IMG/VR virus record: IMGVR_UViG_3300044629_000710
Reading direction: 5' to 3' (one strand)
Origin: an uncultured virus (IMG/VR IMGVR_UViG_3300044629_000710)
Taxonomy: Duplodnaviria > Heunggongvirae > Uroviricota > Caudoviricetes
DNA: 64,000 nt
Positions 1 through 64,000 of this stretch are shown here, piece by piece (positions within the stretch are counted from its first letter, which is position 1; the number at the start of each line of letters is the position of its first letter). The notes beneath the pieces are model-generated. The model searched no databases and was not told where the DNA came from. It worked only from the letters and a program-made list of their open reading frames with translations. The translations under genes were made by a program, and so were the position numbers.

Positions 1-1348
1 CGGACCGACAGGGAACACGGGAGACACAGGACCAATCGGACCAATCGGACCGACAGGGAACACTGGACCAACTGGACCACAAGGACCAATCGGACCAATC
101 GGACCGACAGGGAACACGGGAGACACAGGACCAATCGGACCAATCGGACCGACAGGGAACACTGGACCAACTGGACCACAAGGACCAATCGGACCGACAG
201 GGAACACGGGAGACACGGGACCACAAGGAGTTACTGGTTCAACCGGTCCCAGAGGTGGAATACTATATCAACTCCATATCAGTACGGCACTTGTAGATCC
301 GGGAATTGGATATTTCAGGTTCAGTCAATCCGCCGCCAACATTGCTGGCGTTACCGGAATGGTAATTGATTCTTATTCTCTAGGAACCAAAGGTGCTACC
401 GGATGGATTGAAACATGGGATGACAGCACAAGCAGCAACAAGGGATATCTTTATATTCAAAATGCGTATAACAACGATCAAGTTCTCGTACTTGGCGTGA
501 ATAGCGTATCTCTGATAACCGGAGGAACACCACCGTATTATTATGAGGTGGGTGTATCTTACATATCGGGAACCATATCCAGTGCCGTTACCGGAACCCT
601 GTTTTCAATTGACTTCGTAAGAGTCGGAGATAAAGGAGAAAGCGGAACGGTTGGCGATGCTGGACCTACCGGTTTCACAGGTCCGACCGGTCCGCAAGGA
701 ACTACAGGAAACGGAGTTACTGGGTTCAATGTAATCGGTGACAATCTCTACTACTGGTTCTCCGATTGGACAGGAACGACATTCGGCACACTACAGAATG
801 CCGGATATGTTCGTGGTCCTACGGGAGCCGACGGTCAAGATGGTTCCGGTGGGGGTGGTGGTGGTGGCACACTCACATACGCGGTATTTACTCCTTTCTA
901 TAGCGAAGCACCAGGTTTCACTTTTCCGACTCTTGACACCCGCAATAACATTCCTGTTCTGGATTTTGATTCTACGAATAATGAGACCACTCACTTCCGA
1001 GGCATGATACCGCAAGGAGCGGCTTTCTCTTATCTACAGACCAACATCTACTGGAGCGCGACCGAGGCAACAGCGGGAACGGCAACATGGCAGGTAGCAT
1101 TTGATAACATAAGGACAAACCCCGACATAGACAGCGACAGTTTTGACCAAGGATACACGGGTCGCTCCTACTTTCAGGGAACGACATCCGGTCTTCCGGT
1201 CTCCATCGGCATCACTTGCCAGAATGTTGACAGCCTGACCGGAGGCGACCCGTTCCGCTTGAGATTGAGACGGGTCGGATCGGACTCGCTTGATACGCTT
1301 ATCGGGGATGCAGAGTTCTTGTTCTTTGAAGTGAGAGGAGTGACCTGA
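1..1348 (+). CDS. Collagen-like virion fibre protein, 5'-truncated (frame open from position 2)
   Basis: Frame 2 reads [18 protein letters not shown]... from base 2 and continues into the tracked ORF 359..1348. Contains G-X-Y triplets, a WDDS module, a GNGVTGF..LYYW module, a poly-Gly linker and a C-terminal domain paralogous to that of 10171..12195. Confidence 0.8.
2..228 (+). repeat. Tandem coding repeat (99 nt, 90 nt and a partial copy) encoding Gly-X-Y collagen
   Basis: ggaccgacagggaacacgggagacac restarts at 2, 101 and 191; copies are near-identical. Confidence 0.9.
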
Positions 1349-2193
1349 TGTACGACTTCCAAGGACCAGCAGGTGATGACAATACAGTCAGACCAAGGAT
1401 CAATATCGTCCGCGGCAGTCAAGCCACGGATTCGGAAGGTCTAACATATTCCGGTGCCACGATGGATGGTATCGCCGCAATCACCGGTGCTCCGCTGACG
1501 CTTGCTGGGTGGGCAATAATGGATGTGCCGGACAGCAACTTCGGGACGGTTGTTGGTGTGGGGGCAAGAAGAACCAGTGTGGGCGACAACAATACCCGTT
1601 TCAGATACGAACTGTATTACACCAATACGGTCGGTCTGGGCGCAAGGTACACAAACGCTGCCGGAAATTCCACTAGAACGGTATCTTTTAGCAATGCAGG
1701 TGCCAACGGAGTAACGGCGGGACAATTGTTTCACATTGCGGGTACATTTGGCAGAACGGGTGGAAGCGGTACTCCAACAAATACCTCGCGTATTGTTTTG
1801 TATATTGATGGAATTTCGGAGGGTGCCTTGAATGGGTCCACCGTAAGACCAGAATTGAGTTCTCTTGTCATCGCCGACGGTGGTTTCAACAAGACAAGCG
1901 TCGGTTGTGCCATGGCCACAAATACCGTGGGTATCGGTGGTGCAGAAAATTACTGGAACGGAAGGATAGGAGAGGTTGGAATATGGGACACGGAGTTGAC
2001 TGCTGAGGAAATACAATCCCTTGCAGAGGGATATAGGTGCGATCAAGTCAGACCACAGAACCTGAAGTTTTACATGCCTCTCGCAGGAAATAGACAGATT
2101 GTGGTGGGAGAGAACATGAGGGCTTCCCTTGAGTCTACCACTCTTGACACAAAGCCATCGCCCGCACAGCAACACCCGCAAAGAATGGGATAA
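1348..2193 (+). CDS. LamG/concanavalin A-like lectin domain protein (putative adhesin)
   Basis: LTLAGW, FHIAGTF, IVLYIDG, WNGRIGEVGIWDTELTAEEIQSL are typical LamG_3 motifs; TGATG stop/start coupling to the upstream fibre gene. Confidence 0.75.
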   Translation: MYDFQGPAGDDNTVRPRINIVRGSQATDSEGLTYSGATMDGIAAITGAPLTLAGWAIMDVPDSNFGTVVGVGARRTSVGDNNTRFRYELYYTNTVGLGARYTNAAGNSTRTVSFSNAGANGVTAGQLFHIAGTFGRTGGSGTPTNTSRIVLYIDGISEGALNGSTVRPELSSLVIADGGFNKTSVGCAMATNTVGIGGAENYWNGRIGEVGIWDTELTAEEIQSLAEGYRCDQVRPQNLKFYMPLAGNRQIVVGENMRASLESTTLDTKPSPAQQHPQRMG

Positions 2194-2204
2194 AGGAGAC
2201 GAAG

Positions 2205-2690
2205 ATGAGATACGCAATGCTTGACACCAACATGCAGGTCAAGGAGTTTCGGGACTTGGATCCCGCATGGGTCCAGACCCTGATCAACGCAGGGAACCCC
2301 AAGGCGACCTACATCCGTCCGTTCGTTCAGGATGCCGAGCCGCCATACAACACGGCAACGCAGGAACTTGAGTTCGGCGGCTATGTGGTGGAAGCCAATC
2401 AGGTGCGCGGCACATGGAGCGTCCGCAACCTGACGCAGGAGGAGATTGCCGACCGCAACCGCAAGACATGGACGGCATATGAGTTCCTTCTCCGCCTCAC
2501 GGCAGAGGAGAGAGCCGCCATCCGCACCATGGCACAGGTCAACCAAGGGGTCGCCGACTTCCTCCACCTCTCGCAGGCGGCACAGGAGGTTGTGTCCGAT
2601 GACCCCATGACCCTCGCGGGCATGAACTACATGGTGTCCATCGGCATCTTCACCGAGCAGCGAAAGAACGAGATTCTGGGCTTGATTTGA
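2205..2690 (+). CDS. Hypothetical protein, possible tail fibre assembly chaperone
   Basis: GGAG RBS; 161 aa; PPYN..TQEL..W.VRNLT.EE and a helical C-terminal FLLRLTAEER domain resemble small fibre-associated proteins. Confidence 0.5.
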   Translation: MRYAMLDTNMQVKEFRDLDPAWVQTLINAGNPKATYIRPFVQDAEPPYNTATQELEFGGYVVEANQVRGTWSVRNLTQEEIADRNRKTWTAYEFLLRLTAEERAAIRTMAQVNQGVADFLHLSQAAQEVVSDDPMTLAGMNYMVSIGIFTEQRKNEILGLI

Positions 2691-2756
2691 TATGCCTACT
2701 TACTATGTGGGAGATACTCCGACCATGACTGAACACTAAGCACAGAGGATCGTCCG

Positions 2757-3866
2757 TTGGCACTCATTCGTTTCAAGAGAGGTGCGACTGCTGGCATCGT
2801 TCCCACGGGGCTGACCTATGGCGAACCGGCTGTCAATGTCGCCGACCAAATCCTCTATGTCGGCGGGGTGGACGGGGAGCCAATTCCGATCGGGGGCGGA
2901 GGGGCAGGTTCGCAGGGACCGACCGGCAACGGTGTCACCGGCTTCACGGTCATCGGCAACAACCTGTACTACTGGTACATGGGTCCGACTGGAGCGACCT
3001 TCGGGGAACTACAGAACGCAGGTTCCATCGCGGGCGGGGTTGAGACCAGATGGAGCAACCCGCTTCCGACCACAGCAACCAACCTCGCGGGTGTTCCTGC
3101 GGGCACTACATTTGATATCGGAACGACGGCGGTGGCGATCCTTGAACGCATTCTCTATCCATATCAAAATGTGAGTTTTACAACCCTCAGCAACGGTCTT
3201 GCCACGACATATGAACTCGGACAGACCGCAAGCGGAACTCCCGGCAGCAAGACTGTCAGTTGGGGAACGACTGGTCCGACGGCCAACTGGGTGTCTAACA
3301 GCGGAAGAATATCATACAGCGGGTTCGTGAGCGGAACTCTTGCCACGAACTTTGAACTTTATGATTACGACAGCAATCCGTTTGCCAATAGTGCTTCGGT
3401 GTCCTATCCGGCATTGAGAGCCACATCAATCGGCAACAACACCCTCACCGTATCCATCACCGGACAGCAGGTCATGGGAGATCCGTTGTTGAGTCGGACA
3501 GATGCCGCACGGTGGTGGTCCAAGATGTACTGGGGCAAGTCGGTAAACGATGACCTCAAGAATCCCTTTGCCCTGATTGATGGCATAACCGGCGGACTTC
3601 TGATAACGACTACCAGCAGCACATCAAGGAGCATCACCGCGGGCGCGAGCGATGCCTACTTCTATCTCTTCGTCCATGACTATTACGAGTTGACCAGCAT
3701 GACGCTCGCGGGATTTGATGTGTCATTGAGAGAACCCATCGGCAGCGGCATCACCACACACTCAGTTGCCAACGCACAAGGGTTCACCGCAGACTACAAG
3801 ATATACAGAAGCCAGTTCCAGTTGCCCGGCAACTTGACCATAGGGATCGCATACGGACCGGATTGA
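2757..3866 (+). CDS. Virion structural/fibre protein with Mtd_N-like N-terminus
   Basis: TTG start after GAGG; IRFKRG..LTYGEPAVN..DQILYVG N-terminal motif; Gly/Thr-rich; C-terminal domain shared with the next two genes. Confidence 0.65.
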   Translation: MALIRFKRGATAGIVPTGLTYGEPAVNVADQILYVGGVDGEPIPIGGGGAGSQGPTGNGVTGFTVIGNNLYYWYMGPTGATFGELQNAGSIAGGVETRWSNPLPTTATNLAGVPAGTTFDIGTTAVAILERILYPYQNVSFTTLSNGLATTYELGQTASGTPGSKTVSWGTTGPTANWVSNSGRISYSGFVSGTLATNFELYDYDSNPFANSASVSYPALRATSIGNNTLTVSITGQQVMGDPLLSRTDAARWWSKMYWGKSVNDDLKNPFALIDGITGGLLITTTSSTSRSITAGASDAYFYLFVHDYYELTSMTLAGFDVSLREPIGSGITTHSVANAQGFTADYKIYRSQFQLPGNLTIGIAYGPD

Positions 3867-3873
3867 TTAGACC

Positions 3874-5061
3874 ATGCCTATCACGGGAACAGTTCCAATC
3901 ACGGCACCGATCGCTCCTACGCTGGAGACGGCAAGTTATCCCGTGACGGATCCCATCTACGGCAAGGGAAGCCTGCGGACCGTAGCCGACACGACTCAAC
4001 GAAATGCTATCAGCCAACTCCGTCGCGAACGGGGCATGTTGGTCTATGTCACCGCCGACAACAAGTACTACTCTCTCATCGGTGGCACGGGCAACGAACA
4101 CTGGACCGAGTTCAACTCCGGTTCCGGTCTGACCAACTATGTTGAATCAATCAACGGCTTGACGGGTGTGGTGAACGGTGTTGTCCGCTTCAGTTATGGA
4201 GAGACGGCTCCCACGGTCGGCATCACAGCAGGGCACAAGTGGTTTGACTCCGTTCGCGGAACGGAATACACATACATCTACGACGGCAACACATACCAGT
4301 GGGTTGACCTCGCGGGCGGGGGCGGGAACGCTGGCGCGGGCGTGGGCGCGACCGGACCAGCAGGAGCAACGGGACCGCAACTGCTCATCATTGACTCGTT
4401 CTCCACCAACCTGCCGAGGGCGTTCCTGAAGGGTTCGGGATACACGGTCATAGGGAGCGACAAAAACATTTCGGTGACATACGAAGGTGGTCTTGTTCCG
4501 GCAACGGGTGCCGTTTACCTCACCAACCCGACCAAGGGAACAGGCTTTCCCGTTTACTTCTCAAATTCGGGAATGACCGGAATCAACTTCACTACCCAGA
4601 CCCTGACCGGAAACATAGGCGAGGGGATAACCCTGCGTCTGGTCGTGACCGGAGCCGACGGCTCGGGCGACAAGTATGACTACACGGTGTTCATGGGCAA
4701 CGAGTTCAGGTGGGGGGCGACCACCGGCTCCAGCCTGACGGCGGGCGATCTCTCGACCACACTCACCAATAGTGCGGTCGTGACCGGTCCTAACATAGAT
4801 TTCACGCTTTCCACGCTGATTAACCAGTATGCCTACTACGCATACCCCAAGTCCATGGGTCAGACGAGGCAGAGCATAAATAACGCTAGTTATGGTGGGA
4901 TGGTGTTGCAGGGGCACGATTGGACGGCGGATGCGGGGGGACTTTCTTCTTTCAGCCACTCCAACTCTCTTGGTTATGCTGAGGATTTCTATGTCTACAG
5001 GTCAGACCACCTGTACATAGGCAGGAACGCAAAGGTCAGGGTCTACGAAGAACCAGCATAA
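3874..5061 (+). CDS. Virion structural/fibre protein
   Basis: RRERGMLVYV..DNKYY module, VESINGLTG shaft motif, AP..G..WFD..EYTY..QWV module; C-terminal domain paralogous to neighbours. Confidence 0.65.
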   Translation: MPITGTVPITAPIAPTLETASYPVTDPIYGKGSLRTVADTTQRNAISQLRRERGMLVYVTADNKYYSLIGGTGNEHWTEFNSGSGLTNYVESINGLTGVVNGVVRFSYGETAPTVGITAGHKWFDSVRGTEYTYIYDGNTYQWVDLAGGGGNAGAGVGATGPAGATGPQLLIIDSFSTNLPRAFLKGSGYTVIGSDKNISVTYEGGLVPATGAVYLTNPTKGTGFPVYFSNSGMTGINFTTQTLTGNIGEGITLRLVVTGADGSGDKYDYTVFMGNEFRWGATTGSSLTAGDLSTTLTNSAVVTGPNIDFTLSTLINQYAYYAYPKSMGQTRQSINNASYGGMVLQGHDWTADAGGLSSFSHSNSLGYAEDFYVYRSDHLYIGRNAKVRVYEEPA

Positions 5062-5070
5062 GGAACCAAG

Positions 5071-8000
5071 ATGGCAAACTACTTTCCGTCAAATCTAGAG
5101 CCAGACAACAGGTTACAGAGAGTCACCAACGACGCTTGGTTCTGGTTGAACCAGACCACGGATATCGATTATACCGTTGATGGTATCATCGATTCGGTCA
5201 GCGGAGGTTTGGCAAGCGCTGGATTTAAATGGAGTGGTAGTGTCAATACAAGCGCAAAAACCAGATATGTTCTTGCCATAGCACATGATACATCTGGACT
5301 CGGTGCGGCAATTCCCCTCGCCAGCGATGTCAGAATCAACGATGTCATCCAGAAAAATGACCCCGCTGCCTTCCAGTGCCATCTTGATGTCAGCAACACG
5401 AAAGTCAGCACCTCTCTTGTCTACAACAAGCATGACGGCAAGTTCTACTACTATGACAATACGGCAACAGAGTGGAAAGTGGTCGGATCCGGTGCCGCCG
5501 GTGCTAACATCATTGCATCCTATAGCCTGACGGGTGTCGCTTCGTTCAATTCGACCGATTTTGATTTGGGTTCAACGGGTCATGTCTCTCTTACTGCTGG
5601 AATCGTACGCAGCGTTAATGGCATATTTGGTCCGAATGTATCCCTTCCGTTGGCTGATACCAGCGGCAGGACGGGTTTTGCCTCATTCAATGGCAACAAC
5701 TTCGTGGTATCCGCTACAGGCACCGTGTCGCTGAGTGCCGCCGGACCTGCGGGTGCGATTCAATACAAGGGTGCAGATGGATCACTCTCCGGTGATTCGG
5801 GGCTGGTCTTCAACAGTGCGGCAAACGCACTCGTTCTCGGAAGTGGGCATGTTGTTCAGTTTGGTGATGGCACGACGCAAGGAACCGCCAGAAATTTCTT
5901 CGGAATCACCGGTCCGACAAACACATTCTTCCCCGCAGGCATGTCCGGAAGCGGCTATACCGGCGATCGTCTATTGGTGGCAACTGGTCCTTCGGCGGAC
6001 CCGTTCCGTAACTATGTTCGGTTCAATAACCAGTGGTTCCAGTATGGAGTCGCCGGTGTCGGACAGGGACCAAAGGGAGACAAGGGAGATTCCGGCACAA
6101 ATGGCGTAACCGGTGCAACAGGCACCGCAGGAACTACGGGAACGACCGGAGCGAGCCTGACCGGATTCTCCGTCGATCAATCCACAGGCATCCTTTCGGC
6201 TTCTTATTGGTATGCCGATGGTAGTGCATCCGATCCGTTCGTGATTGGCTATGTTCGTGGAGATACGGGCAATACGGGAAACACTGGTGCAGCCGGAACG
6301 GCAGGCACGACAGGTAACGGAGTCACTGGCTTCACGGTCAGCGGTAATGACCTCTACTATTGGTACATGGGTCCGACCGGAGCGACATTCGGTACGCTAC
6401 AGAATGCAGGTAATGTCCGCGGAAACACCGGACCAACAGGAGCGACGGGTGTCGCCGGAACGACAGGAACCACAGGCAACGGAGTCACGGGATTCTCCGT
6501 TGTCGGTAATGACCTCTACTACTGGTACATGGGTCCGACTGGAGCGACCTTCGGCAATCTCCAGAATGCAGGTAATGTCCGCGGAAACACCGGACCAACA
6601 GGAGCGACGGGTGCGGCTGGAACTACGGGTGTTACGGGCTGGGGAATAACCGGAGTATCCTACAATGAATCGACTGGTATTCTTTCTGCCAGATATTGGC
6701 GAGAACCGGACACATATAGTAGTGAATTCGACATCGGATATATCCGAGGATCCACGGGTATTGCGGGGACAACCGGAACTACAGGTGCCACGGGACCAAG
6801 AACCGGATCAAGATATGAATACATCACGGCGGGAACAGTTATTGGTACTGCGGGTCAGGTAGTATTTGATAGTGCGTCAAACCCGACACATTTACACATC
6901 AACCGCCTTGATTTTGTAGGAAATAATCTTTACTCCTACATCACATCATGGGACGATAGTGATAGTTCAACCAAGGGATATGTTCATATTGATCCCCGAT
7001 TCGGTGTTGCGGGACTGACGGGAACAATCATATTCAAAATTGTGGGAAGGGTCACGGGAAATTCTTCTCCTGATAGTTCAGCACAATGGTATAAAATGTA
7101 TGGTGAGATAGTCGGGGGAGGAACCGCGAGTATTCCCAACGGAACGGAAGTTTCTCTCAATTTCTTTGCTGTTGGTGAAAGAGGCGATAGTCTTATCGGC
7201 GAAGCCTACACTATTGCTGCTCACTCAAGCCCGTCATTCATCTCGGGTCAACAGGGAGGGGCGAGAAAAGTCGCTTTCTTGTTAGATGATGGGGGAATCA
7301 CATTCGACTATGTTCGCAACTACGATGTGTTCAATAAGTCCGAATTCGAGTTTGCTGTGTCCAATTTCGGGGGAACAATCCCGACAACATACCGTCTCAG
7401 CCCGACGAATTACAGTTTGAATGGTTTGTCTGTGAGTGCGGCTTACATTCAAGGCCCACCTTCTGTCACGGCATACATCTTCGTGGACGCCGCAAACGAA
7501 GGCTCAGGTTTCCCTGTCCCGTTCCCAACGGCGGCAATGAATAGTGTCACCTTCACTTCACAGTCGTTGAGCGGTGCCCCCTTTGGAACCAGTCCCTTGT
7601 TTGGGTCTATCACCATCAGATTGACTGCGACCGGAGCCGGAGCGGATGGGGTGACAAGAAAGGGAGAATCAACGATAACATCAAGATTCACCAACGATTA
7701 CCTCTGGGGTATGACCGGTGGCTCCAGCGTGACTGGTGGTGACCTTGACTGGACGAATGCATACTCACCCTACTGGAATAGGGATTTCACATCAACCAAT
7801 CCTCGCGGTGGCATCATGGATGAATTCGTGTTCGGACCGACATCCGGATGGGTCGGGAACCAGTATCTCTACTTCGCACTTCCGGAAAGAATCTATCAAC
7901 ACGAAGTTGTCACCAACAACAAGACGCTCAAGTGGTTCGTGAACGGGTCTTTGTCTGAAGGTGCCATGTCCCTCCAAGGATTTGACTTGGCTGCGGATGC

Positions 8001-8121
8001 CAAGGGACTGTCCACAATCAATGTCGTGAATGCATCCGGTTATGTCGAAAGATATCGTGTCTGGAGAACAGACCAGTTGTTCGCAAACTCGATGGGAAAC
8101 AATTATCCGACCGTGACCTGA
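5071..8121 (+). CDS. Large collagen-containing fibre protein (1016 aa)
   Basis: G-X-T collagen tracts alternating with globular modules; GVASF shaft repeats; internal 162-nt duplication. Confidence 0.75.
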   Translation: MANYFPSNLEPDNRLQRVTNDAWFWLNQTTDIDYTVDGIIDSVSGGLASAGFKWSGSVNTSAKTRYVLAIAHDTSGLGAAIPLASDVRINDVIQKNDPAAFQCHLDVSNTKVSTSLVYNKHDGKFYYYDNTATEWKVVGSGAAGANIIASYSLTGVASFNSTDFDLGSTGHVSLTAGIVRSVNGIFGPNVSLPLADTSGRTGFASFNGNNFVVSATGTVSLSAAGPAGAIQYKGADGSLSGDSGLVFNSAANALVLGSGHVVQFGDGTTQGTARNFFGITGPTNTFFPAGMSGSGYTGDRLLVATGPSADPFRNYVRFNNQWFQYGVAGVGQGPKGDKGDSGTNGVTGATGTAGTTGTTGASLTGFSVDQSTGILSASYWYADGSASDPFVIGYVRGDTGNTGNTGAAGTAGTTGNGVTGFTVSGNDLYYWYMGPTGATFGTLQNAGNVRGNTGPTGATGVAGTTGTTGNGVTGFSVVGNDLYYWYMGPTGATFGNLQNAGNVRGNTGPTGATGAAGTTGVTGWGITGVSYNESTGILSARYWREPDTYSSEFDIGYIRGSTGIAGTTGTTGATGPRTGSRYEYITAGTVIGTAGQVVFDSASNPTHLHINRLDFVGNNLYSYITSWDDSDSSTKGYVHIDPRFGVAGLTGTIIFKIVGRVTGNSSPDSSAQWYKMYGEIVGGGTASIPNGTEVSLNFFAVGERGDSLIGEAYTIAAHSSPSFISGQQGGARKVAFLLDDGGITFDYVRNYDVFNKSEFEFAVSNFGGTIPTTYRLSPTNYSLNGLSVSAAYIQGPPSVTAYIFVDAANEGSGFPVPFPTAAMNSVTFTSQSLSGAPFGTSPLFGSITIRLTATGAGADGVTRKGESTITSRFTNDYLWGMTGGSSVTGGDLDWTNAYSPYWNRDFTSTNPRGGIMDEFVFGPTSGWVGNQYLYFALPERIYQHEVVTNNKTLKWFVNGSLSEGAMSLQGFDLAADAKGLSTINVVNASGYVERYRVWRTDQLFANSMGNNYPTVT
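6313..6612 (+). repeat. Tandem 162-nt (54 aa) duplication inside fibre gene
   Basis: Unit GNGVTGF.V.GNDLYYWYMGPTGATFG.LQNAGNVRGNTGPTGATG starts at 6313 and at 6475. Confidence 0.9.
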
Positions 8122-8140
8122 TCCAATGAGGAGATGAAAC

Positions 8141-8536
8141 ATGCCTTTGGAATTCAGTTCTAGTTTCACTCAGGATTCGAGAAAAAGTCGGGTATCCAGT
8201 CCCGATACATTCTTCCACCTCATGCACTCGGTGGATGTTGACCATGCCGTTGACCTCATCAATGATGGGATTGGCGATTTCGCCCCTCCTGAGATTTACG
8301 GGAGGAAGGCGATCATCAAGAATGCGATGAGCAGTTTCGCCAGCCCCGAAGGACTTGCGAACAATGATATCGTGATGTGGAACGGGATCAACTGGGAAAT
8401 CTACATGGATGTGAGTAATCCCGAAATGAACAATTCCATCGTTTATGACAAGCGGACCCAGAAGTTTTATCAATACACTCCATCTTCCGGTTGGGTTGCC
8501 ATCGTCGCTGGCGACATAAACGGCGGCACTTATTGA
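8141..8536 (+). CDS. Small structural protein, paralog of the N-terminal domain of 5071..8121
   Basis: GAGGAG RBS; shares D.D..VD.I.D, ND.., DVSN....S.VY.K...KFY.Y.....W with the 5071 N-terminus; ends INGGTY. Confidence 0.65.
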   Translation: MPLEFSSSFTQDSRKSRVSSPDTFFHLMHSVDVDHAVDLINDGIGDFAPPEIYGRKAIIKNAMSSFASPEGLANNDIVMWNGINWEIYMDVSNPEMNNSIVYDKRTQKFYQYTPSSGWVAIVAGDINGGTY

Positions 8537-8544
8537 ACACCCTT

Positions 8545-8551
8545 CTAAATA
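8545..8551 (+). promoter_or_regulatory. T4-type late promoter (CTAAATA)
   Basis: Intergenic TAAATA upstream of a structural gene; gp55 and gp33 are encoded in the window. Confidence 0.7.
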
Positions 8552-8571
8552 AGGGGCTGTGAGGGTAAATA

Positions 8572-10143
8572 ATGGCGAGAGAAAATCGGATCAAGGTCTA
8601 TAGAAGCACGCAGGGAGCGGCTCCTCCGGCGTTCAGTTCGGATGCGGCGGTCGGTCCCACCTTCGGGGAGATGGCGTTCTCCGACGGCATCAACTCGCTG
8701 TTTATTGGAAAGAACGATGGTTCAGTTCTTTGGATTGGTGCAGAAGTCACCGGTGGAGACATCGCACAAGGATTGACGAATGCAGTTCCCACTCAGGCGG
8801 CTGTCAAGGCATATGTTTCTGCTTCTTCGGGCGGCGGATTCATTGTTCAGGGCGAAGATGGTCAGACCATACAAATTGATCCTGCGGACACCCTTACCCT
8901 TACAGGCGGAGAGGGAATTGATGTTTTCAAGTCCTCTACCAAAGAGGATACCCTTGTCTTCCGTGGAGTGACAGCGACAAATACTACGCTCGGAATCGCC
9001 AAGTTTAAGTCAACCGATTTTCAAGTTACGAATGGAGAGGTATCGCTCACGAATGGTCCTCTGTTTTCAGTTCGCGGAGAATCCGGACCTCAAGGAACCC
9101 TGAGCATATCCTTTGGGGATACCCTCACCATCACCGGCGGACCCGGTATCAATGTATTCCTTGACGGGCAGACCGACCAGATTGCCATTCAGGGCGTAAC
9201 TGCAACATCGTCCACACTCGGGGTTGCCGCCTTTGACAGTGGAGACTTCTCCATCAGCAATGGAGTGGTGAATCTGGCAACAACGCTCTTCACGGTGAGA
9301 GATGAGAGACAATCAAGTGTCGTTATCTCAAGAGGAAACACCCTCACCATCACCGGTGGACCCGGAATCAATGTATTCACGGACGGAGCCACCGACCGTC
9401 TTGCAGTTCAGGGAATCACCGCGACCAATACTGAAATCGGAGTCGCTTCTTTCAGTGCTACGAATTTTACAGTAAACTCTGGAGCAGTAACTTCCAAATC
9501 TATAAGTGTCATTGCGGGAAACGCAGAAGGTTTTTCTTATTCAACAAATATAGGTTCCTCTATCACCATCACCGGCGGAAACGGAGTCAAGACCAAACTG
9601 ACGCAAATTGTTACCGGAGGAGAGCAGAGTCCTGATGCGGATTCAATAACCATTGAAGGTGTAAATGCAACATATACAACCAAGGGTGTTGCATCCTTCA
9701 AATCAACTGATTTTACCGTCACGAATGGTGAAGTTGGACTGACAACCGGACCTCTTTTCCTTCTTCGGGATGAGAAAAACAGCACGACTGACATCGCTTT
9801 CGGGAACACCCTGACCATCACGGGCGGACCGGGTGTCAATGTGTTCCTGAATGGGCAGACCGACCAGATCGCCGTTCAAGCCATTACCGCCGATTATACC
9901 ACACTCGGTATCGCTTCATTCAAGCAAGGTGACTTCATTGTTTCCTCTGGTGCCGTATCTCTCACATCCCAACTTGTCACCTCGGTCAACGGCTTGACCG
10001 GAGCGGTCACGGTTGTCTCAGACCTACCCCTTGCCAACACTACAGGCACTACAGGTGTTGCCGCATTCAATGCCAACTTCTTCAGCGTCAGTGCGACAGG
10101 AACAGTCTCCCTGACCACGGTAGACGGCGGCACATGGCCGTGA
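8572..10143 (+). CDS. Repetitive fibre shaft protein with Mtd_N-like N-terminus
   Basis: RIKVYRS..FGEMAFSDG..SLFIG N-terminus; about five 75-80 aa TLTITGG.G..../G.ASF...DF.V..G.VSL units; ends VDGGTWP. Confidence 0.7.
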   Translation: MARENRIKVYRSTQGAAPPAFSSDAAVGPTFGEMAFSDGINSLFIGKNDGSVLWIGAEVTGGDIAQGLTNAVPTQAAVKAYVSASSGGGFIVQGEDGQTIQIDPADTLTLTGGEGIDVFKSSTKEDTLVFRGVTATNTTLGIAKFKSTDFQVTNGEVSLTNGPLFSVRGESGPQGTLSISFGDTLTITGGPGINVFLDGQTDQIAIQGVTATSSTLGVAAFDSGDFSISNGVVNLATTLFTVRDERQSSVVISRGNTLTITGGPGINVFTDGATDRLAVQGITATNTEIGVASFSATNFTVNSGAVTSKSISVIAGNAEGFSYSTNIGSSITITGGNGVKTKLTQIVTGGEQSPDADSITIEGVNATYTTKGVASFKSTDFTVTNGEVGLTTGPLFLLRDEKNSTTDIAFGNTLTITGGPGVNVFLNGQTDQIAVQAITADYTTLGIASFKQGDFIVSSGAVSLTSQLVTSVNGLTGAVTVVSDLPLANTTGTTGVAAFNANFFSVSATGTVSLTTVDGGTWP

Positions 10144-10170
10144 CATGACTGATACAAAAGGTTTTTCGTA

Positions 10171-12195
10171 ATGCCCCGTAACAATCGCATCAGAATTCTT
10201 CGCTCCGAGACGGTGGGTCAGAACGCAACTGACCTGACCGCAGGTGAGCCATTCATCAACATCGCAGAGAGACGGCTCGTCGTGGGTGGCACAGGAAGCA
10301 ACACCCCCATCGGCTTCAGGAGCGAGCGGGATAGTGTCTGGTCCGTCAACGGCAAGACCGGAGCATATGCCTTGCCTCTCGCTTCGGTTCAGGGTGGATC
10401 AACTCCCGCGGTTACTGGTGTTGCGATGTTTGATTGCAACAACTTTGTCATAGACCAATTCGGCAAGGTATCGGTTGGATTTGGGGACCAATGCTTCCAG
10501 TGTCCTCCGGGGGCATGTGATTGGCCAAACGGTTCAAGCACTCGGTGGGGCGGAATCGGTGCCACATTCGACGAGAGCGGACGGCTCATGGCCTTCATCT
10601 TGAATGTGAACGGATTGACCGAGGCGGGAGAATCGTCCCGTTCACAATACATTCCCATCTTGCAGTCGGGAACAACCAAGAAAATCACGGCAGAGAAATT
10701 CATCTCGGACAATGCTGCGATATTTACCGCAAAGACAAATACAGGTCAACTGTCCATCACCAAGGACACGGGAACCAACAGCGTTGATTTTGCCATCGTC
10801 ATGGGTGCGGTCGCTGCGGGGGATCAGGGTCTCGTCAAGGGAGCCAGTGCGTTCCAGTACATCACCCAGAACACCGTCAAGTCGATCAACGGTCTCACCG
10901 GTGATATCGGCTGCATCGCGGTCACCTGTGCCGCACAGTCCTTCTCGGGATTGCAAACCTTCCTTCATGGCATTTCGGGTGCGAGTGCAGATTTGGGTAG
11001 GGCACGGATATCGGGTCTGAACTATCCGACTGGAGACGGCAACGACGGCGACTTCATCACGACGGACGGCAACGGCAACCTCTCATGGATAGACATCAAG
11101 GATGCCGTGGGTGCCAGTGCCACCTATTTCATACTTCGGGACGAGAAAGGCAACACATCCCAGATCGATGATGGCAACATCATGACCGTCACGGGCGGAC
11201 CGGGCATCAATGTATTCAAGAATGCCAACGACTCGATTGCCATACAGGGAGTGACCGCCACCAATACCGTGATGGGAATCGCCAGTTACAATTCTAGTCA
11301 ATTCGTAGTTGTAAATGGCTCGGTTTCCACGCTTTCTCTTGGATTGATTGCGGCCAGCGGAGATTATGGAGGTCTTGGGTTCAATCTGGGAGGAACCCTG
11401 ACAATCACGGGAGGGAACGGAATCATCACGGAATTAATTGATTCCGACCTAGATGACACCGCAGATTACATGGCGATCCGTGCCCACGACGCATCCGCCA
11501 CACAAAAAGGTATCGCATCATTCAACTCCTCGCAATTTACGGTCTCCTCGGGTGCGGTGTCGCTTACCTCGGGACTGGTCTACTCCCTCAACGGGCAGAC
11601 TGGCTCGGTGTCCCTGCCGGTCGCGTCAACGAGCCTGACCGGCGTGGCATCGTTCAACACGACCCAGTTCACGGTATCGGCGACAGGACATGTGTCTCTC
11701 GCCACCCCATCGTCAAGTTCGGGAACCAAGACCTACTCCGTCTTCACGGCACTAGACAATCACCCACCGGGAACAAACTATGCCACTTTTGATACCCGTG
11801 CCTCCATCGGTGTCCTTGACTTTGACGGGCTGACCAACGAGGCTGCGGTGTTCGTGGGCATCATTCCCGAAGCCGCCTCGTACGCGAGCATGCAGGCGCG
11901 CGTGAGGTGGATGTCGGCTTCAGCCACCACTGGCAATGTGATATGGGGTATCAAGTGGGAAAACATGAACACCGATTTGGACTCCGAGTCTTATGGCGGC
12001 GTGAGCGAGACCATATCAACCACCGGACTGACCAGCGGTCTGCCCAACAACACCACCATCTCCTGCACGGACTTGGACGGGGTGACAGCCGGAGACCTCT
12101 ACCGAATTTACCTCTATCGCGGTGCCACGGCGACCACGGACACGATGGTCGGCGATGCCCAACTCATCGCGGTTGAGATACGGGGAGTGTCCTAA
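10171..12195 (+). CDS. Fibre protein with Mtd_N-like N-terminus and conserved C-terminal adaptor domain
   Basis: RIRILRS..LTAGEPFIN..RRLVVG; YPTGDG.DG..ITTDGNGNLSW fibre motif; shaft repeats; C-terminus paralogous to ORF 1..1348. Confidence 0.7.
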   Translation: MPRNNRIRILRSETVGQNATDLTAGEPFINIAERRLVVGGTGSNTPIGFRSERDSVWSVNGKTGAYALPLASVQGGSTPAVTGVAMFDCNNFVIDQFGKVSVGFGDQCFQCPPGACDWPNGSSTRWGGIGATFDESGRLMAFILNVNGLTEAGESSRSQYIPILQSGTTKKITAEKFISDNAAIFTAKTNTGQLSITKDTGTNSVDFAIVMGAVAAGDQGLVKGASAFQYITQNTVKSINGLTGDIGCIAVTCAAQSFSGLQTFLHGISGASADLGRARISGLNYPTGDGNDGDFITTDGNGNLSWIDIKDAVGASATYFILRDEKGNTSQIDDGNIMTVTGGPGINVFKNANDSIAIQGVTATNTVMGIASYNSSQFVVVNGSVSTLSLGLIAASGDYGGLGFNLGGTLTITGGNGIITELIDSDLDDTADYMAIRAHDASATQKGIASFNSSQFTVSSGAVSLTSGLVYSLNGQTGSVSLPVASTSLTGVASFNTTQFTVSATGHVSLATPSSSSGTKTYSVFTALDNHPPGTNYATFDTRASIGVLDFDGLTNEAAVFVGIIPEAASYASMQARVRWMSASATTGNVIWGIKWENMNTDLDSESYGGVSETISTTGLTSGLPNNTTISCTDLDGVTAGDLYRIYLYRGATATTDTMVGDAQLIAVEIRGVS

Positions 12196-12878
12196 TGTCC
12201 TACAACCTTGACGGCTCGGTGAGCAACAGCAGGGTCATATTTGATTCTGGGGTTACGGGAACATCTTTACCCCTATCTATCTCATGTTGGTGTTTTTGCA
12301 CGAATGGATTGGATAGCGCGGTCGCCGAGGGAACCAACATGAACATGGTTTCCGTAATGAATTCCGCAAAAACCCACTGGAACTCTTTGTTGTTTGCGAC
12401 TGCAAGCATCAATCAACTGAATGCCAGAATAAGGGCTGGTTCGGTTACTGTTGCCAACCCGACCCCCAGCACGGCTACGGCAAGCGCAACCGGACTGGTA
12501 AACAAGTGGGTTCATGCAGCGGGAGTTTTTGCTAGTGAAACAAGCAGATTTTGCACGGCAAATGGCACGAAATCTTCCGTGCAAACGGCAAGACGATCAA
12601 CCACGGGCATAGTGGATTTAGTCGTCGGTGCTACGGCTGCTTCTCTTACGAGATCCTTTCAGGGGTATTTGGCTGAGGTTGGCATCTGGAACATAGCCCT
12701 GAAAGACGATGACATCAATGCTTTATACAGGGGTGCCAAGCCGACCGCCGTCCAGCCCGACTATCTCGTCCACTATGTGCCTTTCGTTCAGAATACCAAC
12801 GATATCGTTTTTGGTCAATCCCCCAAGACGGTTCAGGGGGCCACCCCGCTCTCTGACCACCCCGCTCGCTACGGCTGA
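12195..12878 (+). CDS. LamG/concanavalin A-like lectin domain protein (paralog of 1348..2193)
   Basis: LSISCW, WVHAAGVF, FQGYLAEVGIWNIALKDDDINAL; TAATG stop/start coupling. Confidence 0.75.
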   Translation: MSYNLDGSVSNSRVIFDSGVTGTSLPLSISCWCFCTNGLDSAVAEGTNMNMVSVMNSAKTHWNSLLFATASINQLNARIRAGSVTVANPTPSTATASATGLVNKWVHAAGVFASETSRFCTANGTKSSVQTARRSTTGIVDLVVGATAASLTRSFQGYLAEVGIWNIALKDDDINALYRGAKPTAVQPDYLVHYVPFVQNTNDIVFGQSPKTVQGATPLSDHPARYG

Positions 12879-12887
12879 CCCAATGAC

Positions 12888-12894
12888 ATAAATA
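12888..12894 (+). promoter_or_regulatory. T4-type late promoter (ATAAATA)
   Basis: Intergenic, upstream of the fibre gene at 12923. Confidence 0.65.
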
Positions 12895-12922
12895 AGGCAG
12901 AACACCCAAAGGAACCAGAGAC

Positions 12923-14551
12923 ATGTTCAACCCACCTACCGGACCGACAAATGGAGCACAGTACACCTACGGCAATGTCGTCTGGCAATACCAGAACCCA
13001 CCCGGTGTCTGGAACATCAAGGATGGAACTCTTGTCGGCACGGATGGTGTCGGTGTGTCCGGTTTCAGGTTGATTGGTAATGACCTGTATTTCCACTATG
13101 TCTATCCGGGTGGGGTCACATCGAGTGAAATCAATCTCGGAACCGTCGTGGGGGCGGGAACGATTGATGGTGGCTTGACCTTCAACTTCCCGTTCAACAA
13201 CAGCAGCGACCGGATCACGCTCGGAGAGACCCTCAACATCTCCGCGACCGGATCAATCCGTGCGTTCGTAGATAGTGGTACAAACACGGTATTCATTGAT
13301 AACCGATTGGCAACTGTATCTGTTACTGGTGTTGCCTCTTTCACCAGTACGGATTTTACCGTTACTACCGGTCGTGTGTCCCTTGACACTACGAGAACGA
13401 CATGGACCTTAAGAGATTCTAAAAATGCCGTCGAAACCGTTGCTTTCCGTGATACCCTGAACATAACCGGCGGAAGAGGAATTGAAACCGTCCTGAGTGG
13501 AGGACTTGGAACACAAGTACCAGTATTTTCCGTGCTCGGAATTACCGCCAGCAACACAACCATTGGTGTGGCATCGTTCAATGCGGGAGATTTCACCGTC
13601 ACCTCGGGTCAAGTATCCCTAACCGGAGGGCTGGTCAACTCGGTCAACGGCAGGACTGGAAATGTTCTGATTCCTCTCGCCAAAACAGACGGAACCACAG
13701 GTGTCGCCTCGTTCAAGAACGGCGACTTCACCGTGTCGGCTGCGGGAGAGGTATCTCTCACTTCAGGCATCGTCAATTCTATAGAGGGTGTTACTGGTGC
13801 TTTGTCCCTAATAGGAACAAACATCATTGTTGCCTCAGCAGGTAAAACCGTCTCTTTATCTGTACCAAATGCCACGGATGGTGCCACTAAGGGTGTCGCC
13901 TCATTCAAGGCGGGCGATTTCGTGGTCGCAACCGGTGTAGTCTCTCTTACATCCGGTCTCGTAAACACAATCAACGGAGCCACGGGCACCATCCTCGCGG
14001 GCGCGGGCGATGACAGGATCGTCTACACCAGCACGACCGGACTGACCACCAGCCCGACCTTCCTGTTTGACGGGAACACGCTGACCTTCGGCGGGGCGAA
14101 CACGCAGATGATGGTCACGGGTCCGACCTTCGCGTTCGGAGACCTGACCAAGGTCAAGGGTGGTGTCTACACGATGTTCGCGGAGAGTGCCACTGCGTTT
14201 AATTATAGTGGTTCTGATGCAATTATTGAAATTGATCTCACGGATGGAACTATTCAGAAAATCAAAAGAACTGGATTGACTCCTAACATTAGGGTAAAAG
14301 TCGCAAATACGGGGTGGTCCAATGTTCCGGACACGGTCCAGAGCGTCGTGGTGTATCTACAGCAGATCGGGTCTTCCCATACCGGAGAATTCCACTCCAG
14401 CATCGTGGCTGACAGAACCGTCTCGATGTTCGGGGTGACAGGCGGCATAGATGTCTTCACCATCAGCCGATATGCAGTGACAAACAGCACCGGACTCACG
14501 ATGGGCTTCTCAATCGCTGTCGGATTGACCGGAGCAGGAATCGCTTTCTGA
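12923..14551 (+). CDS. Fibre protein with GVASF shaft repeats
   Basis: F.PP..PTNG..YTY....WQY N-terminal module; four GVASF..DF.V..G.VSL repeats; C-terminal beta-rich domain. Confidence 0.7.
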   Translation: MFNPPTGPTNGAQYTYGNVVWQYQNPPGVWNIKDGTLVGTDGVGVSGFRLIGNDLYFHYVYPGGVTSSEINLGTVVGAGTIDGGLTFNFPFNNSSDRITLGETLNISATGSIRAFVDSGTNTVFIDNRLATVSVTGVASFTSTDFTVTTGRVSLDTTRTTWTLRDSKNAVETVAFRDTLNITGGRGIETVLSGGLGTQVPVFSVLGITASNTTIGVASFNAGDFTVTSGQVSLTGGLVNSVNGRTGNVLIPLAKTDGTTGVASFKNGDFTVSAAGEVSLTSGIVNSIEGVTGALSLIGTNIIVASAGKTVSLSVPNATDGATKGVASFKAGDFVVATGVVSLTSGLVNTINGATGTILAGAGDDRIVYTSTTGLTTSPTFLFDGNTLTFGGANTQMMVTGPTFAFGDLTKVKGGVYTMFAESATAFNYSGSDAIIEIDLTDGTIQKIKRTGLTPNIRVKVANTGWSNVPDTVQSVVVYLQQIGSSHTGEFHSSIVADRTVSMFGVTGGIDVFTISRYAVTNSTGLTMGFSIAVGLTGAGIAF

Positions 14552-14590
14552 TTTGGCGACCTATCTACTTGATGAACCGGAGATAATGAC

Positions 14591-17500
14591 ATGCATGGAC
14601 CTTTTATTTGGCGGAAGTTGATCAGAAATCCAAATGGTGTTCCGGGAATTCCTCCAGAGCCGCCGGATCCTTGTTTATGTGAAAATGACGGTTTGCAAAT
14701 AACATGTGATGATTCGGGACCGTATAGTTACAGGGTGTGTTATGACACTTATGGCAATTGCGATCCTACCCTGGGTCTTGAACTCTGTGTAAGAGTTCCT
14801 TTTTGTTATGTTGTGACCGGAACATATGAATGCTGCGAAAACCCATCAGGCACTGAATGTGATGGTCCCTGCCCGTGCGTAACGCCTTGTACTCCTGGAT
14901 TTGAATGTTACGAAGAACCCCCACAGCGAATAGGATGCCCACCAGAAAGAGTAGTGGAGTCTGGTTTGTTTTGTGAGCGTCCTTTCGCCGAAACATCCGA
15001 ATCTTCATTGGCAGTAAATTGGATAGCAAATCCGGCACTAGGTACACAGGACGAACAGGGTGTGCCGTTTCCTAATCCATACTATTATCTCCCCGCCGGA
15101 GATACCAAAATTGAATCAAGTCTGCTGTGCCTGAACTACTCTTCGGCAAATACCCAATCTTACAGAAGATTGATGTTGATTTCGGGAAAAAATAGAGACC
15201 TATACGGCGGTCCTTCCTGTGCGTATTATCGAAAAGGATATAATCCAAATTCTGTTTTGGATAATTATCCGTGGGAGGGAATCTCATACGGACTTACCCA
15301 TATCGGATACGAACAGTCTTCCATCGGAAGAGGTTTGGGTGCTGGACAGTCTATATTTGGTGGCACATTCCCCATGGAAGATGCGGTGCTGCAACTTCCT
15401 CTTTTTGGTGCTGAAGAAAGAGGGATTTATGACAATCCGGAGTGTCCCGATTCTCCTTGCTGCGAGGGAAATCTTCCTCCCGACGAAAATTGCTTGATTT
15501 GTGGAGAAGTGTACAATCCCACCAAAGGAGAACCTTCCGATGGATACGGGCATTACCTTCCGAAAGACCAGGGATCAACAGCAGGATATTTCTCATTTGC
15601 CTGCTTCAATCCCCAGTCATATTTGTATAATCCCCGCGTGATGTCAGATCAGGCAAGAAACAGAATCGAGTTTCCCACATGTTCTCTTTGGGCATACATC
15701 AAAGGAATCAGGAACTACATTTACAATGTCGAGAGGCAATACGAATCAACCAGTAATCAAAATTGCGCCGATCTTGGTCCGGAGTTCTGCGCCTGCGGAG
15801 AAACCGCGGCGGACATCAATTGGGCAAACGGAACAAATGACGGCGAATCTTGGTGGAAAAACATCGATCCGGGTGGAACGAATGCCGCCGGTACAAGCAA
15901 TGTTCGATTGGTTCTTGACCAGTTGGAAAATCGCGTCGAGAAGATCAGGGTTTATAACGAATCTTCAGGATCATCATGCGATACTCCAGGAGGATATCAT
16001 CTTGTCACACCAAAAGTATTCCTGTGGGACGCGGATGCTTTCATAAATGCGAGCATACAAGACAGGTGGAAACACATTTACACAATAGGATACTCCAATA
16101 TCCTATGGGACTCTGGTTGTACGAATACTCAAGATACTGTTTTTGATCCAGAAAGTGGCACCACGGGATTTGTTCCCGGTGTTAGAAATGAGATGCTGTA
16201 CATCGATAATGTGTGTCACGAAGTGGGTGTGGGTTCCACGGGAGCGGCTCGACTAATTTCTTGGATGGGATGTGGTGGCGATCCCACACCTGGAGTATAT
16301 GCCGACTATCTTCGTGGACTTCGTTGTGACGGGAGAAACTATGGATCTCCGATACCGACCCAGCAGCCAAGCGAATTTGATTGTACGGATTGCCTTTTGG
16401 ATCGGGATGGAATAAAGGATTGCGAATTTCCTTTCTGGACGGGATATTATGATCGTTCTGTGACTGCGTGCGAGAATTATTCTATTGGAGTTTGCCCGTC
16501 TTCCGTGGTATCCGTGTGCAATTCCGGTGGTTACTGGACTGGTATGTTCTATTCAGCGAATAATAGCGTGTTTCCTATTGGCGATGAAGCAGAAGACCTA
16601 TATCCAGGAAAATGGCAGGTGGCATTTGGAGCCAATAACGGCAATTGTCCATCCAACAGCACTGTATCTAAACTCGCAACTCGAGTGAGTCATGGTTCAG
16701 GAAACAATTGGACGGGTTCGCATGATGTCTACCAATGGTCTGTGGCAATAAAGACAAACAATAAAATGCAGCAATGGGGCGGGGGTGGGTATGATGATCC
16801 AAATGATGGTGGAATAAAAGGCACTCAAGTATACGGTGATGGCTTTAACTATGCTTATGTTAAGTTCCCAAGCACAATCACTGATGTGTCTAAAGTTACA
16901 ATCAGCGGAATACATGGACTTGCTCTGAAATCAGATGGTGGGTTGACTGCTTGGGGATTGTCTGGTTCGTTTGGAGTCGGCCAAAAGTCTGTCCAAAACA
17001 CTCCGTCCACAGGAACCTTTATTGATGTCGCCGCCGGTGGATTCGTTAAGTATTGTGCCGGTCCTCCTCAACAGTTCTATCTGACCAGCGTGTCGGGTGC
17101 CGTGAAAAATACGGGCGAATTGGTCTTGTGGGGAGACAACAATTGGGGTCAGATTGGTCCTGATACTCTCGAGAATCCTTACCAAAGAACTTTCTGTGTA
17201 GACACATTCCAAGGTGGAGCATTCCCACCTCCGGCAATAGTTCCTGCACCTTCAAATGCCGAACTTTCCGCGGAAGGGGGTTGTACGGCAGTTTGTTTTG
17301 GTGGAAGAGCAACAGGAGTGATCACAAATTCTCCAGTAGACGGTGTTCCCCAATACAAAGTAAAGGTGTGGGGGTGGAAAGGATGGACAGCGAATCCTCT
17401 CGTTTATGTAAACTACTTGGATGTTCCTTCCAAGGGGGTTAAGAACATCAAACAACTGGTCATTCTCGACCCCTTCTGTTGTGTCGCATTGAAGCACGAT

Positions 17501-17731
17501 GGAACCATAATCGGATGGGGGACATTGAACATTGCAGAGACTTACGGGGGTATTTCTGTAAACGGGTGGGGCTGGGATAAACTCGTTGAAAGAGGTATAA
17601 CAAATGAAACCAATGTCGTTGAGATTACCGGAATAGCCAACGAAAGTGTTGTTGTCAGAAGAGCGGACGGAAGCATCGGAATTTATTCGGCAATCTCCAT
17701 TCCGAGATTTAATGTCCCTTACTGCCCCTAA
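14591..17731 (+). CDS. Cys-rich 1046-aa protein with C-terminal RCC1/BLIP-II-like repeats (putative receptor-binding protein)
   Basis: Many Cys in the N-terminal two thirds; HGLALKSDGGLTAWG, VKNTGELVLWGDNNWGQ and VALKHDGTIIGWG repeats; visibly lower GC than neighbours. Confidence 0.6.
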   Translation: MHGPFIWRKLIRNPNGVPGIPPEPPDPCLCENDGLQITCDDSGPYSYRVCYDTYGNCDPTLGLELCVRVPFCYVVTGTYECCENPSGTECDGPCPCVTPCTPGFECYEEPPQRIGCPPERVVESGLFCERPFAETSESSLAVNWIANPALGTQDEQGVPFPNPYYYLPAGDTKIESSLLCLNYSSANTQSYRRLMLISGKNRDLYGGPSCAYYRKGYNPNSVLDNYPWEGISYGLTHIGYEQSSIGRGLGAGQSIFGGTFPMEDAVLQLPLFGAEERGIYDNPECPDSPCCEGNLPPDENCLICGEVYNPTKGEPSDGYGHYLPKDQGSTAGYFSFACFNPQSYLYNPRVMSDQARNRIEFPTCSLWAYIKGIRNYIYNVERQYESTSNQNCADLGPEFCACGETAADINWANGTNDGESWWKNIDPGGTNAAGTSNVRLVLDQLENRVEKIRVYNESSGSSCDTPGGYHLVTPKVFLWDADAFINASIQDRWKHIYTIGYSNILWDSGCTNTQDTVFDPESGTTGFVPGVRNEMLYIDNVCHEVGVGSTGAARLISWMGCGGDPTPGVYADYLRGLRCDGRNYGSPIPTQQPSEFDCTDCLLDRDGIKDCEFPFWTGYYDRSVTACENYSIGVCPSSVVSVCNSGGYWTGMFYSANNSVFPIGDEAEDLYPGKWQVAFGANNGNCPSNSTVSKLATRVSHGSGNNWTGSHDVYQWSVAIKTNNKMQQWGGGGYDDPNDGGIKGTQVYGDGFNYAYVKFPSTITDVSKVTISGIHGLALKSDGGLTAWGLSGSFGVGQKSVQNTPSTGTFIDVAAGGFVKYCAGPPQQFYLTSVSGAVKNTGELVLWGDNNWGQIGPDTLENPYQRTFCVDTFQGGAFPPPAIVPAPSNAELSAEGGCTAVCFGGRATGVITNSPVDGVPQYKVKVWGWKGWTANPLVYVNYLDVPSKGVKNIKQLVILDPFCCVALKHDGTIIGWGTLNIAETYGGISVNGWGWDKLVERGITNETNVVEITGIANESVVVRRADGSIGIYSAISIPRFNVPYCP

Positions 17732-17747
17732 CACAAAGCACTTCGAC

Positions 17748-17807
17748 TTGCTTTCCCTGAAATCCTCGGGTATCCTTCGTGGCTTCTGGTCATCGAGGGG
17801 CTAAATA
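17748..17807 (+). promoter_or_regulatory. Sigma70-like promoter (TTGCTT-N17-TATCCT) plus late promoter (CTAAATA, 17801-17807) for nrdJ
   Basis: Motifs read directly in the intergenic region; the late box is flanked by the inverted repeat CGAGGG/CCCTCG. Confidence 0.5.
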
Positions 17808-17849
17808 CCCTCGCCCTCAAAACCAAGAACGAACCACGGAGATTGATTC

Positions 17850-19814
17850 ATGAACGAAGCGAACATCGCCCTGCCGACTCCCTACCAGCAGTTCATCCAC
17901 CTGAGCCGCTACAGCAGGTGGTTGCCCGAGAAAGGTCGCCGTGAGACATGGCAGGAGACGGTGGATCGCTACTTCAACTTCTTCGATGAGCATCTCAAGG
18001 ACAACCACAAGTTCAAGTTGCCCAAGGAGACCCGCGAGGAACTCCGCAACGCCATCCTGAACCTTGAGGTGCTGCCGTCCATGCGTGCCCTCATGACCGC
18101 AGGGGAAGCCCTCAAGCGAGACAACATCGCGGGCTACAACTGCTCATATGTCGCCGTCAACCGCGTGCGTGCCTTTGACGAGATCCTCTACATCCTCATG
18201 TGCGGGACGGGCGTGGGCTTCTCGGTTGAGCGTCAGTTCGTGGACAAGTTGCCCACCATCGCAGAGGAGTTCTCGGACACGGACACCACTATCGCCGTGG
18301 TGGACTCCAAGATGGGATGGGCGAAGGCGTTCCGCGAACTGATCAGCCTGCTCATCGTGGGTCAAGTCCCCAAGTGGGATCTCTCGCGCGTGCGTCCCGC
18401 GGGCGCACGCCTGAAGACATTCGGTGGTCGTGCCAGCGGTCCCCGTCCGCTTGACGAACTCTTCCGCTTCACGGTGGAGACCTTCCGCCATGCAGCCGGT
18501 CGCAAGTTGACCTCCATTGAGTGCCATGACATCGTGTGCAAGGTGGCGGAGATCGTCGTGGTCGGTGGTGTCCGTCGCTCGGCTCTCATCTCGCTGTCCA
18601 ACCTCACGGACGAGCGGATGCGTGATGCCAAGAGCGGTGCATGGTGGGAGGCGAACCCGCAGCGTGCCCTCGCCAACAACTCGGTCGCATACAAGGAGAA
18701 GCCGGACATCGGCATCTTCATGGAGGAGTGGCTGTCCCTCTACAAGAGCAAGAGCGGCGAGCGGGGCATCTTCAACCGTGATGCCACCAAGAAGACCGTT
18801 GCCCGTCTCGGGGACCGCCGTGACCCCAACCATGAGTTCGGCACCAATCCCTGCTCGGAGATCATCCTGCGTGACCGCGAGTTCTGCAACCTGACCGAAG
18901 TGGTCGTGCGAGCGGATGACACGCCGGAGACCCTCGCTCGCAAGGTGCGTCTCGCAAGCATCCTCGGGACAATGCAGGCGACCCTGACCAACTTCCAGTA
19001 CATCTCCTCGGAGTGGACCAAGAACTGCAAGGAAGAGGCATTGCTCGGTGTGTCGCTCACCGGCATCCTTGACAACGAGATGATGCACTTCCATCGGTCC
19101 ACCACCCGTTCGCTGAACCTTGAGGAGATGCTGGAGAGCCTACGCAAGGTGGCGATTGAGACCAACGCGAAGTGGGCTGACGAGATCGGCATCAGCCCCT
19201 CGGCTTCCATCACTTGCGTCAAGCCGTCCGGCACGGTGTCGCAACTGGTTGATGCGGCATCGGGCATCCATGCCCGCCATGCTCCCTACTACATCCGCAC
19301 GGTGCGTGCCGACAACAAGGATCCTCTGTGCGTCATGATGAAGGAGATGGGGTTCCCCAACGAGCCGGATGTGATGAAGCCGGAGCATACGACGGTCTTC
19401 TCCTTCCCGATGCGGTCACCGGAGAACTCCGTGTTCCGCAAGGACATGTCGGCGATTGACCAGTTGGACCTTTGGCTCACCTACCAGCGTCACTGGTGCG
19501 AGCACAAGCCGTCGGTCACCGTGACCGTCAAGGAGAACGAGTGGATGGAGGTGGGTGCATGGGTCTACAAGCACTTTGACGAGGTGTCGGGCATCTCGTT
19601 CCTTCCCTACTCGGATCACTCCTATCGTCAAGCCCCGTATCAGGACTGCACCAAGGCGGAGTACGAGGCTCTGCTTGAGAAGATGCCGAAGATCACTGAC
19701 TGGTCTACCCTCTCCAACTACGAGAAGGAAGATAACACCATCGGAACTCAAACTTATTCGTGTTCCGGGGACAAATGTGAAATCGTTGACCTTACATCGT
19801 CGGCTTCCCGCTGA
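17850..19814 (+). CDS. nrdJ: Class II (adenosylcobalamin-dependent) ribonucleotide reductase, monomeric RTPR type
   Basis: YSRW..RRETW.ETV.R, PSMRALM, YNCSY, GTGVGFS, VVGGVRRSALI, GTNPCSEI, TCVKPSGTVSQL, WCEHKPSVT and a C-terminal CSGDKCE Cys pair; no nrdB nearby. Confidence 0.93.
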   Translation: MNEANIALPTPYQQFIHLSRYSRWLPEKGRRETWQETVDRYFNFFDEHLKDNHKFKLPKETREELRNAILNLEVLPSMRALMTAGEALKRDNIAGYNCSYVAVNRVRAFDEILYILMCGTGVGFSVERQFVDKLPTIAEEFSDTDTTIAVVDSKMGWAKAFRELISLLIVGQVPKWDLSRVRPAGARLKTFGGRASGPRPLDELFRFTVETFRHAAGRKLTSIECHDIVCKVAEIVVVGGVRRSALISLSNLTDERMRDAKSGAWWEANPQRALANNSVAYKEKPDIGIFMEEWLSLYKSKSGERGIFNRDATKKTVARLGDRRDPNHEFGTNPCSEIILRDREFCNLTEVVVRADDTPETLARKVRLASILGTMQATLTNFQYISSEWTKNCKEEALLGVSLTGILDNEMMHFHRSTTRSLNLEEMLESLRKVAIETNAKWADEIGISPSASITCVKPSGTVSQLVDAASGIHARHAPYYIRTVRADNKDPLCVMMKEMGFPNEPDVMKPEHTTVFSFPMRSPENSVFRKDMSAIDQLDLWLTYQRHWCEHKPSVTVTVKENEWMEVGAWVYKHFDEVSGISFLPYSDHSYRQAPYQDCTKAEYEALLEKMPKITDWSTLSNYEKEDNTIGTQTYSCSGDKCEIVDLTSSASR

Positions 19815-19818
19815 TGGT

Positions 19819-19825
19819 CTAAATA
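19819..19825 (+). promoter_or_regulatory. T4-type late promoter (CTAAATA)
   Basis: Immediately after the nrdJ stop and before a GGAGG RBS. Confidence 0.65.
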
Positions 19826-19843
19826 GGGTCGGAGGTTTTCATC

Positions 19844-20233
19844 ATGGATGTGCTATGGTCTGCCTTGTGGGTGATGTTCGTCCTGTTCATACTCTACGAC
19901 ACGGATGCCGTGTACGAGTATGCGACCATGTTCACGAAATGGTTGCCGTTTCTTAACCGATTGACTCTCGCAAACGCATACAGGAACAGGCCATTGATGG
20001 ACAGGCAGTTATCCTACACCACCTACCTCCAGATTTACCATCCTTCGTTCATGCTCAACCTAATGACCTGCCGATATTGTACGGGGGTCTGGTTGGCACT
20101 TGCAACCATCCCGATTTGTGGTATACTGGAAGTCCCCGCCATCTACCTCGGCGGTCAGTTGGGCTACTCGCTGTTCACGACCATGGAGAAGAAACTCCAG
20201 ATGCTCAGGGAAGGAGACGCAGATGACATTTGA
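19844..20233 (+). CDS. Membrane protein, DUF1360-like
   Basis: N-terminal hydrophobic helix; LMTCRYCTGVW motif; GGAGG RBS. Confidence 0.6.
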   Translation: MDVLWSALWVMFVLFILYDTDAVYEYATMFTKWLPFLNRLTLANAYRNRPLMDRQLSYTTYLQIYHPSFMLNLMTCRYCTGVWLALATIPICGILEVPAIYLGGQLGYSLFTTMEKKLQMLREGDADDI

Positions 20234-20501
20234 CTCGCTAGACGCACTTCACAATCACCTTTCTGCCCGTGGCGGTGCGAACCCACAAGAACACGGGCAA
20301 CTCGGGCAGTTCTATGTCGCGATGAGTGCTTACACGAACCCAAACACATGCGGCTGTCGCAAGGGACCGAAGGCACTTACCAACATCGTGAGCATCGCAT
20401 CAGGCATGTCCTCCCTTTCCGGCAACGCGAGCGTCAAGGCATTGTTTGACAACAACGAAGTCGTAGTAAACCACAACGGAGCGACGATAGCGAGGTTCTG
20501 A
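20223..20501 (+). CDS. Hypothetical protein (92 aa)
   Basis: ATG at 20223 after AGGAG; MTFDSLDALH..CGC..; fills the operon gap. Confidence 0.6.
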   Translation: MTFDSLDALHNHLSARGGANPQEHGQLGQFYVAMSAYTNPNTCGCRKGPKALTNIVSIASGMSSLSGNASVKALFDNNEVVVNHNGATIARF

Positions 20502-21104
20502 TTGCCCTCAGTCAATGAGGAGTTCGTAGAGAAGGTCAAGACAAACCTTGCCGACTATGGCATGGTGCTGTCCTTTTCGCCGAAGCGGTTCGTCATGGCG
20601 GATCGCGTGAAGTGCCTCGGCTACTTTGACGAGAAGAAGATCATGGTCGCGAAAGGCAACCCCAACTGGATTGAGGTGCTTGCCCATGAATACAGCCACT
20701 TCATCCAGTGGATGGTCGGCAGCGAGGCATATGTCAAGTGCTTCGGTCCAAAGAACTACTACACCACCATCTGCGAGGAATGGCTTCACGGCAAGAAAAA
20801 GAAGCCGTTCATGGTCAAGCGTGCTTTCAATGCCGTCCGTGAGATGGAGCGTGAGTGCGAGATGATCGCGGTGCAGGTCATCAAGGACAACGGGCTGAAT
20901 GTGGACATTGAGCGTTACACGCAAGAAGCCAATTGCTACATTTACATGCACCACCTCATGGAAGAGCATGGCAGGCATTGGGGAGAGGCAAAGGGAGACC
21001 CCTTCTCTTCACGCATCATCCGCAACATGCCCTCCTCGTTCCGTCACAAGAGCCACAAGAAGATCCCCGACAACATCAGGGAAATCCTAGACAGGGTGTT
21101 CTGA
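20502..21104 (+). CDS. Putative zinc metallopeptidase (HEXXH)
   Basis: VLAHEYSHFIQW with downstream E..CE; TTG start. Confidence 0.6.
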   Translation: MPSVNEEFVEKVKTNLADYGMVLSFSPKRFVMADRVKCLGYFDEKKIMVAKGNPNWIEVLAHEYSHFIQWMVGSEAYVKCFGPKNYYTTICEEWLHGKKKKPFMVKRAFNAVREMERECEMIAVQVIKDNGLNVDIERYTQEANCYIYMHHLMEEHGRHWGEAKGDPFSSRIIRNMPSSFRHKSHKKIPDNIREILDRVF

Positions 21105-21143
21105 TCGCACGCACACGCCCGCCCGCGTACGCGCACGCGAGAC

Positions 21144-21150
21144 CTAAATA
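21144..21150 (+). promoter_or_regulatory. T4-type late promoter (CTAAATA)
   Basis: Intergenic, upstream of a small membrane ORF. Confidence 0.65.
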
Positions 21151-21171
21151 CCCTGTGAAAGGAGAACATCA

Positions 21172-21285
21172 ATGGAACACATTCTCGGAACCATCTGGTG
21201 GAGTGCCCTCATGTTCATTGCCGGTGCCGTCATTGGCGTGCCGCTTTGGAAGTGGGTCTCGACCAAGTTGCCTTGGAACAACTGA
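21172..21285 (+). CDS. 37-aa single-pass membrane microprotein (not in ORF track)
   Basis: AGGAGA RBS and late promoter; MEHILGTIWWSALMFIAGAVIGVPLWKWVSTKLPWNN. Confidence 0.7.
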   Translation: MEHILGTIWWSALMFIAGAVIGVPLWKWVSTKLPWNN

Positions 21286-21286
21286 C

Positions 21287-21314
21287 TTGACTTCAGCCAT
21301 CTTGGCGGTATACT
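21287..21314 (+). promoter_or_regulatory. Sigma70-like early/middle promoter TTGACT-N16-TATACT
   Basis: Near-consensus hexamers directly upstream of gp46. Confidence 0.75.
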
Positions 21315-21328
21315 GACCTGTTTACACA

Positions 21329-23026
21329 ATGATCACCTTCAAGACCATTCGTTGGAAAAACCTCCTCAGCACGGGCAACCTGTTCACGGAGGTTCAATTC
21401 AACAAAACAAAGACCACCCTAATGTTGGGTGAGAACGGGGCAGGTAAGAGCACCTTATTGGACGCTCTTACTTTTGTCCTGTTCAACAAGCCTTACCGGA
21501 GCATCAACCTGCCGCAACTGGTCAACTCGGTGAACGAGAAGGACTGCGTGGCGGAGATTGAGTTCACGAAGGGCGACTCCATCTACAAGGTCATCCGCGG
21601 GCAGTCACCCAAGGTCTTTGAGATTTGGGAAGACGGCAAGTTGATTGACCAAGATGCCAAGGCGAAGGACTACCAGAAGTTCCTTGAGGACCAGATCCTC
21701 GGGATGAACTACAAGTCATTCTGTCAGGTGGTCATCCTCGGCTCGGCGAACTATGTCCCATTCATGAAACTATCGGCGGCAGACCGCCGGTCGGTCGTGG
21801 AAGCCATCCTTGACATCGGGGTGTTCTCGGTCATGAATGTCCACCTCAAGGAACGCTTCAGCCAGAACCGCGAGGAACTCAACCAAGCCGACTCCTCCCT
21901 TGCGGTCGCCCGCGAGAGGGTCACCCTCCTACGCCGGATGGTGGAGGATGCCAAGAAGCGGAGCGAGCAGGATAGCGTCTGGGAGGCGGAGCAGGTCGCA
22001 CAGGCGAGAGTTCGCATCGGGGAGGCTCAGGAGGCTATCCGTGCCTCGGAAGCCATCCTAGAGGCTCTGACGGCTTCCATCATTGACCAAGAAAGCGTGG
22101 AGGGGGACATCAGCCGATATGAGGTTCTCAAGGGTCAGATAACCAAGAGAGCCGCCGGATTGCGCAAGGAAATCGCCTTCTATGAGAAGAACGACACCTG
22201 CCCCACCTGCTGCCAGCAGATTGACGGGGACTTCAAGAAGCGTGCCTCCGACAAGGCAGAGGGGAAGATCAAGGAAATAGAGGAGGCCATTGAAGAAATG
22301 GCGGGTCACATTGACCGGAACACCTCCCGCATGACGGAAATCAAGAAGGTTCTCTCCGACATCCGCGATGCTACCACGACCATCCACAAGAAGCGGAACG
22401 AGATTGAGAACACCGAGGATCACATCAAGAAGATCATCTCCAAGAAGGTGGAGGAGCCGAAGGACTTCCAGCAAGACCTGACGGAAGCCATGTCCGGCGA
22501 GAGTGAATGCCTTGAGAGCAAGAAGGAACTGCTTGAGGAGCAGCACTACCTGTACCTCGCCCAGACCATCCTGCGTGACTCGGGCATCAAGAGTCGCATC
22601 GTCAAGAACTACATCCCCGTCATCAACGAGACCATCAACCGATACCTCACCCGCATGAACTTCTTCGTGAACTTCCACCTTGACGAGGAGTTCACCGAGA
22701 CGATCAAGTCGCGTCATCGGGATGTGTTCACCTATGCCTCGTTCAGCGAGGGGGAGAAGAAGCGGATTGACCTGTCCCTCCTGTTCGCATGGCGTGCCAT
22801 TGCATCCATGAAGAACTCAATCCGCACCAACCTGCTCATCCTTGACGAGGTTCTTGACGGGAGCCTTGATGACGGGTCGGTGGAGGCATTCCTTGACATC
22901 GTGTCCCACATGGGCGACGATACCAACATCGTGGTCATCAGCCACAAGCCGAAGGAACTGCTACAAGACAAGTTTGAGCGGACGATCCAGTTCGTGAAGA
23001 AGGGGAACTTCAGCAAGGCAACTTAA
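21329..23026 (+). CDS. gp46: Recombination endonuclease ATPase subunit (Rad50/SbcC-like, T4 gp46)
   Basis: Walker A GENGAGKST, coiled coil with CPTC zinc hook, FSEGEK signature, LILDEVLDGSLD Walker B/D-loop, ISH. Confidence 0.95.
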   Translation: MITFKTIRWKNLLSTGNLFTEVQFNKTKTTLMLGENGAGKSTLLDALTFVLFNKPYRSINLPQLVNSVNEKDCVAEIEFTKGDSIYKVIRGQSPKVFEIWEDGKLIDQDAKAKDYQKFLEDQILGMNYKSFCQVVILGSANYVPFMKLSAADRRSVVEAILDIGVFSVMNVHLKERFSQNREELNQADSSLAVARERVTLLRRMVEDAKKRSEQDSVWEAEQVAQARVRIGEAQEAIRASEAILEALTASIIDQESVEGDISRYEVLKGQITKRAAGLRKEIAFYEKNDTCPTCCQQIDGDFKKRASDKAEGKIKEIEEAIEEMAGHIDRNTSRMTEIKKVLSDIRDATTTIHKKRNEIENTEDHIKKIISKKVEEPKDFQQDLTEAMSGESECLESKKELLEEQHYLYLAQTILRDSGIKSRIVKNYIPVINETINRYLTRMNFFVNFHLDEEFTETIKSRHRDVFTYASFSEGEKKRIDLSLLFAWRAIASMKNSIRTNLLILDEVLDGSLDDGSVEAFLDIVSHMGDDTNIVVISHKPKELLQDKFERTIQFVKKGNFSKAT

Positions 23027-23244
23027 GTGATGCCGCCTTGGCTGTAGTTCATCGTGATCTTCGGGTTCTGGATGCTGGCGGCAGTCGGCTGTCGTTTCTT
23101 CAACTGCCGGACGGAAGGTCTCTTGACCTTGTCCGCCTTGCCCGTGCGCAGGGACATCACGGGTTCAACGAACGGGGCACCGGATGCCGATGCCGACATC
23201 TGCCACTCCCTGATCTCCTGACGCAACAGGTCAAACTGCTTCAT
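23023..23244 (-). CDS. Hypothetical protein (73 aa)
   Basis: Fills the gap between gp47 and gp46; late promoter 5 nt upstream of its ATG. Confidence 0.55.
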   Translation of the reverse strand: MKQFDLLRQEIREWQMSASASGAPFVEPVMSLRTGKADKVKRPSVRQLKKRQPTAASIQNPKITMNYSQGGIT

Positions 23245-23249
23245 GCAGG

Positions 23250-23256
23250 TATTTAG
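23250..23256 (-). promoter_or_regulatory. T4-type late promoter (CTAAATA) overlapping the gp47 stop codon
   Basis: Minus strand reads ggCTAAATAcctgcATG. Confidence 0.6.
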
Positions 23257-24302
23257 CCCTGCATGGACTCGGCATAGATTTCCCTGACTAGGGTCTTCAG
23301 CCGTGTCGGGTCATCCACATTCTCCATCCGGTCAATCTCGTCGCAGATCAGGGTGAGGGTGTCCTTGCTCATGTCCACCACGGTGGGGTCCGACTGTTCC
23401 TGCTTGTCGTTCAACTCAATGATGGTCAAACCGTGGACGGGAGTGGCGTTCAGCCGGTCAATCAGGTTCTCGTAGACGAACGGCTTGGACTTCGCCTTGA
23501 CCATCAGGCGGACGAAGGTCTCCTTGTAGTCCGCCGTGCTGAACATGTTGTAATCCCTTGCCGTGTCATCGTACTCCAGCATCGTGAACATGTGCTTGGG
23601 GTTCGGGACGAACTCCATGCTCCGGTCCTCGGTGTCAAAGTAGTGGAACCCCTTGGTCTGACCCAAGTCGGAGAAGGTCATCTGGTACTGGGTTCCCAAG
23701 TAGTGGATGTTGCCGCGGCTGTGCCGGAAGTGGAAGTGTCCGCTGTAGACCGCATCGTACTTCTCAAGAGTGCTGGGGGACATCCCTTCCTGATGCTGGA
23801 CTCCACACACCGCCTCACACCCGTTCACCTCAAAGTGACCGAACAGGATATCCGTTTTCCTGTCGGCGATGAAGTCCATGCACTCCTGATGGTTGTTCTT
23901 GGCGATCCACGGGACGAACCCGACGAGCAACCCGTCCAGAGAGACGACGCTGGGCTTGTCATGGACTTTGATGTTTGAGTCGGTGCCGAAGAGTTCCGTG
24001 GGGGAGTTGAGGGAGATGGTGTTGCGGTAGTAGGCATCGTGGTTGCCGATGATCAGGTCCATCGTGATGCCGTCCTTCTTCAGCCGGTCCACGAAGAACT
24101 TCCGTGTGGCGTTGAGGGTGTGGAAGTTGACGAACTTCCTCCTGTCCATGAAGTCCCCCATGTGGACGATGTGGTTGACACCCCTCTCCTTGAGCGAGGG
24201 AAAGAACACCTCGTCCCAGAAGCGGATGAAATGCTCAAGGAAGATGGGGCTGTCGTTGCGTGCCCCGAAGTGCGTGTCAGAGATTACTGCGATCTTGCTC
24301 AT
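23253..24302 (-). CDS. gp47: Recombination endonuclease nuclease subunit (Mre11/SbcD-like, T4 gp47)
   Basis: DTHFG, GDFMDRR, GNHD, GHFE, SGHFH metallophosphoesterase motifs. Confidence 0.95.
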   Translation of the reverse strand: MSKIAVISDTHFGARNDSPIFLEHFIRFWDEVFFPSLKERGVNHIVHMGDFMDRRKFVNFHTLNATRKFFVDRLKKDGITMDLIIGNHDAYYRNTISLNSPTELFGTDSNIKVHDKPSVVSLDGLLVGFVPWIAKNNHQECMDFIADRKTDILFGHFEVNGCEAVCGVQHQEGMSPSTLEKYDAVYSGHFHFRHSRGNIHYLGTQYQMTFSDLGQTKGFHYFDTEDRSMEFVPNPKHMFTMLEYDDTARDYNMFSTADYKETFVRLMVKAKSKPFVYENLIDRLNATPVHGLTIIELNDKQEQSDPTVVDMSKDTLTLICDEIDRMENVDDPTRLKTLVREIYAESMQG

Positions 24303-24307
24303 GGTGT

Positions 24308-24868
24308 TCAGTCCATCAGTTCGTCTAGGGGCTTGGTCTTCTTGCGACCGCGTTTCTTGGCTTTAGGTTTGGGCTTATTCTCCGTCTTGGAGTCGGCCAT
24401 GAAGTCGCCTGCCACGAACTCGTAAAATGGACTCTCCGTAGAATCTTCGTACTTCTTGTGTTCCTCGTTCATCCAGTTGCGGAACTTCCCTGTCGGGTCG
24501 TTCTGCTCAAAGGCTCGCATCTTGATGAAGAGTTGCTTCTTCTCCTTCTGGATGCGACGAAGGAAAGCATAGTAGATTATCTGCGTGAAGAACGCAAATG
24601 GGTTCGTGGATTTCTTGGGGTCAAAGTTGGTCGCATACATGATACAATTCTCTATTGCATCCGAGACCATCTCCTCCTTGTAGGTGTAGTTGGTGAAGTT
24701 GGGCTTCTTGGCGAGGTTGTTGGCGATGTCCATGAAGCACTGCCCGATGTAGTTTGACACCCCCGGCTTGGGCTTGGCTTCCTTCAATGCCTTCTTGACC
24801 AGTTTCTTGTGTGCCACCAACTCGGCAAGGAACTTCTTGTTGTCAATGTAGTGGTTCTGTTTGGGCAT
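24308..24868 (-). CDS. gp55: Late transcription sigma factor (T4 gp55)
   Basis: HYIDNK.FL, YIG.CF..IA..L..KPNF.NYTYKEEM.SDAIENC, NPFAFFTQIIYYAFLRRIQKEKKQ. Confidence 0.95.
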   Translation of the reverse strand: MPKQNHYIDNKKFLAELVAHKKLVKKALKEAKPKPGVSNYIGQCFMDIANNLAKKPNFTNYTYKEEMVSDAIENCIMYATNFDPKKSTNPFAFFTQIIYYAFLRRIQKEKKQLFIKMRAFEQNDPTGKFRNWMNEEHKKYEDSTESPFYEFVAGDFMADSKTENKPKPKAKKRGRKKTKPLDELMD

Positions 24869-24929
24869 CAGCCCTCCTGTGTTAAGATTTGCGAAATCTG
24901 GCGAGATTTTTCTCTCCGCCGTCGTTTTG

Positions 24930-25092
24930 CCTACTAGATACCTTTGGGAACAAAGGGGTACTGAGTACTATAGGGTACTTACTAAGATACTCTTCAGTAG
25001 GTACTCTAGATACTCTCTAGTAAGTTCTCTAGAGTATACTCTAAAGAGTTACTTAAGATACCTAGTGTTACATTGTAGTACCTAGTACGCGG
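24930..25092. other. AT-rich palindrome/iteron-like non-coding region, candidate replication origin
   Basis: Six CTAG and six GTAC tetramers, four AGATAC, a 14-bp palindrome TAGAGTATACTCTA (25030-25043) and hairpin CCTTTG-GGAA-CAAAGG. Confidence 0.45.
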
Positions 25093-25100
25093 CTTGTCAA
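25072..25100 (-). promoter_or_regulatory. Sigma70-like promoter TTGACA-N17-TACAAT upstream of gp55
   Basis: Minus strand reads ttgacaagccgcgtactaggtactacaat. Confidence 0.7.
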
Positions 25101-25537
25101 GGGCCAAGTCGCGGATCTCCTCCCCATCCCGGAAATTCTGGGTTGTCCTCCTCATCCTCATCACCCTCCTCGTCTTCCTTGTAGTCTTCGTCAAGGACAT
25201 CGGGTGCATTTTCAAGTTCGCCTTCCATGTCGGAGTTGATCTTGGCCATCTGGTAGTCACCCACCAGTTCCTTGATCGGAGTTGTGATGCAGACCACGGA
25301 CTGCTTGGGAACCATGATGTAGTCATCCATAGTGAAGTCAATCCAATCTTTGAGGACAAGGGTGAAACCTTCTTGCACGCCTTCCTTGCCGTTGGGGTGC
25401 CTCTTTCGCACCGGAATGGATACCACCGACATCGGACGCTCAAGGATGTAGTTGGACTCGCCGCTTTCCGCGATACCGGAGATGACCTGCTCCCCCGTCA
25501 CCATCTTGAGCAACTTGATGGGATAGTACTGGATCAA
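25097..25537 (-). CDS. Conserved T4-like hypothetical protein (Sm-like fold, acidic tail)
   Basis: IKLLKMVTGEQVIS motif; position between uvsW and gp55 as in marine/freshwater T4-likes. Confidence 0.7.
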   Translation of the reverse strand: MIQYYPIKLLKMVTGEQVISGIAESGESNYILERPMSVVSIPVRKRHPNGKEGVQEGFTLVLKDWIDFTMDDYIMVPKQSVVCITTPIKELVGDYQMAKINSDMEGELENAPDVLDEDYKEDEEGDEDEEDNPEFPGWGGDPRLGP

Positions 25538-27057
25538 GATGATCTCCTGATACGCATGTCAATTGGCATCTTGATCAACTTGTAGTTGAACTGCTCGCTC
25601 TCGTAGATTTTTGTCCTCTTCAGGAAGTGACGGAGGGTGTAGTTCAGCGTGGTTTCATGGTGAAGGTCATCAGACACATCGTACAGGTTGGCCACCTGCT
25701 TCCCCTCCGCCTTCCTCAACTGGCGACCGATGCTCTGTAGGATGCGGATGCGGCTCTTGGACGGGGAGGCGAAGATGATGTTCTTCAGGCTACGGATGTT
25801 GATGCCCGTGGAGAAGGTTCCGTATGATGCCACGATGATGGCGTTCGTCTCGTTTTCCACGATGTTGCGGATGTCCTCCCGCTCGTTCCCGTCCGTCTCG
25901 CCCGCAACGAAGAACACCTTCCTCTTGTCGTCGCAGAGGGACGATATCATCTCGTAGAGGGGCTTTCCGTGCTTCTCCACATAGTTGAAAAGGACAAGAG
26001 TGTTGCCTTTGGTCGCCACGGCAAGATGGGACAGGAACTCGTTCCGTGCCTTGCACTCCACCAACCATTGAATCTCTCCTTGATAGTCCAGACCGGATAC
26101 CGTCTTTCGGATTTCCGGTGGATAGCGAAGCAGGATGCACTCAATCCGCAAGGAAGTCAGGAGGTTCCTCTCCATTAGTTCCTTGGTGGTCACCACCCGA
26201 TGGACAGGACCGAACAGACCCTCAATAGTCAACTTGTGGACCTTGCTACCGTCAAGCGTTCCGGTCAGGGCGATACGATACGGGCAGTCGGTTAACTTGT
26301 TCATGATGCTGGACAGGGACTGCGCCTTGAACAGGTGTGCCTCGTCCCCGATGACCGCCTCAAAGTTGTCAAACCATGCCCTCGGCATCTTGTAGATTGA
26401 CTGCCATGTGGAGATGACGATCTGCTTGTTCGTCAGTTTCTCCTCGCCTCCCATGATGAGGTGGCAGTTGGCATCCGTGTCCCACTCAACCTGCGACGAG
26501 TAGTCCTTGAAGTCCGCGTACATCTGGTGGACGAGGGAGATGGTCGGGACCACGATGAGTATCTTGCGGTGCTGCGGTATGACCGACTGGTAGTGTCGGC
26601 ACAGGGAATAGACGATGAGGCTCTTGCCGCTGGCGGTCGGCGACAGCAGGACGCAACGGGTCTTGTTCATCGCATGGCATAGGGCATCAACCTGATGGTC
26701 ATGCGGCGCGAGCGCGTGCCCGCGTGCGTGCGGATGGAGGGACAGCACAAAGTCACGGACCGAATCGCAATTGAACTTGAGTTCCGGTTCCGCCACCTCG
26801 CTATCAACATGCATCTCGTATCCGCGGTCCTTGGCGAATGTGGCGAGATACTCAATCAGTCCGGCTGGCAGCAGACCCGAGTGGGGATTGTACAATCGCA
26901 CCTTGCCGTCCCAGACCTTGCGCCTGAACGCGGGCGTGTACTTCGCACCGGGGACATCGTAGGTGAAGTACTCCTGCAACTCACGGGCAATGGAGTTGTC
27001 CGCGAGCACGCGCAGGTGAGCCGTGTTCATGTTGCGTACTTCAATCACTACCGGCAT
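25534..27057 (-). CDS. uvsW: SF2 DNA helicase UvsW
   Basis: WDGKVRL, SPTASGKS, VPT, GDEAH, TGT, STGINI, QSIGR; start moved to ATG 27057 after TAAATA-GGAGA. Confidence 0.95.
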   Translation of the reverse strand: MPVVIEVRNMNTAHLRVLADNSIARELQEYFTYDVPGAKYTPAFRRKVWDGKVRLYNPHSGLLPAGLIEYLATFAKDRGYEMHVDSEVAEPELKFNCDSVRDFVLSLHPHARGHALAPHDHQVDALCHAMNKTRCVLLSPTASGKSLIVYSLCRHYQSVIPQHRKILIVVPTISLVHQMYADFKDYSSQVEWDTDANCHLIMGGEEKLTNKQIVISTWQSIYKMPRAWFDNFEAVIGDEAHLFKAQSLSSIMNKLTDCPYRIALTGTLDGSKVHKLTIEGLFGPVHRVVTTKELMERNLLTSLRIECILLRYPPEIRKTVSGLDYQGEIQWLVECKARNEFLSHLAVATKGNTLVLFNYVEKHGKPLYEMISSLCDDKRKVFFVAGETDGNEREDIRNIVENETNAIIVASYGTFSTGINIRSLKNIIFASPSKSRIRILQSIGRQLRKAEGKQVANLYDVSDDLHHETTLNYTLRHFLKRTKIYESEQFNYKLIKMPIDMRIRRSS

Positions 27058-27062
27058 TCTCC

Positions 27063-27069
27063 TATTTAG
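27063..27069 (-). promoter_or_regulatory. T4-type late promoter (CTAAATA) overlapping the uvsY stop codon
   Basis: Minus strand reads cCTAAATAggagaATG; uvsW is also late-expressed in T4. Confidence 0.7.
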
Positions 27070-27503
27070 GTCACTCCGCTCAGGAACTTCTTCCACTCAA
27101 TGGCGTTGCGGATGACCCACTGCCGGTTGTTGATGCCCTTGAGGACCGAGTCAAGGTAGTCAACCTTCGCCTTCTGGAGGTCCATCTTGGAGGACAACTT
27201 GCTCAGGTCGGGATCAGCATCCATGTAGATGTCAATGTCCTGCCGAAGGATGCGATGGGCGAACGGCTCCCAGCCGAGAGCCTTCAGTTCCTCTTGGCTC
27301 ATCTTGCCGTTGTAGTACTCCCATTTCTGCTTCCGCAATGTCCGCCAGTCAGCCTCCAACTTGCGTAGGACGAGCGACTCGTCATGGAAGATGTTGAGGA
27401 ACTTGCCGTGCAGTTGGGGCGTACGGATGGACTCGTCCCCGAGTTCGGTGGAGTCAATCTGGGTGTACTGCTCCACCAGTTGCTTGATGGTTTCAATGTT
27501 CAT
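27066..27503 (-). CDS. uvsY: Recombination mediator UvsY
   Basis: ID..EL..ES...P.LH.K, KWEYY.GK, Y.DAD, I.NR...IRNAIEW.KF..G; start at ATG 27503 with GGTATACT just upstream. Confidence 0.92.
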   Translation of the reverse strand: MNIETIKQLVEQYTQIDSTELGDESIRTPQLHGKFLNIFHDESLVLRKLEADWRTLRKQKWEYYNGKMSQEELKALGWEPFAHRILRQDIDIYMDADPDLSKLSSKMDLQKAKVDYLDSVLKGINNRQWVIRNAIEWKKFLSGVT

Positions 27504-27552
27504 ATTGCGTCCAGTATACCACAATGTCGGCTGAATGCCACTAGATACTGGC

Positions 27553-28107
27553 ATGAAAGTGATCGGAATTGACTATTCCATGACCACCCCTGCCGTGACC
27601 ACGCTGGCAGATGGCATCGTGACCTGTCACTACCTGACTTCGGTCAAGAAGCACCAGACCGATTACCGGCTCTCTGATTCTTTCATCATTCACGGGTCGG
27701 CACAACACGACTACCACTCACAGGAGGACCGGTTTGACCGCATATCCGAGTGGGCCATCCGAATCTGCGACATTGAACCGGATATCGTCATCATTGAGGA
27801 CTATGCGATGGGGGCGAAAGGCAAGGTCTTCCACATCGCCGAGAACTGCGGCTTGCTGAAGCATAAGTTGTGGAAACGCAGGTATCAGTTCAAGGTCATC
27901 GCCCCGACCGCCCTGAAGAAGTTTGCGTGCGGGAAGGGCAACGCCGACAAGTGCATGATGCACGACGCTTTCGTGGCGACCACGGGACATGACCTCCGAA
28001 AGGTCATGGATAACGAGAGCAAGGACTGCGGCAGTCCGGTGTCGGATGTGGTGGACTCCTACTTCCTCACCATGTTCGCGAGGAACGCGGTCGCGATCAC
28101 GCGCTGA
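27553..28107 (+). CDS. RuvC-like Holliday junction resolvase/nuclease
   Basis: IGIDYS, IEDY, P..LKKFA.GKGNADK..M, D.VDSY acidic motifs; CTAGATA late-like box at 27541-27547. Confidence 0.8.
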   Translation: MKVIGIDYSMTTPAVTTLADGIVTCHYLTSVKKHQTDYRLSDSFIIHGSAQHDYHSQEDRFDRISEWAIRICDIEPDIVIIEDYAMGAKGKVFHIAENCGLLKHKLWKRRYQFKVIAPTALKKFACGKGNADKCMMHDAFVATTGHDLRKVMDNESKDCGSPVSDVVDSYFLTMFARNAVAITR

Positions 28108-28534
28108 TCTTCATCTGGTCCAAGTCGGGGAACGCTTCCTTGACGATTTTCTTGTCCAGCCCATAGGCAAACTGGAACGAGCCGTCAAAGAGGTTGCGGA
28201 TCAGGTCCGCCTCCTTGGGGTGGACGGACTCAAGGATCTGGATGAGCAAGGTGTCCTTTCGTTCCATCGGCAGGTTATAGGACTCTTTGAAGATGTAGAG
28301 ACGCTTTGACTCGGAGAACAGGTTGGTCATCGTCAACCCCTCGGGCGATGAGTCGGGCGTGTACGCGGGGAGATCCTTCCGATACCACTTTGCCTTATCA
28401 AAGAAGGCATAGGTCAGGATCTGGCGAAGGGCCATGCTTGAGTGTTCGCGAAGCAGGCGTACGATGTCCGCCTTGTCCTTGGACTTTCCCTTGACCGCTT
28501 CCAGCACTTCAGGTATTGTCATTGTCATTGGCAT
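28097..28534 (-). CDS. Conserved T4-like hypothetical protein
   Basis: L..E..RLY.F, R...L.IQ.LE..HP.EA motifs seen in T4-like phages; late promoter at 28556-28562 (-). Confidence 0.7.
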   Translation of the reverse strand: MPMTMTIPEVLEAVKGKSKDKADIVRLLREHSSMALRQILTYAFFDKAKWYRKDLPAYTPDSSPEGLTMTNLFSESKRLYIFKESYNLPMERKDTLLIQILESVHPKEADLIRNLFDGSFQFAYGLDKKIVKEAFPDLDQMKISA

Positions 28535-28583
28535 GATGAGAAATCCTCCAGTCGGTATTTAGGCGAGCCGATAGAAGATGGGC

Positions 28584-28611
28584 TTGACAAGAGCCGAACC
28601 TGTGGTATCAT
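28584..28611 (+). promoter_or_regulatory. Sigma70-like promoter TTGACA-N16-TATCAT
   Basis: Intergenic at the head of a + strand operon. Confidence 0.7.
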
Positions 28612-28668
28612 TCCAGAAATCAACCCGCAGCGTGCGGGAAGTCAACGCAGAAGCCATGCGAGAAAACA

Positions 28669-28854
28669 ATGTCAGAACAGCAGCCGCAACGCAAGAAGGT
28701 CTGGCTCGTCAATGAGCAGAAGGTCGCCACCGTCCGTAAGGTTGAACTCCACCCCAACTGGGGACGGCAGTTCCTCGTCACCACCCACAGCAACGAGTGG
28801 GGTCCGGAAACCTTCTGGGTGAAGGAGTCGGATGTCCAAGAGGATCGCCGCTGA
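28669..28854 (+). CDS. Hypothetical protein (61 aa)
   Basis: First gene after the promoter; TGATG coupling to the next gene. Confidence 0.6.
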   Translation: MSEQQPQRKKVWLVNEQKVATVRKVELHPNWGRQFLVTTHSNEWGPETFWVKESDVQEDRR

Positions 28855-29084
28855 TGCCACGCAAGCCGACCAACGCCAAGAAGAAGGTTCTGGACAAGGT
28901 CATCGCGATTGAGAAGGAAACACGACTCAAGAGGTCGCAGCCCAAGCCCGATAGGGACACACACCACTACACCATGCTCTGTTACGAGGGCAAATACGAA
29001 GCCCGATCATGGCTTGGCCTCGGATGGGCAATCTTCACCCATCGCCTGTGGCACCTCTGGAATCACGGAAGGTGGATGGATTGA
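28854..29084 (+). CDS. Hypothetical basic protein (76 aa)
   Basis: ATG overlaps the previous stop; MPRKPTNAKK..; stop overlaps the next start. Confidence 0.6.
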   Translation: MPRKPTNAKKKVLDKVIAIEKETRLKRSQPKPDRDTHHYTMLCYEGKYEARSWLGLGWAIFTHRLWHLWNHGRWMD

Positions 29085-29542
29085 ACATCTTCGCCGTTGA
29101 TTCCGACCCCGTGGTGGCGGCACAGAGTCTATGCGATGCTCATGTGGTCAAGATGATCCTTGAGTCCGCACAGATGCTCTGTGCCGCCCACCCCGCGGGG
29201 GTCGCGCCCTACAAGCCGACTCACATGAAGCACCCCTGCACCATCTGGACACGGACGAGCAGGGAGAACTACGACTGGCTCTGCCGACATGCGAAGGCAC
29301 TCTGCGAGGAGTACACCTACCGCTACGGCAAGCGTCACAAGTCGGAGGATGTCGTTGACTGGTGCATCGCGAACTCTTCGGAAATTCCGAATGGTTCGTT
29401 GACCCCGCACCCGCAGGCGATGCCCGACCAGTACAAGAGACCCCACTTCACCGATGCATATAAGGCGTATTACATCGGGGAAAAATCGCACATTGCCAAG
29501 TGGAGGCGACGGGACAGACCGGCGTGGTACGCTAAATACTAG
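29081..29542 (+). CDS. Pyrimidine dimer DNA glycosylase/endonuclease V-like protein
   Basis: (M)NIF..D.DP..AA..LCD.HVVKMILESAQML, YKPTH..HPCTIW, EY..RYGK.HKS, QAMPD.YK; TTG start. Confidence 0.85.
   Translation: MNIFAVDSDPVVAAQSLCDAHVVKMILESAQMLCAAHPAGVAPYKPTHMKHPCTIWTRTSRENYDWLCRHAKALCEEYTYRYGKRHKSEDVVDWCIANSSEIPNGSLTPHPQAMPDQYKRPHFTDAYKAYYIGEKSHIAKWRRRDRPAWYAKY
29532..29538 (+). promoter_or_regulatory. T4-type late promoter (CTAAATA)
   Basis: 10 nt upstream of the FmdB-like gene start. Confidence 0.55.
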
Positions 29543-29548
29543 ATCACC

Positions 29549-29806
29549 ATGCCTAATTATGACTACAGATGCAAACTTTGCGATCACACCTTTGAGGACT
29601 TCCTCCGGATGGCGGATCGCAAGAAGCCATGCAAGAAGCCCTGCCCAAAATGCGGCAAGACCAAATGCATTGAGCAATACATTGGCTCCGCACCCGCAGC
29701 GTGTGACCCCGTGAGGATCGGGGTTCGCAAGCCCGATTCCGGATTCAAGGAAGTGATTTCCAAGATCAAGCGGGCACACCCCAGAAACACCATGCGGGAT
29801 TATTGA
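29549..29806 (+). CDS. FmdB-like zinc-ribbon protein
   Basis: MP.YDY.C..C...FE and CPKCG; KPD.GFKEV.SKIK..HP tail typical of T4-like homologs. Confidence 0.8.
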   Translation: MPNYDYRCKLCDHTFEDFLRMADRKKPCKKPCPKCGKTKCIEQYIGSAPAACDPVRIGVRKPDSGFKEVISKIKRAHPRNTMRDY

Positions 29807-29808
29807 CC

Positions 29809-30492
29809 ATGAGTACAACCAATGATTACCTGAAACGGATTGAGATCCCCGGCATGGGGAGGTTCTACCAGTCACCGTCAAGCGGTATCTGGTTTCCCTC
29901 CGTGACCACCGTGGTCAACCACGCCGATGAGGAGAAGTGGGCCAAGTGGCGGGAGGATCCGGCAAACCGGAAGAAGTCGGAAGCCGCCATGGCTCGCGGC
30001 ACAAGGTTGCATACGCTGGTGGAGAACTACCTGCTCAAGGGCGAGATGCCCTCCGACCTTGACCGGACACACTTTGACTCAATCTTTCCCATGGTGCAGG
30101 ACATCGGGGAAATCTTCGCGATTGAGCAGGCAATGTGGTCAGACAGCCTGCGTATGGCGGGTAGGGCTGACTGCATCGCGGAGTACGAGGGCAAGGCATC
30201 CGTCATTGACTTCAAGACATCGGTCAAGCCCAAGAAGCGGGAGTGGGTTCTCAACTACTTCCAACAGGCATCCGCCTATTCATGGATGTGGGAGGAGCGA
30301 ACCGGACAGAAGGCGGAGCAGATCGTCCTGATGGTCGCCACCGACAACGGCAAGTCCCAATTGTTCGTTGAGAGCCGCGAGGACCACAAGCGGGCGTTGG
30401 GCGAGACCATCAAGGCATACTGGAAGAAGAACAAGTTCAAGGACATACAGGAGAAGGCGAATGCGATGGCTACGAAAGTTGCTGGGTCTTGA
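29809..30492 (+). CDS. PD-(D/E)XK exonuclease (solo Cas4-like phage exonuclease)
   Basis: PSVTTV, RGT.LH, E, AGRADCI, VIDFKTS, Q...Y motifs. Confidence 0.88.
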   Translation: MSTTNDYLKRIEIPGMGRFYQSPSSGIWFPSVTTVVNHADEEKWAKWREDPANRKKSEAAMARGTRLHTLVENYLLKGEMPSDLDRTHFDSIFPMVQDIGEIFAIEQAMWSDSLRMAGRADCIAEYEGKASVIDFKTSVKPKKREWVLNYFQQASAYSWMWEERTGQKAEQIVLMVATDNGKSQLFVESREDHKRALGETIKAYWKKNKFKDIQEKANAMATKVAGS

Positions 30493-30679
30493 CTCTTCCC
30501 CGATGATGCCTTCGGACGAGCAGGAGAAGATGCATTGCATCCGCTTCATGACCGAGCGAGGAGAGCAGTTGGGAATGCTGCTCACGCACTCCGAATTCCA
30601 AACGGCGGTCCAGCGGTGGGTGGAAAACATTGACACCATGCCAATTGAGGTGGTGGACCCTAACGACGAAACTGAATGA
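30461..30679 (+). CDS. Hypothetical protein (72 aa)
   Basis: ATG at 30461 after AGGAG; MRWLRKLLG..; fills the operon gap. Confidence 0.55.
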   Translation: MRWLRKLLGLDSSPMMPSDEQEKMHCIRFMTERGEQLGMLLTHSEFQTAVQRWVENIDTMPIEVVDPNDETE

Positions 30680-30691
30680 AAGGCTAAAAGA

Positions 30692-30928
30692 ATGGGAAGC
30701 ATTATCAATTTGGAAAACACATTCACCAAGGAGATTGAGGAACTCTGCAAGAACCGCAAGGACGGGCGGTATATTGATGCAGTCCTTGAGATTTGCGAGC
30801 GTCACGGCATTGAGCCGGAGTCAATCGCCAAGTTGGTGAGCAAGCCCCTCCGCGAGAAACTGCGGGTGGAGTTTGAGGAACTGAATATGATCAGGGGCGG
30901 AAAAAAACCCAAGTTGCCCCTTGACTGA
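30692..30928 (+). CDS. gp33: Late transcription coactivator (T4 gp33)
   Basis: F..EIE, YIDAVL..CE...IE.E.I.KL.SKPL.EKL..E...LN, C-terminal KLPL clamp-binding-like tail. Confidence 0.88.
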   Translation: MGSIINLENTFTKEIEELCKNRKDGRYIDAVLEICERHGIEPESIAKLVSKPLREKLRVEFEELNMIRGGKKPKLPLD

Positions 30929-30948
30929 ACCGATACATCTGGTATACT
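30921..30948 (+). promoter_or_regulatory. Sigma70-like promoter TTGACT-N16-TATACT for gp32
   Basis: Same hexamers and spacing as the gp46 promoter. Confidence 0.75.
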
Positions 30949-30996
30949 ACACAGACCACAGACACATTTCATACACCTAACACACAGGAGAACACA

Positions 30997-31938
30997 ATGT
31001 CTGGATTTTCAAGCATGAAGAAGAACTCACAGTCCGCAATTGATCGTCTCTCAAAGGAGATGACCAAACTCAACAGCAGCAAGAGTTACGAGGACGATCG
31101 GTTCTGGACGCTGCAACGGGACAAGGCTGGCAATGGATACGCAGTGATCCGTTTCCTCATGGCGGTGGAGGGAGAGGAACTCCCATGGGTCCGTCTGTTC
31201 TCGCACGGCTTTCAGGGCAAGGGTGGGTGGTTCATTGAGAACTGCCCTACTACCCTCACGGGGAAGAAGTGTCCCATCTGCGAAGCCAACAATGAGTTGT
31301 GGGGCAGCGGACTTGAGGCGAACAAGACCATCGCCCGTGACCGTAAGCGTAAGTTGACCTACATCAGCAACATCTATGTGGTCAGCGACCCGAGCAATCG
31401 CGAGAACGAGGGCAAGGTCTTCCTGTTCAAGTATGGAAAGAAGATCTTTGACAAGTTGCAGGAGGCGATGAACCCCACGACTCCCGACGAGGCCAAGTTC
31501 AACCCGTTTGACATGTGGACAGGTGCCAACTTCAAATTGAAGGCTCACATTGAGAGTGGCTATGTCTCATACGAGAAGAGCGGCTTCCAGCCACAGGAGG
31601 CTCTCCTTGCCGATGACAAGCAGCGGGAGGCGATCTGGATTGCCCAGTATCCCCTTCAGCCGTTCGTCGCTCCGGACCAGTTCAAGTCCTATGAGGAACT
31701 CAAGGCTCGGTTTGATCAGGTTCTCTACGGCGGTGCCGCAGCGGGTTCAGCCCCGCGTGCGGAGGAGGCGGAGCCGAACGACTTCCGCAGCAAGGTTCAG
31801 AAGGCGGGCGCGGCTGTCATGGAGGACGCTCCGACGAAGCCCGTGTCCAAGAAGCCCGCTGCCAAGCCCGCACCCACGGGCGATGACGAGGAGGAGGATG
31901 CCTTCTCCTACTTCAAGAAGTTGGCGGACGAGGACTGA
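30997..31938 (+). CDS. gp32: Single-stranded DNA-binding protein (T4 gp32)
   Basis: DDRFW...DKAGNGYAVIRFL, HGFQG.GGWFIENC.TT...CP.CE, FKYGKKIFDK, GANFKLK, acidic tail ending SYFKKLADED. Confidence 0.97.
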   Translation: MSGFSSMKKNSQSAIDRLSKEMTKLNSSKSYEDDRFWTLQRDKAGNGYAVIRFLMAVEGEELPWVRLFSHGFQGKGGWFIENCPTTLTGKKCPICEANNELWGSGLEANKTIARDRKRKLTYISNIYVVSDPSNRENEGKVFLFKYGKKIFDKLQEAMNPTTPDEAKFNPFDMWTGANFKLKAHIESGYVSYEKSGFQPQEALLADDKQREAIWIAQYPLQPFVAPDQFKSYEELKARFDQVLYGGAAAGSAPRAEEAEPNDFRSKVQKAGAAVMEDAPTKPVSKKPAAKPAPTGDDEEEDAFSYFKKLADED

Positions 31939-31958
31939 CCGACCATCCCAGTCAAGCG

Positions 31959-31990
31959 AAGCACCCTCCGGAAACGGGGGGTGCTTTTTT
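31959..31990 (+). terminator. Rho-independent terminator
   Basis: AAGCACCCTCCG-GAAA-CGGGGGGTGCTT followed by a T run, between convergent genes. Confidence 0.9.
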
Positions 31991-31991
31991 A

Positions 31992-34928
31992 TCACATCGC
32001 CGGTGCTTCCATGAACATCAGGGCGCGATAGGTCGGGTCGTTGTTGCGGCTGGTCTTCTGTGAGAAGAACATGGGTCCGTCTCCGCCTCCACCACCGGCG
32101 GACACCGCCGTTTTTGGTGCATTGACGATGACATTCGGCTTCATGCCTTCTTGCTGGATTCGCATCCTGTCGCTGCTGATGCTGTTGGTCTGGGAGAGGA
32201 TTTGCTGCGATGCCACGCTATCGGTTGATAGGATCATCTGGCTTGTTCTGCCGCCACCTGCCGACATGATGGTGCTGGAAATGGTGTCTCCTCCAGCAAT
32301 GATAGGAACCATTTCACCTTCAGGAGATGAAAGGACAGAAACCATTTGACCTGGTTTTGGAGCAGATACCAAAGATGGGGTCTGGGCATCAATCGCTTTT
32401 TCTATATTTGTTTCTTCCTCTTCGTCATCGTTCCCCAACCACCAACCCAAAGCACCATCAAGATATTCCTTGACGGCATCAATACCTTTCCCCATATTAT
32501 CTAGAACCGAATTTGCATAATCAATTACGGGTTTTATTCCGTTATCGTAAATCCACATCATCCACTCTTGGATTGGTTTTATTATTGTTTCAGAAATCCA
32601 CTCTATAAGTGGTTGTATCCATTCTTCGTACAGGTAAGACAACCCTTCGGTTATTGAGCCAATGATTTCCCCCACAAAATCCGTAACATAACCGAATCCC
32701 GTCGCTATGACTGCACCGATCAACTGAAATGATTTTACCAAAATTTCCACCACACCACCAATCAGTCCTGCCACCTTCTTCAGGAGTCCCAAGATGGGAG
32801 ACAGGAAGTAAGTGTTGAAGTTGTCAAATGCCTTCTTGAATCCCTCCCACATCTTGCCGAGCACGAATGAAAACACATCAACTACCTTCTTGAACACGGC
32901 ATACACAGAATCAAACTTCACCAGTCCGAATGTCAGACCCGAGATGATGTTGGCGAAGAAGCCAGCGATGAGTCCCTTCAGTCCGTCCTTCTTGAATCCC
33001 TTGAACGCACCGATGACACCATCAATCAGGCTGATGACAATCTGAAGTGGAATGAAGAATTTGCTGACCACCCCGAAACCCATTCGGAAAGCACTCACCA
33101 ACTTTCCGATGATGGGGAACATGCTGTTCAGGAATCCGCCAAGACGGCCGAATATCCCAGTCAGGGGTCCGAACAACTTCCCGAAGAAGCCACCCGCGCC
33201 GCCGAAAATCTTGCCGATCGCTCCGCCTATGGATGCGATCAAATCCCCGACCTTCGGGATCTTGCTCAGGATGCCGACTACCATCTTGAAGTAACTGACA
33301 AAGTAGGCGACGATGCCGCCCACGATGAAGGCGATTCCAATCAGCAAGAACTTGAGCCACCCTCCGCTGGTCTTCTTGAGGTCAACAAGTTTGGTGACCA
33401 CATCACCGAAGCCGGTTCCCAATACGCTTTCCAGACTGCTGACCCAGACGGGTCTGGTGTACCTCGCTTCTTGGGCATCCTCTAATGCCTTGACTTGGGA
33501 CTCTTTAACCCGATCGTAGTGCTTGAAAGTTTCCTTGCGAGTCTCCTCGTCACCCTCATACGATTTCTTGAGGGAACTGACCAGATCTTGCCTCGTTCTG
33601 CTTTGCTCATAGGAGAAATTCTGGAAGTCCTTGTCTGTGGATGCCATCTTGGTGGCCGTGGTGATGGACACGCCCTCCTTGCTCGCGATGGCTTCTATCT
33701 TCTTCCGTTTCTCTTCTTCCACCATCTCATCGTGCTTCTTGAGGGCGACCTTGGTGATCTCCTCCTCATTCTTGCTCATGATCTCAAGTCGCTTTTCGGA
33801 GAGGATTTTTTCTCTTTCCTCTTCGGTCTTGGCATTGCGGAGTTTCGCTGCACCCTCTTCACTCAATCGCCACAGGGCCATTTTGCGTGCAGCCACCTCG
33901 TCCGCAGCCGCCTTGATGGTAGCGGCATGGGTTATGCCGAGTTGCTTCAAGGCTTCAAAAGACCTCTCGGACTCACCTTCCTTTGCGATTTTTGCCTGTT
34001 CTTTGGCAAGTTCACGGGCTATTCGCTTCCGGTCTTGGAATTCCTCTTCTCTTTTTTTCCTCTCTTCCGCCGCTTTCTTGTTGGAGGATTCTCTATCCAA
34101 CTTCAAGCGAATCTCGGCAAGTTGCTTATCGGAAATGCCGGAGGACTTTTTGAGAGCATCGCTTCTGGCCTGTAGCAAATCAAGTTCTTCTTGCGTCACG
34201 GCACGAACACCAGCCAACTCCTCATTGGCCAAGTCTTCCTTGACAGCGATCATCTGCTGCTCAACGGCTTCTAGTTCTTTCATCTTCTCATTCTGTTGTG
34301 CTGTCGCCAAAGCCAAACCTCTGAGGTTTACGGCTGTGTCTTCACCATACTTGGCCGTTTTATCCATGGCTTCGGTCATCACAAGAGAGGCAATCTCAAA
34401 CCTCTCTCCGTAGTAATCGTCAAATGTATCACCAGCATCGGTCACCGACTTGTGGAGTTTTTTGAATTCCTTCTCAGAGGAACTCAACTCACCTTCAAGT
34501 TTTTCCATGGCGGAACCGGCTTGTTTGAGATCCGATTCCGTTCTCTTGACCCTCTCGTCAAGTTTTTTCATCGCCGCCGCATGGGCGAGGATATCGTCTT
34601 GAGACAATCCGGCATCGCCAGCCTTTTTCAACTGGTCGGCATACCAAGCCTCTGCTCTGGCCTTCTTTTGTATTGATGCGGAGTGGGCTTTTTCTGCGGC
34701 AGTCCTCTCGGTTTGACTCTTCCTGAAATCTTCAAACAACTTTTCATAGCCGTTGGCTATCTTGGTCATTTGATCAATCGCTTTGGGAACGCTGAAAACT
34801 TCAGGAGCGGGAATTGAAGCAGGCGGTGTCACAGCAACATCCCGTGCCTTCGCACCGGCATCATTGCCTTGTGGAACGCCCGACGGGTTTGAACCAGATC
34901 CGACCGGATTGTTGGTGCTCTCTGCCAT
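31992..34928 (-). CDS. Tape measure / tail length determinator (gp29-like)
   Basis: 978 aa; long charged coiled-coil N-half, hydrophobic Gly/Phe-rich amphipathic repeats, periodic Trp; follows gp26/gp51. Confidence 0.75.
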   Translation of the reverse strand: MAESTNNPVGSGSNPSGVPQGNDAGAKARDVAVTPPASIPAPEVFSVPKAIDQMTKIANGYEKLFEDFRKSQTERTAAEKAHSASIQKKARAEAWYADQLKKAGDAGLSQDDILAHAAAMKKLDERVKRTESDLKQAGSAMEKLEGELSSSEKEFKKLHKSVTDAGDTFDDYYGERFEIASLVMTEAMDKTAKYGEDTAVNLRGLALATAQQNEKMKELEAVEQQMIAVKEDLANEELAGVRAVTQEELDLLQARSDALKKSSGISDKQLAEIRLKLDRESSNKKAAEERKKREEEFQDRKRIARELAKEQAKIAKEGESERSFEALKQLGITHAATIKAAADEVAARKMALWRLSEEGAAKLRNAKTEEEREKILSEKRLEIMSKNEEEITKVALKKHDEMVEEEKRKKIEAIASKEGVSITTATKMASTDKDFQNFSYEQSRTRQDLVSSLKKSYEGDEETRKETFKHYDRVKESQVKALEDAQEARYTRPVWVSSLESVLGTGFGDVVTKLVDLKKTSGGWLKFLLIGIAFIVGGIVAYFVSYFKMVVGILSKIPKVGDLIASIGGAIGKIFGGAGGFFGKLFGPLTGIFGRLGGFLNSMFPIIGKLVSAFRMGFGVVSKFFIPLQIVISLIDGVIGAFKGFKKDGLKGLIAGFFANIISGLTFGLVKFDSVYAVFKKVVDVFSFVLGKMWEGFKKAFDNFNTYFLSPILGLLKKVAGLIGGVVEILVKSFQLIGAVIATGFGYVTDFVGEIIGSITEGLSYLYEEWIQPLIEWISETIIKPIQEWMMWIYDNGIKPVIDYANSVLDNMGKGIDAVKEYLDGALGWWLGNDDEEEETNIEKAIDAQTPSLVSAPKPGQMVSVLSSPEGEMVPIIAGGDTISSTIMSAGGGRTSQMILSTDSVASQQILSQTNSISSDRMRIQQEGMKPNVIVNAPKTAVSAGGGGGDGPMFFSQKTSRNNDPTYRALMFMEAPAM

Positions 34929-34937
34929 GATTGCTTC

Positions 34938-35108
34938 TTATCTCCTCATGCTCATCTCTTGCTTCTGCTGCTCCATCCGTTCCTTCTCCTCCTTCAGGTG
35001 CTCCATGAGCAGGTCAATGTAGATCCTCCTTTCCCACGGCATCATGCTTTCCAGATCAACCAGCGTGTACTGGAAGTTCTGCATCATGGCGAAGTTCACG
35101 GACAGCAT
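34938..35108 (-). CDS. gp51: gp51-like baseplate hub assembly protein (56 aa from ATG; frame open back through the gp26 stop region); not in ORF track
   Basis: NFAMMQ..QY.L.DLESMMPWER.IYI.LL..HL.EE matches the small gp51-like proteins of T4-like cyanophages. Confidence 0.85.
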   Translation of the reverse strand: MLSVNFAMMQNFQYTLVDLESMMPWERRIYIDLLMEHLKEEKERMEQQKQEMSMRR

Positions 35109-35137
35109 GTTGATGAGGCTGTCGTGGGAGGAGGCTA

Positions 35138-35842
35138 TCAGAAAAAAGAGGCGATCCCCCTCATGGTGATGTTGTTCTCATGACCACAACTGCACTTGAA
35201 GGACACCTTCTTCTCAATCTTGGGCATCGTCTCAAAGAAGGACGAGAGTTTCGTGAACTGCTCCTGCGTCAACTGATCCAAGAAGTCGTTGACTTCCTTT
35301 TCCCCGATCTCGTCGGCGACATACACGGTGTCGCCTACGAACACCTTGTCTATGCACTTGCCGAGCAGGAGGAAGGTCTTGATGATGTCGTTGTCTCCCT
35401 CCGGAAGGCTTGCCGCAGACTTCAGGGTCGGGTATCTCATCTGGACCTTGATGTTGCCGACCAGATCCACGGTCAGGGTGTGGGCTGGGTTCTTGGCCGG
35501 TTGGATTTCCTTGAGGTTGATCGTGACCTCGTTGCCCTTCTCGCACTTCTCGCACTTGACCATCGGCTTGGTTGTCTCGCCGACGGACCGGCTACGCAGT
35601 TGCAGGAAGAGGTACTCCATGTCAACAAGCGGGACGGCGTTGACATCCACCTTCCCGCCCGTGCACGCGAGGATGACATCCCTCACGGCATTGTTGATGG
35701 TTGCCTCGTCACGGGTCTCCGCCGCCATAAGGAGGATCTTCTCCTCCTTGACGATGAATGGGCGGTATTCAACTCGCATGCCGGAGGCGGGAAGGATTGC
35801 CTCATGCTTTGGAAGGGATGCGATCGCATTGCTAAGTGACAT
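35138..35842 (-). CDS. gp26: Baseplate hub assembly protein (T4 gp26-like)
   Basis: LP.SG..V.YRPF.VKEEKILLMA, D.EYLFLQLR.RSVGE, C..C, MRYP, FFETMPK, ends G..SFF. Confidence 0.92.
   Translation of the reverse strand: MSLSNAIASLPKHEAILPASGMRVEYRPFIVKEEKILLMAAETRDEATINNAVRDVILACTGGKVDVNAVPLVDMEYLFLQLRSRSVGETTKPMVKCEKCEKGNEVTINLKEIQPAKNPAHTLTVDLVGNIKVQMRYPTLKSAASLPEGDNDIIKTFLLLGKCIDKVFVGDTVYVADEIGEKEVNDFLDQLTQEQFTKLSSFFETMPKIEKKVSFKCSCGHENNITMRGIASFF
35141..35147 (-). other. Putative -1 ribosomal frameshift site T TTT TTC
   Basis: In-phase X XXY YYZ heptamer right before the gp26 stop; the -1 frame is open into the gp51-like ORF. Confidence 0.65.
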
Positions 35843-35854
35843 GATGATCTCCTA

Positions 35855-36919
35855 TTAGGGGTAGAAGCCGTTGCCGAAATAACCCGCCCCGAAGAAGCCC
35901 TGCGTCTGCTGGAGCAACTGGAGGCCGAGTTGGAGTCCGGTGGTCGTGTTGTAGTTGAGAAGCCCGTTGTCCGCCTTCGGCAGTCCGTCGCCGACGATGG
36001 GATACTTCCCGTTCTTGTAATCGTCAAGGTTCTGGAGGTATTGGGCGAACTGGTTGCGGCGTTCAAGTGCCTGCTGGTTGAACTTGCGGTTGGACAGGCG
36101 GGTCATCCCGTTCATCTCGTCCACGCTGCTCTGGAGGTTCCGTCTGGCATCGTCAAAAGACCTAGCCATGTCGGTGGAACGCTCTATGCGGGGGAAACCC
36201 GTGTCGGTGATCTCAGGAACGACCGGCTTGCCGCTGAAATCTATGCCAAGGGGGACTATATCCCTGAACATCAAGCCAACATCAACACTCATGGGCGATG
36301 TCGCGGCATCGGACGATAGGGTTCCGCCGTTCACCGTGAACGAGTAGGGGTATATCTCGGTGAAACGGAAGCCCGTCAGCAAACCCTTGTAGTATGCATC
36401 TATGGCTTGGTCAAAGTTCTGGATGAACTTGGGTAGGAGGAGAACCACCGCCTCGCTGTCCTTTGCGTAGTCATCATAGAACCGGAACTGCTTGGTGGTG
36501 GGATTCTGGATGTAGTGAATCCAGTCGTGAAAAAACTCCTTCTCAAACATGTCCGCACCGCAGTGGTACGACAACTTGAACCCCGCCGTGTTGGCGGTGT
36601 TCTTGCGATAGGGGAACAGGCGTGAGGGTCCGCCGTGCAGGAAGTTCTCCTCGGCGGTGTTCCATGCCATCTCGGGTATGGCAATGTTCTTGCAGGTGAT
36701 GGCCAGACGGGAGGTATCCTCCACGAACCGCATTCCGAGGTCTTGCCGCACATTGATGTTCGGCAGCAAGAACACAAGGTAGCGGTTCGGGGAAGCGAAG
36801 CCCGATGTCCGCATCGTGCCGTAGACCGTGTCAGGGAAGGAGGGGGCGTACTGCGAGGAATAACTCGGCTGAGGCTTCTTCCATGAATGGATGTTATTTG
36901 TGGGGTCGTAGAGTGCCAT
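35855..36919 (-). CDS. Tail tube initiator / tube-fold protein (gp54-like)
   Basis: G.A.PNRY.V, C....IP, EKEFF.DW..YI, FYDDY, F.E.YP motifs of the gp19/gp54 fold. Confidence 0.7.
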   Translation of the reverse strand: MALYDPTNNIHSWKKPQPSYSSQYAPSFPDTVYGTMRTSGFASPNRYLVFLLPNINVRQDLGMRFVEDTSRLAITCKNIAIPEMAWNTAEENFLHGGPSRLFPYRKNTANTAGFKLSYHCGADMFEKEFFHDWIHYIQNPTTKQFRFYDDYAKDSEAVVLLLPKFIQNFDQAIDAYYKGLLTGFRFTEIYPYSFTVNGGTLSSDAATSPMSVDVGLMFRDIVPLGIDFSGKPVVPEITDTGFPRIERSTDMARSFDDARRNLQSSVDEMNGMTRLSNRKFNQQALERRNQFAQYLQNLDDYKNGKYPIVGDGLPKADNGLLNYNTTTGLQLGLQLLQQTQGFFGAGYFGNGFYP

Positions 36920-36937
36920 TTTCCGTATTACTATCTA

Positions 36938-37531
36938 TTAGGCGAGCCGCCATATATCCTTCTTTGGCATGCCCTTGAAGCGGTCCAACGGGAAGAAGGG
37001 AACAGCCTTCCACTCGGTCTGCGGGATGAACGCGACCTTGGACACGATGTTGGAGTAGTAGTACCTCTTGATGCACTTCCTGTAGGGGGTCAACTTGGGG
37101 TCTGATTTCAGCATAGCGTAGGTAATGTTGAAGAAAGCATCGGCACGGGGATTGGTGGCCCAGTTCTTGTCGTTCACATACTTGAGCAACTGGTTCAGGA
37201 AGCCGGATCTGGAACCGGGGGGCAGGTAGTGCAGGTTCAAGCCCAGAAACCCAGCCCCCTTCGGACACAGGATGATGACCACGGGGAACTCGTCCCAAAA
37301 AGGCAGGTCATCTTTTGTCTTTGGGTTGTAGCCGAAGAACGCCATGATCCCCGGCTTGATGGACTTGTTCTTGGCGAGCGTCTTTGAGTTGTCAATGAAG
37401 GTGCTCTGCCGCATACCCGTCTTGATCTTGGACAGGTTGGTGGCCAACCAGTCGGTGGCCAGATCATCATCAAGCGAAAAGCCGGTCTTGGCCAGCCTGT
37501 TCAGAGACTGCTGGACTTCTCTCTTGCTCAT
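36938..37531 (-). CDS. gp2: DNA end protector protein (T4 gp2)
   Basis: G.M.FF.Y.PKTK..LP.WD.FP, GFLGLNLHYLP, C.KRY...; start at ATG 37531. Confidence 0.88.
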   Translation of the reverse strand: MSKREVQQSLNRLAKTGFSLDDDLATDWLATNLSKIKTGMRQSTFIDNSKTLAKNKSIKPGIMAFFGYNPKTKDDLPFWDEFPVVIILCPKGAGFLGLNLHYLPPGSRSGFLNQLLKYVNDKNWATNPRADAFFNITYAMLKSDPKLTPYRKCIKRYYYSNIVSKVAFIPQTEWKAVPFFPLDRFKGMPKKDIWRLA

Positions 37532-37989
37532 TTCTTGGCTCCGAAGATGTTGTCCTCGGTCAGGATGCGGAACCGCCACCCGCGATTCTCACAATAGTCC
37601 TCGGCAGCACTCCATTTGGCGGAGTTGATCATCCAGTTTCGGATTTCATAGACCTTTGACTTGGAGACTTTTTTGGTCGTTGGCATCTCGGGTTTGACGG
37701 TTTGTTTCTTGGGTTTGACCTCAATGAGGCACTCCTCAACAGACCCATCAGGCTTCCGAAGTCGGACCCAGAAATCAACGAAGTATCGGTGCCTTCTCCC
37801 ATCCAGAGGGGAGATATAAGGAATGATGACCTCTTCGGATGACCACTCAATGACGGAGTCGTTCTCGTCACAGAATACCATCATCCGACGCTCCCACAGC
37901 GACCGATAGAAGCACAGTGAGGGATCGCCTCGGTACTTCTCTGGTTTTCGCGGCATGTACTTGCCCTTGTATGGACCCTGCTTGCCCAT
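37528..37989 (-). CDS. gp4: Head completion nuclease (T4 gp4, TnsA-like)
   Basis: YKGKY.P..PEKY.GD, YRSLWER, W.SEE..IPY.SP.D...HRYF.DF, IEVKP, N.AKW.AA; start at ATG 37989. Confidence 0.93.
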   Translation of the reverse strand: MGKQGPYKGKYMPRKPEKYRGDPSLCFYRSLWERRMMVFCDENDSVIEWSSEEVIIPYISPLDGRRHRYFVDFWVRLRKPDGSVEECLIEVKPKKQTVKPEMPTTKKVSKSKVYEIRNWMINSAKWSAAEDYCENRGWRFRILTEDNIFGAKK

Positions 37990-38003
37990 CCGACACCTCT
38001 GCC

Positions 38004-38030
38004 TATTTATGGACAGGCAACCACTAAATA
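38004..38030. promoter_or_regulatory. Back-to-back divergent late promoters (ATAAATA on -, 38004-38010; CTAAATA on +, 38024-38030)
   Basis: Located at the gp4/gp48 divergence point. Confidence 0.8.
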
Positions 38031-38038
38031 GGTGAGAC

Positions 38039-39226
38039 ATGTTCAACAAGCAAAACATACTTGGTTACATGGATTCCTTCACCAACCCGATCAAGCGGTT
38101 GGATTTTTCTCGCGGCACATTCGGAAACTTTGAGGCTAGGCTCAGGGAGATGAATCGCCGAAACCTCGGTCCGTCCTATTCCAAATACCCATCCGATCTT
38201 GGTCTCAATCCGGAGTACCAGACGGTCATGCAGATTGACATTTGGGAGAACGACTCCAAGGTGCTGGGTACGAGACGGACTACCGTGGTCAAGGAGTTGG
38301 GAGACAAAGTAGTAGGCAGCGTTGAATCCAACAAGACAGCAGGCGATGGTCAGGAGAGGGATCCTCTGGACATGGCTCTGGGTGGACTCCAAACGGCTGG
38401 AACCGCTCTTGTCGGTGCAGGAAGCCAGATACTGAATGCTAGTGTCACCCCCCTCATGGCAGGTGATCTTCGCGGCAAGGGAACCGGCGAGTTCTCGTAT
38501 ACCGAGGAGCAGACTGGTCTTGCGGGAGGAACCAAGTTCACTGGCAAGAGACTCTATCTCTACCTGCCGTCGGCTATTGAGTCCAAATATGGATTCACAT
38601 ATGAGAGCAAGGATATGTCTTCCTTGGGTCCGCTTCAGTTGGGTAAAGCCATGGCGGAAGGCAACATGGAACTTGCTGCGGAGTTGGGCAAGCAGATCGG
38701 TATGGCCAATCTGGGCAAGGTGGTGGGCAAGGTGGCTGAGGCGGTCGGGGTTGAGGAAGGCACGCTACAGGCGTTCTCCGAAGCCACGCAGCGACAGGTG
38801 GTCAACCCAATGACCGTCCACATGTTCAAGGCGGTTGATCGTCGCAGTTTCTCCTTCTCATGGACTTTCTACCCGAAGAACCGCGAGGATCTGGCGAATG
38901 CCTACGAGATAATCCACACCTTCAAGTACTACGCACACCCGCGTAGGTCCGAGGGAGCGGGCAGGTTTTTGGATTATCCCGCCGAGTTCAAGATTCGTTT
39001 CTGCAACTATGACGGCACGGAGAACCAATACCTGCCCAGAATCATGAGATGTGTGGCAAAGAGCGTGTCCGTCAAGTACGGCGAAGACGGTGTGTTCTCC
39101 ACCTTCCAATACGACCAACTGGGATCTCCTCCGACCAAGATCGTCCTCTCGGTGGACTTTGACGAGTTGGAACTCCTCACGCAGGACAGGTTTGAGATTG
39201 CACCGGGAACCATCAACTCGCCATAA
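38039..39226 (+). CDS. gp48: Baseplate tail tube cap (T4 gp48)
   Basis: YP.DL, LYLP, NP....FK....R.FSF...F.PKN, L.YP.EF.I, C....V.V.Y, F.ELE.LT. Confidence 0.85.
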   Translation: MFNKQNILGYMDSFTNPIKRLDFSRGTFGNFEARLREMNRRNLGPSYSKYPSDLGLNPEYQTVMQIDIWENDSKVLGTRRTTVVKELGDKVVGSVESNKTAGDGQERDPLDMALGGLQTAGTALVGAGSQILNASVTPLMAGDLRGKGTGEFSYTEEQTGLAGGTKFTGKRLYLYLPSAIESKYGFTYESKDMSSLGPLQLGKAMAEGNMELAAELGKQIGMANLGKVVGKVAEAVGVEEGTLQAFSEATQRQVVNPMTVHMFKAVDRRSFSFSWTFYPKNREDLANAYEIIHTFKYYAHPRRSEGAGRFLDYPAEFKIRFCNYDGTENQYLPRIMRCVAKSVSVKYGEDGVFSTFQYDQLGSPPTKIVLSVDFDELELLTQDRFEIAPGTINSP

Positions 39227-39238
39227 GGAGTGGAATAG

Positions 39239-40225
39239 GTGGGATACTTTGACTTCATTCCCAAGACCCCGTATCGCATAGAGGATGGCAACGCAACGAT
39301 TGCCAAGAATATCCTCACGCGCGTACGCATTCTGGACGCGACAAAGGATTCGCAGTCCACCTTCCTTGACTACACCATACAAGACGGCGAGAGACCTGAG
39401 ACGCTGGCGGAGCGTGTGTACGGGAGGTCCGACTATCACTGGATCATCCTCATGTTCAATGAGATCATTGATCCTTACTTCAGTTGGCCCCTCAGCAACG
39501 ACCAGTTGGACGATCAGGTTGAGAAGATCTACGGGAACGGAAGGAAGGCGTTGTTCATTGATGTGCCGAGCATCCGCCTTGACAGCGAGAAGGTGAACGC
39601 CCTGCTTGACCAGAGGAAGCCGTACTTTGAGGTCGGAAGCACGATCACCCAGATTGATGTATCGGATGGAACCACCGTCCTTGCCACAGGAACAGTGGAA
39701 GAGTGGAACCCGACTCTCATGAAACTGGTCGTGATGCCCGTCAGCGGGACATTCCGAAAGCAATGGGAGGGGCAGCAGGCAATCCGACCGAACAGCACTA
39801 CGGACGCTAGTCTGGTTTATGACATTCTGTTCACGACCAAGGACGGGACCAAGGGCAAAGCGTGTCTCGTACGGCTTACCGACGAGAACAAGATGGCGAT
39901 ACATCACTTTGAGAACGAGAACGGGGAGGAGGTGTCCCCATGGACCAACACATGCGACCACCTCAAGTCTCCGTCAAACTGCGATACTTGTTCGGGTGAC
40001 TTCGGGTGGTGTACGGTGATTGAGTCATATGTGCTCGGCAACTCGGAGACACCGGTGGTCAGAAAGCCGGAGATTGACGAGACCATGAATGTCTTCGTGG
40101 TCACGAACGCCCAGTACGAACTGAACCAAAACGAGTCCAAGAGACGCATCAAGATGATGCGAAGCGACTTGATTGATGTGGTGTTGAGAGAGTTCCGCAG
40201 AATCGTGGATAACACGGTGACATAA
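39239..40225 (+). CDS. gp53: Baseplate wedge subunit (T4 gp53, LysM-like)
   Basis: YF...P...Y, Y.IQDGERPE.LA...YG....HWIIL..N.IIDP...WP, VTN..YE...NE.KR.IK. Confidence 0.9.
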   Translation: MGYFDFIPKTPYRIEDGNATIAKNILTRVRILDATKDSQSTFLDYTIQDGERPETLAERVYGRSDYHWIILMFNEIIDPYFSWPLSNDQLDDQVEKIYGNGRKALFIDVPSIRLDSEKVNALLDQRKPYFEVGSTITQIDVSDGTTVLATGTVEEWNPTLMKLVVMPVSGTFRKQWEGQQAIRPNSTTDASLVYDILFTTKDGTKGKACLVRLTDENKMAIHHFENENGEEVSPWTNTCDHLKSPSNCDTCSGDFGWCTVIESYVLGNSETPVVRKPEIDETMNVFVVTNAQYELNQNESKRRIKMMRSDLIDVVLREFRRIVDNTVT

Positions 40226-41703
40226 TGGGAACGACAAATGATAGAACCATGGAGAAGCCCGGTGATGTCATCATTGATGATATCACCCTGAAGTCATACA
40301 ACGGCTTTGAGATGAGCCTCAAGGGTCTGTTCCAGAACTTCATCCTGTACGAGGACATCTTCTCCAACTACATGACGGGGTCCATCACCATCGTTGACTC
40401 GATGAACCTGGTGAAGAACTTCCCCATCATCGGGGCAGAGACCCTCCGCATCTCGTATTTCACACCGAACTACTTGGATGGGGCGGAGGATCACAAGCCG
40501 GTGACCCTGAACTTCCGCACCTTCAAGGTGTCCAAGTACATAGAGACGGCTCAGGAATCGGCACTCATGGTTACCATTGAGTTCATGTCCGAGCAGGGCA
40601 TCAAGAGCATGCAGACCAAGGTCTCCAAGGCATACACCAACATGTCGGTCGCCGACATGATCCGCAGCATATACGAGGAGTACCTTGCGAGCGACAACAC
40701 CGACTACTCGGATGTGTATTCCGCCATCACATCCGGTGCTGCGACTGGTATACTCAGTCCCGTCCCCGGTGGGACGATCTTGGGTGCGGCTACCGCAGGG
40801 CTGTACGCATACAGGAATCGCGAGGAGAAGATACCGCTTCGGACATTCACTCCAACCTTTGACCTGCGGTCATATGTCATACCTTATTGGAGTCCCCTAT
40901 ACGCCATCAACTGGCTGTGCCATAGGGCAAGATCCGAGACGGACACCCGCAAGTGCGACTTCGTGTTCTACGAAAACTCCGAAGGATTTCACTTCACTTC
41001 CTTGAGCGACCTCAAGGAGATGGGCAAGTTGCCGAACAGGTATCACCACTACACCAATTACCCCGAAGGCTTCCGAAACAAGGAGTCCGAGAGGATGTTG
41101 GCGACCGAGATGCGGAATGTCATCTTCGCCAAGATACAGGACTTTTCGGACAAGGCAAAGCAGCAGGCATTGGGAATGCTGGCATCGTCCATCTATACCC
41201 ACGACCTCACGACCAAGAAATGGACGCTTGATACCTTTAGTTACGACGACCAGTTTGACAGCAACATGGCGTTGAACAAGAATCCGATCATGCCGCGAGG
41301 CAAGAACAACTACTCCACGGCACCGTACGCCCACATGAAGATGTACCCCAACTCCTCGTTCACCACGAAGACAGGGATCACCGTCCACGATCCTAACGAG
41401 ACGGTGCTGAAGAGGCAGTCGTTGCTGAACCAGATGAACTCCATGAACATGGTGGTTGAAGTATGGGGCGACACTACCGTCAAGGTCGGCAGCGTGGTGA
41501 AATACACTCCCGTTGTGAAGGAGTTCAATAAGAAGATTGACAAGTGGGAAGACGATTACCTAAAGGGCTTCTATCTCATCACGGCGATACGCCATGTGAT
41601 CACCGATCGTGAGCACAAGATGACGATGACCCTCTCGCGGGACTCGTTCGCCGAGCCGCTGGCCGACCAGAAGAAGGCACAACTTCAGTTGGGAGAACAA
41701 TGA
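40225..41703 (+). CDS. Baseplate hub protein (gp27-like)
   Basis: YEDIF...TG.I...DS.NL...FPIIG.E, F.FYE...GFHF.SL, G.T....G, G.YLITAIRH; located between gp53 and gp5. Confidence 0.72.
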   Translation: MGTTNDRTMEKPGDVIIDDITLKSYNGFEMSLKGLFQNFILYEDIFSNYMTGSITIVDSMNLVKNFPIIGAETLRISYFTPNYLDGAEDHKPVTLNFRTFKVSKYIETAQESALMVTIEFMSEQGIKSMQTKVSKAYTNMSVADMIRSIYEEYLASDNTDYSDVYSAITSGAATGILSPVPGGTILGAATAGLYAYRNREEKIPLRTFTPTFDLRSYVIPYWSPLYAINWLCHRARSETDTRKCDFVFYENSEGFHFTSLSDLKEMGKLPNRYHHYTNYPEGFRNKESERMLATEMRNVIFAKIQDFSDKAKQQALGMLASSIYTHDLTTKKWTLDTFSYDDQFDSNMALNKNPIMPRGKNNYSTAPYAHMKMYPNSSFTTKTGITVHDPNETVLKRQSLLNQMNSMNMVVEVWGDTTVKVGSVVKYTPVVKEFNKKIDKWEDDYLKGFYLITAIRHVITDREHKMTMTLSRDSFAEPLADQKKAQLQLGEQ

Positions 41704-43241
41704 GCGTCCATAATCATGAACCTATGAAGCCGGACTTCATGGGAAAGAACGGGTTCGTGTGGTGGCAAGGAGTCGTTGAGGACATCTACGATCCTCTTCG
41801 TCTCGGGCGTGTGCGTGTGCGTGTGCTTGGGTGGCATACGGATGACAAGGCGGCGATCCCCACGGACAGCCTTCCTTGGGCTGCGGTTCTCATGCCCGCG
41901 AACAACCCGTTCGTCAGCGGCAAGGGATGGTCTCCCAACGGGCTGCTACAAGGTTGCTGGGTGGTGGGGTTCTTCCGCGATGGCTTGAACGGACAGGAGC
42001 CAGTGGTCATGGGGACCATCGGTGGCATCAACACCATCACCATCCCCCTGCCGTCTCCGGAGGACATGCCGTTCGGATATGGGTTCGGCGGTGCGTTCGC
42101 CGACTATGCCGCCAACATGATAAAGCAGAGGGAGAAAGAGATCGTCTCGGTTCTGGACAAGACCAAGAACGACGCGGGTCTCAAGCCCAACCAGTTGCCG
42201 CAGAATCCCGTGATTGACACAAGCCGTGGGTTCGCCGATCCGGAGGGTGTCTATCCCATGGTCTCACGCATGGGTGAGCCTGACACCAACCGTCTCGCAC
42301 GCGGGGAGAATGTCCAGTACACAATCGTCAACAAGAAAAACAACAGCCGCGTATCCACCGAGACCGCCATCGCGGGATACTGGGCCGAGCCGGTGTCAGC
42401 ATATGCCGCCAAGTACCCATTCAACCATGTCTATGAGTCGCCCGCTGGACATGTGATTGAATATGACGATACGCCCGGCTCAGAGCGGCTTCATTGGTAT
42501 CACTGCTCCGGCACATTCAACGAGGTCCATCCCAAGGGCGGCGAGGTCCACAAGGTCGTTGGCAACGCATGGGACATCACCATGAACGACAAGATGATCT
42601 ATGTGAAGGGCAATGCCTCGTTCAACGCTGGCAAGACCCTCAAGATCATGATGGGCAAGGATCTGGACATAGAGGTGGCGGGCGATGTCAAGATGCTGGT
42701 GAACGGCAACATGACCACCGATGTCAAGGGCAATTTCCTACAGAAGATCAAGGGGTCTTACACGACGGTCAGCGAGGGACCGATGGTTCTCATATCCCCC
42801 CGCATTGACCTCAACCCCGAGGGAGAGCAGCCGTCAGCCGTTGACACTCTCATGGACAAGGCACGCGATCTGGTCAATGGATTGATCGGTTGGTTCTCCA
42901 CGCCGGAGACCACGGTGGAGACAACCGCGGAGCAGCCGCCGGTCCAGCCTCCGGTTGAGGAGTTCAAGGAGGCTCCGCAGGAAGGGACACCACAAGATAA
43001 ACCTGATCCAGATGAACCGGCAACATTTGATCAGATCAAGGCAAGATACGGCATGCTGACCGATGAATCGGCACAATACCTTGAGTTGTTGATCATACCG
43101 ATGAACAAGGTTGATTCGGTCGTTTCCAGCACAAAGGGGTCTTTGCGGAGTGATTTCAACGATCCAGACAAGCAACTTCTCGGTCTTACAAGAACGGCCA
43201 AGAGACAAGGACTTGACACATTTGAAGATTTTGAAGGATAA
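41700..43241 (+). CDS. gp5: Baseplate central spike (T4 gp5-like) with no lysozyme domain and a C-terminal extension
   Basis: WWQGVVED..DP..LGRVRVR..G.H OB-fold; YPFNHV.ES..GH..E.DDTPG.ER; beta-helix V.GN/V.GD repeats to RIDLN. Confidence 0.9.
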   Translation: MSVHNHEPMKPDFMGKNGFVWWQGVVEDIYDPLRLGRVRVRVLGWHTDDKAAIPTDSLPWAAVLMPANNPFVSGKGWSPNGLLQGCWVVGFFRDGLNGQEPVVMGTIGGINTITIPLPSPEDMPFGYGFGGAFADYAANMIKQREKEIVSVLDKTKNDAGLKPNQLPQNPVIDTSRGFADPEGVYPMVSRMGEPDTNRLARGENVQYTIVNKKNNSRVSTETAIAGYWAEPVSAYAAKYPFNHVYESPAGHVIEYDDTPGSERLHWYHCSGTFNEVHPKGGEVHKVVGNAWDITMNDKMIYVKGNASFNAGKTLKIMMGKDLDIEVAGDVKMLVNGNMTTDVKGNFLQKIKGSYTTVSEGPMVLISPRIDLNPEGEQPSAVDTLMDKARDLVNGLIGWFSTPETTVETTAEQPPVQPPVEEFKEAPQEGTPQDKPDPDEPATFDQIKARYGMLTDESAQYLELLIIPMNKVDSVVSSTKGSLRSDFNDPDKQLLGLTRTAKRQGLDTFEDFEG

Positions 43242-43256
43242 AGAAGGGGGTGATAG

Positions 43257-44030
43257 ATGAGCGTAGCACTTATCAACGCATCAAAGGCGGCGGCGAACTA
43301 CAAGACGGCGAATGCCGTCAGCCAGTCCGGTCAAACGCCCCCAAACTCGTCAACAGCGACGAATGCCAAGAAGTCAACCGGCTCCGGCAAGATGTACAGC
43401 GTGGAGAGCATTGAGGGTTACCAGAGTGCATCAAGCCTGAACTCGTACGCGGCGTTGTCGGCACAGCAGAAGGCGACGGCAAGCACCAGCGAGGATGTCA
43501 GCATCAAGGGAGCGATTGCTGTCCCCGTGGCGACGGACTTCTCGGAGTCCAAGAAGAGCCTGAACGAAGTTGCGGCTACAAAAGGCCAGTTGGCTTCCGT
43601 CCCCGACATTGATGTCTGCTCTTTCTTGAGCAAGATACCGCCCATCAAGATTGACCTGAATCCGGACTTGGGTGGAGGAAATCAGTTGTCCGATTTGATC
43701 GGTGAGATCAACGGGATCACGCTCAGGGGCATGCAGATGGTATCGGATGCCATCGTCGGGGTGGTCGGTGGGATCGGTGCCGCCATCGGTGACACCGCCA
43801 AGGCAATAGATGATGCAATACCGGACATCAAATGTGGTTCGCCTCCACCCGAGATCACCGTGGACCTTCCTATACCTACGGCTTCGGCCCTGACCCAACC
43901 ACCTGTTCCCGCTGCTCCGACACAGGTAGTTCCCGATGTAGAGTACGGCACGGACCCACAGATCACAATTGAAAGTCCGGATGTGACCGTCAAGAGCATA
44001 GACGATGTCTTGGATGCGGGTGAATTCTGA
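43257..44030 (+). CDS. Hypothetical virion protein
   Basis: 257 aa, Ala/Ser-rich N-terminus and Pro-rich C-terminus, within the baseplate operon. Confidence 0.6.
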   Translation: MSVALINASKAAANYKTANAVSQSGQTPPNSSTATNAKKSTGSGKMYSVESIEGYQSASSLNSYAALSAQQKATASTSEDVSIKGAIAVPVATDFSESKKSLNEVAATKGQLASVPDIDVCSFLSKIPPIKIDLNPDLGGGNQLSDLIGEINGITLRGMQMVSDAIVGVVGGIGAAIGDTAKAIDDAIPDIKCGSPPPEITVDLPIPTASALTQPPVPAAPTQVVPDVEYGTDPQITIESPDVTVKSIDDVLDAGEF

Positions 44031-44860
44031 TGGTACAGATGGTAGGCACACAACCAATTGATTTTTATTACCCAGATGGGTTGAGCGGTCAAGCCATAAC
44101 TCCATCCAACAACAACGAGGGGTGCATAGATTGGATTACGGAAAGAATAATAAACTATCGCTACGCAGGCGCAGACGCACAGAGACCCATATTTGAGAAC
44201 ACCCTCATCGGCAAGAACCGGACGGGTTGCGACAGCCCGTCGCTCCGTGTGAGTGCCGAATACAGGAGACAACTGGGACCGAACAACCCATCCACCGGCA
44301 GGAGGACAACGCAGACCGTCTGCTCCGGAGTTGGTCCGATAAAGTATGCCTACATCACGGGTAAGTTGCCGGACACCCTGACCTTCAACATTGATACAGG
44401 AAGTTTTGAGGGGTGCATTCCGGAACTGGACACCTTCCTCGGCAAGGATGTCCTCGGCTCGGAGATGACACCACCTCGGACCGCGAGCGGAGCGGACGGT
44501 CAGGCGGTCTCTGACTACGGCTTCAACTACGGCGAGCAGGAGCCTCAGAGATATGACGAGACAAACTACGCGAGCGGGGGGTCAAGTGCTCTGTATTTGG
44601 GAGGATTTGGTACTGCAATCTCCATTCCGTTCATTGCAAGGGCGTTTGATTCGTCCGATCCGTACGGCAACTATATTGATGGGGAGTTCGTACTGAATGT
44701 CCTGAACAATTGGTCATCCGATCGTGACTCGCTCGTCCTAAATATCAGGAATCAGATGTACCTTGACGGTAAACCAGTGACGAACGCCGAATATCTTAAC
44801 GGCATGAAGGCTAAGGGTTACTTCAACGACATCGGGACATGTACTTGCGACGAGGAGTGA
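44030..44860 (+). CDS. Hypothetical baseplate-associated protein (gp5.1-like position, Ig-like segment)
   Basis: G.LP..L.....TG...G motif; NNWS.DRD; lies between gp5 and PAAR. Confidence 0.55.
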   Translation: MVQMVGTQPIDFYYPDGLSGQAITPSNNNEGCIDWITERIINYRYAGADAQRPIFENTLIGKNRTGCDSPSLRVSAEYRRQLGPNNPSTGRRTTQTVCSGVGPIKYAYITGKLPDTLTFNIDTGSFEGCIPELDTFLGKDVLGSEMTPPRTASGADGQAVSDYGFNYGEQEPQRYDETNYASGGSSALYLGGFGTAISIPFIARAFDSSDPYGNYIDGEFVLNVLNNWSSDRDSLVLNIRNQMYLDGKPVTNAEYLNGMKAKGYFNDIGTCTCDEE

Positions 44861-44861
44861 T

Positions 44862-45149
44862 ATGCCCGCAGCCCACCGAAAAGCCGATCTATGCACAGGA
44901 CACGGATGCTTCCCGCCAAGACGAAATCTTGACGGCTCGTCCAATGTGTTCGTCAACAGCCTTGGTTGGCACCTGAAGGGTGGGAAGTGGGCAACTCATT
45001 GCTGTGGAGATTCATGTCATCAGAGCACTACTGCGGAGGGTTCCTCTTCCGTTTTTGTAAACAGCAAGCCAGCGACCAGAATCGGTGATCCGGTTGACTG
45101 CAATTCGGCATGCGGTAGAGGAAGCCCAAATGTATTCGCAGGAGGTTGA
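44862..45149 (+). CDS. PAAR spike tip protein (T4 gp5.4-like)
   Basis: MPAAHR..D.CTGHGCFPP, GS.NVFVN, H, PATRIGD.V.C, GS.NVFAGG. Confidence 0.92.
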   Translation: MPAAHRKADLCTGHGCFPPRRNLDGSSNVFVNSLGWHLKGGKWATHCCGDSCHQSTTAEGSSSVFVNSKPATRIGDPVDCNSACGRGSPNVFAGG

Positions 45150-45154
45150 CTGAG

Positions 45155-45784
45155 ATGATTTTAGGAATCGCACCGGAGTCGTGGTTCAATATCGGGTTCG
45201 GAATTGCCTGTCTTGCCGCCGGTCTGTTGGGCGGATGGGGATGGAAGGGCAAGGTGGACAAAAAGGGAGAAGAACGCGAGAAGGAGGATGCCTCCATCAG
45301 CAAGTCCGACTACCAGACGAGGCACAGCAATGTCCATGACCTGCTGACCACCCTGAGAGTTGAGACCGGAGCCACCCGTGCCAAGATCGGTCACTTCCAC
45401 AACGGCGGCAAGTTCCTTGACGGAAGCCCCATGAAGAAGTTCAGCATCACCCATGAGTCGTGCGTGCGGGGGGTTCCCTATGACGGACCGCAGTTGCAGA
45501 ACATTCATGTGACCCTCTTCTGGGACATGATTGAGAACATGCGGGACAATGGGGGCGGTCTTCACAAGACTGATGACATGCGGGACGGTTACTTCCGTTC
45601 CTACAACAAGTCCAACGACACCGTCGCATACGGCATCCTGCCGATCATCAAACAAGACCTGTACATAGGGTTCATCATGCTGGAGTGGTTTGACGATCAG
45701 ACCCCTCCACACGACGATCCCAGTTTCGTAAGCACTTTCCGACAGATGCGGGATTACATTGAGTTGGAACTCGCATTGAGGTGA
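45155..45784 (+). CDS. Single-TM protein with GAF-like C-terminal domain (possible T4 holin T-like)
   Basis: GGAGG RBS; N-terminal TM helix; R.....FHNGG.F..G..MKKFSITHE..., PI......IGFI..EW. Confidence 0.5.
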   Translation: MILGIAPESWFNIGFGIACLAAGLLGGWGWKGKVDKKGEEREKEDASISKSDYQTRHSNVHDLLTTLRVETGATRAKIGHFHNGGKFLDGSPMKKFSITHESCVRGVPYDGPQLQNIHVTLFWDMIENMRDNGGGLHKTDDMRDGYFRSYNKSNDTVAYGILPIIKQDLYIGFIMLEWFDDQTPPHDDPSFVSTFRQMRDYIELELALR

Positions 45785-45787
45785 CCT

Positions 45788-46168
45788 ATGGCTAAGTTCG
45801 TGGATCTGGACATCAACTTTGACCGCAACCCCTTCACGGGAGATGTCGTGGTCCGCACCGAAGAGGAAGCGGTCAAGAGATCGCTTCGCAACCTGCTCCT
45901 CTACAAGAGAGGGGAGAAGCCTTTCCATCCCGAAATCTCCTCTGGACTGATTGACCTTCTGTTTGAGCCTGTTGATCCCATCATGGTCATGGAACTGCGG
46001 AACCGCATCACCCACATGATCGCCAGATACGAACCCCGCATCAAGGAAGCCGAGGTAGATGTGGCACATGTGATAGATAAGAACGAGATCCGCGTGACCA
46101 TCAAGTTCGCGATGTTCAACATCCAGCGGGTGTTCAGCACAACCATTACCCTCCAGAGGATGAGATGA
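45788..46168 (+). CDS. gp25: Baseplate wedge subunit (T4 gp25)
   Basis: DLD..F...P.TGD, AVKRS.RNL.....GEKPF.P, LLFE, YEPR. Confidence 0.93.
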   Translation: MAKFVDLDINFDRNPFTGDVVVRTEEEAVKRSLRNLLLYKRGEKPFHPEISSGLIDLLFEPVDPIMVMELRNRITHMIARYEPRIKEAEVDVAHVIDKNEIRVTIKFAMFNIQRVFSTTITLQRMR

Positions 46169-48069
46169 GCAACAACACGGCAAACACCCCGATTGACTCG
46201 CTTGAGTTTGACCAGATCAAGACGAACCTGAAGGACTACCTGCGTGGGCAGCAGCAGTTCAAGGATTACGATTTTGAGGGGTCGTCCCTGTCCATCATCC
46301 TTGACCTCCTCGCCTACAACACCCACTATCAGGCATATTACGCCAACATGGCGGCGAACGAGTCATTCCTTGACTCCGCCGTCATCCGCCCATCGGTCGT
46401 TTCGCTTGCCAAGCACCTTGACTATGTGCCTCGCTCCAAGAAGGCGGCAACGCTCGTCGTGGATGTTTTATATGACAACGATGTTACCGATCAGGTCATC
46501 GGGGGCAAGTTGTTCCTTGAGAAGAATCGGGTCTTCCGTGGGGTGGACCAGAACGGCAAGGCGATCAACTTCGTCAACCTACAGACGCATCAGGTGACTC
46601 GGCAGGGAGGGGTCAACGCCGCGAGAGGGGTGGTGCTTTCCCAAGGCAACCTCAAGTCCGTCTCGTTCATCGCGAACACCACGGAAGTGGTCGCTCCCAC
46701 CTTCACCATCCCCGACAAGAACATAGACATTGATACCCTGAACATCATCGTCCAGCGTTCCACCACCACCACCGAAGGATCGGCGAACCTGTGGGTACGA
46801 GGCAGGGACATCACCAAGTTGAGCGGGGACACCCGCGTGTTCTTCGTTCAGGAGGGCAGCAACGGCTTCTGGCAGTTCTACTTCGGGGACGGCATCCTCG
46901 GAAGGCAGATCCAGAACGGCAACCTCATCACAGCGACCTACCTAACGACATCGGGTTCGGCTGGCAACGGGATCGGTTACAACGATGACATCCGTTACGC
47001 CGGAACCATACAGAATGCCCTGTCCGTGTCCGTACAGACCGAAGATGACGGGACGGTCATCCCATCGTTCGGGGGCGAGGACGAGGAGAGCATTGACTCA
47101 ATCAAGTTCTATGCCCCTCGCACCTATCAGGCGCAGGAGCGTGCGGTCACCGCGGACGATTATCTCGCCGTGCTGGGACGGGAGTACTCCAGCCGAGCCG
47201 ACTCCTACTTCATCTGGGGAGGCGAGGAGAACATCCCGCCGCAATACGGCAAGGTGTTCATCAGCATCCGTCCCAAGCAGGGTCGTCGGCTGTCTTTCGG
47301 CGAGAAGCAGGCGATTGAGAAGAGCATTCTGGGAGAGCGCAATCTCGTCACGATCACGCCCGAGGTGGTGGACCCCGATTTCCTGTACATCATCCCCACC
47401 ATCACGGTCTATTACGACGAGGCCAAGACGGTCCTCAACTCAACCGGCATCGCAAGCAAGGTCCGCGACTTCGTGCTGGTCTACAATGGCGAGGAACTGG
47501 GAGGCTTCCAGAAGAACTTCCGATCGTCCAACTTCACCTCGCTGATTGATGCCTTGGCTCCGACCATCAACTCCAACACCCTTGAGTTGAAGTTGGCGAA
47601 AGCACTTGAGCCGTCGTTGGGCAGGTCATCCACCTATACGGTGCGATTTGACAACGCTCTGTATCACCCGATTGACGGCTACACTCCCATCTTGAGCAGC
47701 CAGTCTTTCGTATATCAGGACGCGACATCGTCTGCCTTGGTGAAGCCGAATGTGACCGCCTACCTTGAGGATGACGGCTACGGGATCGTCCGCATCTACA
47801 AGATCGTCAACAACTCAAAGGTCATCATCAAGCCCAACATCGGCACGATTGACTACGAGACGGGACTGGTGACCCTGAAGAACTTCGCTCCGGTGACGCT
47901 TGCGGATGGCAGGACGGAAATCCGCATCACGGTCCAGCCGAGGAATCGGGACATCTTCTCGCGGCGCAACCAGATCATTGAGATTGACATTGATGGTGTC
48001 TCCGTCACCGCCGTGCCCGAGAAGACCAAGATTTACAATTCATCCACCGATTCAACATTCCCGAGGTGA
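46165..48069 (+). CDS. gp6: Baseplate wedge subunit (T4 gp6)
   Basis: L.FDQIK.NL..YL..Q..FKDYDFEGS.L...LDLLAYNTHY, FGDG..G, ES..SIK..AP.....Q.RAVT..DY, WGGE...PP.YGKVFI. Confidence 0.95.
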   Translation: MSNNTANTPIDSLEFDQIKTNLKDYLRGQQQFKDYDFEGSSLSIILDLLAYNTHYQAYYANMAANESFLDSAVIRPSVVSLAKHLDYVPRSKKAATLVVDVLYDNDVTDQVIGGKLFLEKNRVFRGVDQNGKAINFVNLQTHQVTRQGGVNAARGVVLSQGNLKSVSFIANTTEVVAPTFTIPDKNIDIDTLNIIVQRSTTTTEGSANLWVRGRDITKLSGDTRVFFVQEGSNGFWQFYFGDGILGRQIQNGNLITATYLTTSGSAGNGIGYNDDIRYAGTIQNALSVSVQTEDDGTVIPSFGGEDEESIDSIKFYAPRTYQAQERAVTADDYLAVLGREYSSRADSYFIWGGEENIPPQYGKVFISIRPKQGRRLSFGEKQAIEKSILGERNLVTITPEVVDPDFLYIIPTITVYYDEAKTVLNSTGIASKVRDFVLVYNGEELGGFQKNFRSSNFTSLIDALAPTINSNTLELKLAKALEPSLGRSSTYTVRFDNALYHPIDGYTPILSSQSFVYQDATSSALVKPNVTAYLEDDGYGIVRIYKIVNNSKVIIKPNIGTIDYETGLVTLKNFAPVTLADGRTEIRITVQPRNRDIFSRRNQIIEIDIDGVSVTAVPEKTKIYNSSTDSTFPR

Positions 48070-48072
48070 TTC

Positions 48073-50403
48073 ATGGGCATTGATGACAACAAGCAACTGT
48101 CGGAGTTGGTGTCAAGCCAACTGCCCGAGTTCGTGCGGGTGGACCACCCCACGCTTGTTGCCTTCCTTTCGGCATACTACGAGTGGCTTGACCTTCGGAG
48201 GGACAGCGGCTTGCTGGTATCCCCGATGTCCATGCGAGATGTGCCGGATGTGGACCGGACGATGGACCAGTTCATCGCGGAGTTCAAGAGCGAGTACCTG
48301 TTCCAGTTTCCTGAGTCTCTGGCGGTCAGTTCGCAGACCGGAATGCCCGTTGACGATCGCAAACTCATCAAGACCATCAAGCAGTTCTACCGAGCCAAGG
48401 GCACGGAGAAGGCATATGAGTTCCTGTTCCGCATCCTGTACGATACGGGGGTTGAGTTCTATTACCCCAAGCAGGACATCCTTCGCCTGTCCTCCGGCAA
48501 GTGGGTACAGAACAACTACCTGCGGGTCTCCAATGTGATCGGCGACAGCATCTTCCGTGCGGCTGGCAACAACATCGTGCAGAGGGACTCGTCGGGCATT
48601 CTTGCGACGGCAAGGGTCGTCAGCGTGTCCGTATACCAGAAGGGCAACTTCAATGTCGCCGAACTGCTCATCAGTGGTCGTAACGGAACCTTCCGCACGG
48701 GCGCGAGATACGGCTTTGAGTTCACGGACGGAGACGAGACATTCAGGGAGAATCGCATCTACAGCGTGGTCTCCTCGGTCAACATCACCGATGGAGGTGA
48801 AGGATATCGTCCGGGTGATAGGGTCGTGTTTGAGTCCACGGGATCGGATGTCGGACAGAGAGCCTATGGCACCGTGACGCAGGTGGACTCGGCAGGCACC
48901 GTCCAGAAGATCAAGATTGAGGACTTCGGCATCAACTACGAGGTTCCCCCGATCGTCAGGATCAACAGCGTGAGCGGTTCGGGGTTCGTGGGGACGGCTG
49001 TTGTAGGTTCCCTATGCTCGGAACTGGGCTACTATGCCAACAACGACGGCAGGTTGAGCACCAACAAGGTCATTCAGGACAACCATTTCTACCAGAACTG
49101 GTCGTATGTCCTGAAGTCGGAGGTGGTCATTGATACCTACCGAGAGGCCATCCGCAAGTTGATTCACCCCGTGGGTACGGCGATGTTCGGCTCCGTGTCG
49201 GTCAAGCGTTGTACTAAGGACAATCTGGGGCAGAATGTGGTCCTTGACTCGTTCAAAGTGCCTTACATCGGCAACTACCTCCCGTATACCTTCAGCACAT
49301 ACGACAACCTCAAGAACTGGTTCGGGGACACCGGCACGGCTGGATATCACCCCGAGGTTCATGATAGGCTGATTAGATTGACGAGTCCCACCGACCCCCC
49401 GCAGATTTCCGGAAACCCTATCAGCAACTCCATATCCTTCGTGGAGTCAACCATAGGTGCATTGGGACAGACAGGTGTCTCTGGATACACGGGAGCCGCA
49501 TATACAAGACCACTCAACTCGGATGAGCCGTACTGGTTCGTGTACGAGCACCCGAACAACAGCCCGTCAATCGCAAACACCAAGCACATTGCCAAGGTTT
49601 GGTCCGACCAGTTGAGGGGCAGATGCGACTTCCTGTCATGGCCCGAGTGGACGCTCCAGAGCGGGACCGACGAGGATCGCAAGGATTGGGAACTTGCGAT
49701 GCCCACCGGAACCACCGGTTGCTGCGTCGGCGTGGACGGGCAGACGGTCAGTTCCTATGGTGGATTCACTGGAACGAACCGATGGAGATCGGACAATACC
49801 TTCAAGTACGCCGAGTTGGTCTATGCCGAGGACGAGAGTGAATTCCGGAAACTGACCGCTAGGTCTTTCTTTGAGATGGGTGTGGGGGACAAGAACTTCA
49901 ACTGCCGAACGAATCAGGTTCAGCGAGGGGTGTTTGATGTCCGTCCTTCCCTGAACATCACCTCGCCAAGAAACGGGTCAACATTCTCGTTCACGCCCAA
50001 TCCGGAGAATGACCCCGAACTGTCCAAGGAAGAGATCCTGAAGATTGGGGGAGACAAGTTCCAATACAGGGCGGTGCTTCCTGTGGAATACGAGATCGTC
50101 AATCCGCAGGCCATGATTGACTACCCGATCGCCGGAGTCATGGCCATTCTAGACAACGGGCAGAAGATATATGACTACAGGTTGAGCGGCTCCGTTTTCT
50201 TCTCTGGGGTGGAGGATGGGAAGCACACCATCACCGTCAAGTTCTTTGACGATAAGAAACGACCGATGGAATACCTGCCGACATCCACCATCACCGTGGT
50301 GTATGGGCTGAACCCTGCCAAGAGCGGCATCCTCTTCTCCACCGTACAAGGACCGATTTCACTATCCACGGCGATATCCGAAGTCTTGGTCTCGGAGGTC
50401 TAA
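48073..50403 (+). CDS. Baseplate wedge protein (gp7-like)
   Basis: QLPEFV..D.P...FL.AYYEW, FYRAKGT.....FLFR.LY, IQDN.FYQ..SYV.KS, HP.G...FG. Confidence 0.75.
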   Translation: MGIDDNKQLSELVSSQLPEFVRVDHPTLVAFLSAYYEWLDLRRDSGLLVSPMSMRDVPDVDRTMDQFIAEFKSEYLFQFPESLAVSSQTGMPVDDRKLIKTIKQFYRAKGTEKAYEFLFRILYDTGVEFYYPKQDILRLSSGKWVQNNYLRVSNVIGDSIFRAAGNNIVQRDSSGILATARVVSVSVYQKGNFNVAELLISGRNGTFRTGARYGFEFTDGDETFRENRIYSVVSSVNITDGGEGYRPGDRVVFESTGSDVGQRAYGTVTQVDSAGTVQKIKIEDFGINYEVPPIVRINSVSGSGFVGTAVVGSLCSELGYYANNDGRLSTNKVIQDNHFYQNWSYVLKSEVVIDTYREAIRKLIHPVGTAMFGSVSVKRCTKDNLGQNVVLDSFKVPYIGNYLPYTFSTYDNLKNWFGDTGTAGYHPEVHDRLIRLTSPTDPPQISGNPISNSISFVESTIGALGQTGVSGYTGAAYTRPLNSDEPYWFVYEHPNNSPSIANTKHIAKVWSDQLRGRCDFLSWPEWTLQSGTDEDRKDWELAMPTGTTGCCVGVDGQTVSSYGGFTGTNRWRSDNTFKYAELVYAEDESEFRKLTARSFFEMGVGDKNFNCRTNQVQRGVFDVRPSLNITSPRNGSTFSFTPNPENDPELSKEEILKIGGDKFQYRAVLPVEYEIVNPQAMIDYPIAGVMAILDNGQKIYDYRLSGSVFFSGVEDGKHTITVKFFDDKKRPMEYLPTSTITVVYGLNPAKSGILFSTVQGPISLSTAISEVLVSEV

Positions 50404-50406
50404 ATA
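50400..50406 (+). promoter_or_regulatory. T4-type late promoter (CTAAATA) overlapping the gp7-like stop codon
   Basis: 7 nt upstream of the gp8 ATG. Confidence 0.65.
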
Positions 50407-50413
50407 AGAAGCC

Positions 50414-52705
50414 ATGGCTTGCGATCCATTCCTCCAGAACCACAAGAGAGTCGCCGCAGACCGCCTGATGGGCATCTATGATGACCTAGACGGTAACAAC
50501 CTGTTCCTGTCCATAGGCAGAGTTGCCGAATGGCCAGACGAACAGAGTCCCCCCGTCAATCAGGACAGCGTCCAGTCCGAGACCGATTTCTGGAGACGGG
50601 TTCTTGCCCACAAGCGGATTGATCGGCAAGATGTGTCTCTGGTTGTCCGCAGATATGACTGGGAGAGTGGACAGGTCTATGCCGCCTACAGGGACAATGT
50701 TGACCTCTACGATGACCTGAACCCATCCAGATTCTATGTGCTGGTTGATCAGGAGAGGGTCTACAAGTGCATAGACAACAACGGAGGAGCAGCATCCACC
50801 GTCCCTCCCACGCACACGGACGCGGAGATCCGCAGGCTTTCGGACGGCTACCGGTGGAAGTTCCTGTACCAAATTTCCGAGTCCAAGCGAAAGTTCCTGA
50901 CCAAGACGCAAGGTGATGCCATCGGATACATGCCGGTGGAGTATGTGCCTTACCTGAACCAGAACGACGAGCGGTTTCTCCAGTGGAACATCCAGAACGC
51001 GGCAGTCAACGGGGAGATCGGGTTCGTCTACTTGAATCCGGAAGTCGCCCCGTTCGTCTACACGGAAAAGTGCTTGCTTCCCAGCAACGGGAATGATGTG
51101 GTCGGCTCATTTGCGGTCGGTGCCACCTTCGTGAACATCACATCTTCGCTCATGATTCCGGCGGATGATTACTACAACAACATGGTCCTGTCAATAGACA
51201 GCGGTCCGGGACAGGGTCAGCGAAGGAGAATCTCGTCATACAAGGGATTGACCACCTATTCGCAGGTCATCTTGGACCAGCCTCTCTCTGCTGCTCTGGT
51301 GTCCGGTGCCACAGGTTCAAAGTTTTCAATCGTGCCGAACATACGGGTGGTTGGAGACGGCACCGCATACAACAAGCAGTACAACCCATATGCCACATCC
51401 GCAGAGGTGCTGGTCCGCATCGGCGGCACAAGCGGTGTTCCTGAAACGGACGGTTCTTGTCTGGATATCAATGAGGCAAGAGTGGTTGATTCCATTGAAC
51501 TGGTTGATGGGGGCAAGGATTACACATTTGCGTCTCTACAGGTGGTCGCCGGGCTGACCATGCCAAGCAGAAAAGCCTTCTTGGGCATAGACAACTTCGG
51601 CATACCCGTCATGTCTCCCAAGGGAGGACATGGTTCGGATGCGGTGAAGGAACTCGGTGCGTCATCGTTGATGATCGTCAAGGACTTTGACCGGACCGAA
51701 GACGGCACGATCAGCACCAGCAACGAGTTCCGTCAGGTCGCCATCATCCTGAACCCGTTGCTGGAGGAAAAGCAGGTCCGGCTGAACTTCCGAACCAACG
51801 GGCTTCCCGCCTCATTCGTCGTGGGTGCTACGGCAACCCAGACAGGAATGACCGCCACCGGAGAGGTGGTGTCGTGGTATGTGGGAGCCACCGGTTTCAC
51901 CGGAACATCCGAACTCGTTCTCACGAACATTCGGGTCGGTGACTTTGCGTATGGTGCGACCGTCGGTAACTTCACAGTCTCCCGTGTTGATGAACGAACC
52001 GTGGCAGGGACAGAGGTGCGACGGCTCGTTCGCATGGAACTGGTGCCTATTGACGAGTTCGGGATCAACAACGATGACTTCAAGCGAGGTCTCCTTGTTC
52101 AAGGAATGGGTGACATCGCCGATGGTCTGCTCCCGTCAAGAACCATCGGCGAGATCTACTCATGGGAACCGGAGCCTGCCACAAGCCGACTTGGTTTCCT
52201 CTATGTTGAGAACACCAGCGGCGAGTTCAAGGTGGGAGAGGCAGTCACGCAGGTCAATCCTGTCACCAATACGATGGTCAACGGCATCACGGGAATAGCC
52301 AAGATCGCCTCGCTCACGACCGTGGTCAGAGGAAAGAAAACCTACGACCAGACATCTGAGGTGGTCCTTTCCGCAGCGGTGGGCGCGAACAATTTTGCGG
52401 CGGATGATTTCACCGAGGACGGATATCTTAAGTTCGTTTCTGGTCTCACCGAATCCAATGGTTATGTGGTGGAATGGGTTCCCACGGGAACGACAGGATA
52501 CATGCGACTCAGCGGAACGAACGGAAGATTTGTATCCGGAATGTCGGTGGCCAGTCCATCAGGCATCACCGCTTCCATCACCAGCGTCTTGGGGCAATCC
52601 GAGATGCAATACGGCTCGGGAGACATCCTATACATACAGAATGTCCGCCCCATCGCCCGAAATTACGACCAACGAGAAGAGTTCAAGATAGTCATAGACT
52701 TCTGA
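50414..52705 (+). CDS. gp8: Baseplate wedge subunit (gp8-like, extended)
   Basis: IGR...W, K.I...D...VVRR.DW..G..Y, VYKCIDNN, DGY.WKFLY, P.GGHG.D...ELG, SGDILY..N..PI.R...Q.E..K..I.F. Confidence 0.85.
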   Translation: MACDPFLQNHKRVAADRLMGIYDDLDGNNLFLSIGRVAEWPDEQSPPVNQDSVQSETDFWRRVLAHKRIDRQDVSLVVRRYDWESGQVYAAYRDNVDLYDDLNPSRFYVLVDQERVYKCIDNNGGAASTVPPTHTDAEIRRLSDGYRWKFLYQISESKRKFLTKTQGDAIGYMPVEYVPYLNQNDERFLQWNIQNAAVNGEIGFVYLNPEVAPFVYTEKCLLPSNGNDVVGSFAVGATFVNITSSLMIPADDYYNNMVLSIDSGPGQGQRRRISSYKGLTTYSQVILDQPLSAALVSGATGSKFSIVPNIRVVGDGTAYNKQYNPYATSAEVLVRIGGTSGVPETDGSCLDINEARVVDSIELVDGGKDYTFASLQVVAGLTMPSRKAFLGIDNFGIPVMSPKGGHGSDAVKELGASSLMIVKDFDRTEDGTISTSNEFRQVAIILNPLLEEKQVRLNFRTNGLPASFVVGATATQTGMTATGEVVSWYVGATGFTGTSELVLTNIRVGDFAYGATVGNFTVSRVDERTVAGTEVRRLVRMELVPIDEFGINNDDFKRGLLVQGMGDIADGLLPSRTIGEIYSWEPEPATSRLGFLYVENTSGEFKVGEAVTQVNPVTNTMVNGITGIAKIASLTTVVRGKKTYDQTSEVVLSAAVGANNFAADDFTEDGYLKFVSGLTESNGYVVEWVPTGTTGYMRLSGTNGRFVSGMSVASPSGITASITSVLGQSEMQYGSGDILYIQNVRPIARNYDQREEFKIVIDF

Positions 52706-52714
52706 GGATGACCG

Positions 52715-55700
52715 ATGCCATCATACGACCCCAACCTGTTCAATGTAGACCCCTACTACGATGACTACTCGGAGGACAAGAAGCATCTCCGCATCATGTT
52801 CCGTCCGGGCTACGGCGTTCAGGCACGGGAACTGACCCAACTCCAGACCATCCTCCAGAACCAGATTGAGCGGTTCGGCTCGCATGTGTTTGACGAGGGC
52901 AGCATCGTCCTTGACGGGCAAATCACGACCAACAACCTGAAGTATGCTCGCGTCACTCTCGGTTCGGGCGTGACGCACACCGACTTCATCGGCACGACCA
53001 TCTATAACAACAGCATCGCATCCCCATTCACCGCAGCATATGGACGGGTAGTTCATGCCGAAGGTGGGATTGTCGGCGACCCATCTCCGGTCCTGTTCTT
53101 TGAATACCTCGCGGGCGGGACGGGATTCACATCTTCCAATGTGATTGCGGCGACCGCGTCCAATGAGCAAACCATCACAGCCACCGTCACCGGTTCGGTC
53201 GGAAACGCGACCGTCGTTTCGGTAGACAGGGGTGTCCGTTTTGTGGAAGGGTATTTCGTCCTGAACGATGCCCAGTCCATCGGTGCTTACAGCCTTTCCG
53301 GAAGCATGCGTTCATATGAGAGTCCGACCACAAGCGTCGGCTTCGCGGTGAACAAGGAGTTCGTCACATCGGATGATGACGAGACCCTCACAGACCCCGC
53401 TTTCGGATACTACAACTACTCCGCACCGGGTGCAGACCGATTCAAGATTGACCTCGTCCTGTCGCAGCGTGGATATACGGCGACCGACACCACCAGCACG
53501 GACAACTTCACCCGCGAGGGTTTCGTTGAGTTCATGCGGATCGTGGACGGCGACATCGTCAAGGTGGAGAAGTACCCCGACTATGCGATGCTTGAGGACA
53601 CCTTCGCCCGACGCACATATGATGAGTCCGGAAACTACACGGTCGTTCCGTTTGACCTCACCATGAGAGGAATCTCGGGTAACGACACCACGCTCAAGGC
53701 TCACCTCAGCCCCGGCAAGGCATATGTGTTCGGGTATGAGTTTGAGACGCAGGGTGTCACCCGTCTCAACATTGACAAGGCACGGACAACCCGTCAGGTG
53801 GAGCGTGTGTTTGACCGCGAGGTCGGTCCTTACACTAAGGTCATCTTCTCGGGCATCACGGGAAGCATCCCGTCGGGTCTACAGGACTTCGGTCTTGACC
53901 CGGTACTCATCATGGTCACCGGATCGTCCGGTCAGGGAGATGCCAACAAGCGGATCGTGGGAGAGATAGGACGCGCACGCATGCGCAGGGCTGACCTGTA
54001 TGCCAATCCGGTCTTCAACCTCTCTCTGTATGACATCGCCTTCACGATGACTGGAGCCGATTTCAGCCAAGTGGAGCGTTTCTTCGTATCGGGAGTGACT
54101 CATTGTGACCGACACTTGTTCGCCGTCACGGGAGGCTCCGCGTCGTTGGGTGCCCTCAGCGAGTCATCTTTGTTGTGGGAGATTCCTGACGGTTCCGTGA
54201 TGAGCACGCTGGACGACATTGACATCGCGTACACATACCGGACATCTGTCGTTCCTAATGCGTTCCCCTACAACACCACCATATCAATACCGACAATCGG
54301 CAACAATTTCTCCGTGTCCACCACGGAAGTCTCGCTGCCGAATGCCGATGTCATCGTGTTTGACCAGAACGGTAGGATCCTCGGAGGAACCGCCGCACGC
54401 AACGGAACGAGTCTGGACATCACGGTTTCGGGATCCCTCTCGCAGTCAAACCGCCTCCATGTCATGGCATCGGTTGACTACGATACCAATGATCCGACAA
54501 TCAAGACCAAGACCGTCTTGACGGAAAACATTACGCTCACGGGCGCATGGGGATCCGCATTGACCGGAGATGGAAGAGGAAGCACGGCAGATACCCTCTA
54601 CTTCAATGGGTATGTTGATGTCATCTCTGTTCTTGCACTCACCGGAAGCAGGGACGGAAGCAGCACGAACCTGCTCCCATACTTCACCTTTGACAATGGC
54701 CAGCGTGAGGACATGTATGACTGGTCAAGGATGATCATGAATCCGGGCACGACCGGTGTCACCGGAGCATACACGGCGACCATTTCCAGATATAGCAGAA
54801 GCGGTGGGACATTCTTCACCGCTGAGTCCTACACGGGAGGAAGCCTCACCTCTGACTATGTGCCGACATTCACGGCGAAGTCAGGCACGGTCTATCGGTT
54901 GAGGGATTGCATTGACTTCAGACCAGATCGTGGAGCCACCTTCTCATCGGTGTCGCAGGTATCTTCATCCTCAATCATCCCGACCAACACGGCGGCGAAC
55001 GACAGCCAGTTCAAGTATACCCATTTCCTGCCGAGGATTGATAAAGTTGCGTTGACCCGCGACCGCAACTTCTCGGTCATCAAGGGTGTCCCCGCACTCA
55101 ATTCTGAGCCACCGGCGGACAATCCTAACGCGATGACCCTGTACAGTCTCGGTGTCAATCCGTTCACTTTCGGTCCCGACGATGTGACCGTCCGACAGGT
55201 TGAGAACAAGCGATACACCATGCGGGACATCGGCGACCTTGAGAAGAGGATTGAGGCGGTTGAGTACTACACCACCCTCAACATCCTTGAGCAGGATGCC
55301 AAGTCCATCTCGGTCAAGGATACCGCAGGCGACGAGATGCCGAAGCGTGGCATCGTGGTTGACCAGTTCAAGGGACACATCGTCTCGGACAACGCCGATC
55401 CGATGTTCGCTGCGAGCATTGACTACGAACTCAACGAGTTGCGTCCGTCGTTCATTGCGACATCGTTCTCGCTCACCGGAGGCACTCTTGTCGGCATGAC
55501 CGGCAACCGGACCGACAAGGTGTTCGTCATGAACCACACGGCGAGCGGGGAGATCGCCAACATCGTTTCCAGCGACTACATCAAGATCAACCCCTTCGGA
55601 GTGGTCTCGTTCCTCGGCAACATGAAGATCAGCCCATCGTCGGATGTCTGGTTTGACACGGGCAAGCGTCCGAAGGTGCAGGTCAATGTCGGTGGCGAGA

Positions 55701-57661
55701 ACGACAACTGGCAGTCAGGAGCATTCAACGGCTTCGGCACCCGTTACAACGACTGGGAGTCCATCTGGTTTGGAAAGAATCTGAGTGCGGAGAAAGTCTC
55801 CAAGCCAAACCTGTCCCCCTCACGGCTGATCAATGCCAAGGTTGATGGCGTTGCCCTGAACAGCCTAAATTCGTCCACTACGCCTGACTCCATCAAGAAA
55901 CGGGTCGTTGAGAAGTCGGTCATCAAGGATGTCCTCCCGATCGCAAGGGAGAATGCCATCAACATCACCGCCAAGGGACTTAAGCCGAACACTCCGTTCT
56001 ATGTGTATTGCGATGATCTGTATGTGACACCATTCTGCACGGGTCAGAGCGTCACGGACACGAAAGGCGAGATCACGAATCTAGCCTTCCTCTTCAATCG
56101 CACCAGCGTCGGCAACAACTACGGGTTCAATGAGCAGAATTTCCCCGTGGGACGGCATGTCATTCGCATCGTGGGCAGCGAATCGCCCGTCACAAATGTG
56201 AACACTCTGATTGAGAATCCCGACACATGGACCATGTCTGCCGATGCGGTCTATGTGGCTGAGGGCTTCTACGACTCGCTTTCCGAGTCTAATATCCTCT
56301 CCACCAGACTGCCGTTGACCAAGAGAAAGTCGGCCAAGTCCACCCGCGTCATCTCCAACCTCTCGGAAGTGGTGAACAGTGCGGGAGAGGTGGTCGGCTA
56401 TCAGGAGCCGCTGTGCCAGACTTTCCTTGTGGACGCGAACAAGTACCCGAACGGCATGTTCGTCAGTTTCATTGACCTGTACTTCCGTGCGAAGGACTCA
56501 TCCATGACCGTTCCCGTGAGCGTGGAGATCAGACCCACGGTCAACGGCTATCCTCACCCGTCAAGAGTCCTGCCTTTCGCATCCTCCACCCTGTACTCAG
56601 ATTCGGTCAACATCGGCGATCGGGTGGATTCGGGCGATGATGACAAGACGAGATTCCAGTTCAGCACTCCGGTCTATCTGTTGCCGGGCACGGAGTACGC
56701 CGTGTGCGTCTCCACCAACTCCCCCGTTTACTCGCTCTTTACATCAAACATCGGCTCGTTCGCCATCAAGGACAACGAGAGCGATCCGGACCTCACTGTC
56801 GCCAAGCAGCCCAACTTCGGCTCGTTGTTCAAGACCCAGAATGCCGGTAAGTTGACCAAGACCGAGAACGAGTTGCTCTGCATGAGGGTGGGTGTGTGCA
56901 AGTTCACTTCCGGAACGAACACCATCCAGTTCAGCAAGAGCGATGCGTTTGGCTCGGATGTCGCGAAGTATAATAGCATCCGGTTCAACACGGCGGTGTC
57001 TCTGCCGGAGGGTTGCTCATACACGATTGGCTTTGACAATCCAGCAGTGGGATATGAGCCGGGGAAGAACATCATCCCGACAACCGGCATCATTGACCTG
57101 AATGCGGTCAACGCGAATGCCATTCTGCTGTCTTTCACGACAGCCGACACCTATGTCTCGCCCATGTTTGACCTTGAGCGGTCAAGCGTGGTGATGACGA
57201 AGAACATCATCAACTCCAACTCCAACACGACCACCAACGGAGAACTGGAGCCGACGAACTATGCGGTCACCGAAGCCAGTCGGGCAAAGGCACGCTACAT
57301 CACGAAGCGGATCACCCTTGAGCCGGACATCACGGCACGCAATGTCACCGTGAAGATGTCGCTCTCCAATCCGGTCAACCGCTACAACGAACAGACCCTT
57401 CTGTCCTCGTCGGTGAAGGTGTTCATCCGTCCGCTTCCGGTCGGGGAGACGGATTTCAATAAGGTCAAGTACATTGAGTTGACACCGAGCGACACCGGCT
57501 ACTCGTACACGGACGGAGACTTCCGAGAGGTGACATTCACCAACATCGGCGACGAGACGCTGCCGGAGTTCAACTCGTTCTCCATTAAGGTCGCGATGTT
57601 CGGGGACGACAATGGCATCGTGTACCCGCGCGTACGCAACCTGCGGGTGGTCGCGACATGA
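52715..57661 (+). CDS. Large virion structural protein (VrlC-like / DUF4815)
   Basis: N..PYYDD, FRPG..VQARELTQLQ.ILQNQIERFG, APGADRFKI.L, RRTYDESG.Y, RYTMRDIG.LE.RI...EYYT, PL.QTF, P....LR.VA. Confidence 0.85.
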   Translation: MPSYDPNLFNVDPYYDDYSEDKKHLRIMFRPGYGVQARELTQLQTILQNQIERFGSHVFDEGSIVLDGQITTNNLKYARVTLGSGVTHTDFIGTTIYNNSIASPFTAAYGRVVHAEGGIVGDPSPVLFFEYLAGGTGFTSSNVIAATASNEQTITATVTGSVGNATVVSVDRGVRFVEGYFVLNDAQSIGAYSLSGSMRSYESPTTSVGFAVNKEFVTSDDDETLTDPAFGYYNYSAPGADRFKIDLVLSQRGYTATDTTSTDNFTREGFVEFMRIVDGDIVKVEKYPDYAMLEDTFARRTYDESGNYTVVPFDLTMRGISGNDTTLKAHLSPGKAYVFGYEFETQGVTRLNIDKARTTRQVERVFDREVGPYTKVIFSGITGSIPSGLQDFGLDPVLIMVTGSSGQGDANKRIVGEIGRARMRRADLYANPVFNLSLYDIAFTMTGADFSQVERFFVSGVTHCDRHLFAVTGGSASLGALSESSLLWEIPDGSVMSTLDDIDIAYTYRTSVVPNAFPYNTTISIPTIGNNFSVSTTEVSLPNADVIVFDQNGRILGGTAARNGTSLDITVSGSLSQSNRLHVMASVDYDTNDPTIKTKTVLTENITLTGAWGSALTGDGRGSTADTLYFNGYVDVISVLALTGSRDGSSTNLLPYFTFDNGQREDMYDWSRMIMNPGTTGVTGAYTATISRYSRSGGTFFTAESYTGGSLTSDYVPTFTAKSGTVYRLRDCIDFRPDRGATFSSVSQVSSSSIIPTNTAANDSQFKYTHFLPRIDKVALTRDRNFSVIKGVPALNSEPPADNPNAMTLYSLGVNPFTFGPDDVTVRQVENKRYTMRDIGDLEKRIEAVEYYTTLNILEQDAKSISVKDTAGDEMPKRGIVVDQFKGHIVSDNADPMFAASIDYELNELRPSFIATSFSLTGGTLVGMTGNRTDKVFVMNHTASGEIANIVSSDYIKINPFGVVSFLGNMKISPSSDVWFDTGKRPKVQVNVGGENDNWQSGAFNGFGTRYNDWESIWFGKNLSAEKVSKPNLSPSRLINAKVDGVALNSLNSSTTPDSIKKRVVEKSVIKDVLPIARENAINITAKGLKPNTPFYVYCDDLYVTPFCTGQSVTDTKGEITNLAFLFNRTSVGNNYGFNEQNFPVGRHVIRIVGSESPVTNVNTLIENPDTWTMSADAVYVAEGFYDSLSESNILSTRLPLTKRKSAKSTRVISNLSEVVNSAGEVVGYQEPLCQTFLVDANKYPNGMFVSFIDLYFRAKDSSMTVPVSVEIRPTVNGYPHPSRVLPFASSTLYSDSVNIGDRVDSGDDDKTRFQFSTPVYLLPGTEYAVCVSTNSPVYSLFTSNIGSFAIKDNESDPDLTVAKQPNFGSLFKTQNAGKLTKTENELLCMRVGVCKFTSGTNTIQFSKSDAFGSDVAKYNSIRFNTAVSLPEGCSYTIGFDNPAVGYEPGKNIIPTTGIIDLNAVNANAILLSFTTADTYVSPMFDLERSSVVMTKNIINSNSNTTTNGELEPTNYAVTEASRAKARYITKRITLEPDITARNVTVKMSLSNPVNRYNEQTLLSSSVKVFIRPLPVGETDFNKVKYIELTPSDTGYSYTDGDFREVTFTNIGDETLPEFNSFSIKVAMFGDDNGIVYPRVRNLRVVAT

Positions 57662-57870
57662 TGCGACGGGAGAGGGTCAGGAACGAGAACTTGGTCCGAG
57701 ACCCGAGGACCACTGCCCTCCTGTCCACGGACAAGGATGCCATACTCGCCTACGAGCGGAAGAAGCGGGAGCGACAGGTTCAGGAAGACCGGCTAAATAC
57801 GCTGGAACGGGAAGTCGCTGCCCTGAAGGAACAGGTCGCACAACTACGCAAGAACGGTAACGCCCCATGA
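57658..57870 (+). CDS. Small coiled-coil protein conserved downstream of VrlC-like genes
   Basis: LVRD..T.A....D...Y then a coiled coil; overlaps both neighbours; internal CTAAATA at 57793-57799. Confidence 0.7.
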   Translation: MMRRERVRNENLVRDPRTTALLSTDKDAILAYERKKRERQVQEDRLNTLEREVAALKEQVAQLRKNGNAP

Positions 57871-60800
57871 GTTGCACAGCATCCGATCTCATCAAAATCC
57901 AGCCCCTCACCCTTTCGGACACCTTCCACACATGGTTTGACCGGACCAACGAGGTCATTGATGCCGTCAGTGCCGTCAACATCTACAATGTGTCGGTAGG
58001 GGTGACCAGCGGTCTTGGGATCGTCAACGACTGCGCGAATGGCAACTACAACGGGACGATAGTGATTGACACCAATGTCGGCGGCGGTGTCGGCATCGGT
58101 CCCGCGAACTACAAGACCAACCAGATCGTCATGGATTTCGCGGACCTGCCGTTCTATCTTGACGGCGGGGTCTCGGCGAATCCGGCGTTGAATGACTACT
58201 ACGCACTCAGCGACTTGAGCGACACATCTCAGGGACCGGCAGGAACCCCGAAGAAGATCGCCGCGCGTTACATGCTGCCCCCCAAGGTCACGATGGGTCA
58301 GACGGGCGGGGGCACGCTGGAGATTGAAGGAAGTCTCGTTGTAAAAAACAACTTGAGCGTACTTGGTGATACCACATACATTCAGGTTAGCGACATTCGG
58401 GTTGAGGACAAGATCATTGAGTTGGCATCCAGCCCCTATACGGCATTTATGATAGAGGGGGCAGCGTCTGATATTGGAGATATTGAATCCGGAATGACTG
58501 CATATGGATGGGGAGAAGGCGATTGGCCCAATCCCAACAATGAAGACATCATTTTCAAGATTCGTTCAATTCAAAGACAGTCATCCGGCACGACCGCATA
58601 CATTGAAATTCACAGAATCTCCGAGGGAACTCCGGAAGAGATTCAACAAAATAGCGTCATTGAAGTTGATCCTGATGGTCTTGGATTGACTTTTGATGTC
58701 ACAACAAATCCCGTGGGCGGAAATGGACTGGTTACGGATGTGGAACTTTCTCCCGCGGGTGTCCGAATCAAGGGAGACGAGGGAGACAAGGACTTCCTCT
58801 GGACCAACACATACAATCGCTGGGCGACCAACACGAACCTCGGCGTTTCGGACAAGGACTTGTTCGTCGTATCGTCCAAGTTCGGCTCCTATGGGTTTGA
58901 GGACGCTTCGCGGGACAACATCTTCACCTTCGTCGGTGCGTCCGGTCAGGATGTTACCCTCTCCATCGCAAACGGCAGCCTGACGGTCACCGGTGACGGA
59001 TGGGAAAACTCGGCATGGAAGTTGGTGAAGCATGCCACCCCCGGTGCGTTGCGGGCTTACCAGAGGATGTCGCTCATCCATGACAGCGGTGCGACTGCCT
59101 ATCCCATTGCCACTTTCTATGCAGGAAGGACCGGTCCCGTGTACGCGGGCGTGGGCGTGAGCGGGTGGGCACAGCACCTCAATGTGGACATGGTTGACGG
59201 GGCGCATGCCACACAGACCCCGACCGCATACTCCATCCCTGTCGCATACTCGGACGGCAAGATTGACCCGAACTGGCTCATGGCAGATGCAATCCGCAAG
59301 GACATCGTGGTGTCCGGCGGTCATGCCTTCCAAGTCGGCGATGTTGTCCGATACGACGCTCTGGGTGGCTTGACCTTCGCCATCGCGGACACCATCCCGA
59401 CGGCAGAGGCGATCGGCATGGTCTCGGAGGTTGACGGCAACACGGTCACGGTGACCACAAGAGGGTATATCGCCAACATCCCAATCGCAGGAACAAGGTT
59501 TGGAAATTTCCCATATCCCGCCGTCACGGGAAGCGTCTACTTCCTAAGTGCAGACAATTCGGGGCGGCTCATCGCCAATCCGGATACAGGCGATCTTGAC
59601 GCAGGACAGGTCCGCAAGGCCATGTTCCTCGCGGACGGGGTCAGCAGCGGTTATGTCTTGAACTATGTCGGCTCGGTGTTCGGTGGCGACTCCACCGACC
59701 GCGTCTACCTGCCGCTCCTCACGCCCGTGGGTTCTGTCCAGCCGTTTGCCGGTGCGACCTCCGGAGTTCCGGAAGGATGGCTCCTGTGCGATGGCAAGTC
59801 GCATGTCAAGAACTCATACCCCGACCTCTTTGATGCGATCGGCAACGCCCACTTCGCGAACGCCAAGATGTCCGGCTCCAGCGGAACCATCATCGTCTTC
59901 GCCGACAACATCCGGAACCTCGCAGCCAACAATCCGGTCGTGATTGAGTGGACAAATTCAGACGGACAGGTCGTGTCCTCCAATTGCACGGTCAGCAGCG
60001 TAAACTCCGGAGCCAGAACGGTCACCTTGACGGGCATCGGAACTGCACTCCCGACCACGGATGGTGTTGATGTCCGTGTCTATGGTCGCGTGGCGGGTCA
60101 GGACACCAACATGGTGTTCTTCGTCCCCGACCTGCGTGGCAGGACTCCGGTCGGGGTGTCCACCCCGTCCATTGGTCTCGGCGTTCAGGGAGGCATGACT
60201 GCGGCGACCCTGCCCGAGCACAAGCACTTCTCGGTGGATACCGCCATCGGAGATGGTCCACAATCGGCTGCGGCAGTCGGTAGTCCTTATACCGGCGGTC
60301 TGTCGGCTGGCTCGGTCAGCAACACGATTCCTACCATGCCTCCCTACATCGGGATGCATTGGATCATCCGTGCCATCAAGACGCTGCCTGCATTGATAAT
60401 CACGGGTCACCACCATGACTCGCGATACATCCGCTTTGATGCGGCACAGTCGGTCCCCGCGGGAACTGTTGGGGGCATTGGTGGCGGATTGAACCAGTTC
60501 CATGTCAACGCAGCGGTCTTGAGCGACGGCACGCTGGGCAGAGACAAGTTTGAAAATAGACTTGCCATCCAGTACCACGGCGATGGAGTGACGGGTCTTG
60601 GTGACTGGGAGTTTTGGGCAAGCACTCTACCCGCCGCAGGTTCATACACCTACTTGGGGGCGAATACATCCCAGTGGTGGTCTCAAGCCGCCTTGAATGT
60701 GATGGGTGGAGATGCCAGCAGGGCAGTAATCAACATCTTCAACAACAACGCGAATTGGTGGTCACCGTCTGCGGGTCGTGCGGACGAGATGGGATTGAAT

Positions 60801-61841
60801 TTTTATGGTGTAGGCATATCTGGCGCAACCGCCCCCGCTAGATTTGCTGCGGGAATCAGAGCCAGCATTCAACAAATTGATGTTGATGGGATTGATCTCA
60901 CCGATCCTAGTAGAGTGGCATTGGGTTCTATAACCGGATCCAACAGAAGATACTTTGACATATCTCTCGGGGGTATCACGGACGGTAGACCTGCATTTGC
61001 GATCTACAGGGACGAGCATCCATCTGTCGCCGGATCCAATTCAAACGCTGGATGGGACAAAACCATACGGTATCGCTTGCCCCACGGACTCACATCGGAG
61101 AGCGTCCACAAGGGATACATGACTCATGTCATGCTTCGCTATGGAAGAGAACTGGTGGAGTACACCGGCACCTCCCTGAGCGGCTCGGATCTCCATGTGA
61201 CGGGTGCGGTCAAGATCGGACAGGGATCTCTGTCAAGCACCCTTGATTCCGATGCCAAGATACTGACGGTGGATTCGGACACAGGCGTGGTGCATACCCG
61301 CAAGATGCTTGAGGTCACGGGCAACACCCCGCCGACCGAAGCATCAGAGGTGGCCAACTATCCGGAAGGGTTCGTGTGGTACAAGACCGACACAGGTGGA
61401 GAGATATACTCTCCGGGTCTGACTCCCATTCGCGGAATCATCATGTGGAGCGGAGGATTGAATGAAGTTCCGACCGGATGGGCATTGTGTGACGGCAGAA
61501 CAGTCGGAGGCATAACAACACCCGACCTTCGCGGTCGGTTCATCGTGGGTGCAGGTGGGGAATATGCTGTGAATGCTATTGGAGGAACCGCAAACGCCGT
61601 CGTAGTTTCTCACACCCATGTAACGGAATCGCCATCATTTGCAAATCAAGTTGTCGGAGGTGTGAGGATATCTAACGGGGGAAGCAATACAACTAGTGTT
61701 GGGCTTGATCAGACACCCGGAGAATTGAATATCGGCACTGCATTCCCAATCGTTGTTCCCGCTCCTAGCAATGCAGTCAGCGGAACCAACATGAACCTAC
61801 CTCCCTACTACGCCCTCGCCTATATTATGAGAGTGGCATGA
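57867..61841 (+). CDS. Tail fibre protein with two phage tail collar domains
   Basis: N-terminal DTF..W...TN attachment motif; PVGSV.PFAG...P.GWLLCDG...YPDLF.AIG..FVPDLRGR and IIMWSG....P.GWALCDG...TPDLRGRFIVG; HxH motifs; PPY..L.YIMR. Confidence 0.8.
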   Translation: MSCTASDLIKIQPLTLSDTFHTWFDRTNEVIDAVSAVNIYNVSVGVTSGLGIVNDCANGNYNGTIVIDTNVGGGVGIGPANYKTNQIVMDFADLPFYLDGGVSANPALNDYYALSDLSDTSQGPAGTPKKIAARYMLPPKVTMGQTGGGTLEIEGSLVVKNNLSVLGDTTYIQVSDIRVEDKIIELASSPYTAFMIEGAASDIGDIESGMTAYGWGEGDWPNPNNEDIIFKIRSIQRQSSGTTAYIEIHRISEGTPEEIQQNSVIEVDPDGLGLTFDVTTNPVGGNGLVTDVELSPAGVRIKGDEGDKDFLWTNTYNRWATNTNLGVSDKDLFVVSSKFGSYGFEDASRDNIFTFVGASGQDVTLSIANGSLTVTGDGWENSAWKLVKHATPGALRAYQRMSLIHDSGATAYPIATFYAGRTGPVYAGVGVSGWAQHLNVDMVDGAHATQTPTAYSIPVAYSDGKIDPNWLMADAIRKDIVVSGGHAFQVGDVVRYDALGGLTFAIADTIPTAEAIGMVSEVDGNTVTVTTRGYIANIPIAGTRFGNFPYPAVTGSVYFLSADNSGRLIANPDTGDLDAGQVRKAMFLADGVSSGYVLNYVGSVFGGDSTDRVYLPLLTPVGSVQPFAGATSGVPEGWLLCDGKSHVKNSYPDLFDAIGNAHFANAKMSGSSGTIIVFADNIRNLAANNPVVIEWTNSDGQVVSSNCTVSSVNSGARTVTLTGIGTALPTTDGVDVRVYGRVAGQDTNMVFFVPDLRGRTPVGVSTPSIGLGVQGGMTAATLPEHKHFSVDTAIGDGPQSAAAVGSPYTGGLSAGSVSNTIPTMPPYIGMHWIIRAIKTLPALIITGHHHDSRYIRFDAAQSVPAGTVGGIGGGLNQFHVNAAVLSDGTLGRDKFENRLAIQYHGDGVTGLGDWEFWASTLPAAGSYTYLGANTSQWWSQAALNVMGGDASRAVINIFNNNANWWSPSAGRADEMGLNFYGVGISGATAPARFAAGIRASIQQIDVDGIDLTDPSRVALGSITGSNRRYFDISLGGITDGRPAFAIYRDEHPSVAGSNSNAGWDKTIRYRLPHGLTSESVHKGYMTHVMLRYGRELVEYTGTSLSGSDLHVTGAVKIGQGSLSSTLDSDAKILTVDSDTGVVHTRKMLEVTGNTPPTEASEVANYPEGFVWYKTDTGGEIYSPGLTPIRGIIMWSGGLNEVPTGWALCDGRTVGGITTPDLRGRFIVGAGGEYAVNAIGGTANAVVVSHTHVTESPSFANQVVGGVRISNGGSNTTSVGLDQTPGELNIGTAFPIVVPAPSNAVSGTNMNLPPYYALAYIMRVA

Positions 61842-61862
61842 CGATCACGAAAGGACCGAGCA

Positions 61863-63398
61863 ATGGGTGAGATCTATGTGAAGAAGAACGCCGCCTTTGA
61901 GAAGGTGGTCACGGACGGCAACACCATCATCGTCAACGGTGGGGCTGGGGGTGGTAGTGGAATTGTCATTGCGTCCTATGCCTACAGGAGTGATGCCGAC
62001 AGCGATGATACTATTCCGTACGCATCAAGCATAGATTTCCCCCACCAAGGGACATCAGGTTCATATGCATACAGGAACCTGTCCAAGTACCTTGACCGCG
62101 TTCCTGTGAACAGCAACTCGCTCGGGAATGGAGCCGCCTTCAACAGCGAAAACGGAAAGTTCACCGCCAAGGTCGGAGGCATCTACCAGTTCAATGCGAC
62201 CGCGGTGGTTCAATTGACGCAAAGTGCCGCTGCGGCCAGTGCCGTCTACTTTCAGATGTGGCTGAGAAGAAACGAGACCACCACTTCTATCACCAACACA
62301 AACGATTTCAGGACAGGACAGGTGGTTTCGGTCTATCGCGATGAGGAGGAGTCGGCAGCGGAAACATCGCAGATCGTGAATGTGACGGAGACATGGCAAG
62401 TTGAGTTGCAAGCCAACGACACGATCGTGCTATGTGGTGGTTGGAACAATGCGGGTGGTGCCGTGAGCGTCAATGGAGCATCTCTCTCCGCTACTTATCT
62501 CGGAGGTGCCTCTGTCACTCCCGCCGGTCCTGTCGCGATGCACTATCGGTTCTATGGATTGGCTGGAAGTAGTGGGTGGGCTGGTACGAACTCTTGCTAC
62601 ATTCCCCTGACCAACACCACACCGATTCGCATCAAGAATGGTGCGATGTCCGGTTTATGCACCCCATCAGGCGGAGCGATGATCAATGTGTTTGATACGC
62701 TCAATTCGTTCAATCCCGCCACGGGTGTCTTTACCGCTCCCGTCACGGGCACCTATTCTGTGATGTTTGATGGTGCAATTCAGGATGGAGACAATGACGA
62801 TGGGCAGAGGACACACATATGGATTCAAAAAACACAGGCAGGAGCAGAGGTTGCTGCCCCCGCCATTGCTAATGCTTATGGGAATGTTTCTACGCATGCC
62901 AGCAGGGCTGGCGCAATGTGGCCGATCAGTTCAAACTGGTTGGTTCAGTTGAATGCCGGTGACACGATCACATGGAACATAGCGGGATCCTTGTCAAACA
63001 ATAGTGCAAACCCGAACAGTTACCTTGCCAACTTCTCGCTGATGGCGAACCTGCTGACCTCCACGCAGACGGTTGATCGCCAGTCACTCGCGGCAGAGGA
63101 AGGTTGGTCTGAACTGCCCGGTGGCTTGCTGATGCAGTGGGGCAAAAAACAATACTCGGTTGCTGGTTGGCCAGGTCTACAAGCAACTATCACATTTCCC
63201 CGTGCATTCAGTGAAGTGCCTTATAATATAACCACATCATGGGGTGTAAGTGGGTCTTATAATGCAAACGACAATTTCATTGTCCATTATGATGATCCGA
63301 CAACCACAACGATGAAATTGATATTAAATGCTGTAGAAAGCGGTGCGATACCATCCACTAATATCTGCACCAATTGGCTCGCGATCGGCAAGGCATGA
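61863..63398 (+). CDS. Fibre/adhesin with two C1q-like domains and a C-terminal gp53-like (GL..QWG) domain
   Basis: FN...GKFTA...GIYQF and FD....FNPATGVFTAPVTGTY C1q motifs; LP.GLLMQWG..ITFP.AF..W.AIG. Confidence 0.7.
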   Translation: MGEIYVKKNAAFEKVVTDGNTIIVNGGAGGGSGIVIASYAYRSDADSDDTIPYASSIDFPHQGTSGSYAYRNLSKYLDRVPVNSNSLGNGAAFNSENGKFTAKVGGIYQFNATAVVQLTQSAAAASAVYFQMWLRRNETTTSITNTNDFRTGQVVSVYRDEEESAAETSQIVNVTETWQVELQANDTIVLCGGWNNAGGAVSVNGASLSATYLGGASVTPAGPVAMHYRFYGLAGSSGWAGTNSCYIPLTNTTPIRIKNGAMSGLCTPSGGAMINVFDTLNSFNPATGVFTAPVTGTYSVMFDGAIQDGDNDDGQRTHIWIQKTQAGAEVAAPAIANAYGNVSTHASRAGAMWPISSNWLVQLNAGDTITWNIAGSLSNNSANPNSYLANFSLMANLLTSTQTVDRQSLAAEEGWSELPGGLLMQWGKKQYSVAGWPGLQATITFPRAFSEVPYNITTSWGVSGSYNANDNFIVHYDDPTTTTMKLILNAVESGAIPSTNICTNWLAIGKA

Positions 63399-63420
63399 CG
63401 CAAGAAGGAGGAGGTCACTG

Positions 63421-63765
63421 ATGGCAGTCAGCATTAACAGGGACATGGATCAGGGGGCGAACTTCTCGTTTGTCGCCGTCGCCAAGGGAACGACCTCCGG
63501 CGAACCGATGAACATCGCCACCGGCTACACCGCGTACGCGCAGATGCGGAAGTTCTACAGCAGCAGCACCGCCGTGACCCTCAACACCAGCATCACCGGA
63601 GCAACGGGAGAAATCCTCGTCTCGCTCGGACCCACCGGAACCGCTGCCGTGAAGGCAGGCACATGGTTCTATGATGTTGAGATCCACAAGCACACCGGCA
63701 ACGCCGTGCAACGGGTGGTTCAGGGCATGGTTCAGGTATATCCCGAAGTGACCAAAATTCCGTGA
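63421..63765 (+). CDS. Small conserved T4-like virion protein (114 aa)
   Basis: GGAGG RBS; N...DQGA.F, TGYT..AQMRK...S, G.I..SL....T.....G...YDVEI, RV..G...V.P.VT. Confidence 0.75.
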   Translation: MAVSINRDMDQGANFSFVAVAKGTTSGEPMNIATGYTAYAQMRKFYSSSTAVTLNTSITGATGEILVSLGPTGTAAVKAGTWFYDVEIHKHTGNAVQRVVQGMVQVYPEVTKIP

Positions 63766-63793
63766 TAGTCACGCGCGTCCGCCCGTGGACCCG

Positions 63794-63800
63794 CTAAATA
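63794..63800 (+). promoter_or_regulatory. T4-type late promoter (CTAAATA)
   Basis: Intergenic, upstream of the glycosyltransferase. Confidence 0.65.
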
Positions 63801-63830
63801 CACTCGTCCGCTTTCACCATGGAGAACACA

Positions 63831-64000
63831 ATGAGCGACACCGCCGTGCTTGAAGTGCCTCAAGGCATTGATTCGGTCCCCGCCGGGATTGAAGCCCCCA
63901 AGAAGAACAAGACCGTCACCCTGTGCATGATCGTGAAGAACGAGGCACCCGTCATTGAGCGGTGCCTGTCTTCCGTCCTTCCGGTCATTGACTACTGGGT
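63831..64000 (+). CDS. Family 2 glycosyltransferase, 3'-truncated by window end (not in ORF track)
   Basis: GGAGA RBS; MSDTAVLE...KTVTLCMIVKNEAPVIERCLSSVLPVIDYW is a classic GT2 N-terminal motif. Confidence 0.85.
   Translation, partial: MSDTAVLEVPQGIDSVPAGIEAPKKNKTVTLCMIVKNEAPVIERCLSSVLPVIDYW

What the first reader, a model, noticed from the sequence alone, without database searches (positions are those of the whole stretch)
8141..12195. C-terminal (D/N)GGT-aromatic motif followed by an Mtd_N-like domain in the next gene: possible chained fibre assembly
Seen: 8141..8536 ends INGGTY and the next gene starts MARENRIKVYRS..GEMAFSDG..LFIG. That gene ends VDGGTWP and the next starts MPRNNRIRILRS..GEPFIN..RRLVVG. 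A third such N-terminus occurs at 2757 (MALIRFKRG..GEPAVN..ILYVG), an internal IDGG occurs in 12923, and 43257..44030 ends LDAGEF. Established: the IxxxR..GE..N..LxxG domain resembles the N-terminal domain of Bordetella phage Mtd and phage hyaluronidases. Inference: the short C-terminal peptide docks into the N-terminal domain of the next protein, building long or branched fibres from separate subunits (anchor, shaft, shaft plus adaptor, LamG tip).
Basis: partly seen in the sequence, partly recalled or inferred. Interest (0 to 1): 0.7.

Follow-up and report, generated by a model that had tools for sequence, protein, structure and literature searches.

The report
Peptide plugs chaining phage fibre segments
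In this uncultured T4-like phage, two neighbouring fibre genes end in a six-residue tail and the gene after each starts with the small cap domain that also begins phage T4's distal tail-fibre protein; the first tail is predicted to clip into its cap, so the fibre is likely built as a chain of separate, swappable proteins that probably ends in a sugar-binding tip.

Summary
Observation confirmed. 8141 ends INGGTY and 8572 ends VDGGTWP; the next genes (8572, 10171) and 2757 begin with one ~50-residue cap family. It misses Pfam's Mtd_N cut-off but includes the T4 gp37 N-terminus, and T4-like gp36 proteins end in the same DxGx[FY] tail. In viral contigs, 79 of 122 IDGGT[FY]-ended genes are followed by a cap; within cap loci, 26 of 38 tail-ended genes versus 15 of 390 others. 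A 3+3 model of the 8141 tail with the 8572 cap scored 0.84 (best control 0.49; mark reached by 116/157 solved, 2/215 mismatched pairs), with the interface on the motif. Best reading: a gp36-gp37-type joint used twice (anchor, extender, tip carrier). Two additions: 10171 ends in an unannotated CBM-like domain nearly always coupled to a LamG gene with a conserved HPRxY tail; and 43257's tail is conserved in 36/36 homologues without an adjacent cap, so 2757 is a candidate partner in trans. The internal IDGG of 12923 is chance-level; branching is unsupported. Binding is unmeasured. This scan noted the same pairing before on other DNA. New variant of a known kind; interest 0.62.

The parts
8141..8536 (+). 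Anchor protein (131 aa): homologue of the N-terminal 141 residues of fibre 5071, followed only by the plug
   Evidence: BLASTP E 2e-10 to the 5071 N-terminus; PHROG 16122 'virion structural protein' E 2e-5; the anchor role is inferred
8510..8533 (+). Plug 1, GDINGGTY (residues 124-131)
   Evidence: [IV][DN]GGT[YF] in 6 of 6 aligned orthologues; forms the predicted interface
8572..8745 (+). Cap of the extender protein (residues 1-58; GEMAFS, aromatic type)
   Evidence: 24.8 bits on an independent profile; 47 of the first 60 positions invariant in 6 orthologues; predicted contacts at residues 2-12, 14, 18, 27-28, 35
8572..10143 (+). Extender fibre protein (523 aa): cap, six GxASFxxxxFxVxxGxV shaft repeats, plug
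   Evidence: repeats counted; orthologues 419-523 aa with a variable middle (38 of 300 invariant) and fixed ends
10120..10140 (+). Plug 2, VDGGTWP
   Evidence: invariant in 6 of 6 orthologues; docking to the 10171 cap is inferred, not modelled
10171..10320 (+). Cap of the tip-carrier protein (GEPFIN, aliphatic type)
   Evidence: 27.2 bits on an independent profile; 21.3 bits on A2
10171..12195 (+). Tip-carrier fibre protein (674 aa): cap, four shaft repeats, C-terminal jelly-roll domain
11713..12192 (+). C-terminal CBM6/CBM35-like jelly-roll domain with no Pfam family; likely adaptor for the LamG protein and/or sugar-binding head
   Evidence: AF2 pLDDT 94; VIA Z 12.3, rmsd 2.5, 126 aligned to CBM6 1uxz; 2560 clusters at E<=0.001; no match in 50,697 cultured phage records
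12195..12878 (+). LamG-like protein (227 aa), start overlapping the upstream stop, ending HPARYG; likely tip adhesin
   Evidence: Pfam Laminin_G_3 E 1.7e-11; coupling and H-P-R-x-Y tail conserved
359..1348 (+). Second fibre ending in the same jelly-roll domain (whether its start is cut by the contig edge was not checked)
   Evidence: 39% identity over 160 aa, E 1e-35
1348..2193 (+). Second LamG-like protein, ending HPQRMG
   Evidence: Pfam Laminin_G_3 E 7.5e-9
2757..2900 (+). Orphan cap (gene 2757-3866); the upstream gene ends ILGLI, with no plug
   Evidence: 45.4 bits; Pfam Mtd_N E 0.057; PHROG long tail fibre distal subunit E 0.02
43257..44030 (+). Orphan plug protein (257 aa) just after the gp5-like baseplate hub gene, ending LDAGEF; candidate trans partner of the 2757 cap
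   Evidence: 36 of 36 homologues end [IL]DxG[EV][FI]; context; the pairing is inference only
5071..5493 (+). Same anchor domain as 8141, here fused directly to shaft repeats

Best explanation
Genes 8141, 8572 and 10171 likely build one chained side fibre, in which the C-terminal [IV][DN]GGT[YW] tail of each protein is predicted to plug into the N-terminal cap of the next, as T4 gp36 joins gp37, and a LamG protein probably docks on the jelly-roll domain at the far end. Shown here: the motifs, their adjacency far above chance, the cap family shared with T4 gp37, and conserved ends around a shaft of variable length. Predicted (joint 1 only): three tails lie along the first strand of three caps (residues 6-12), and the terminal aromatic residue packs against Y10, R11, S12, P18, V27, G28 and A35. 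Inferred: trimeric state, attachment of 8141 to the virion, joint 2 (8572 to 10171), fixed order rather than self-polymerisation of 8572, and the LamG joint through its HPxRYG tail.
For: Adjacency from the plug side: 79 of 122 genes ending IDGGT[FY] with a called neighbour are followed at once by a cap (127 matches in all, 5 without a called neighbour). From the cap side: 34 of 74 seed caps follow a strict plug and 45 of 74 a relaxed one; among the other gene pairs of the same 80 loci, 26 of 38 plug-ended genes against 15 of 390 others precede a cap. The motif is terminal: 73 terminal against 9 internal in 529 proteins, 10.5 expected from shuffles. Ends are kept in 6 of 6 orthologues of both 8141 and 8572 while the shaft varies from 419 to 523 aa. 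The 8141 domain is fused to a shaft in 5071 but ends in a plug in 8141. Complex model, 3 caps + 3 tails: score 0.84, best of 3 controls 0.49; the mark was reached by 116 of 157 solved and 2 of 215 mismatched pairs (rough here); runs agree in at least 92% of contacts; partner pLDDT at least 68; interface residues 120, 122, 124-131. No PDB chain of this cap family or of gp36 was found by sequence, which lowers the odds of a pass from memory. T4 gp37's N-terminus scores 53 bits on the cap profile, and 4 of 4 gp36 genes examined end DFGYY, DYGTF, DFGTY, DFGTF. Trimeric gp36 binds the N-terminal region of gp37 (PMC3004832, passages). Tip: 51 of 57 loci have a coupled ORF over 150 aa after the jelly-roll domain; 47 of the 51 end in the strict H-x-R tail and 3 more do by eye.
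Against: No binding was measured. One control reached 0.49. Only joint 1 was modelled, with my own alignments and six chains, unlike the calibration. 43 of 122 plugs have no cap directly behind them, and 29-40 of 74 seed caps have no plug before them. In a cultured example (S-CAM9) the cap's upstream gene has no plug. The contigs are related and the two scans share some contigs, so the p-values are overstated. A plug-to-cap code is not significant after dereplication (p 0.097), and the window's plug 1 (T at position 4 before an aromatic cap) goes against the raw trend, so nothing shows why 8572 would not polymerise on itself. Fold searches with the cap monomer were inconclusive.
Confidence: 0.8

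Rival explanations
1. The tail is a folding or trimer-closing motif of its own protein, and the genes merely sit together in a fibre cluster; the proteins attach to the virion separately.
For: 43 of 122 plugs lack an adjacent cap. GG-containing motifs also occur inside fibre shafts, e.g. ANGGTY within T4 gp36.
Against: The control within the same fibre clusters still gives 26/38 against 15/390. The tail sits on unrelated folds and on a 65-aa protein that is only cap plus plug. In 3 inspected misses the cap is one gene further on, behind a small gene (L327-L329). The predicted interface is the motif itself. gp36-gp37 binding is known in T4.
Confidence: 0.08
2. The joint is real but not ordered: any plug fits any cap, so 8572 can add to itself and fibres vary in length or part order.
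For: 8572 carries both ends; 38 of 125 complete cap genes also end in a plug. 10 of 30 extender-to-next pairs have the same cap type. The code test is not significant after dereplication.
Against: 20 of 30 extender-to-next pairs differ in cap type, 18 of them aromatic then aliphatic as in the window (the downstream type is partly set by my search pattern). The unusual WP end of plug 2 is invariant in 6 of 6 orthologues, and the 10171 cap has Phe where the pocket Ala is nearly invariant.
Confidence: 0.25
3. Branched fibre: internal DGG motifs such as the one in 12923 offer side docks for caps such as 2757.
For: IDGGL is kept in the one relative found (87% identical). Earlier scan notes mention multi-DGG hubs in giant viruses (untested here).
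Against: Internal motifs occur at chance level, 9 against 10.5. The 12923 motif lacks the aromatic residue at the plug position. A better candidate for 2757 exists in the conserved terminal plug of 43257 (36 of 36).
Confidence: 0.05
4. The jelly-roll domain of 10171 is itself the receptor-binding head, and the LamG protein is an independent or loosely associated component.
For: The fold matches CBM6/CBM35 sugar-binding modules (Z 12.3). In 2 of the 4 scored genome loci with a next gene, that gene lacks the HPR tail (L355, L356).
Against: The domain is conserved (about 50% identity over 150 diverse carriers; 98% against the nearest relative's whole protein), which suits an adaptor. Start-stop coupling and a fixed C-terminal tail on the LamG gene are seen in 47-50 of 51 loci.
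Confidence: 0.2

Closest known systems
Phage T4 long tail fibre distal half, gp36-gp37 joint (NC_000866)
   Same: The downstream protein starts with the same cap (53 bits on the cap profile); the upstream protein ends in DxGx[FY] (VQDFGYY; relatives LDYGTF, IDFGTY, IDFGTF); genes are adjacent; gp36 trimer binds the gp37 N-terminal region (PMC3004832, passages).
   Different: Here the joint is used twice in series with an extender that has both ends. There is no gp34, gp35 or gp36 family hit in the cluster (PF03903 only E 0.12); the shaft repeats and tip differ. The papers I read do not describe the T4 interface at motif level.
Pfam PF18454 Mtd_N (Bordetella phage BPP-1 Mtd; streptococcal phage hyaluronidase HylP N-terminus)
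   Same: Small N-terminal beta domain with an IxxxR..GE..LxxG pattern; 12 of 42 caps in my alignment hit PF18454 at E<=0.1, best 1e-16; Mtd sits at the ends of tail fibres (PMC2408619, passages); the gene before mtd, bbp9, ends in a diverged LADLGGIA.
   Different: The window's caps miss the cut-off; Mtd's N-terminus scores only 4.3 and 11.7 bits on my two profiles; structural matches are weak (1yu0 Z 2.5, rmsd 2.6, 39 aligned; 6x3m Foldseek E 1.4). I saw no partner peptide described for Mtd_N.
Separate tip adhesins on trimeric fibres (T2/S16-type gp38; recalled, and mentioned in passages of 10.64898/2026.05.12.724579)
   Same: A separately encoded binding protein sits directly behind the last fibre gene.
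   Different: Here the tip is a LamG fold with a conserved C-terminal HPRxY tail and the carrier ends in a CBM-like jelly roll; no sequence family is shared.
Chain-like fibres of podophages A1002, GP4, VP1 (PMC13730344, sections 11 and 12 read)
   Same: A fibre is assembled from several separate proteins, with beta-sheet augmentation.
   Different: Those are dimers threaded on one rope protein, not end-to-end trimers; no cap or DGG tail is described in the sections read.

Membership tests
Pfam PF18454 Mtd_N | Score at or above the gathering cut-off of 26.3 bits | tested here: not met
   2757: 13.8 bits; 8572 and 10171: no hit
Pfam PF18454 Mtd_N | Same fold as the Mtd / HylP N-terminal domain | tested here: inconclusive
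   1yu0 Z 2.5, 7chu Z 2.7, collagen XV trimerisation domain Z 3.3; nothing above 5; monomer model pLDDT 72
Pfam PF18454 Mtd_N | Linked by intermediate sequences to profile members | tested here: met
   12 of 42 members of alignment A2 hit PF18454 at E<=0.1, best 1e-16; the window caps score 25-45 bits on a profile of such caps
T4 gp36-gp37-type joint | Downstream protein begins with a gp37-like N-terminal cap | tested here: met
   T4 gp37 53 bits, relatives 30-45 bits on A2; window caps 17-21 bits on A2 for the two not in its training set
T4 gp36-gp37-type joint | Upstream adjacent protein ends in [DN]xGx-aromatic | tested here: met
   met for 8572 and 10171, not for 2757
T4 gp36-gp37-type joint | Physical binding of the upstream trimer to the cap | tested here: inconclusive
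T4 long tail fibre (gp34-gp35-gp36-gp37 orthologues) | gp34, gp35 and gp36 family members in the locus | tested here: not met
   none among the 12 genes from 359 to 17731 in Pfam or PHROGs; PF03903 only E 0.12 on 8141; the contig is 42% complete
LamG / concanavalin A-like (PF13385) | Score above the gathering cut-off of 27.6 bits | tested here: met
   12195: 44.9 bits; 1348: 36.3 bits
CBM6/CBM35 carbohydrate-binding modules | Jelly-roll fold | tested here: met
   VIA Z 12.3, rmsd 2.5, 126 aligned (1uxz); many tied rows
CBM6/CBM35 carbohydrate-binding modules | Sugar binding and family-level sequence match | not testable with these tools
   no Pfam hit for 10171; identity to the CBM rows 8-18%; binding needs a glycan array

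The most novel reading that the evidence does not exclude
Plug and cap are a general, coded connector for virion fibres. Variants of a six-residue tail select matching caps, so a phage lays down anchor, extender and tip carrier in a fixed order from adjacent genes and can also join parts encoded 40 kb apart (the gp5-adjacent 43257 tail to the 2757 cap, hanging a fibre on the baseplate hub). A second, undescribed peptide joint (HPRxY tail into a CBM-like adaptor of about 2,500 clusters) mounts exchangeable LamG tips. This would give the molecular rule behind the T4 gp36-gp37 junction and a parts kit for reading fibre architecture straight from genomes.
Probability: 0.35. Interest if true: 0.82.

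Novelty: new variant of a known kind. Interest (0 to 1): 0.62.

Why it matters
That T4 gp36 binds the start of gp37 is long known, but I found no structure or motif for the joint. A six-residue tail and a 50-residue cap make it directly testable with peptides. The pair is very common (about 4,800 viral stretches hold one exact spelling of the tail). If it binds as predicted, fibre order and length can be read from unannotated phage genomes, 'hypothetical' genes can be assigned as anchors, extenders or tips, and segment exchange between phages has a simple physical basis. The adaptor-LamG pair adds a large unannotated family of likely receptor-binding tips that had no match among cultured phages.

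Tried and rejected
Pfam Mtd_N as a direct label: cut-off missed. Sequence searches of PDB with the 2757 cap, cap profiles A2 and A5, T4 gp36, the gp37 N-terminus and adaptor profile A7 gave nothing credible. Fold searches with the cap monomer were inconclusive. Fused plug-cap proteins: no internal cap in 2152 called ORFs. Internal plug and branching: chance level. Plug-to-cap code: p 3e-7 on 85 pairs but p 0.097 on 28 dereplicated pairs, so not claimed. A control scan with a tail-collar C-terminal motif gave only 12 loci; 0 of 11 called neighbours looked like a cap, judged by eye. Two metagenome scans for close relatives found none; only one close viral contig was found. Orphan plugs: 13 of 30 records hold a cap elsewhere, but most records are fragments and no matched control was run. 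The Atlas gave no useful lead for 43257 and only unnamed viral clusters for the adaptor. The reverse test for the LamG tail (do HPRxY-ended genes always follow the adaptor?) was not done. Paper searches: 'Mtd_N' returned mitochondrial DNA papers; 'DGG motif tail fiber phage C-terminus' 0 papers; 'PF18454' 0; DGGTF-type strings 38 papers, none of the 30 listed on phage fibres by title; some searches gave background only. The library lacks most subscription journals.


Full report
Setting. The window is the first 64 kb of a 75.5-kb viral contig, 42% complete. It is a T4-like myovirus: baseplate wedge, hub and PAAR genes lie at 38-58 kb. Positions 359-17731 hold twelve co-oriented genes, most of them fibre-like.

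Observation. Of 203 ORFs called in the contig, only 8141, 8572 and 43257 end in a [DN][GA]Gx-aromatic tail, and only 2757, 8572 and 10171 start with the cap; the next-best N-terminus scores 2.7 bits. Two of the three caps directly follow a tail (4e-4 on 203 ORFs, 3e-3 on an assumed 75 genes).

What the cap is. Pfam Mtd_N is missed: 13.8 bits for 2757 against a cut-off of 26.3, no hit for the other two. A profile of 135 caps from other viral contigs scores 2757, 8572 and 10171 at 45.4, 24.8 and 27.2 bits, best of 1220 shuffles 9.9. The family bridges to Mtd_N, since 12 of 42 members hit PF18454 at E<=0.1. It clearly includes T4 gp37's N-terminus (53 bits), while Mtd itself scores 4.3 and 11.7 bits. 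Fold searches with a monomer model (pLDDT 72) were inconclusive. So it works like Mtd_N, but the closer named relative is gp37.

Adjacency, both ways. A scan for genes ending IDGGT[FY] estimated about 4,800 viral stretches and returned 126 loci. Of 127 matches, 122 had a called neighbour and 79 of those start with a cap. A scan for a cap motif returned 123 loci. In the 80 with full flanks, 34 of 74 seed caps follow a strict tail and 45 of 74 a relaxed one. Among the other gene pairs of the same loci, 26 of 38 tail-ended genes precede a cap against 15 of 390 other genes. These contigs are related and the two scans overlap in part, so I rely on the effect size, not the p-value. The motif is terminal: 73 terminal and 9 internal matches in 529 proteins, 10.5 expected from shuffles. 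That removes the internal IDGG of 12923 and the branching idea. Misses are real: many tails are followed by small coiled-coil-like, neck-like or podovirus-type genes (read by eye). In three inspected cases the cap came one gene later.

Conservation in this clade. Six aligned orthologues of 8141 all end [IV][DN]GGT[YF]. Six of 8572 range from 419 to 523 aa, with 47 of 60 cap positions and all 8 terminal positions invariant but only 38 of 300 in the middle. The body of 8141 is homologous to the first 141 residues of fibre 5071 (E 2e-10), where it runs straight into the same shaft repeat found six times in 8572 and four times in 10171. So 8141 plus 8572 looks like a 5071-type fibre cut in two, with tail and cap at the cut. 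Proteins with both ends are common: 38 of 125 complete cap genes.

Model of joint 1. Three copies of 8572 residues 1-85 with three of 8141 residues 92-131 scored 0.84 (runs 0.84, 0.85, 0.84), best of three controls 0.49. The mark was reached by 116 of 157 solved and 2 of 215 mismatched pairs, counts that hold only roughly for this job. Runs agreed in at least 92% of contacts, and partner pLDDT was at least 68. The confident interface is tail residues 120, 122 and 124-131 against cap residues 2-12, 14, 18, 27-28 and 35. I found no solved chain of this family by sequence. The model supports binding; it does not show it. Joint 2 was not modelled.

The known case. T4 gp36 ends VQDFGYY, and three T4-like relatives end LDYGTF, IDFGTY and IDFGTF, each before a capped gp37. 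A cyanophage cap examined in the same call has no tail upstream. PMC3004832 (passages) states that trimeric gp36 binds the N-terminal region of gp37. PMC5537660 and PMC12143355 (passages), the 2026 T4 cryo-EM preprint (passages and section 6) and the Klebsiella RBP preprint (passages) give no motif for the joint. The T4 preprint has a low-resolution model of the distal rod; its figures and supplements were not visible to me and may bear on novelty. BPP-1 bbp9, the gene before mtd, ends LADLGGIA, and Mtd lies at fibre ends (PMC2408619, passages). PMC8822698 (passages) describes a tailspike N-terminal domain like the collagen XVIII trimerisation domain, the weak top match of my cap model, without a partner peptide. 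PMC13730344 (outline, sections 11 and 12) describes a different chain. Motif searches found no phage paper, in a library that lacks most subscription journals.

Order. In 30 extender-to-next pairs the cap types run aromatic then aliphatic 18 times, as in the window, the reverse twice, and the same ten times; my search pattern favours an aliphatic downstream cap. The link between tail residue 4 and cap type fades on dereplication (p 0.097), and plug 1 of the window goes against it. A code is therefore possible, not shown.

The tip. The last 160 residues of 10171 recur at the end of gene 359 (39%), and both genes overlap the start of a LamG gene. The domain has 2560 clusters, no Pfam family, no match in cultured phages and a CBM6/CBM35-like jelly-roll fold (pLDDT 94; Z 12.3, rmsd 2.5, 126 aligned). 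In 57 viral loci, 51 have a coupled ORF over 150 aa behind it; 47 of these end in the strict H-x-R tail, 3 more by eye, and one is an 818-aa exception. By profile, 46 of 54 called neighbours are LamG-like. In two loci the chain is minimal: tail, then a 213-aa cap-plus-adaptor protein, then LamG (L272, L277). 25 of the top 150 carriers start with a cap. Docking of LamG on this domain is inferred from pairing alone.

The orphans. All 36 homologues of 43257 end [IL]DxG[EV][FI], with the third position free as in gp36. The gene follows the gp5-like hub and has no cap behind it; 2757 has a cap and no tail before it. Three tails and three caps match in number, so a joint in trans is a fair guess, but more than half of the genome is missing and the pair was not modelled.

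Earlier notes of this scan report the same pairing in other phages and giant viruses. They gave me the gp36-gp37 and Bbp9 leads, which I checked; they are not independent support. Two look-ups for the adaptor-LamG pair found nothing.

Verdict. The feature is real. It is most likely a gp36-gp37-type peptide joint used twice in one fibre (confidence 0.8), with a likely second kind of joint at the tip. The kind of joint is known from T4; its motif-level mechanism, spread and serial use were not in the papers I could search. New variant of a known kind, interest 0.62.

Noticed in passing
window 359-2193 and 11713-12878; L270-L326: An unannotated CBM-like C-terminal domain (2560 clusters, no cultured-phage match) is nearly always coupled to a LamG gene ending H-P-R-x-Y-[AG]; probably a second peptide joint for a tip adhesin.
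   Followed up: partly
window 43257-44030: Gene of no known family between the gp5-like hub and the PAAR gene; its C-terminal [IL]DxG[EV][FI] is kept in 36 of 36 homologues, with no cap gene behind it.
   Followed up: partly
L003, L018, L021, L083, L088, L090, L123, L327-L329: Plug-ended genes are often followed by a small gene (60-115 aa in L327-L329) that looks coiled-coil by eye; in three inspected loci the cap gene comes next. Possibly a fibre chaperone.
   Followed up: partly
L005, L038, L047, L058, L072, L082, L101: Proteins of about 80 aa ending IDGGTY stand before genes that look like podovirus internal virion genes by eye: possible minimal tail anchors whose capped partner lies elsewhere.
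   Followed up: partly
L154, L157, L159, L167, L183, L190, L205, L333: A variant tail without Asp ([IV][SAF]GGTF) goes with a variant cap whose first strand reads TPIxLY; the clearest hint of plug-cap co-variation, but likely one lineage.
   Followed up: partly
L144:1226-1423: A 65-aa protein made only of a cap and a plug, between two other plug-cap joints.
   Followed up: no
window 8546, 8566, 12889: TAAATA boxes just before 8572 and 12923, like the T4-type late promoter core (recalled); not tested against chance.
   Followed up: no
window 14591-17731: Cys- and Pro-rich 1046-aa protein with an RCC1-like C-terminal region; only 37% identical to its counterpart in the close relative L264, where most neighbours are 76-100%. 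A fast-changing candidate receptor-binding protein.
   Followed up: no
window 2205-2690: 161-aa gene after the first LamG gene, PHROG 25252 of unknown function; resembles tail-fibre assembly proteins (recalled).
   Followed up: no
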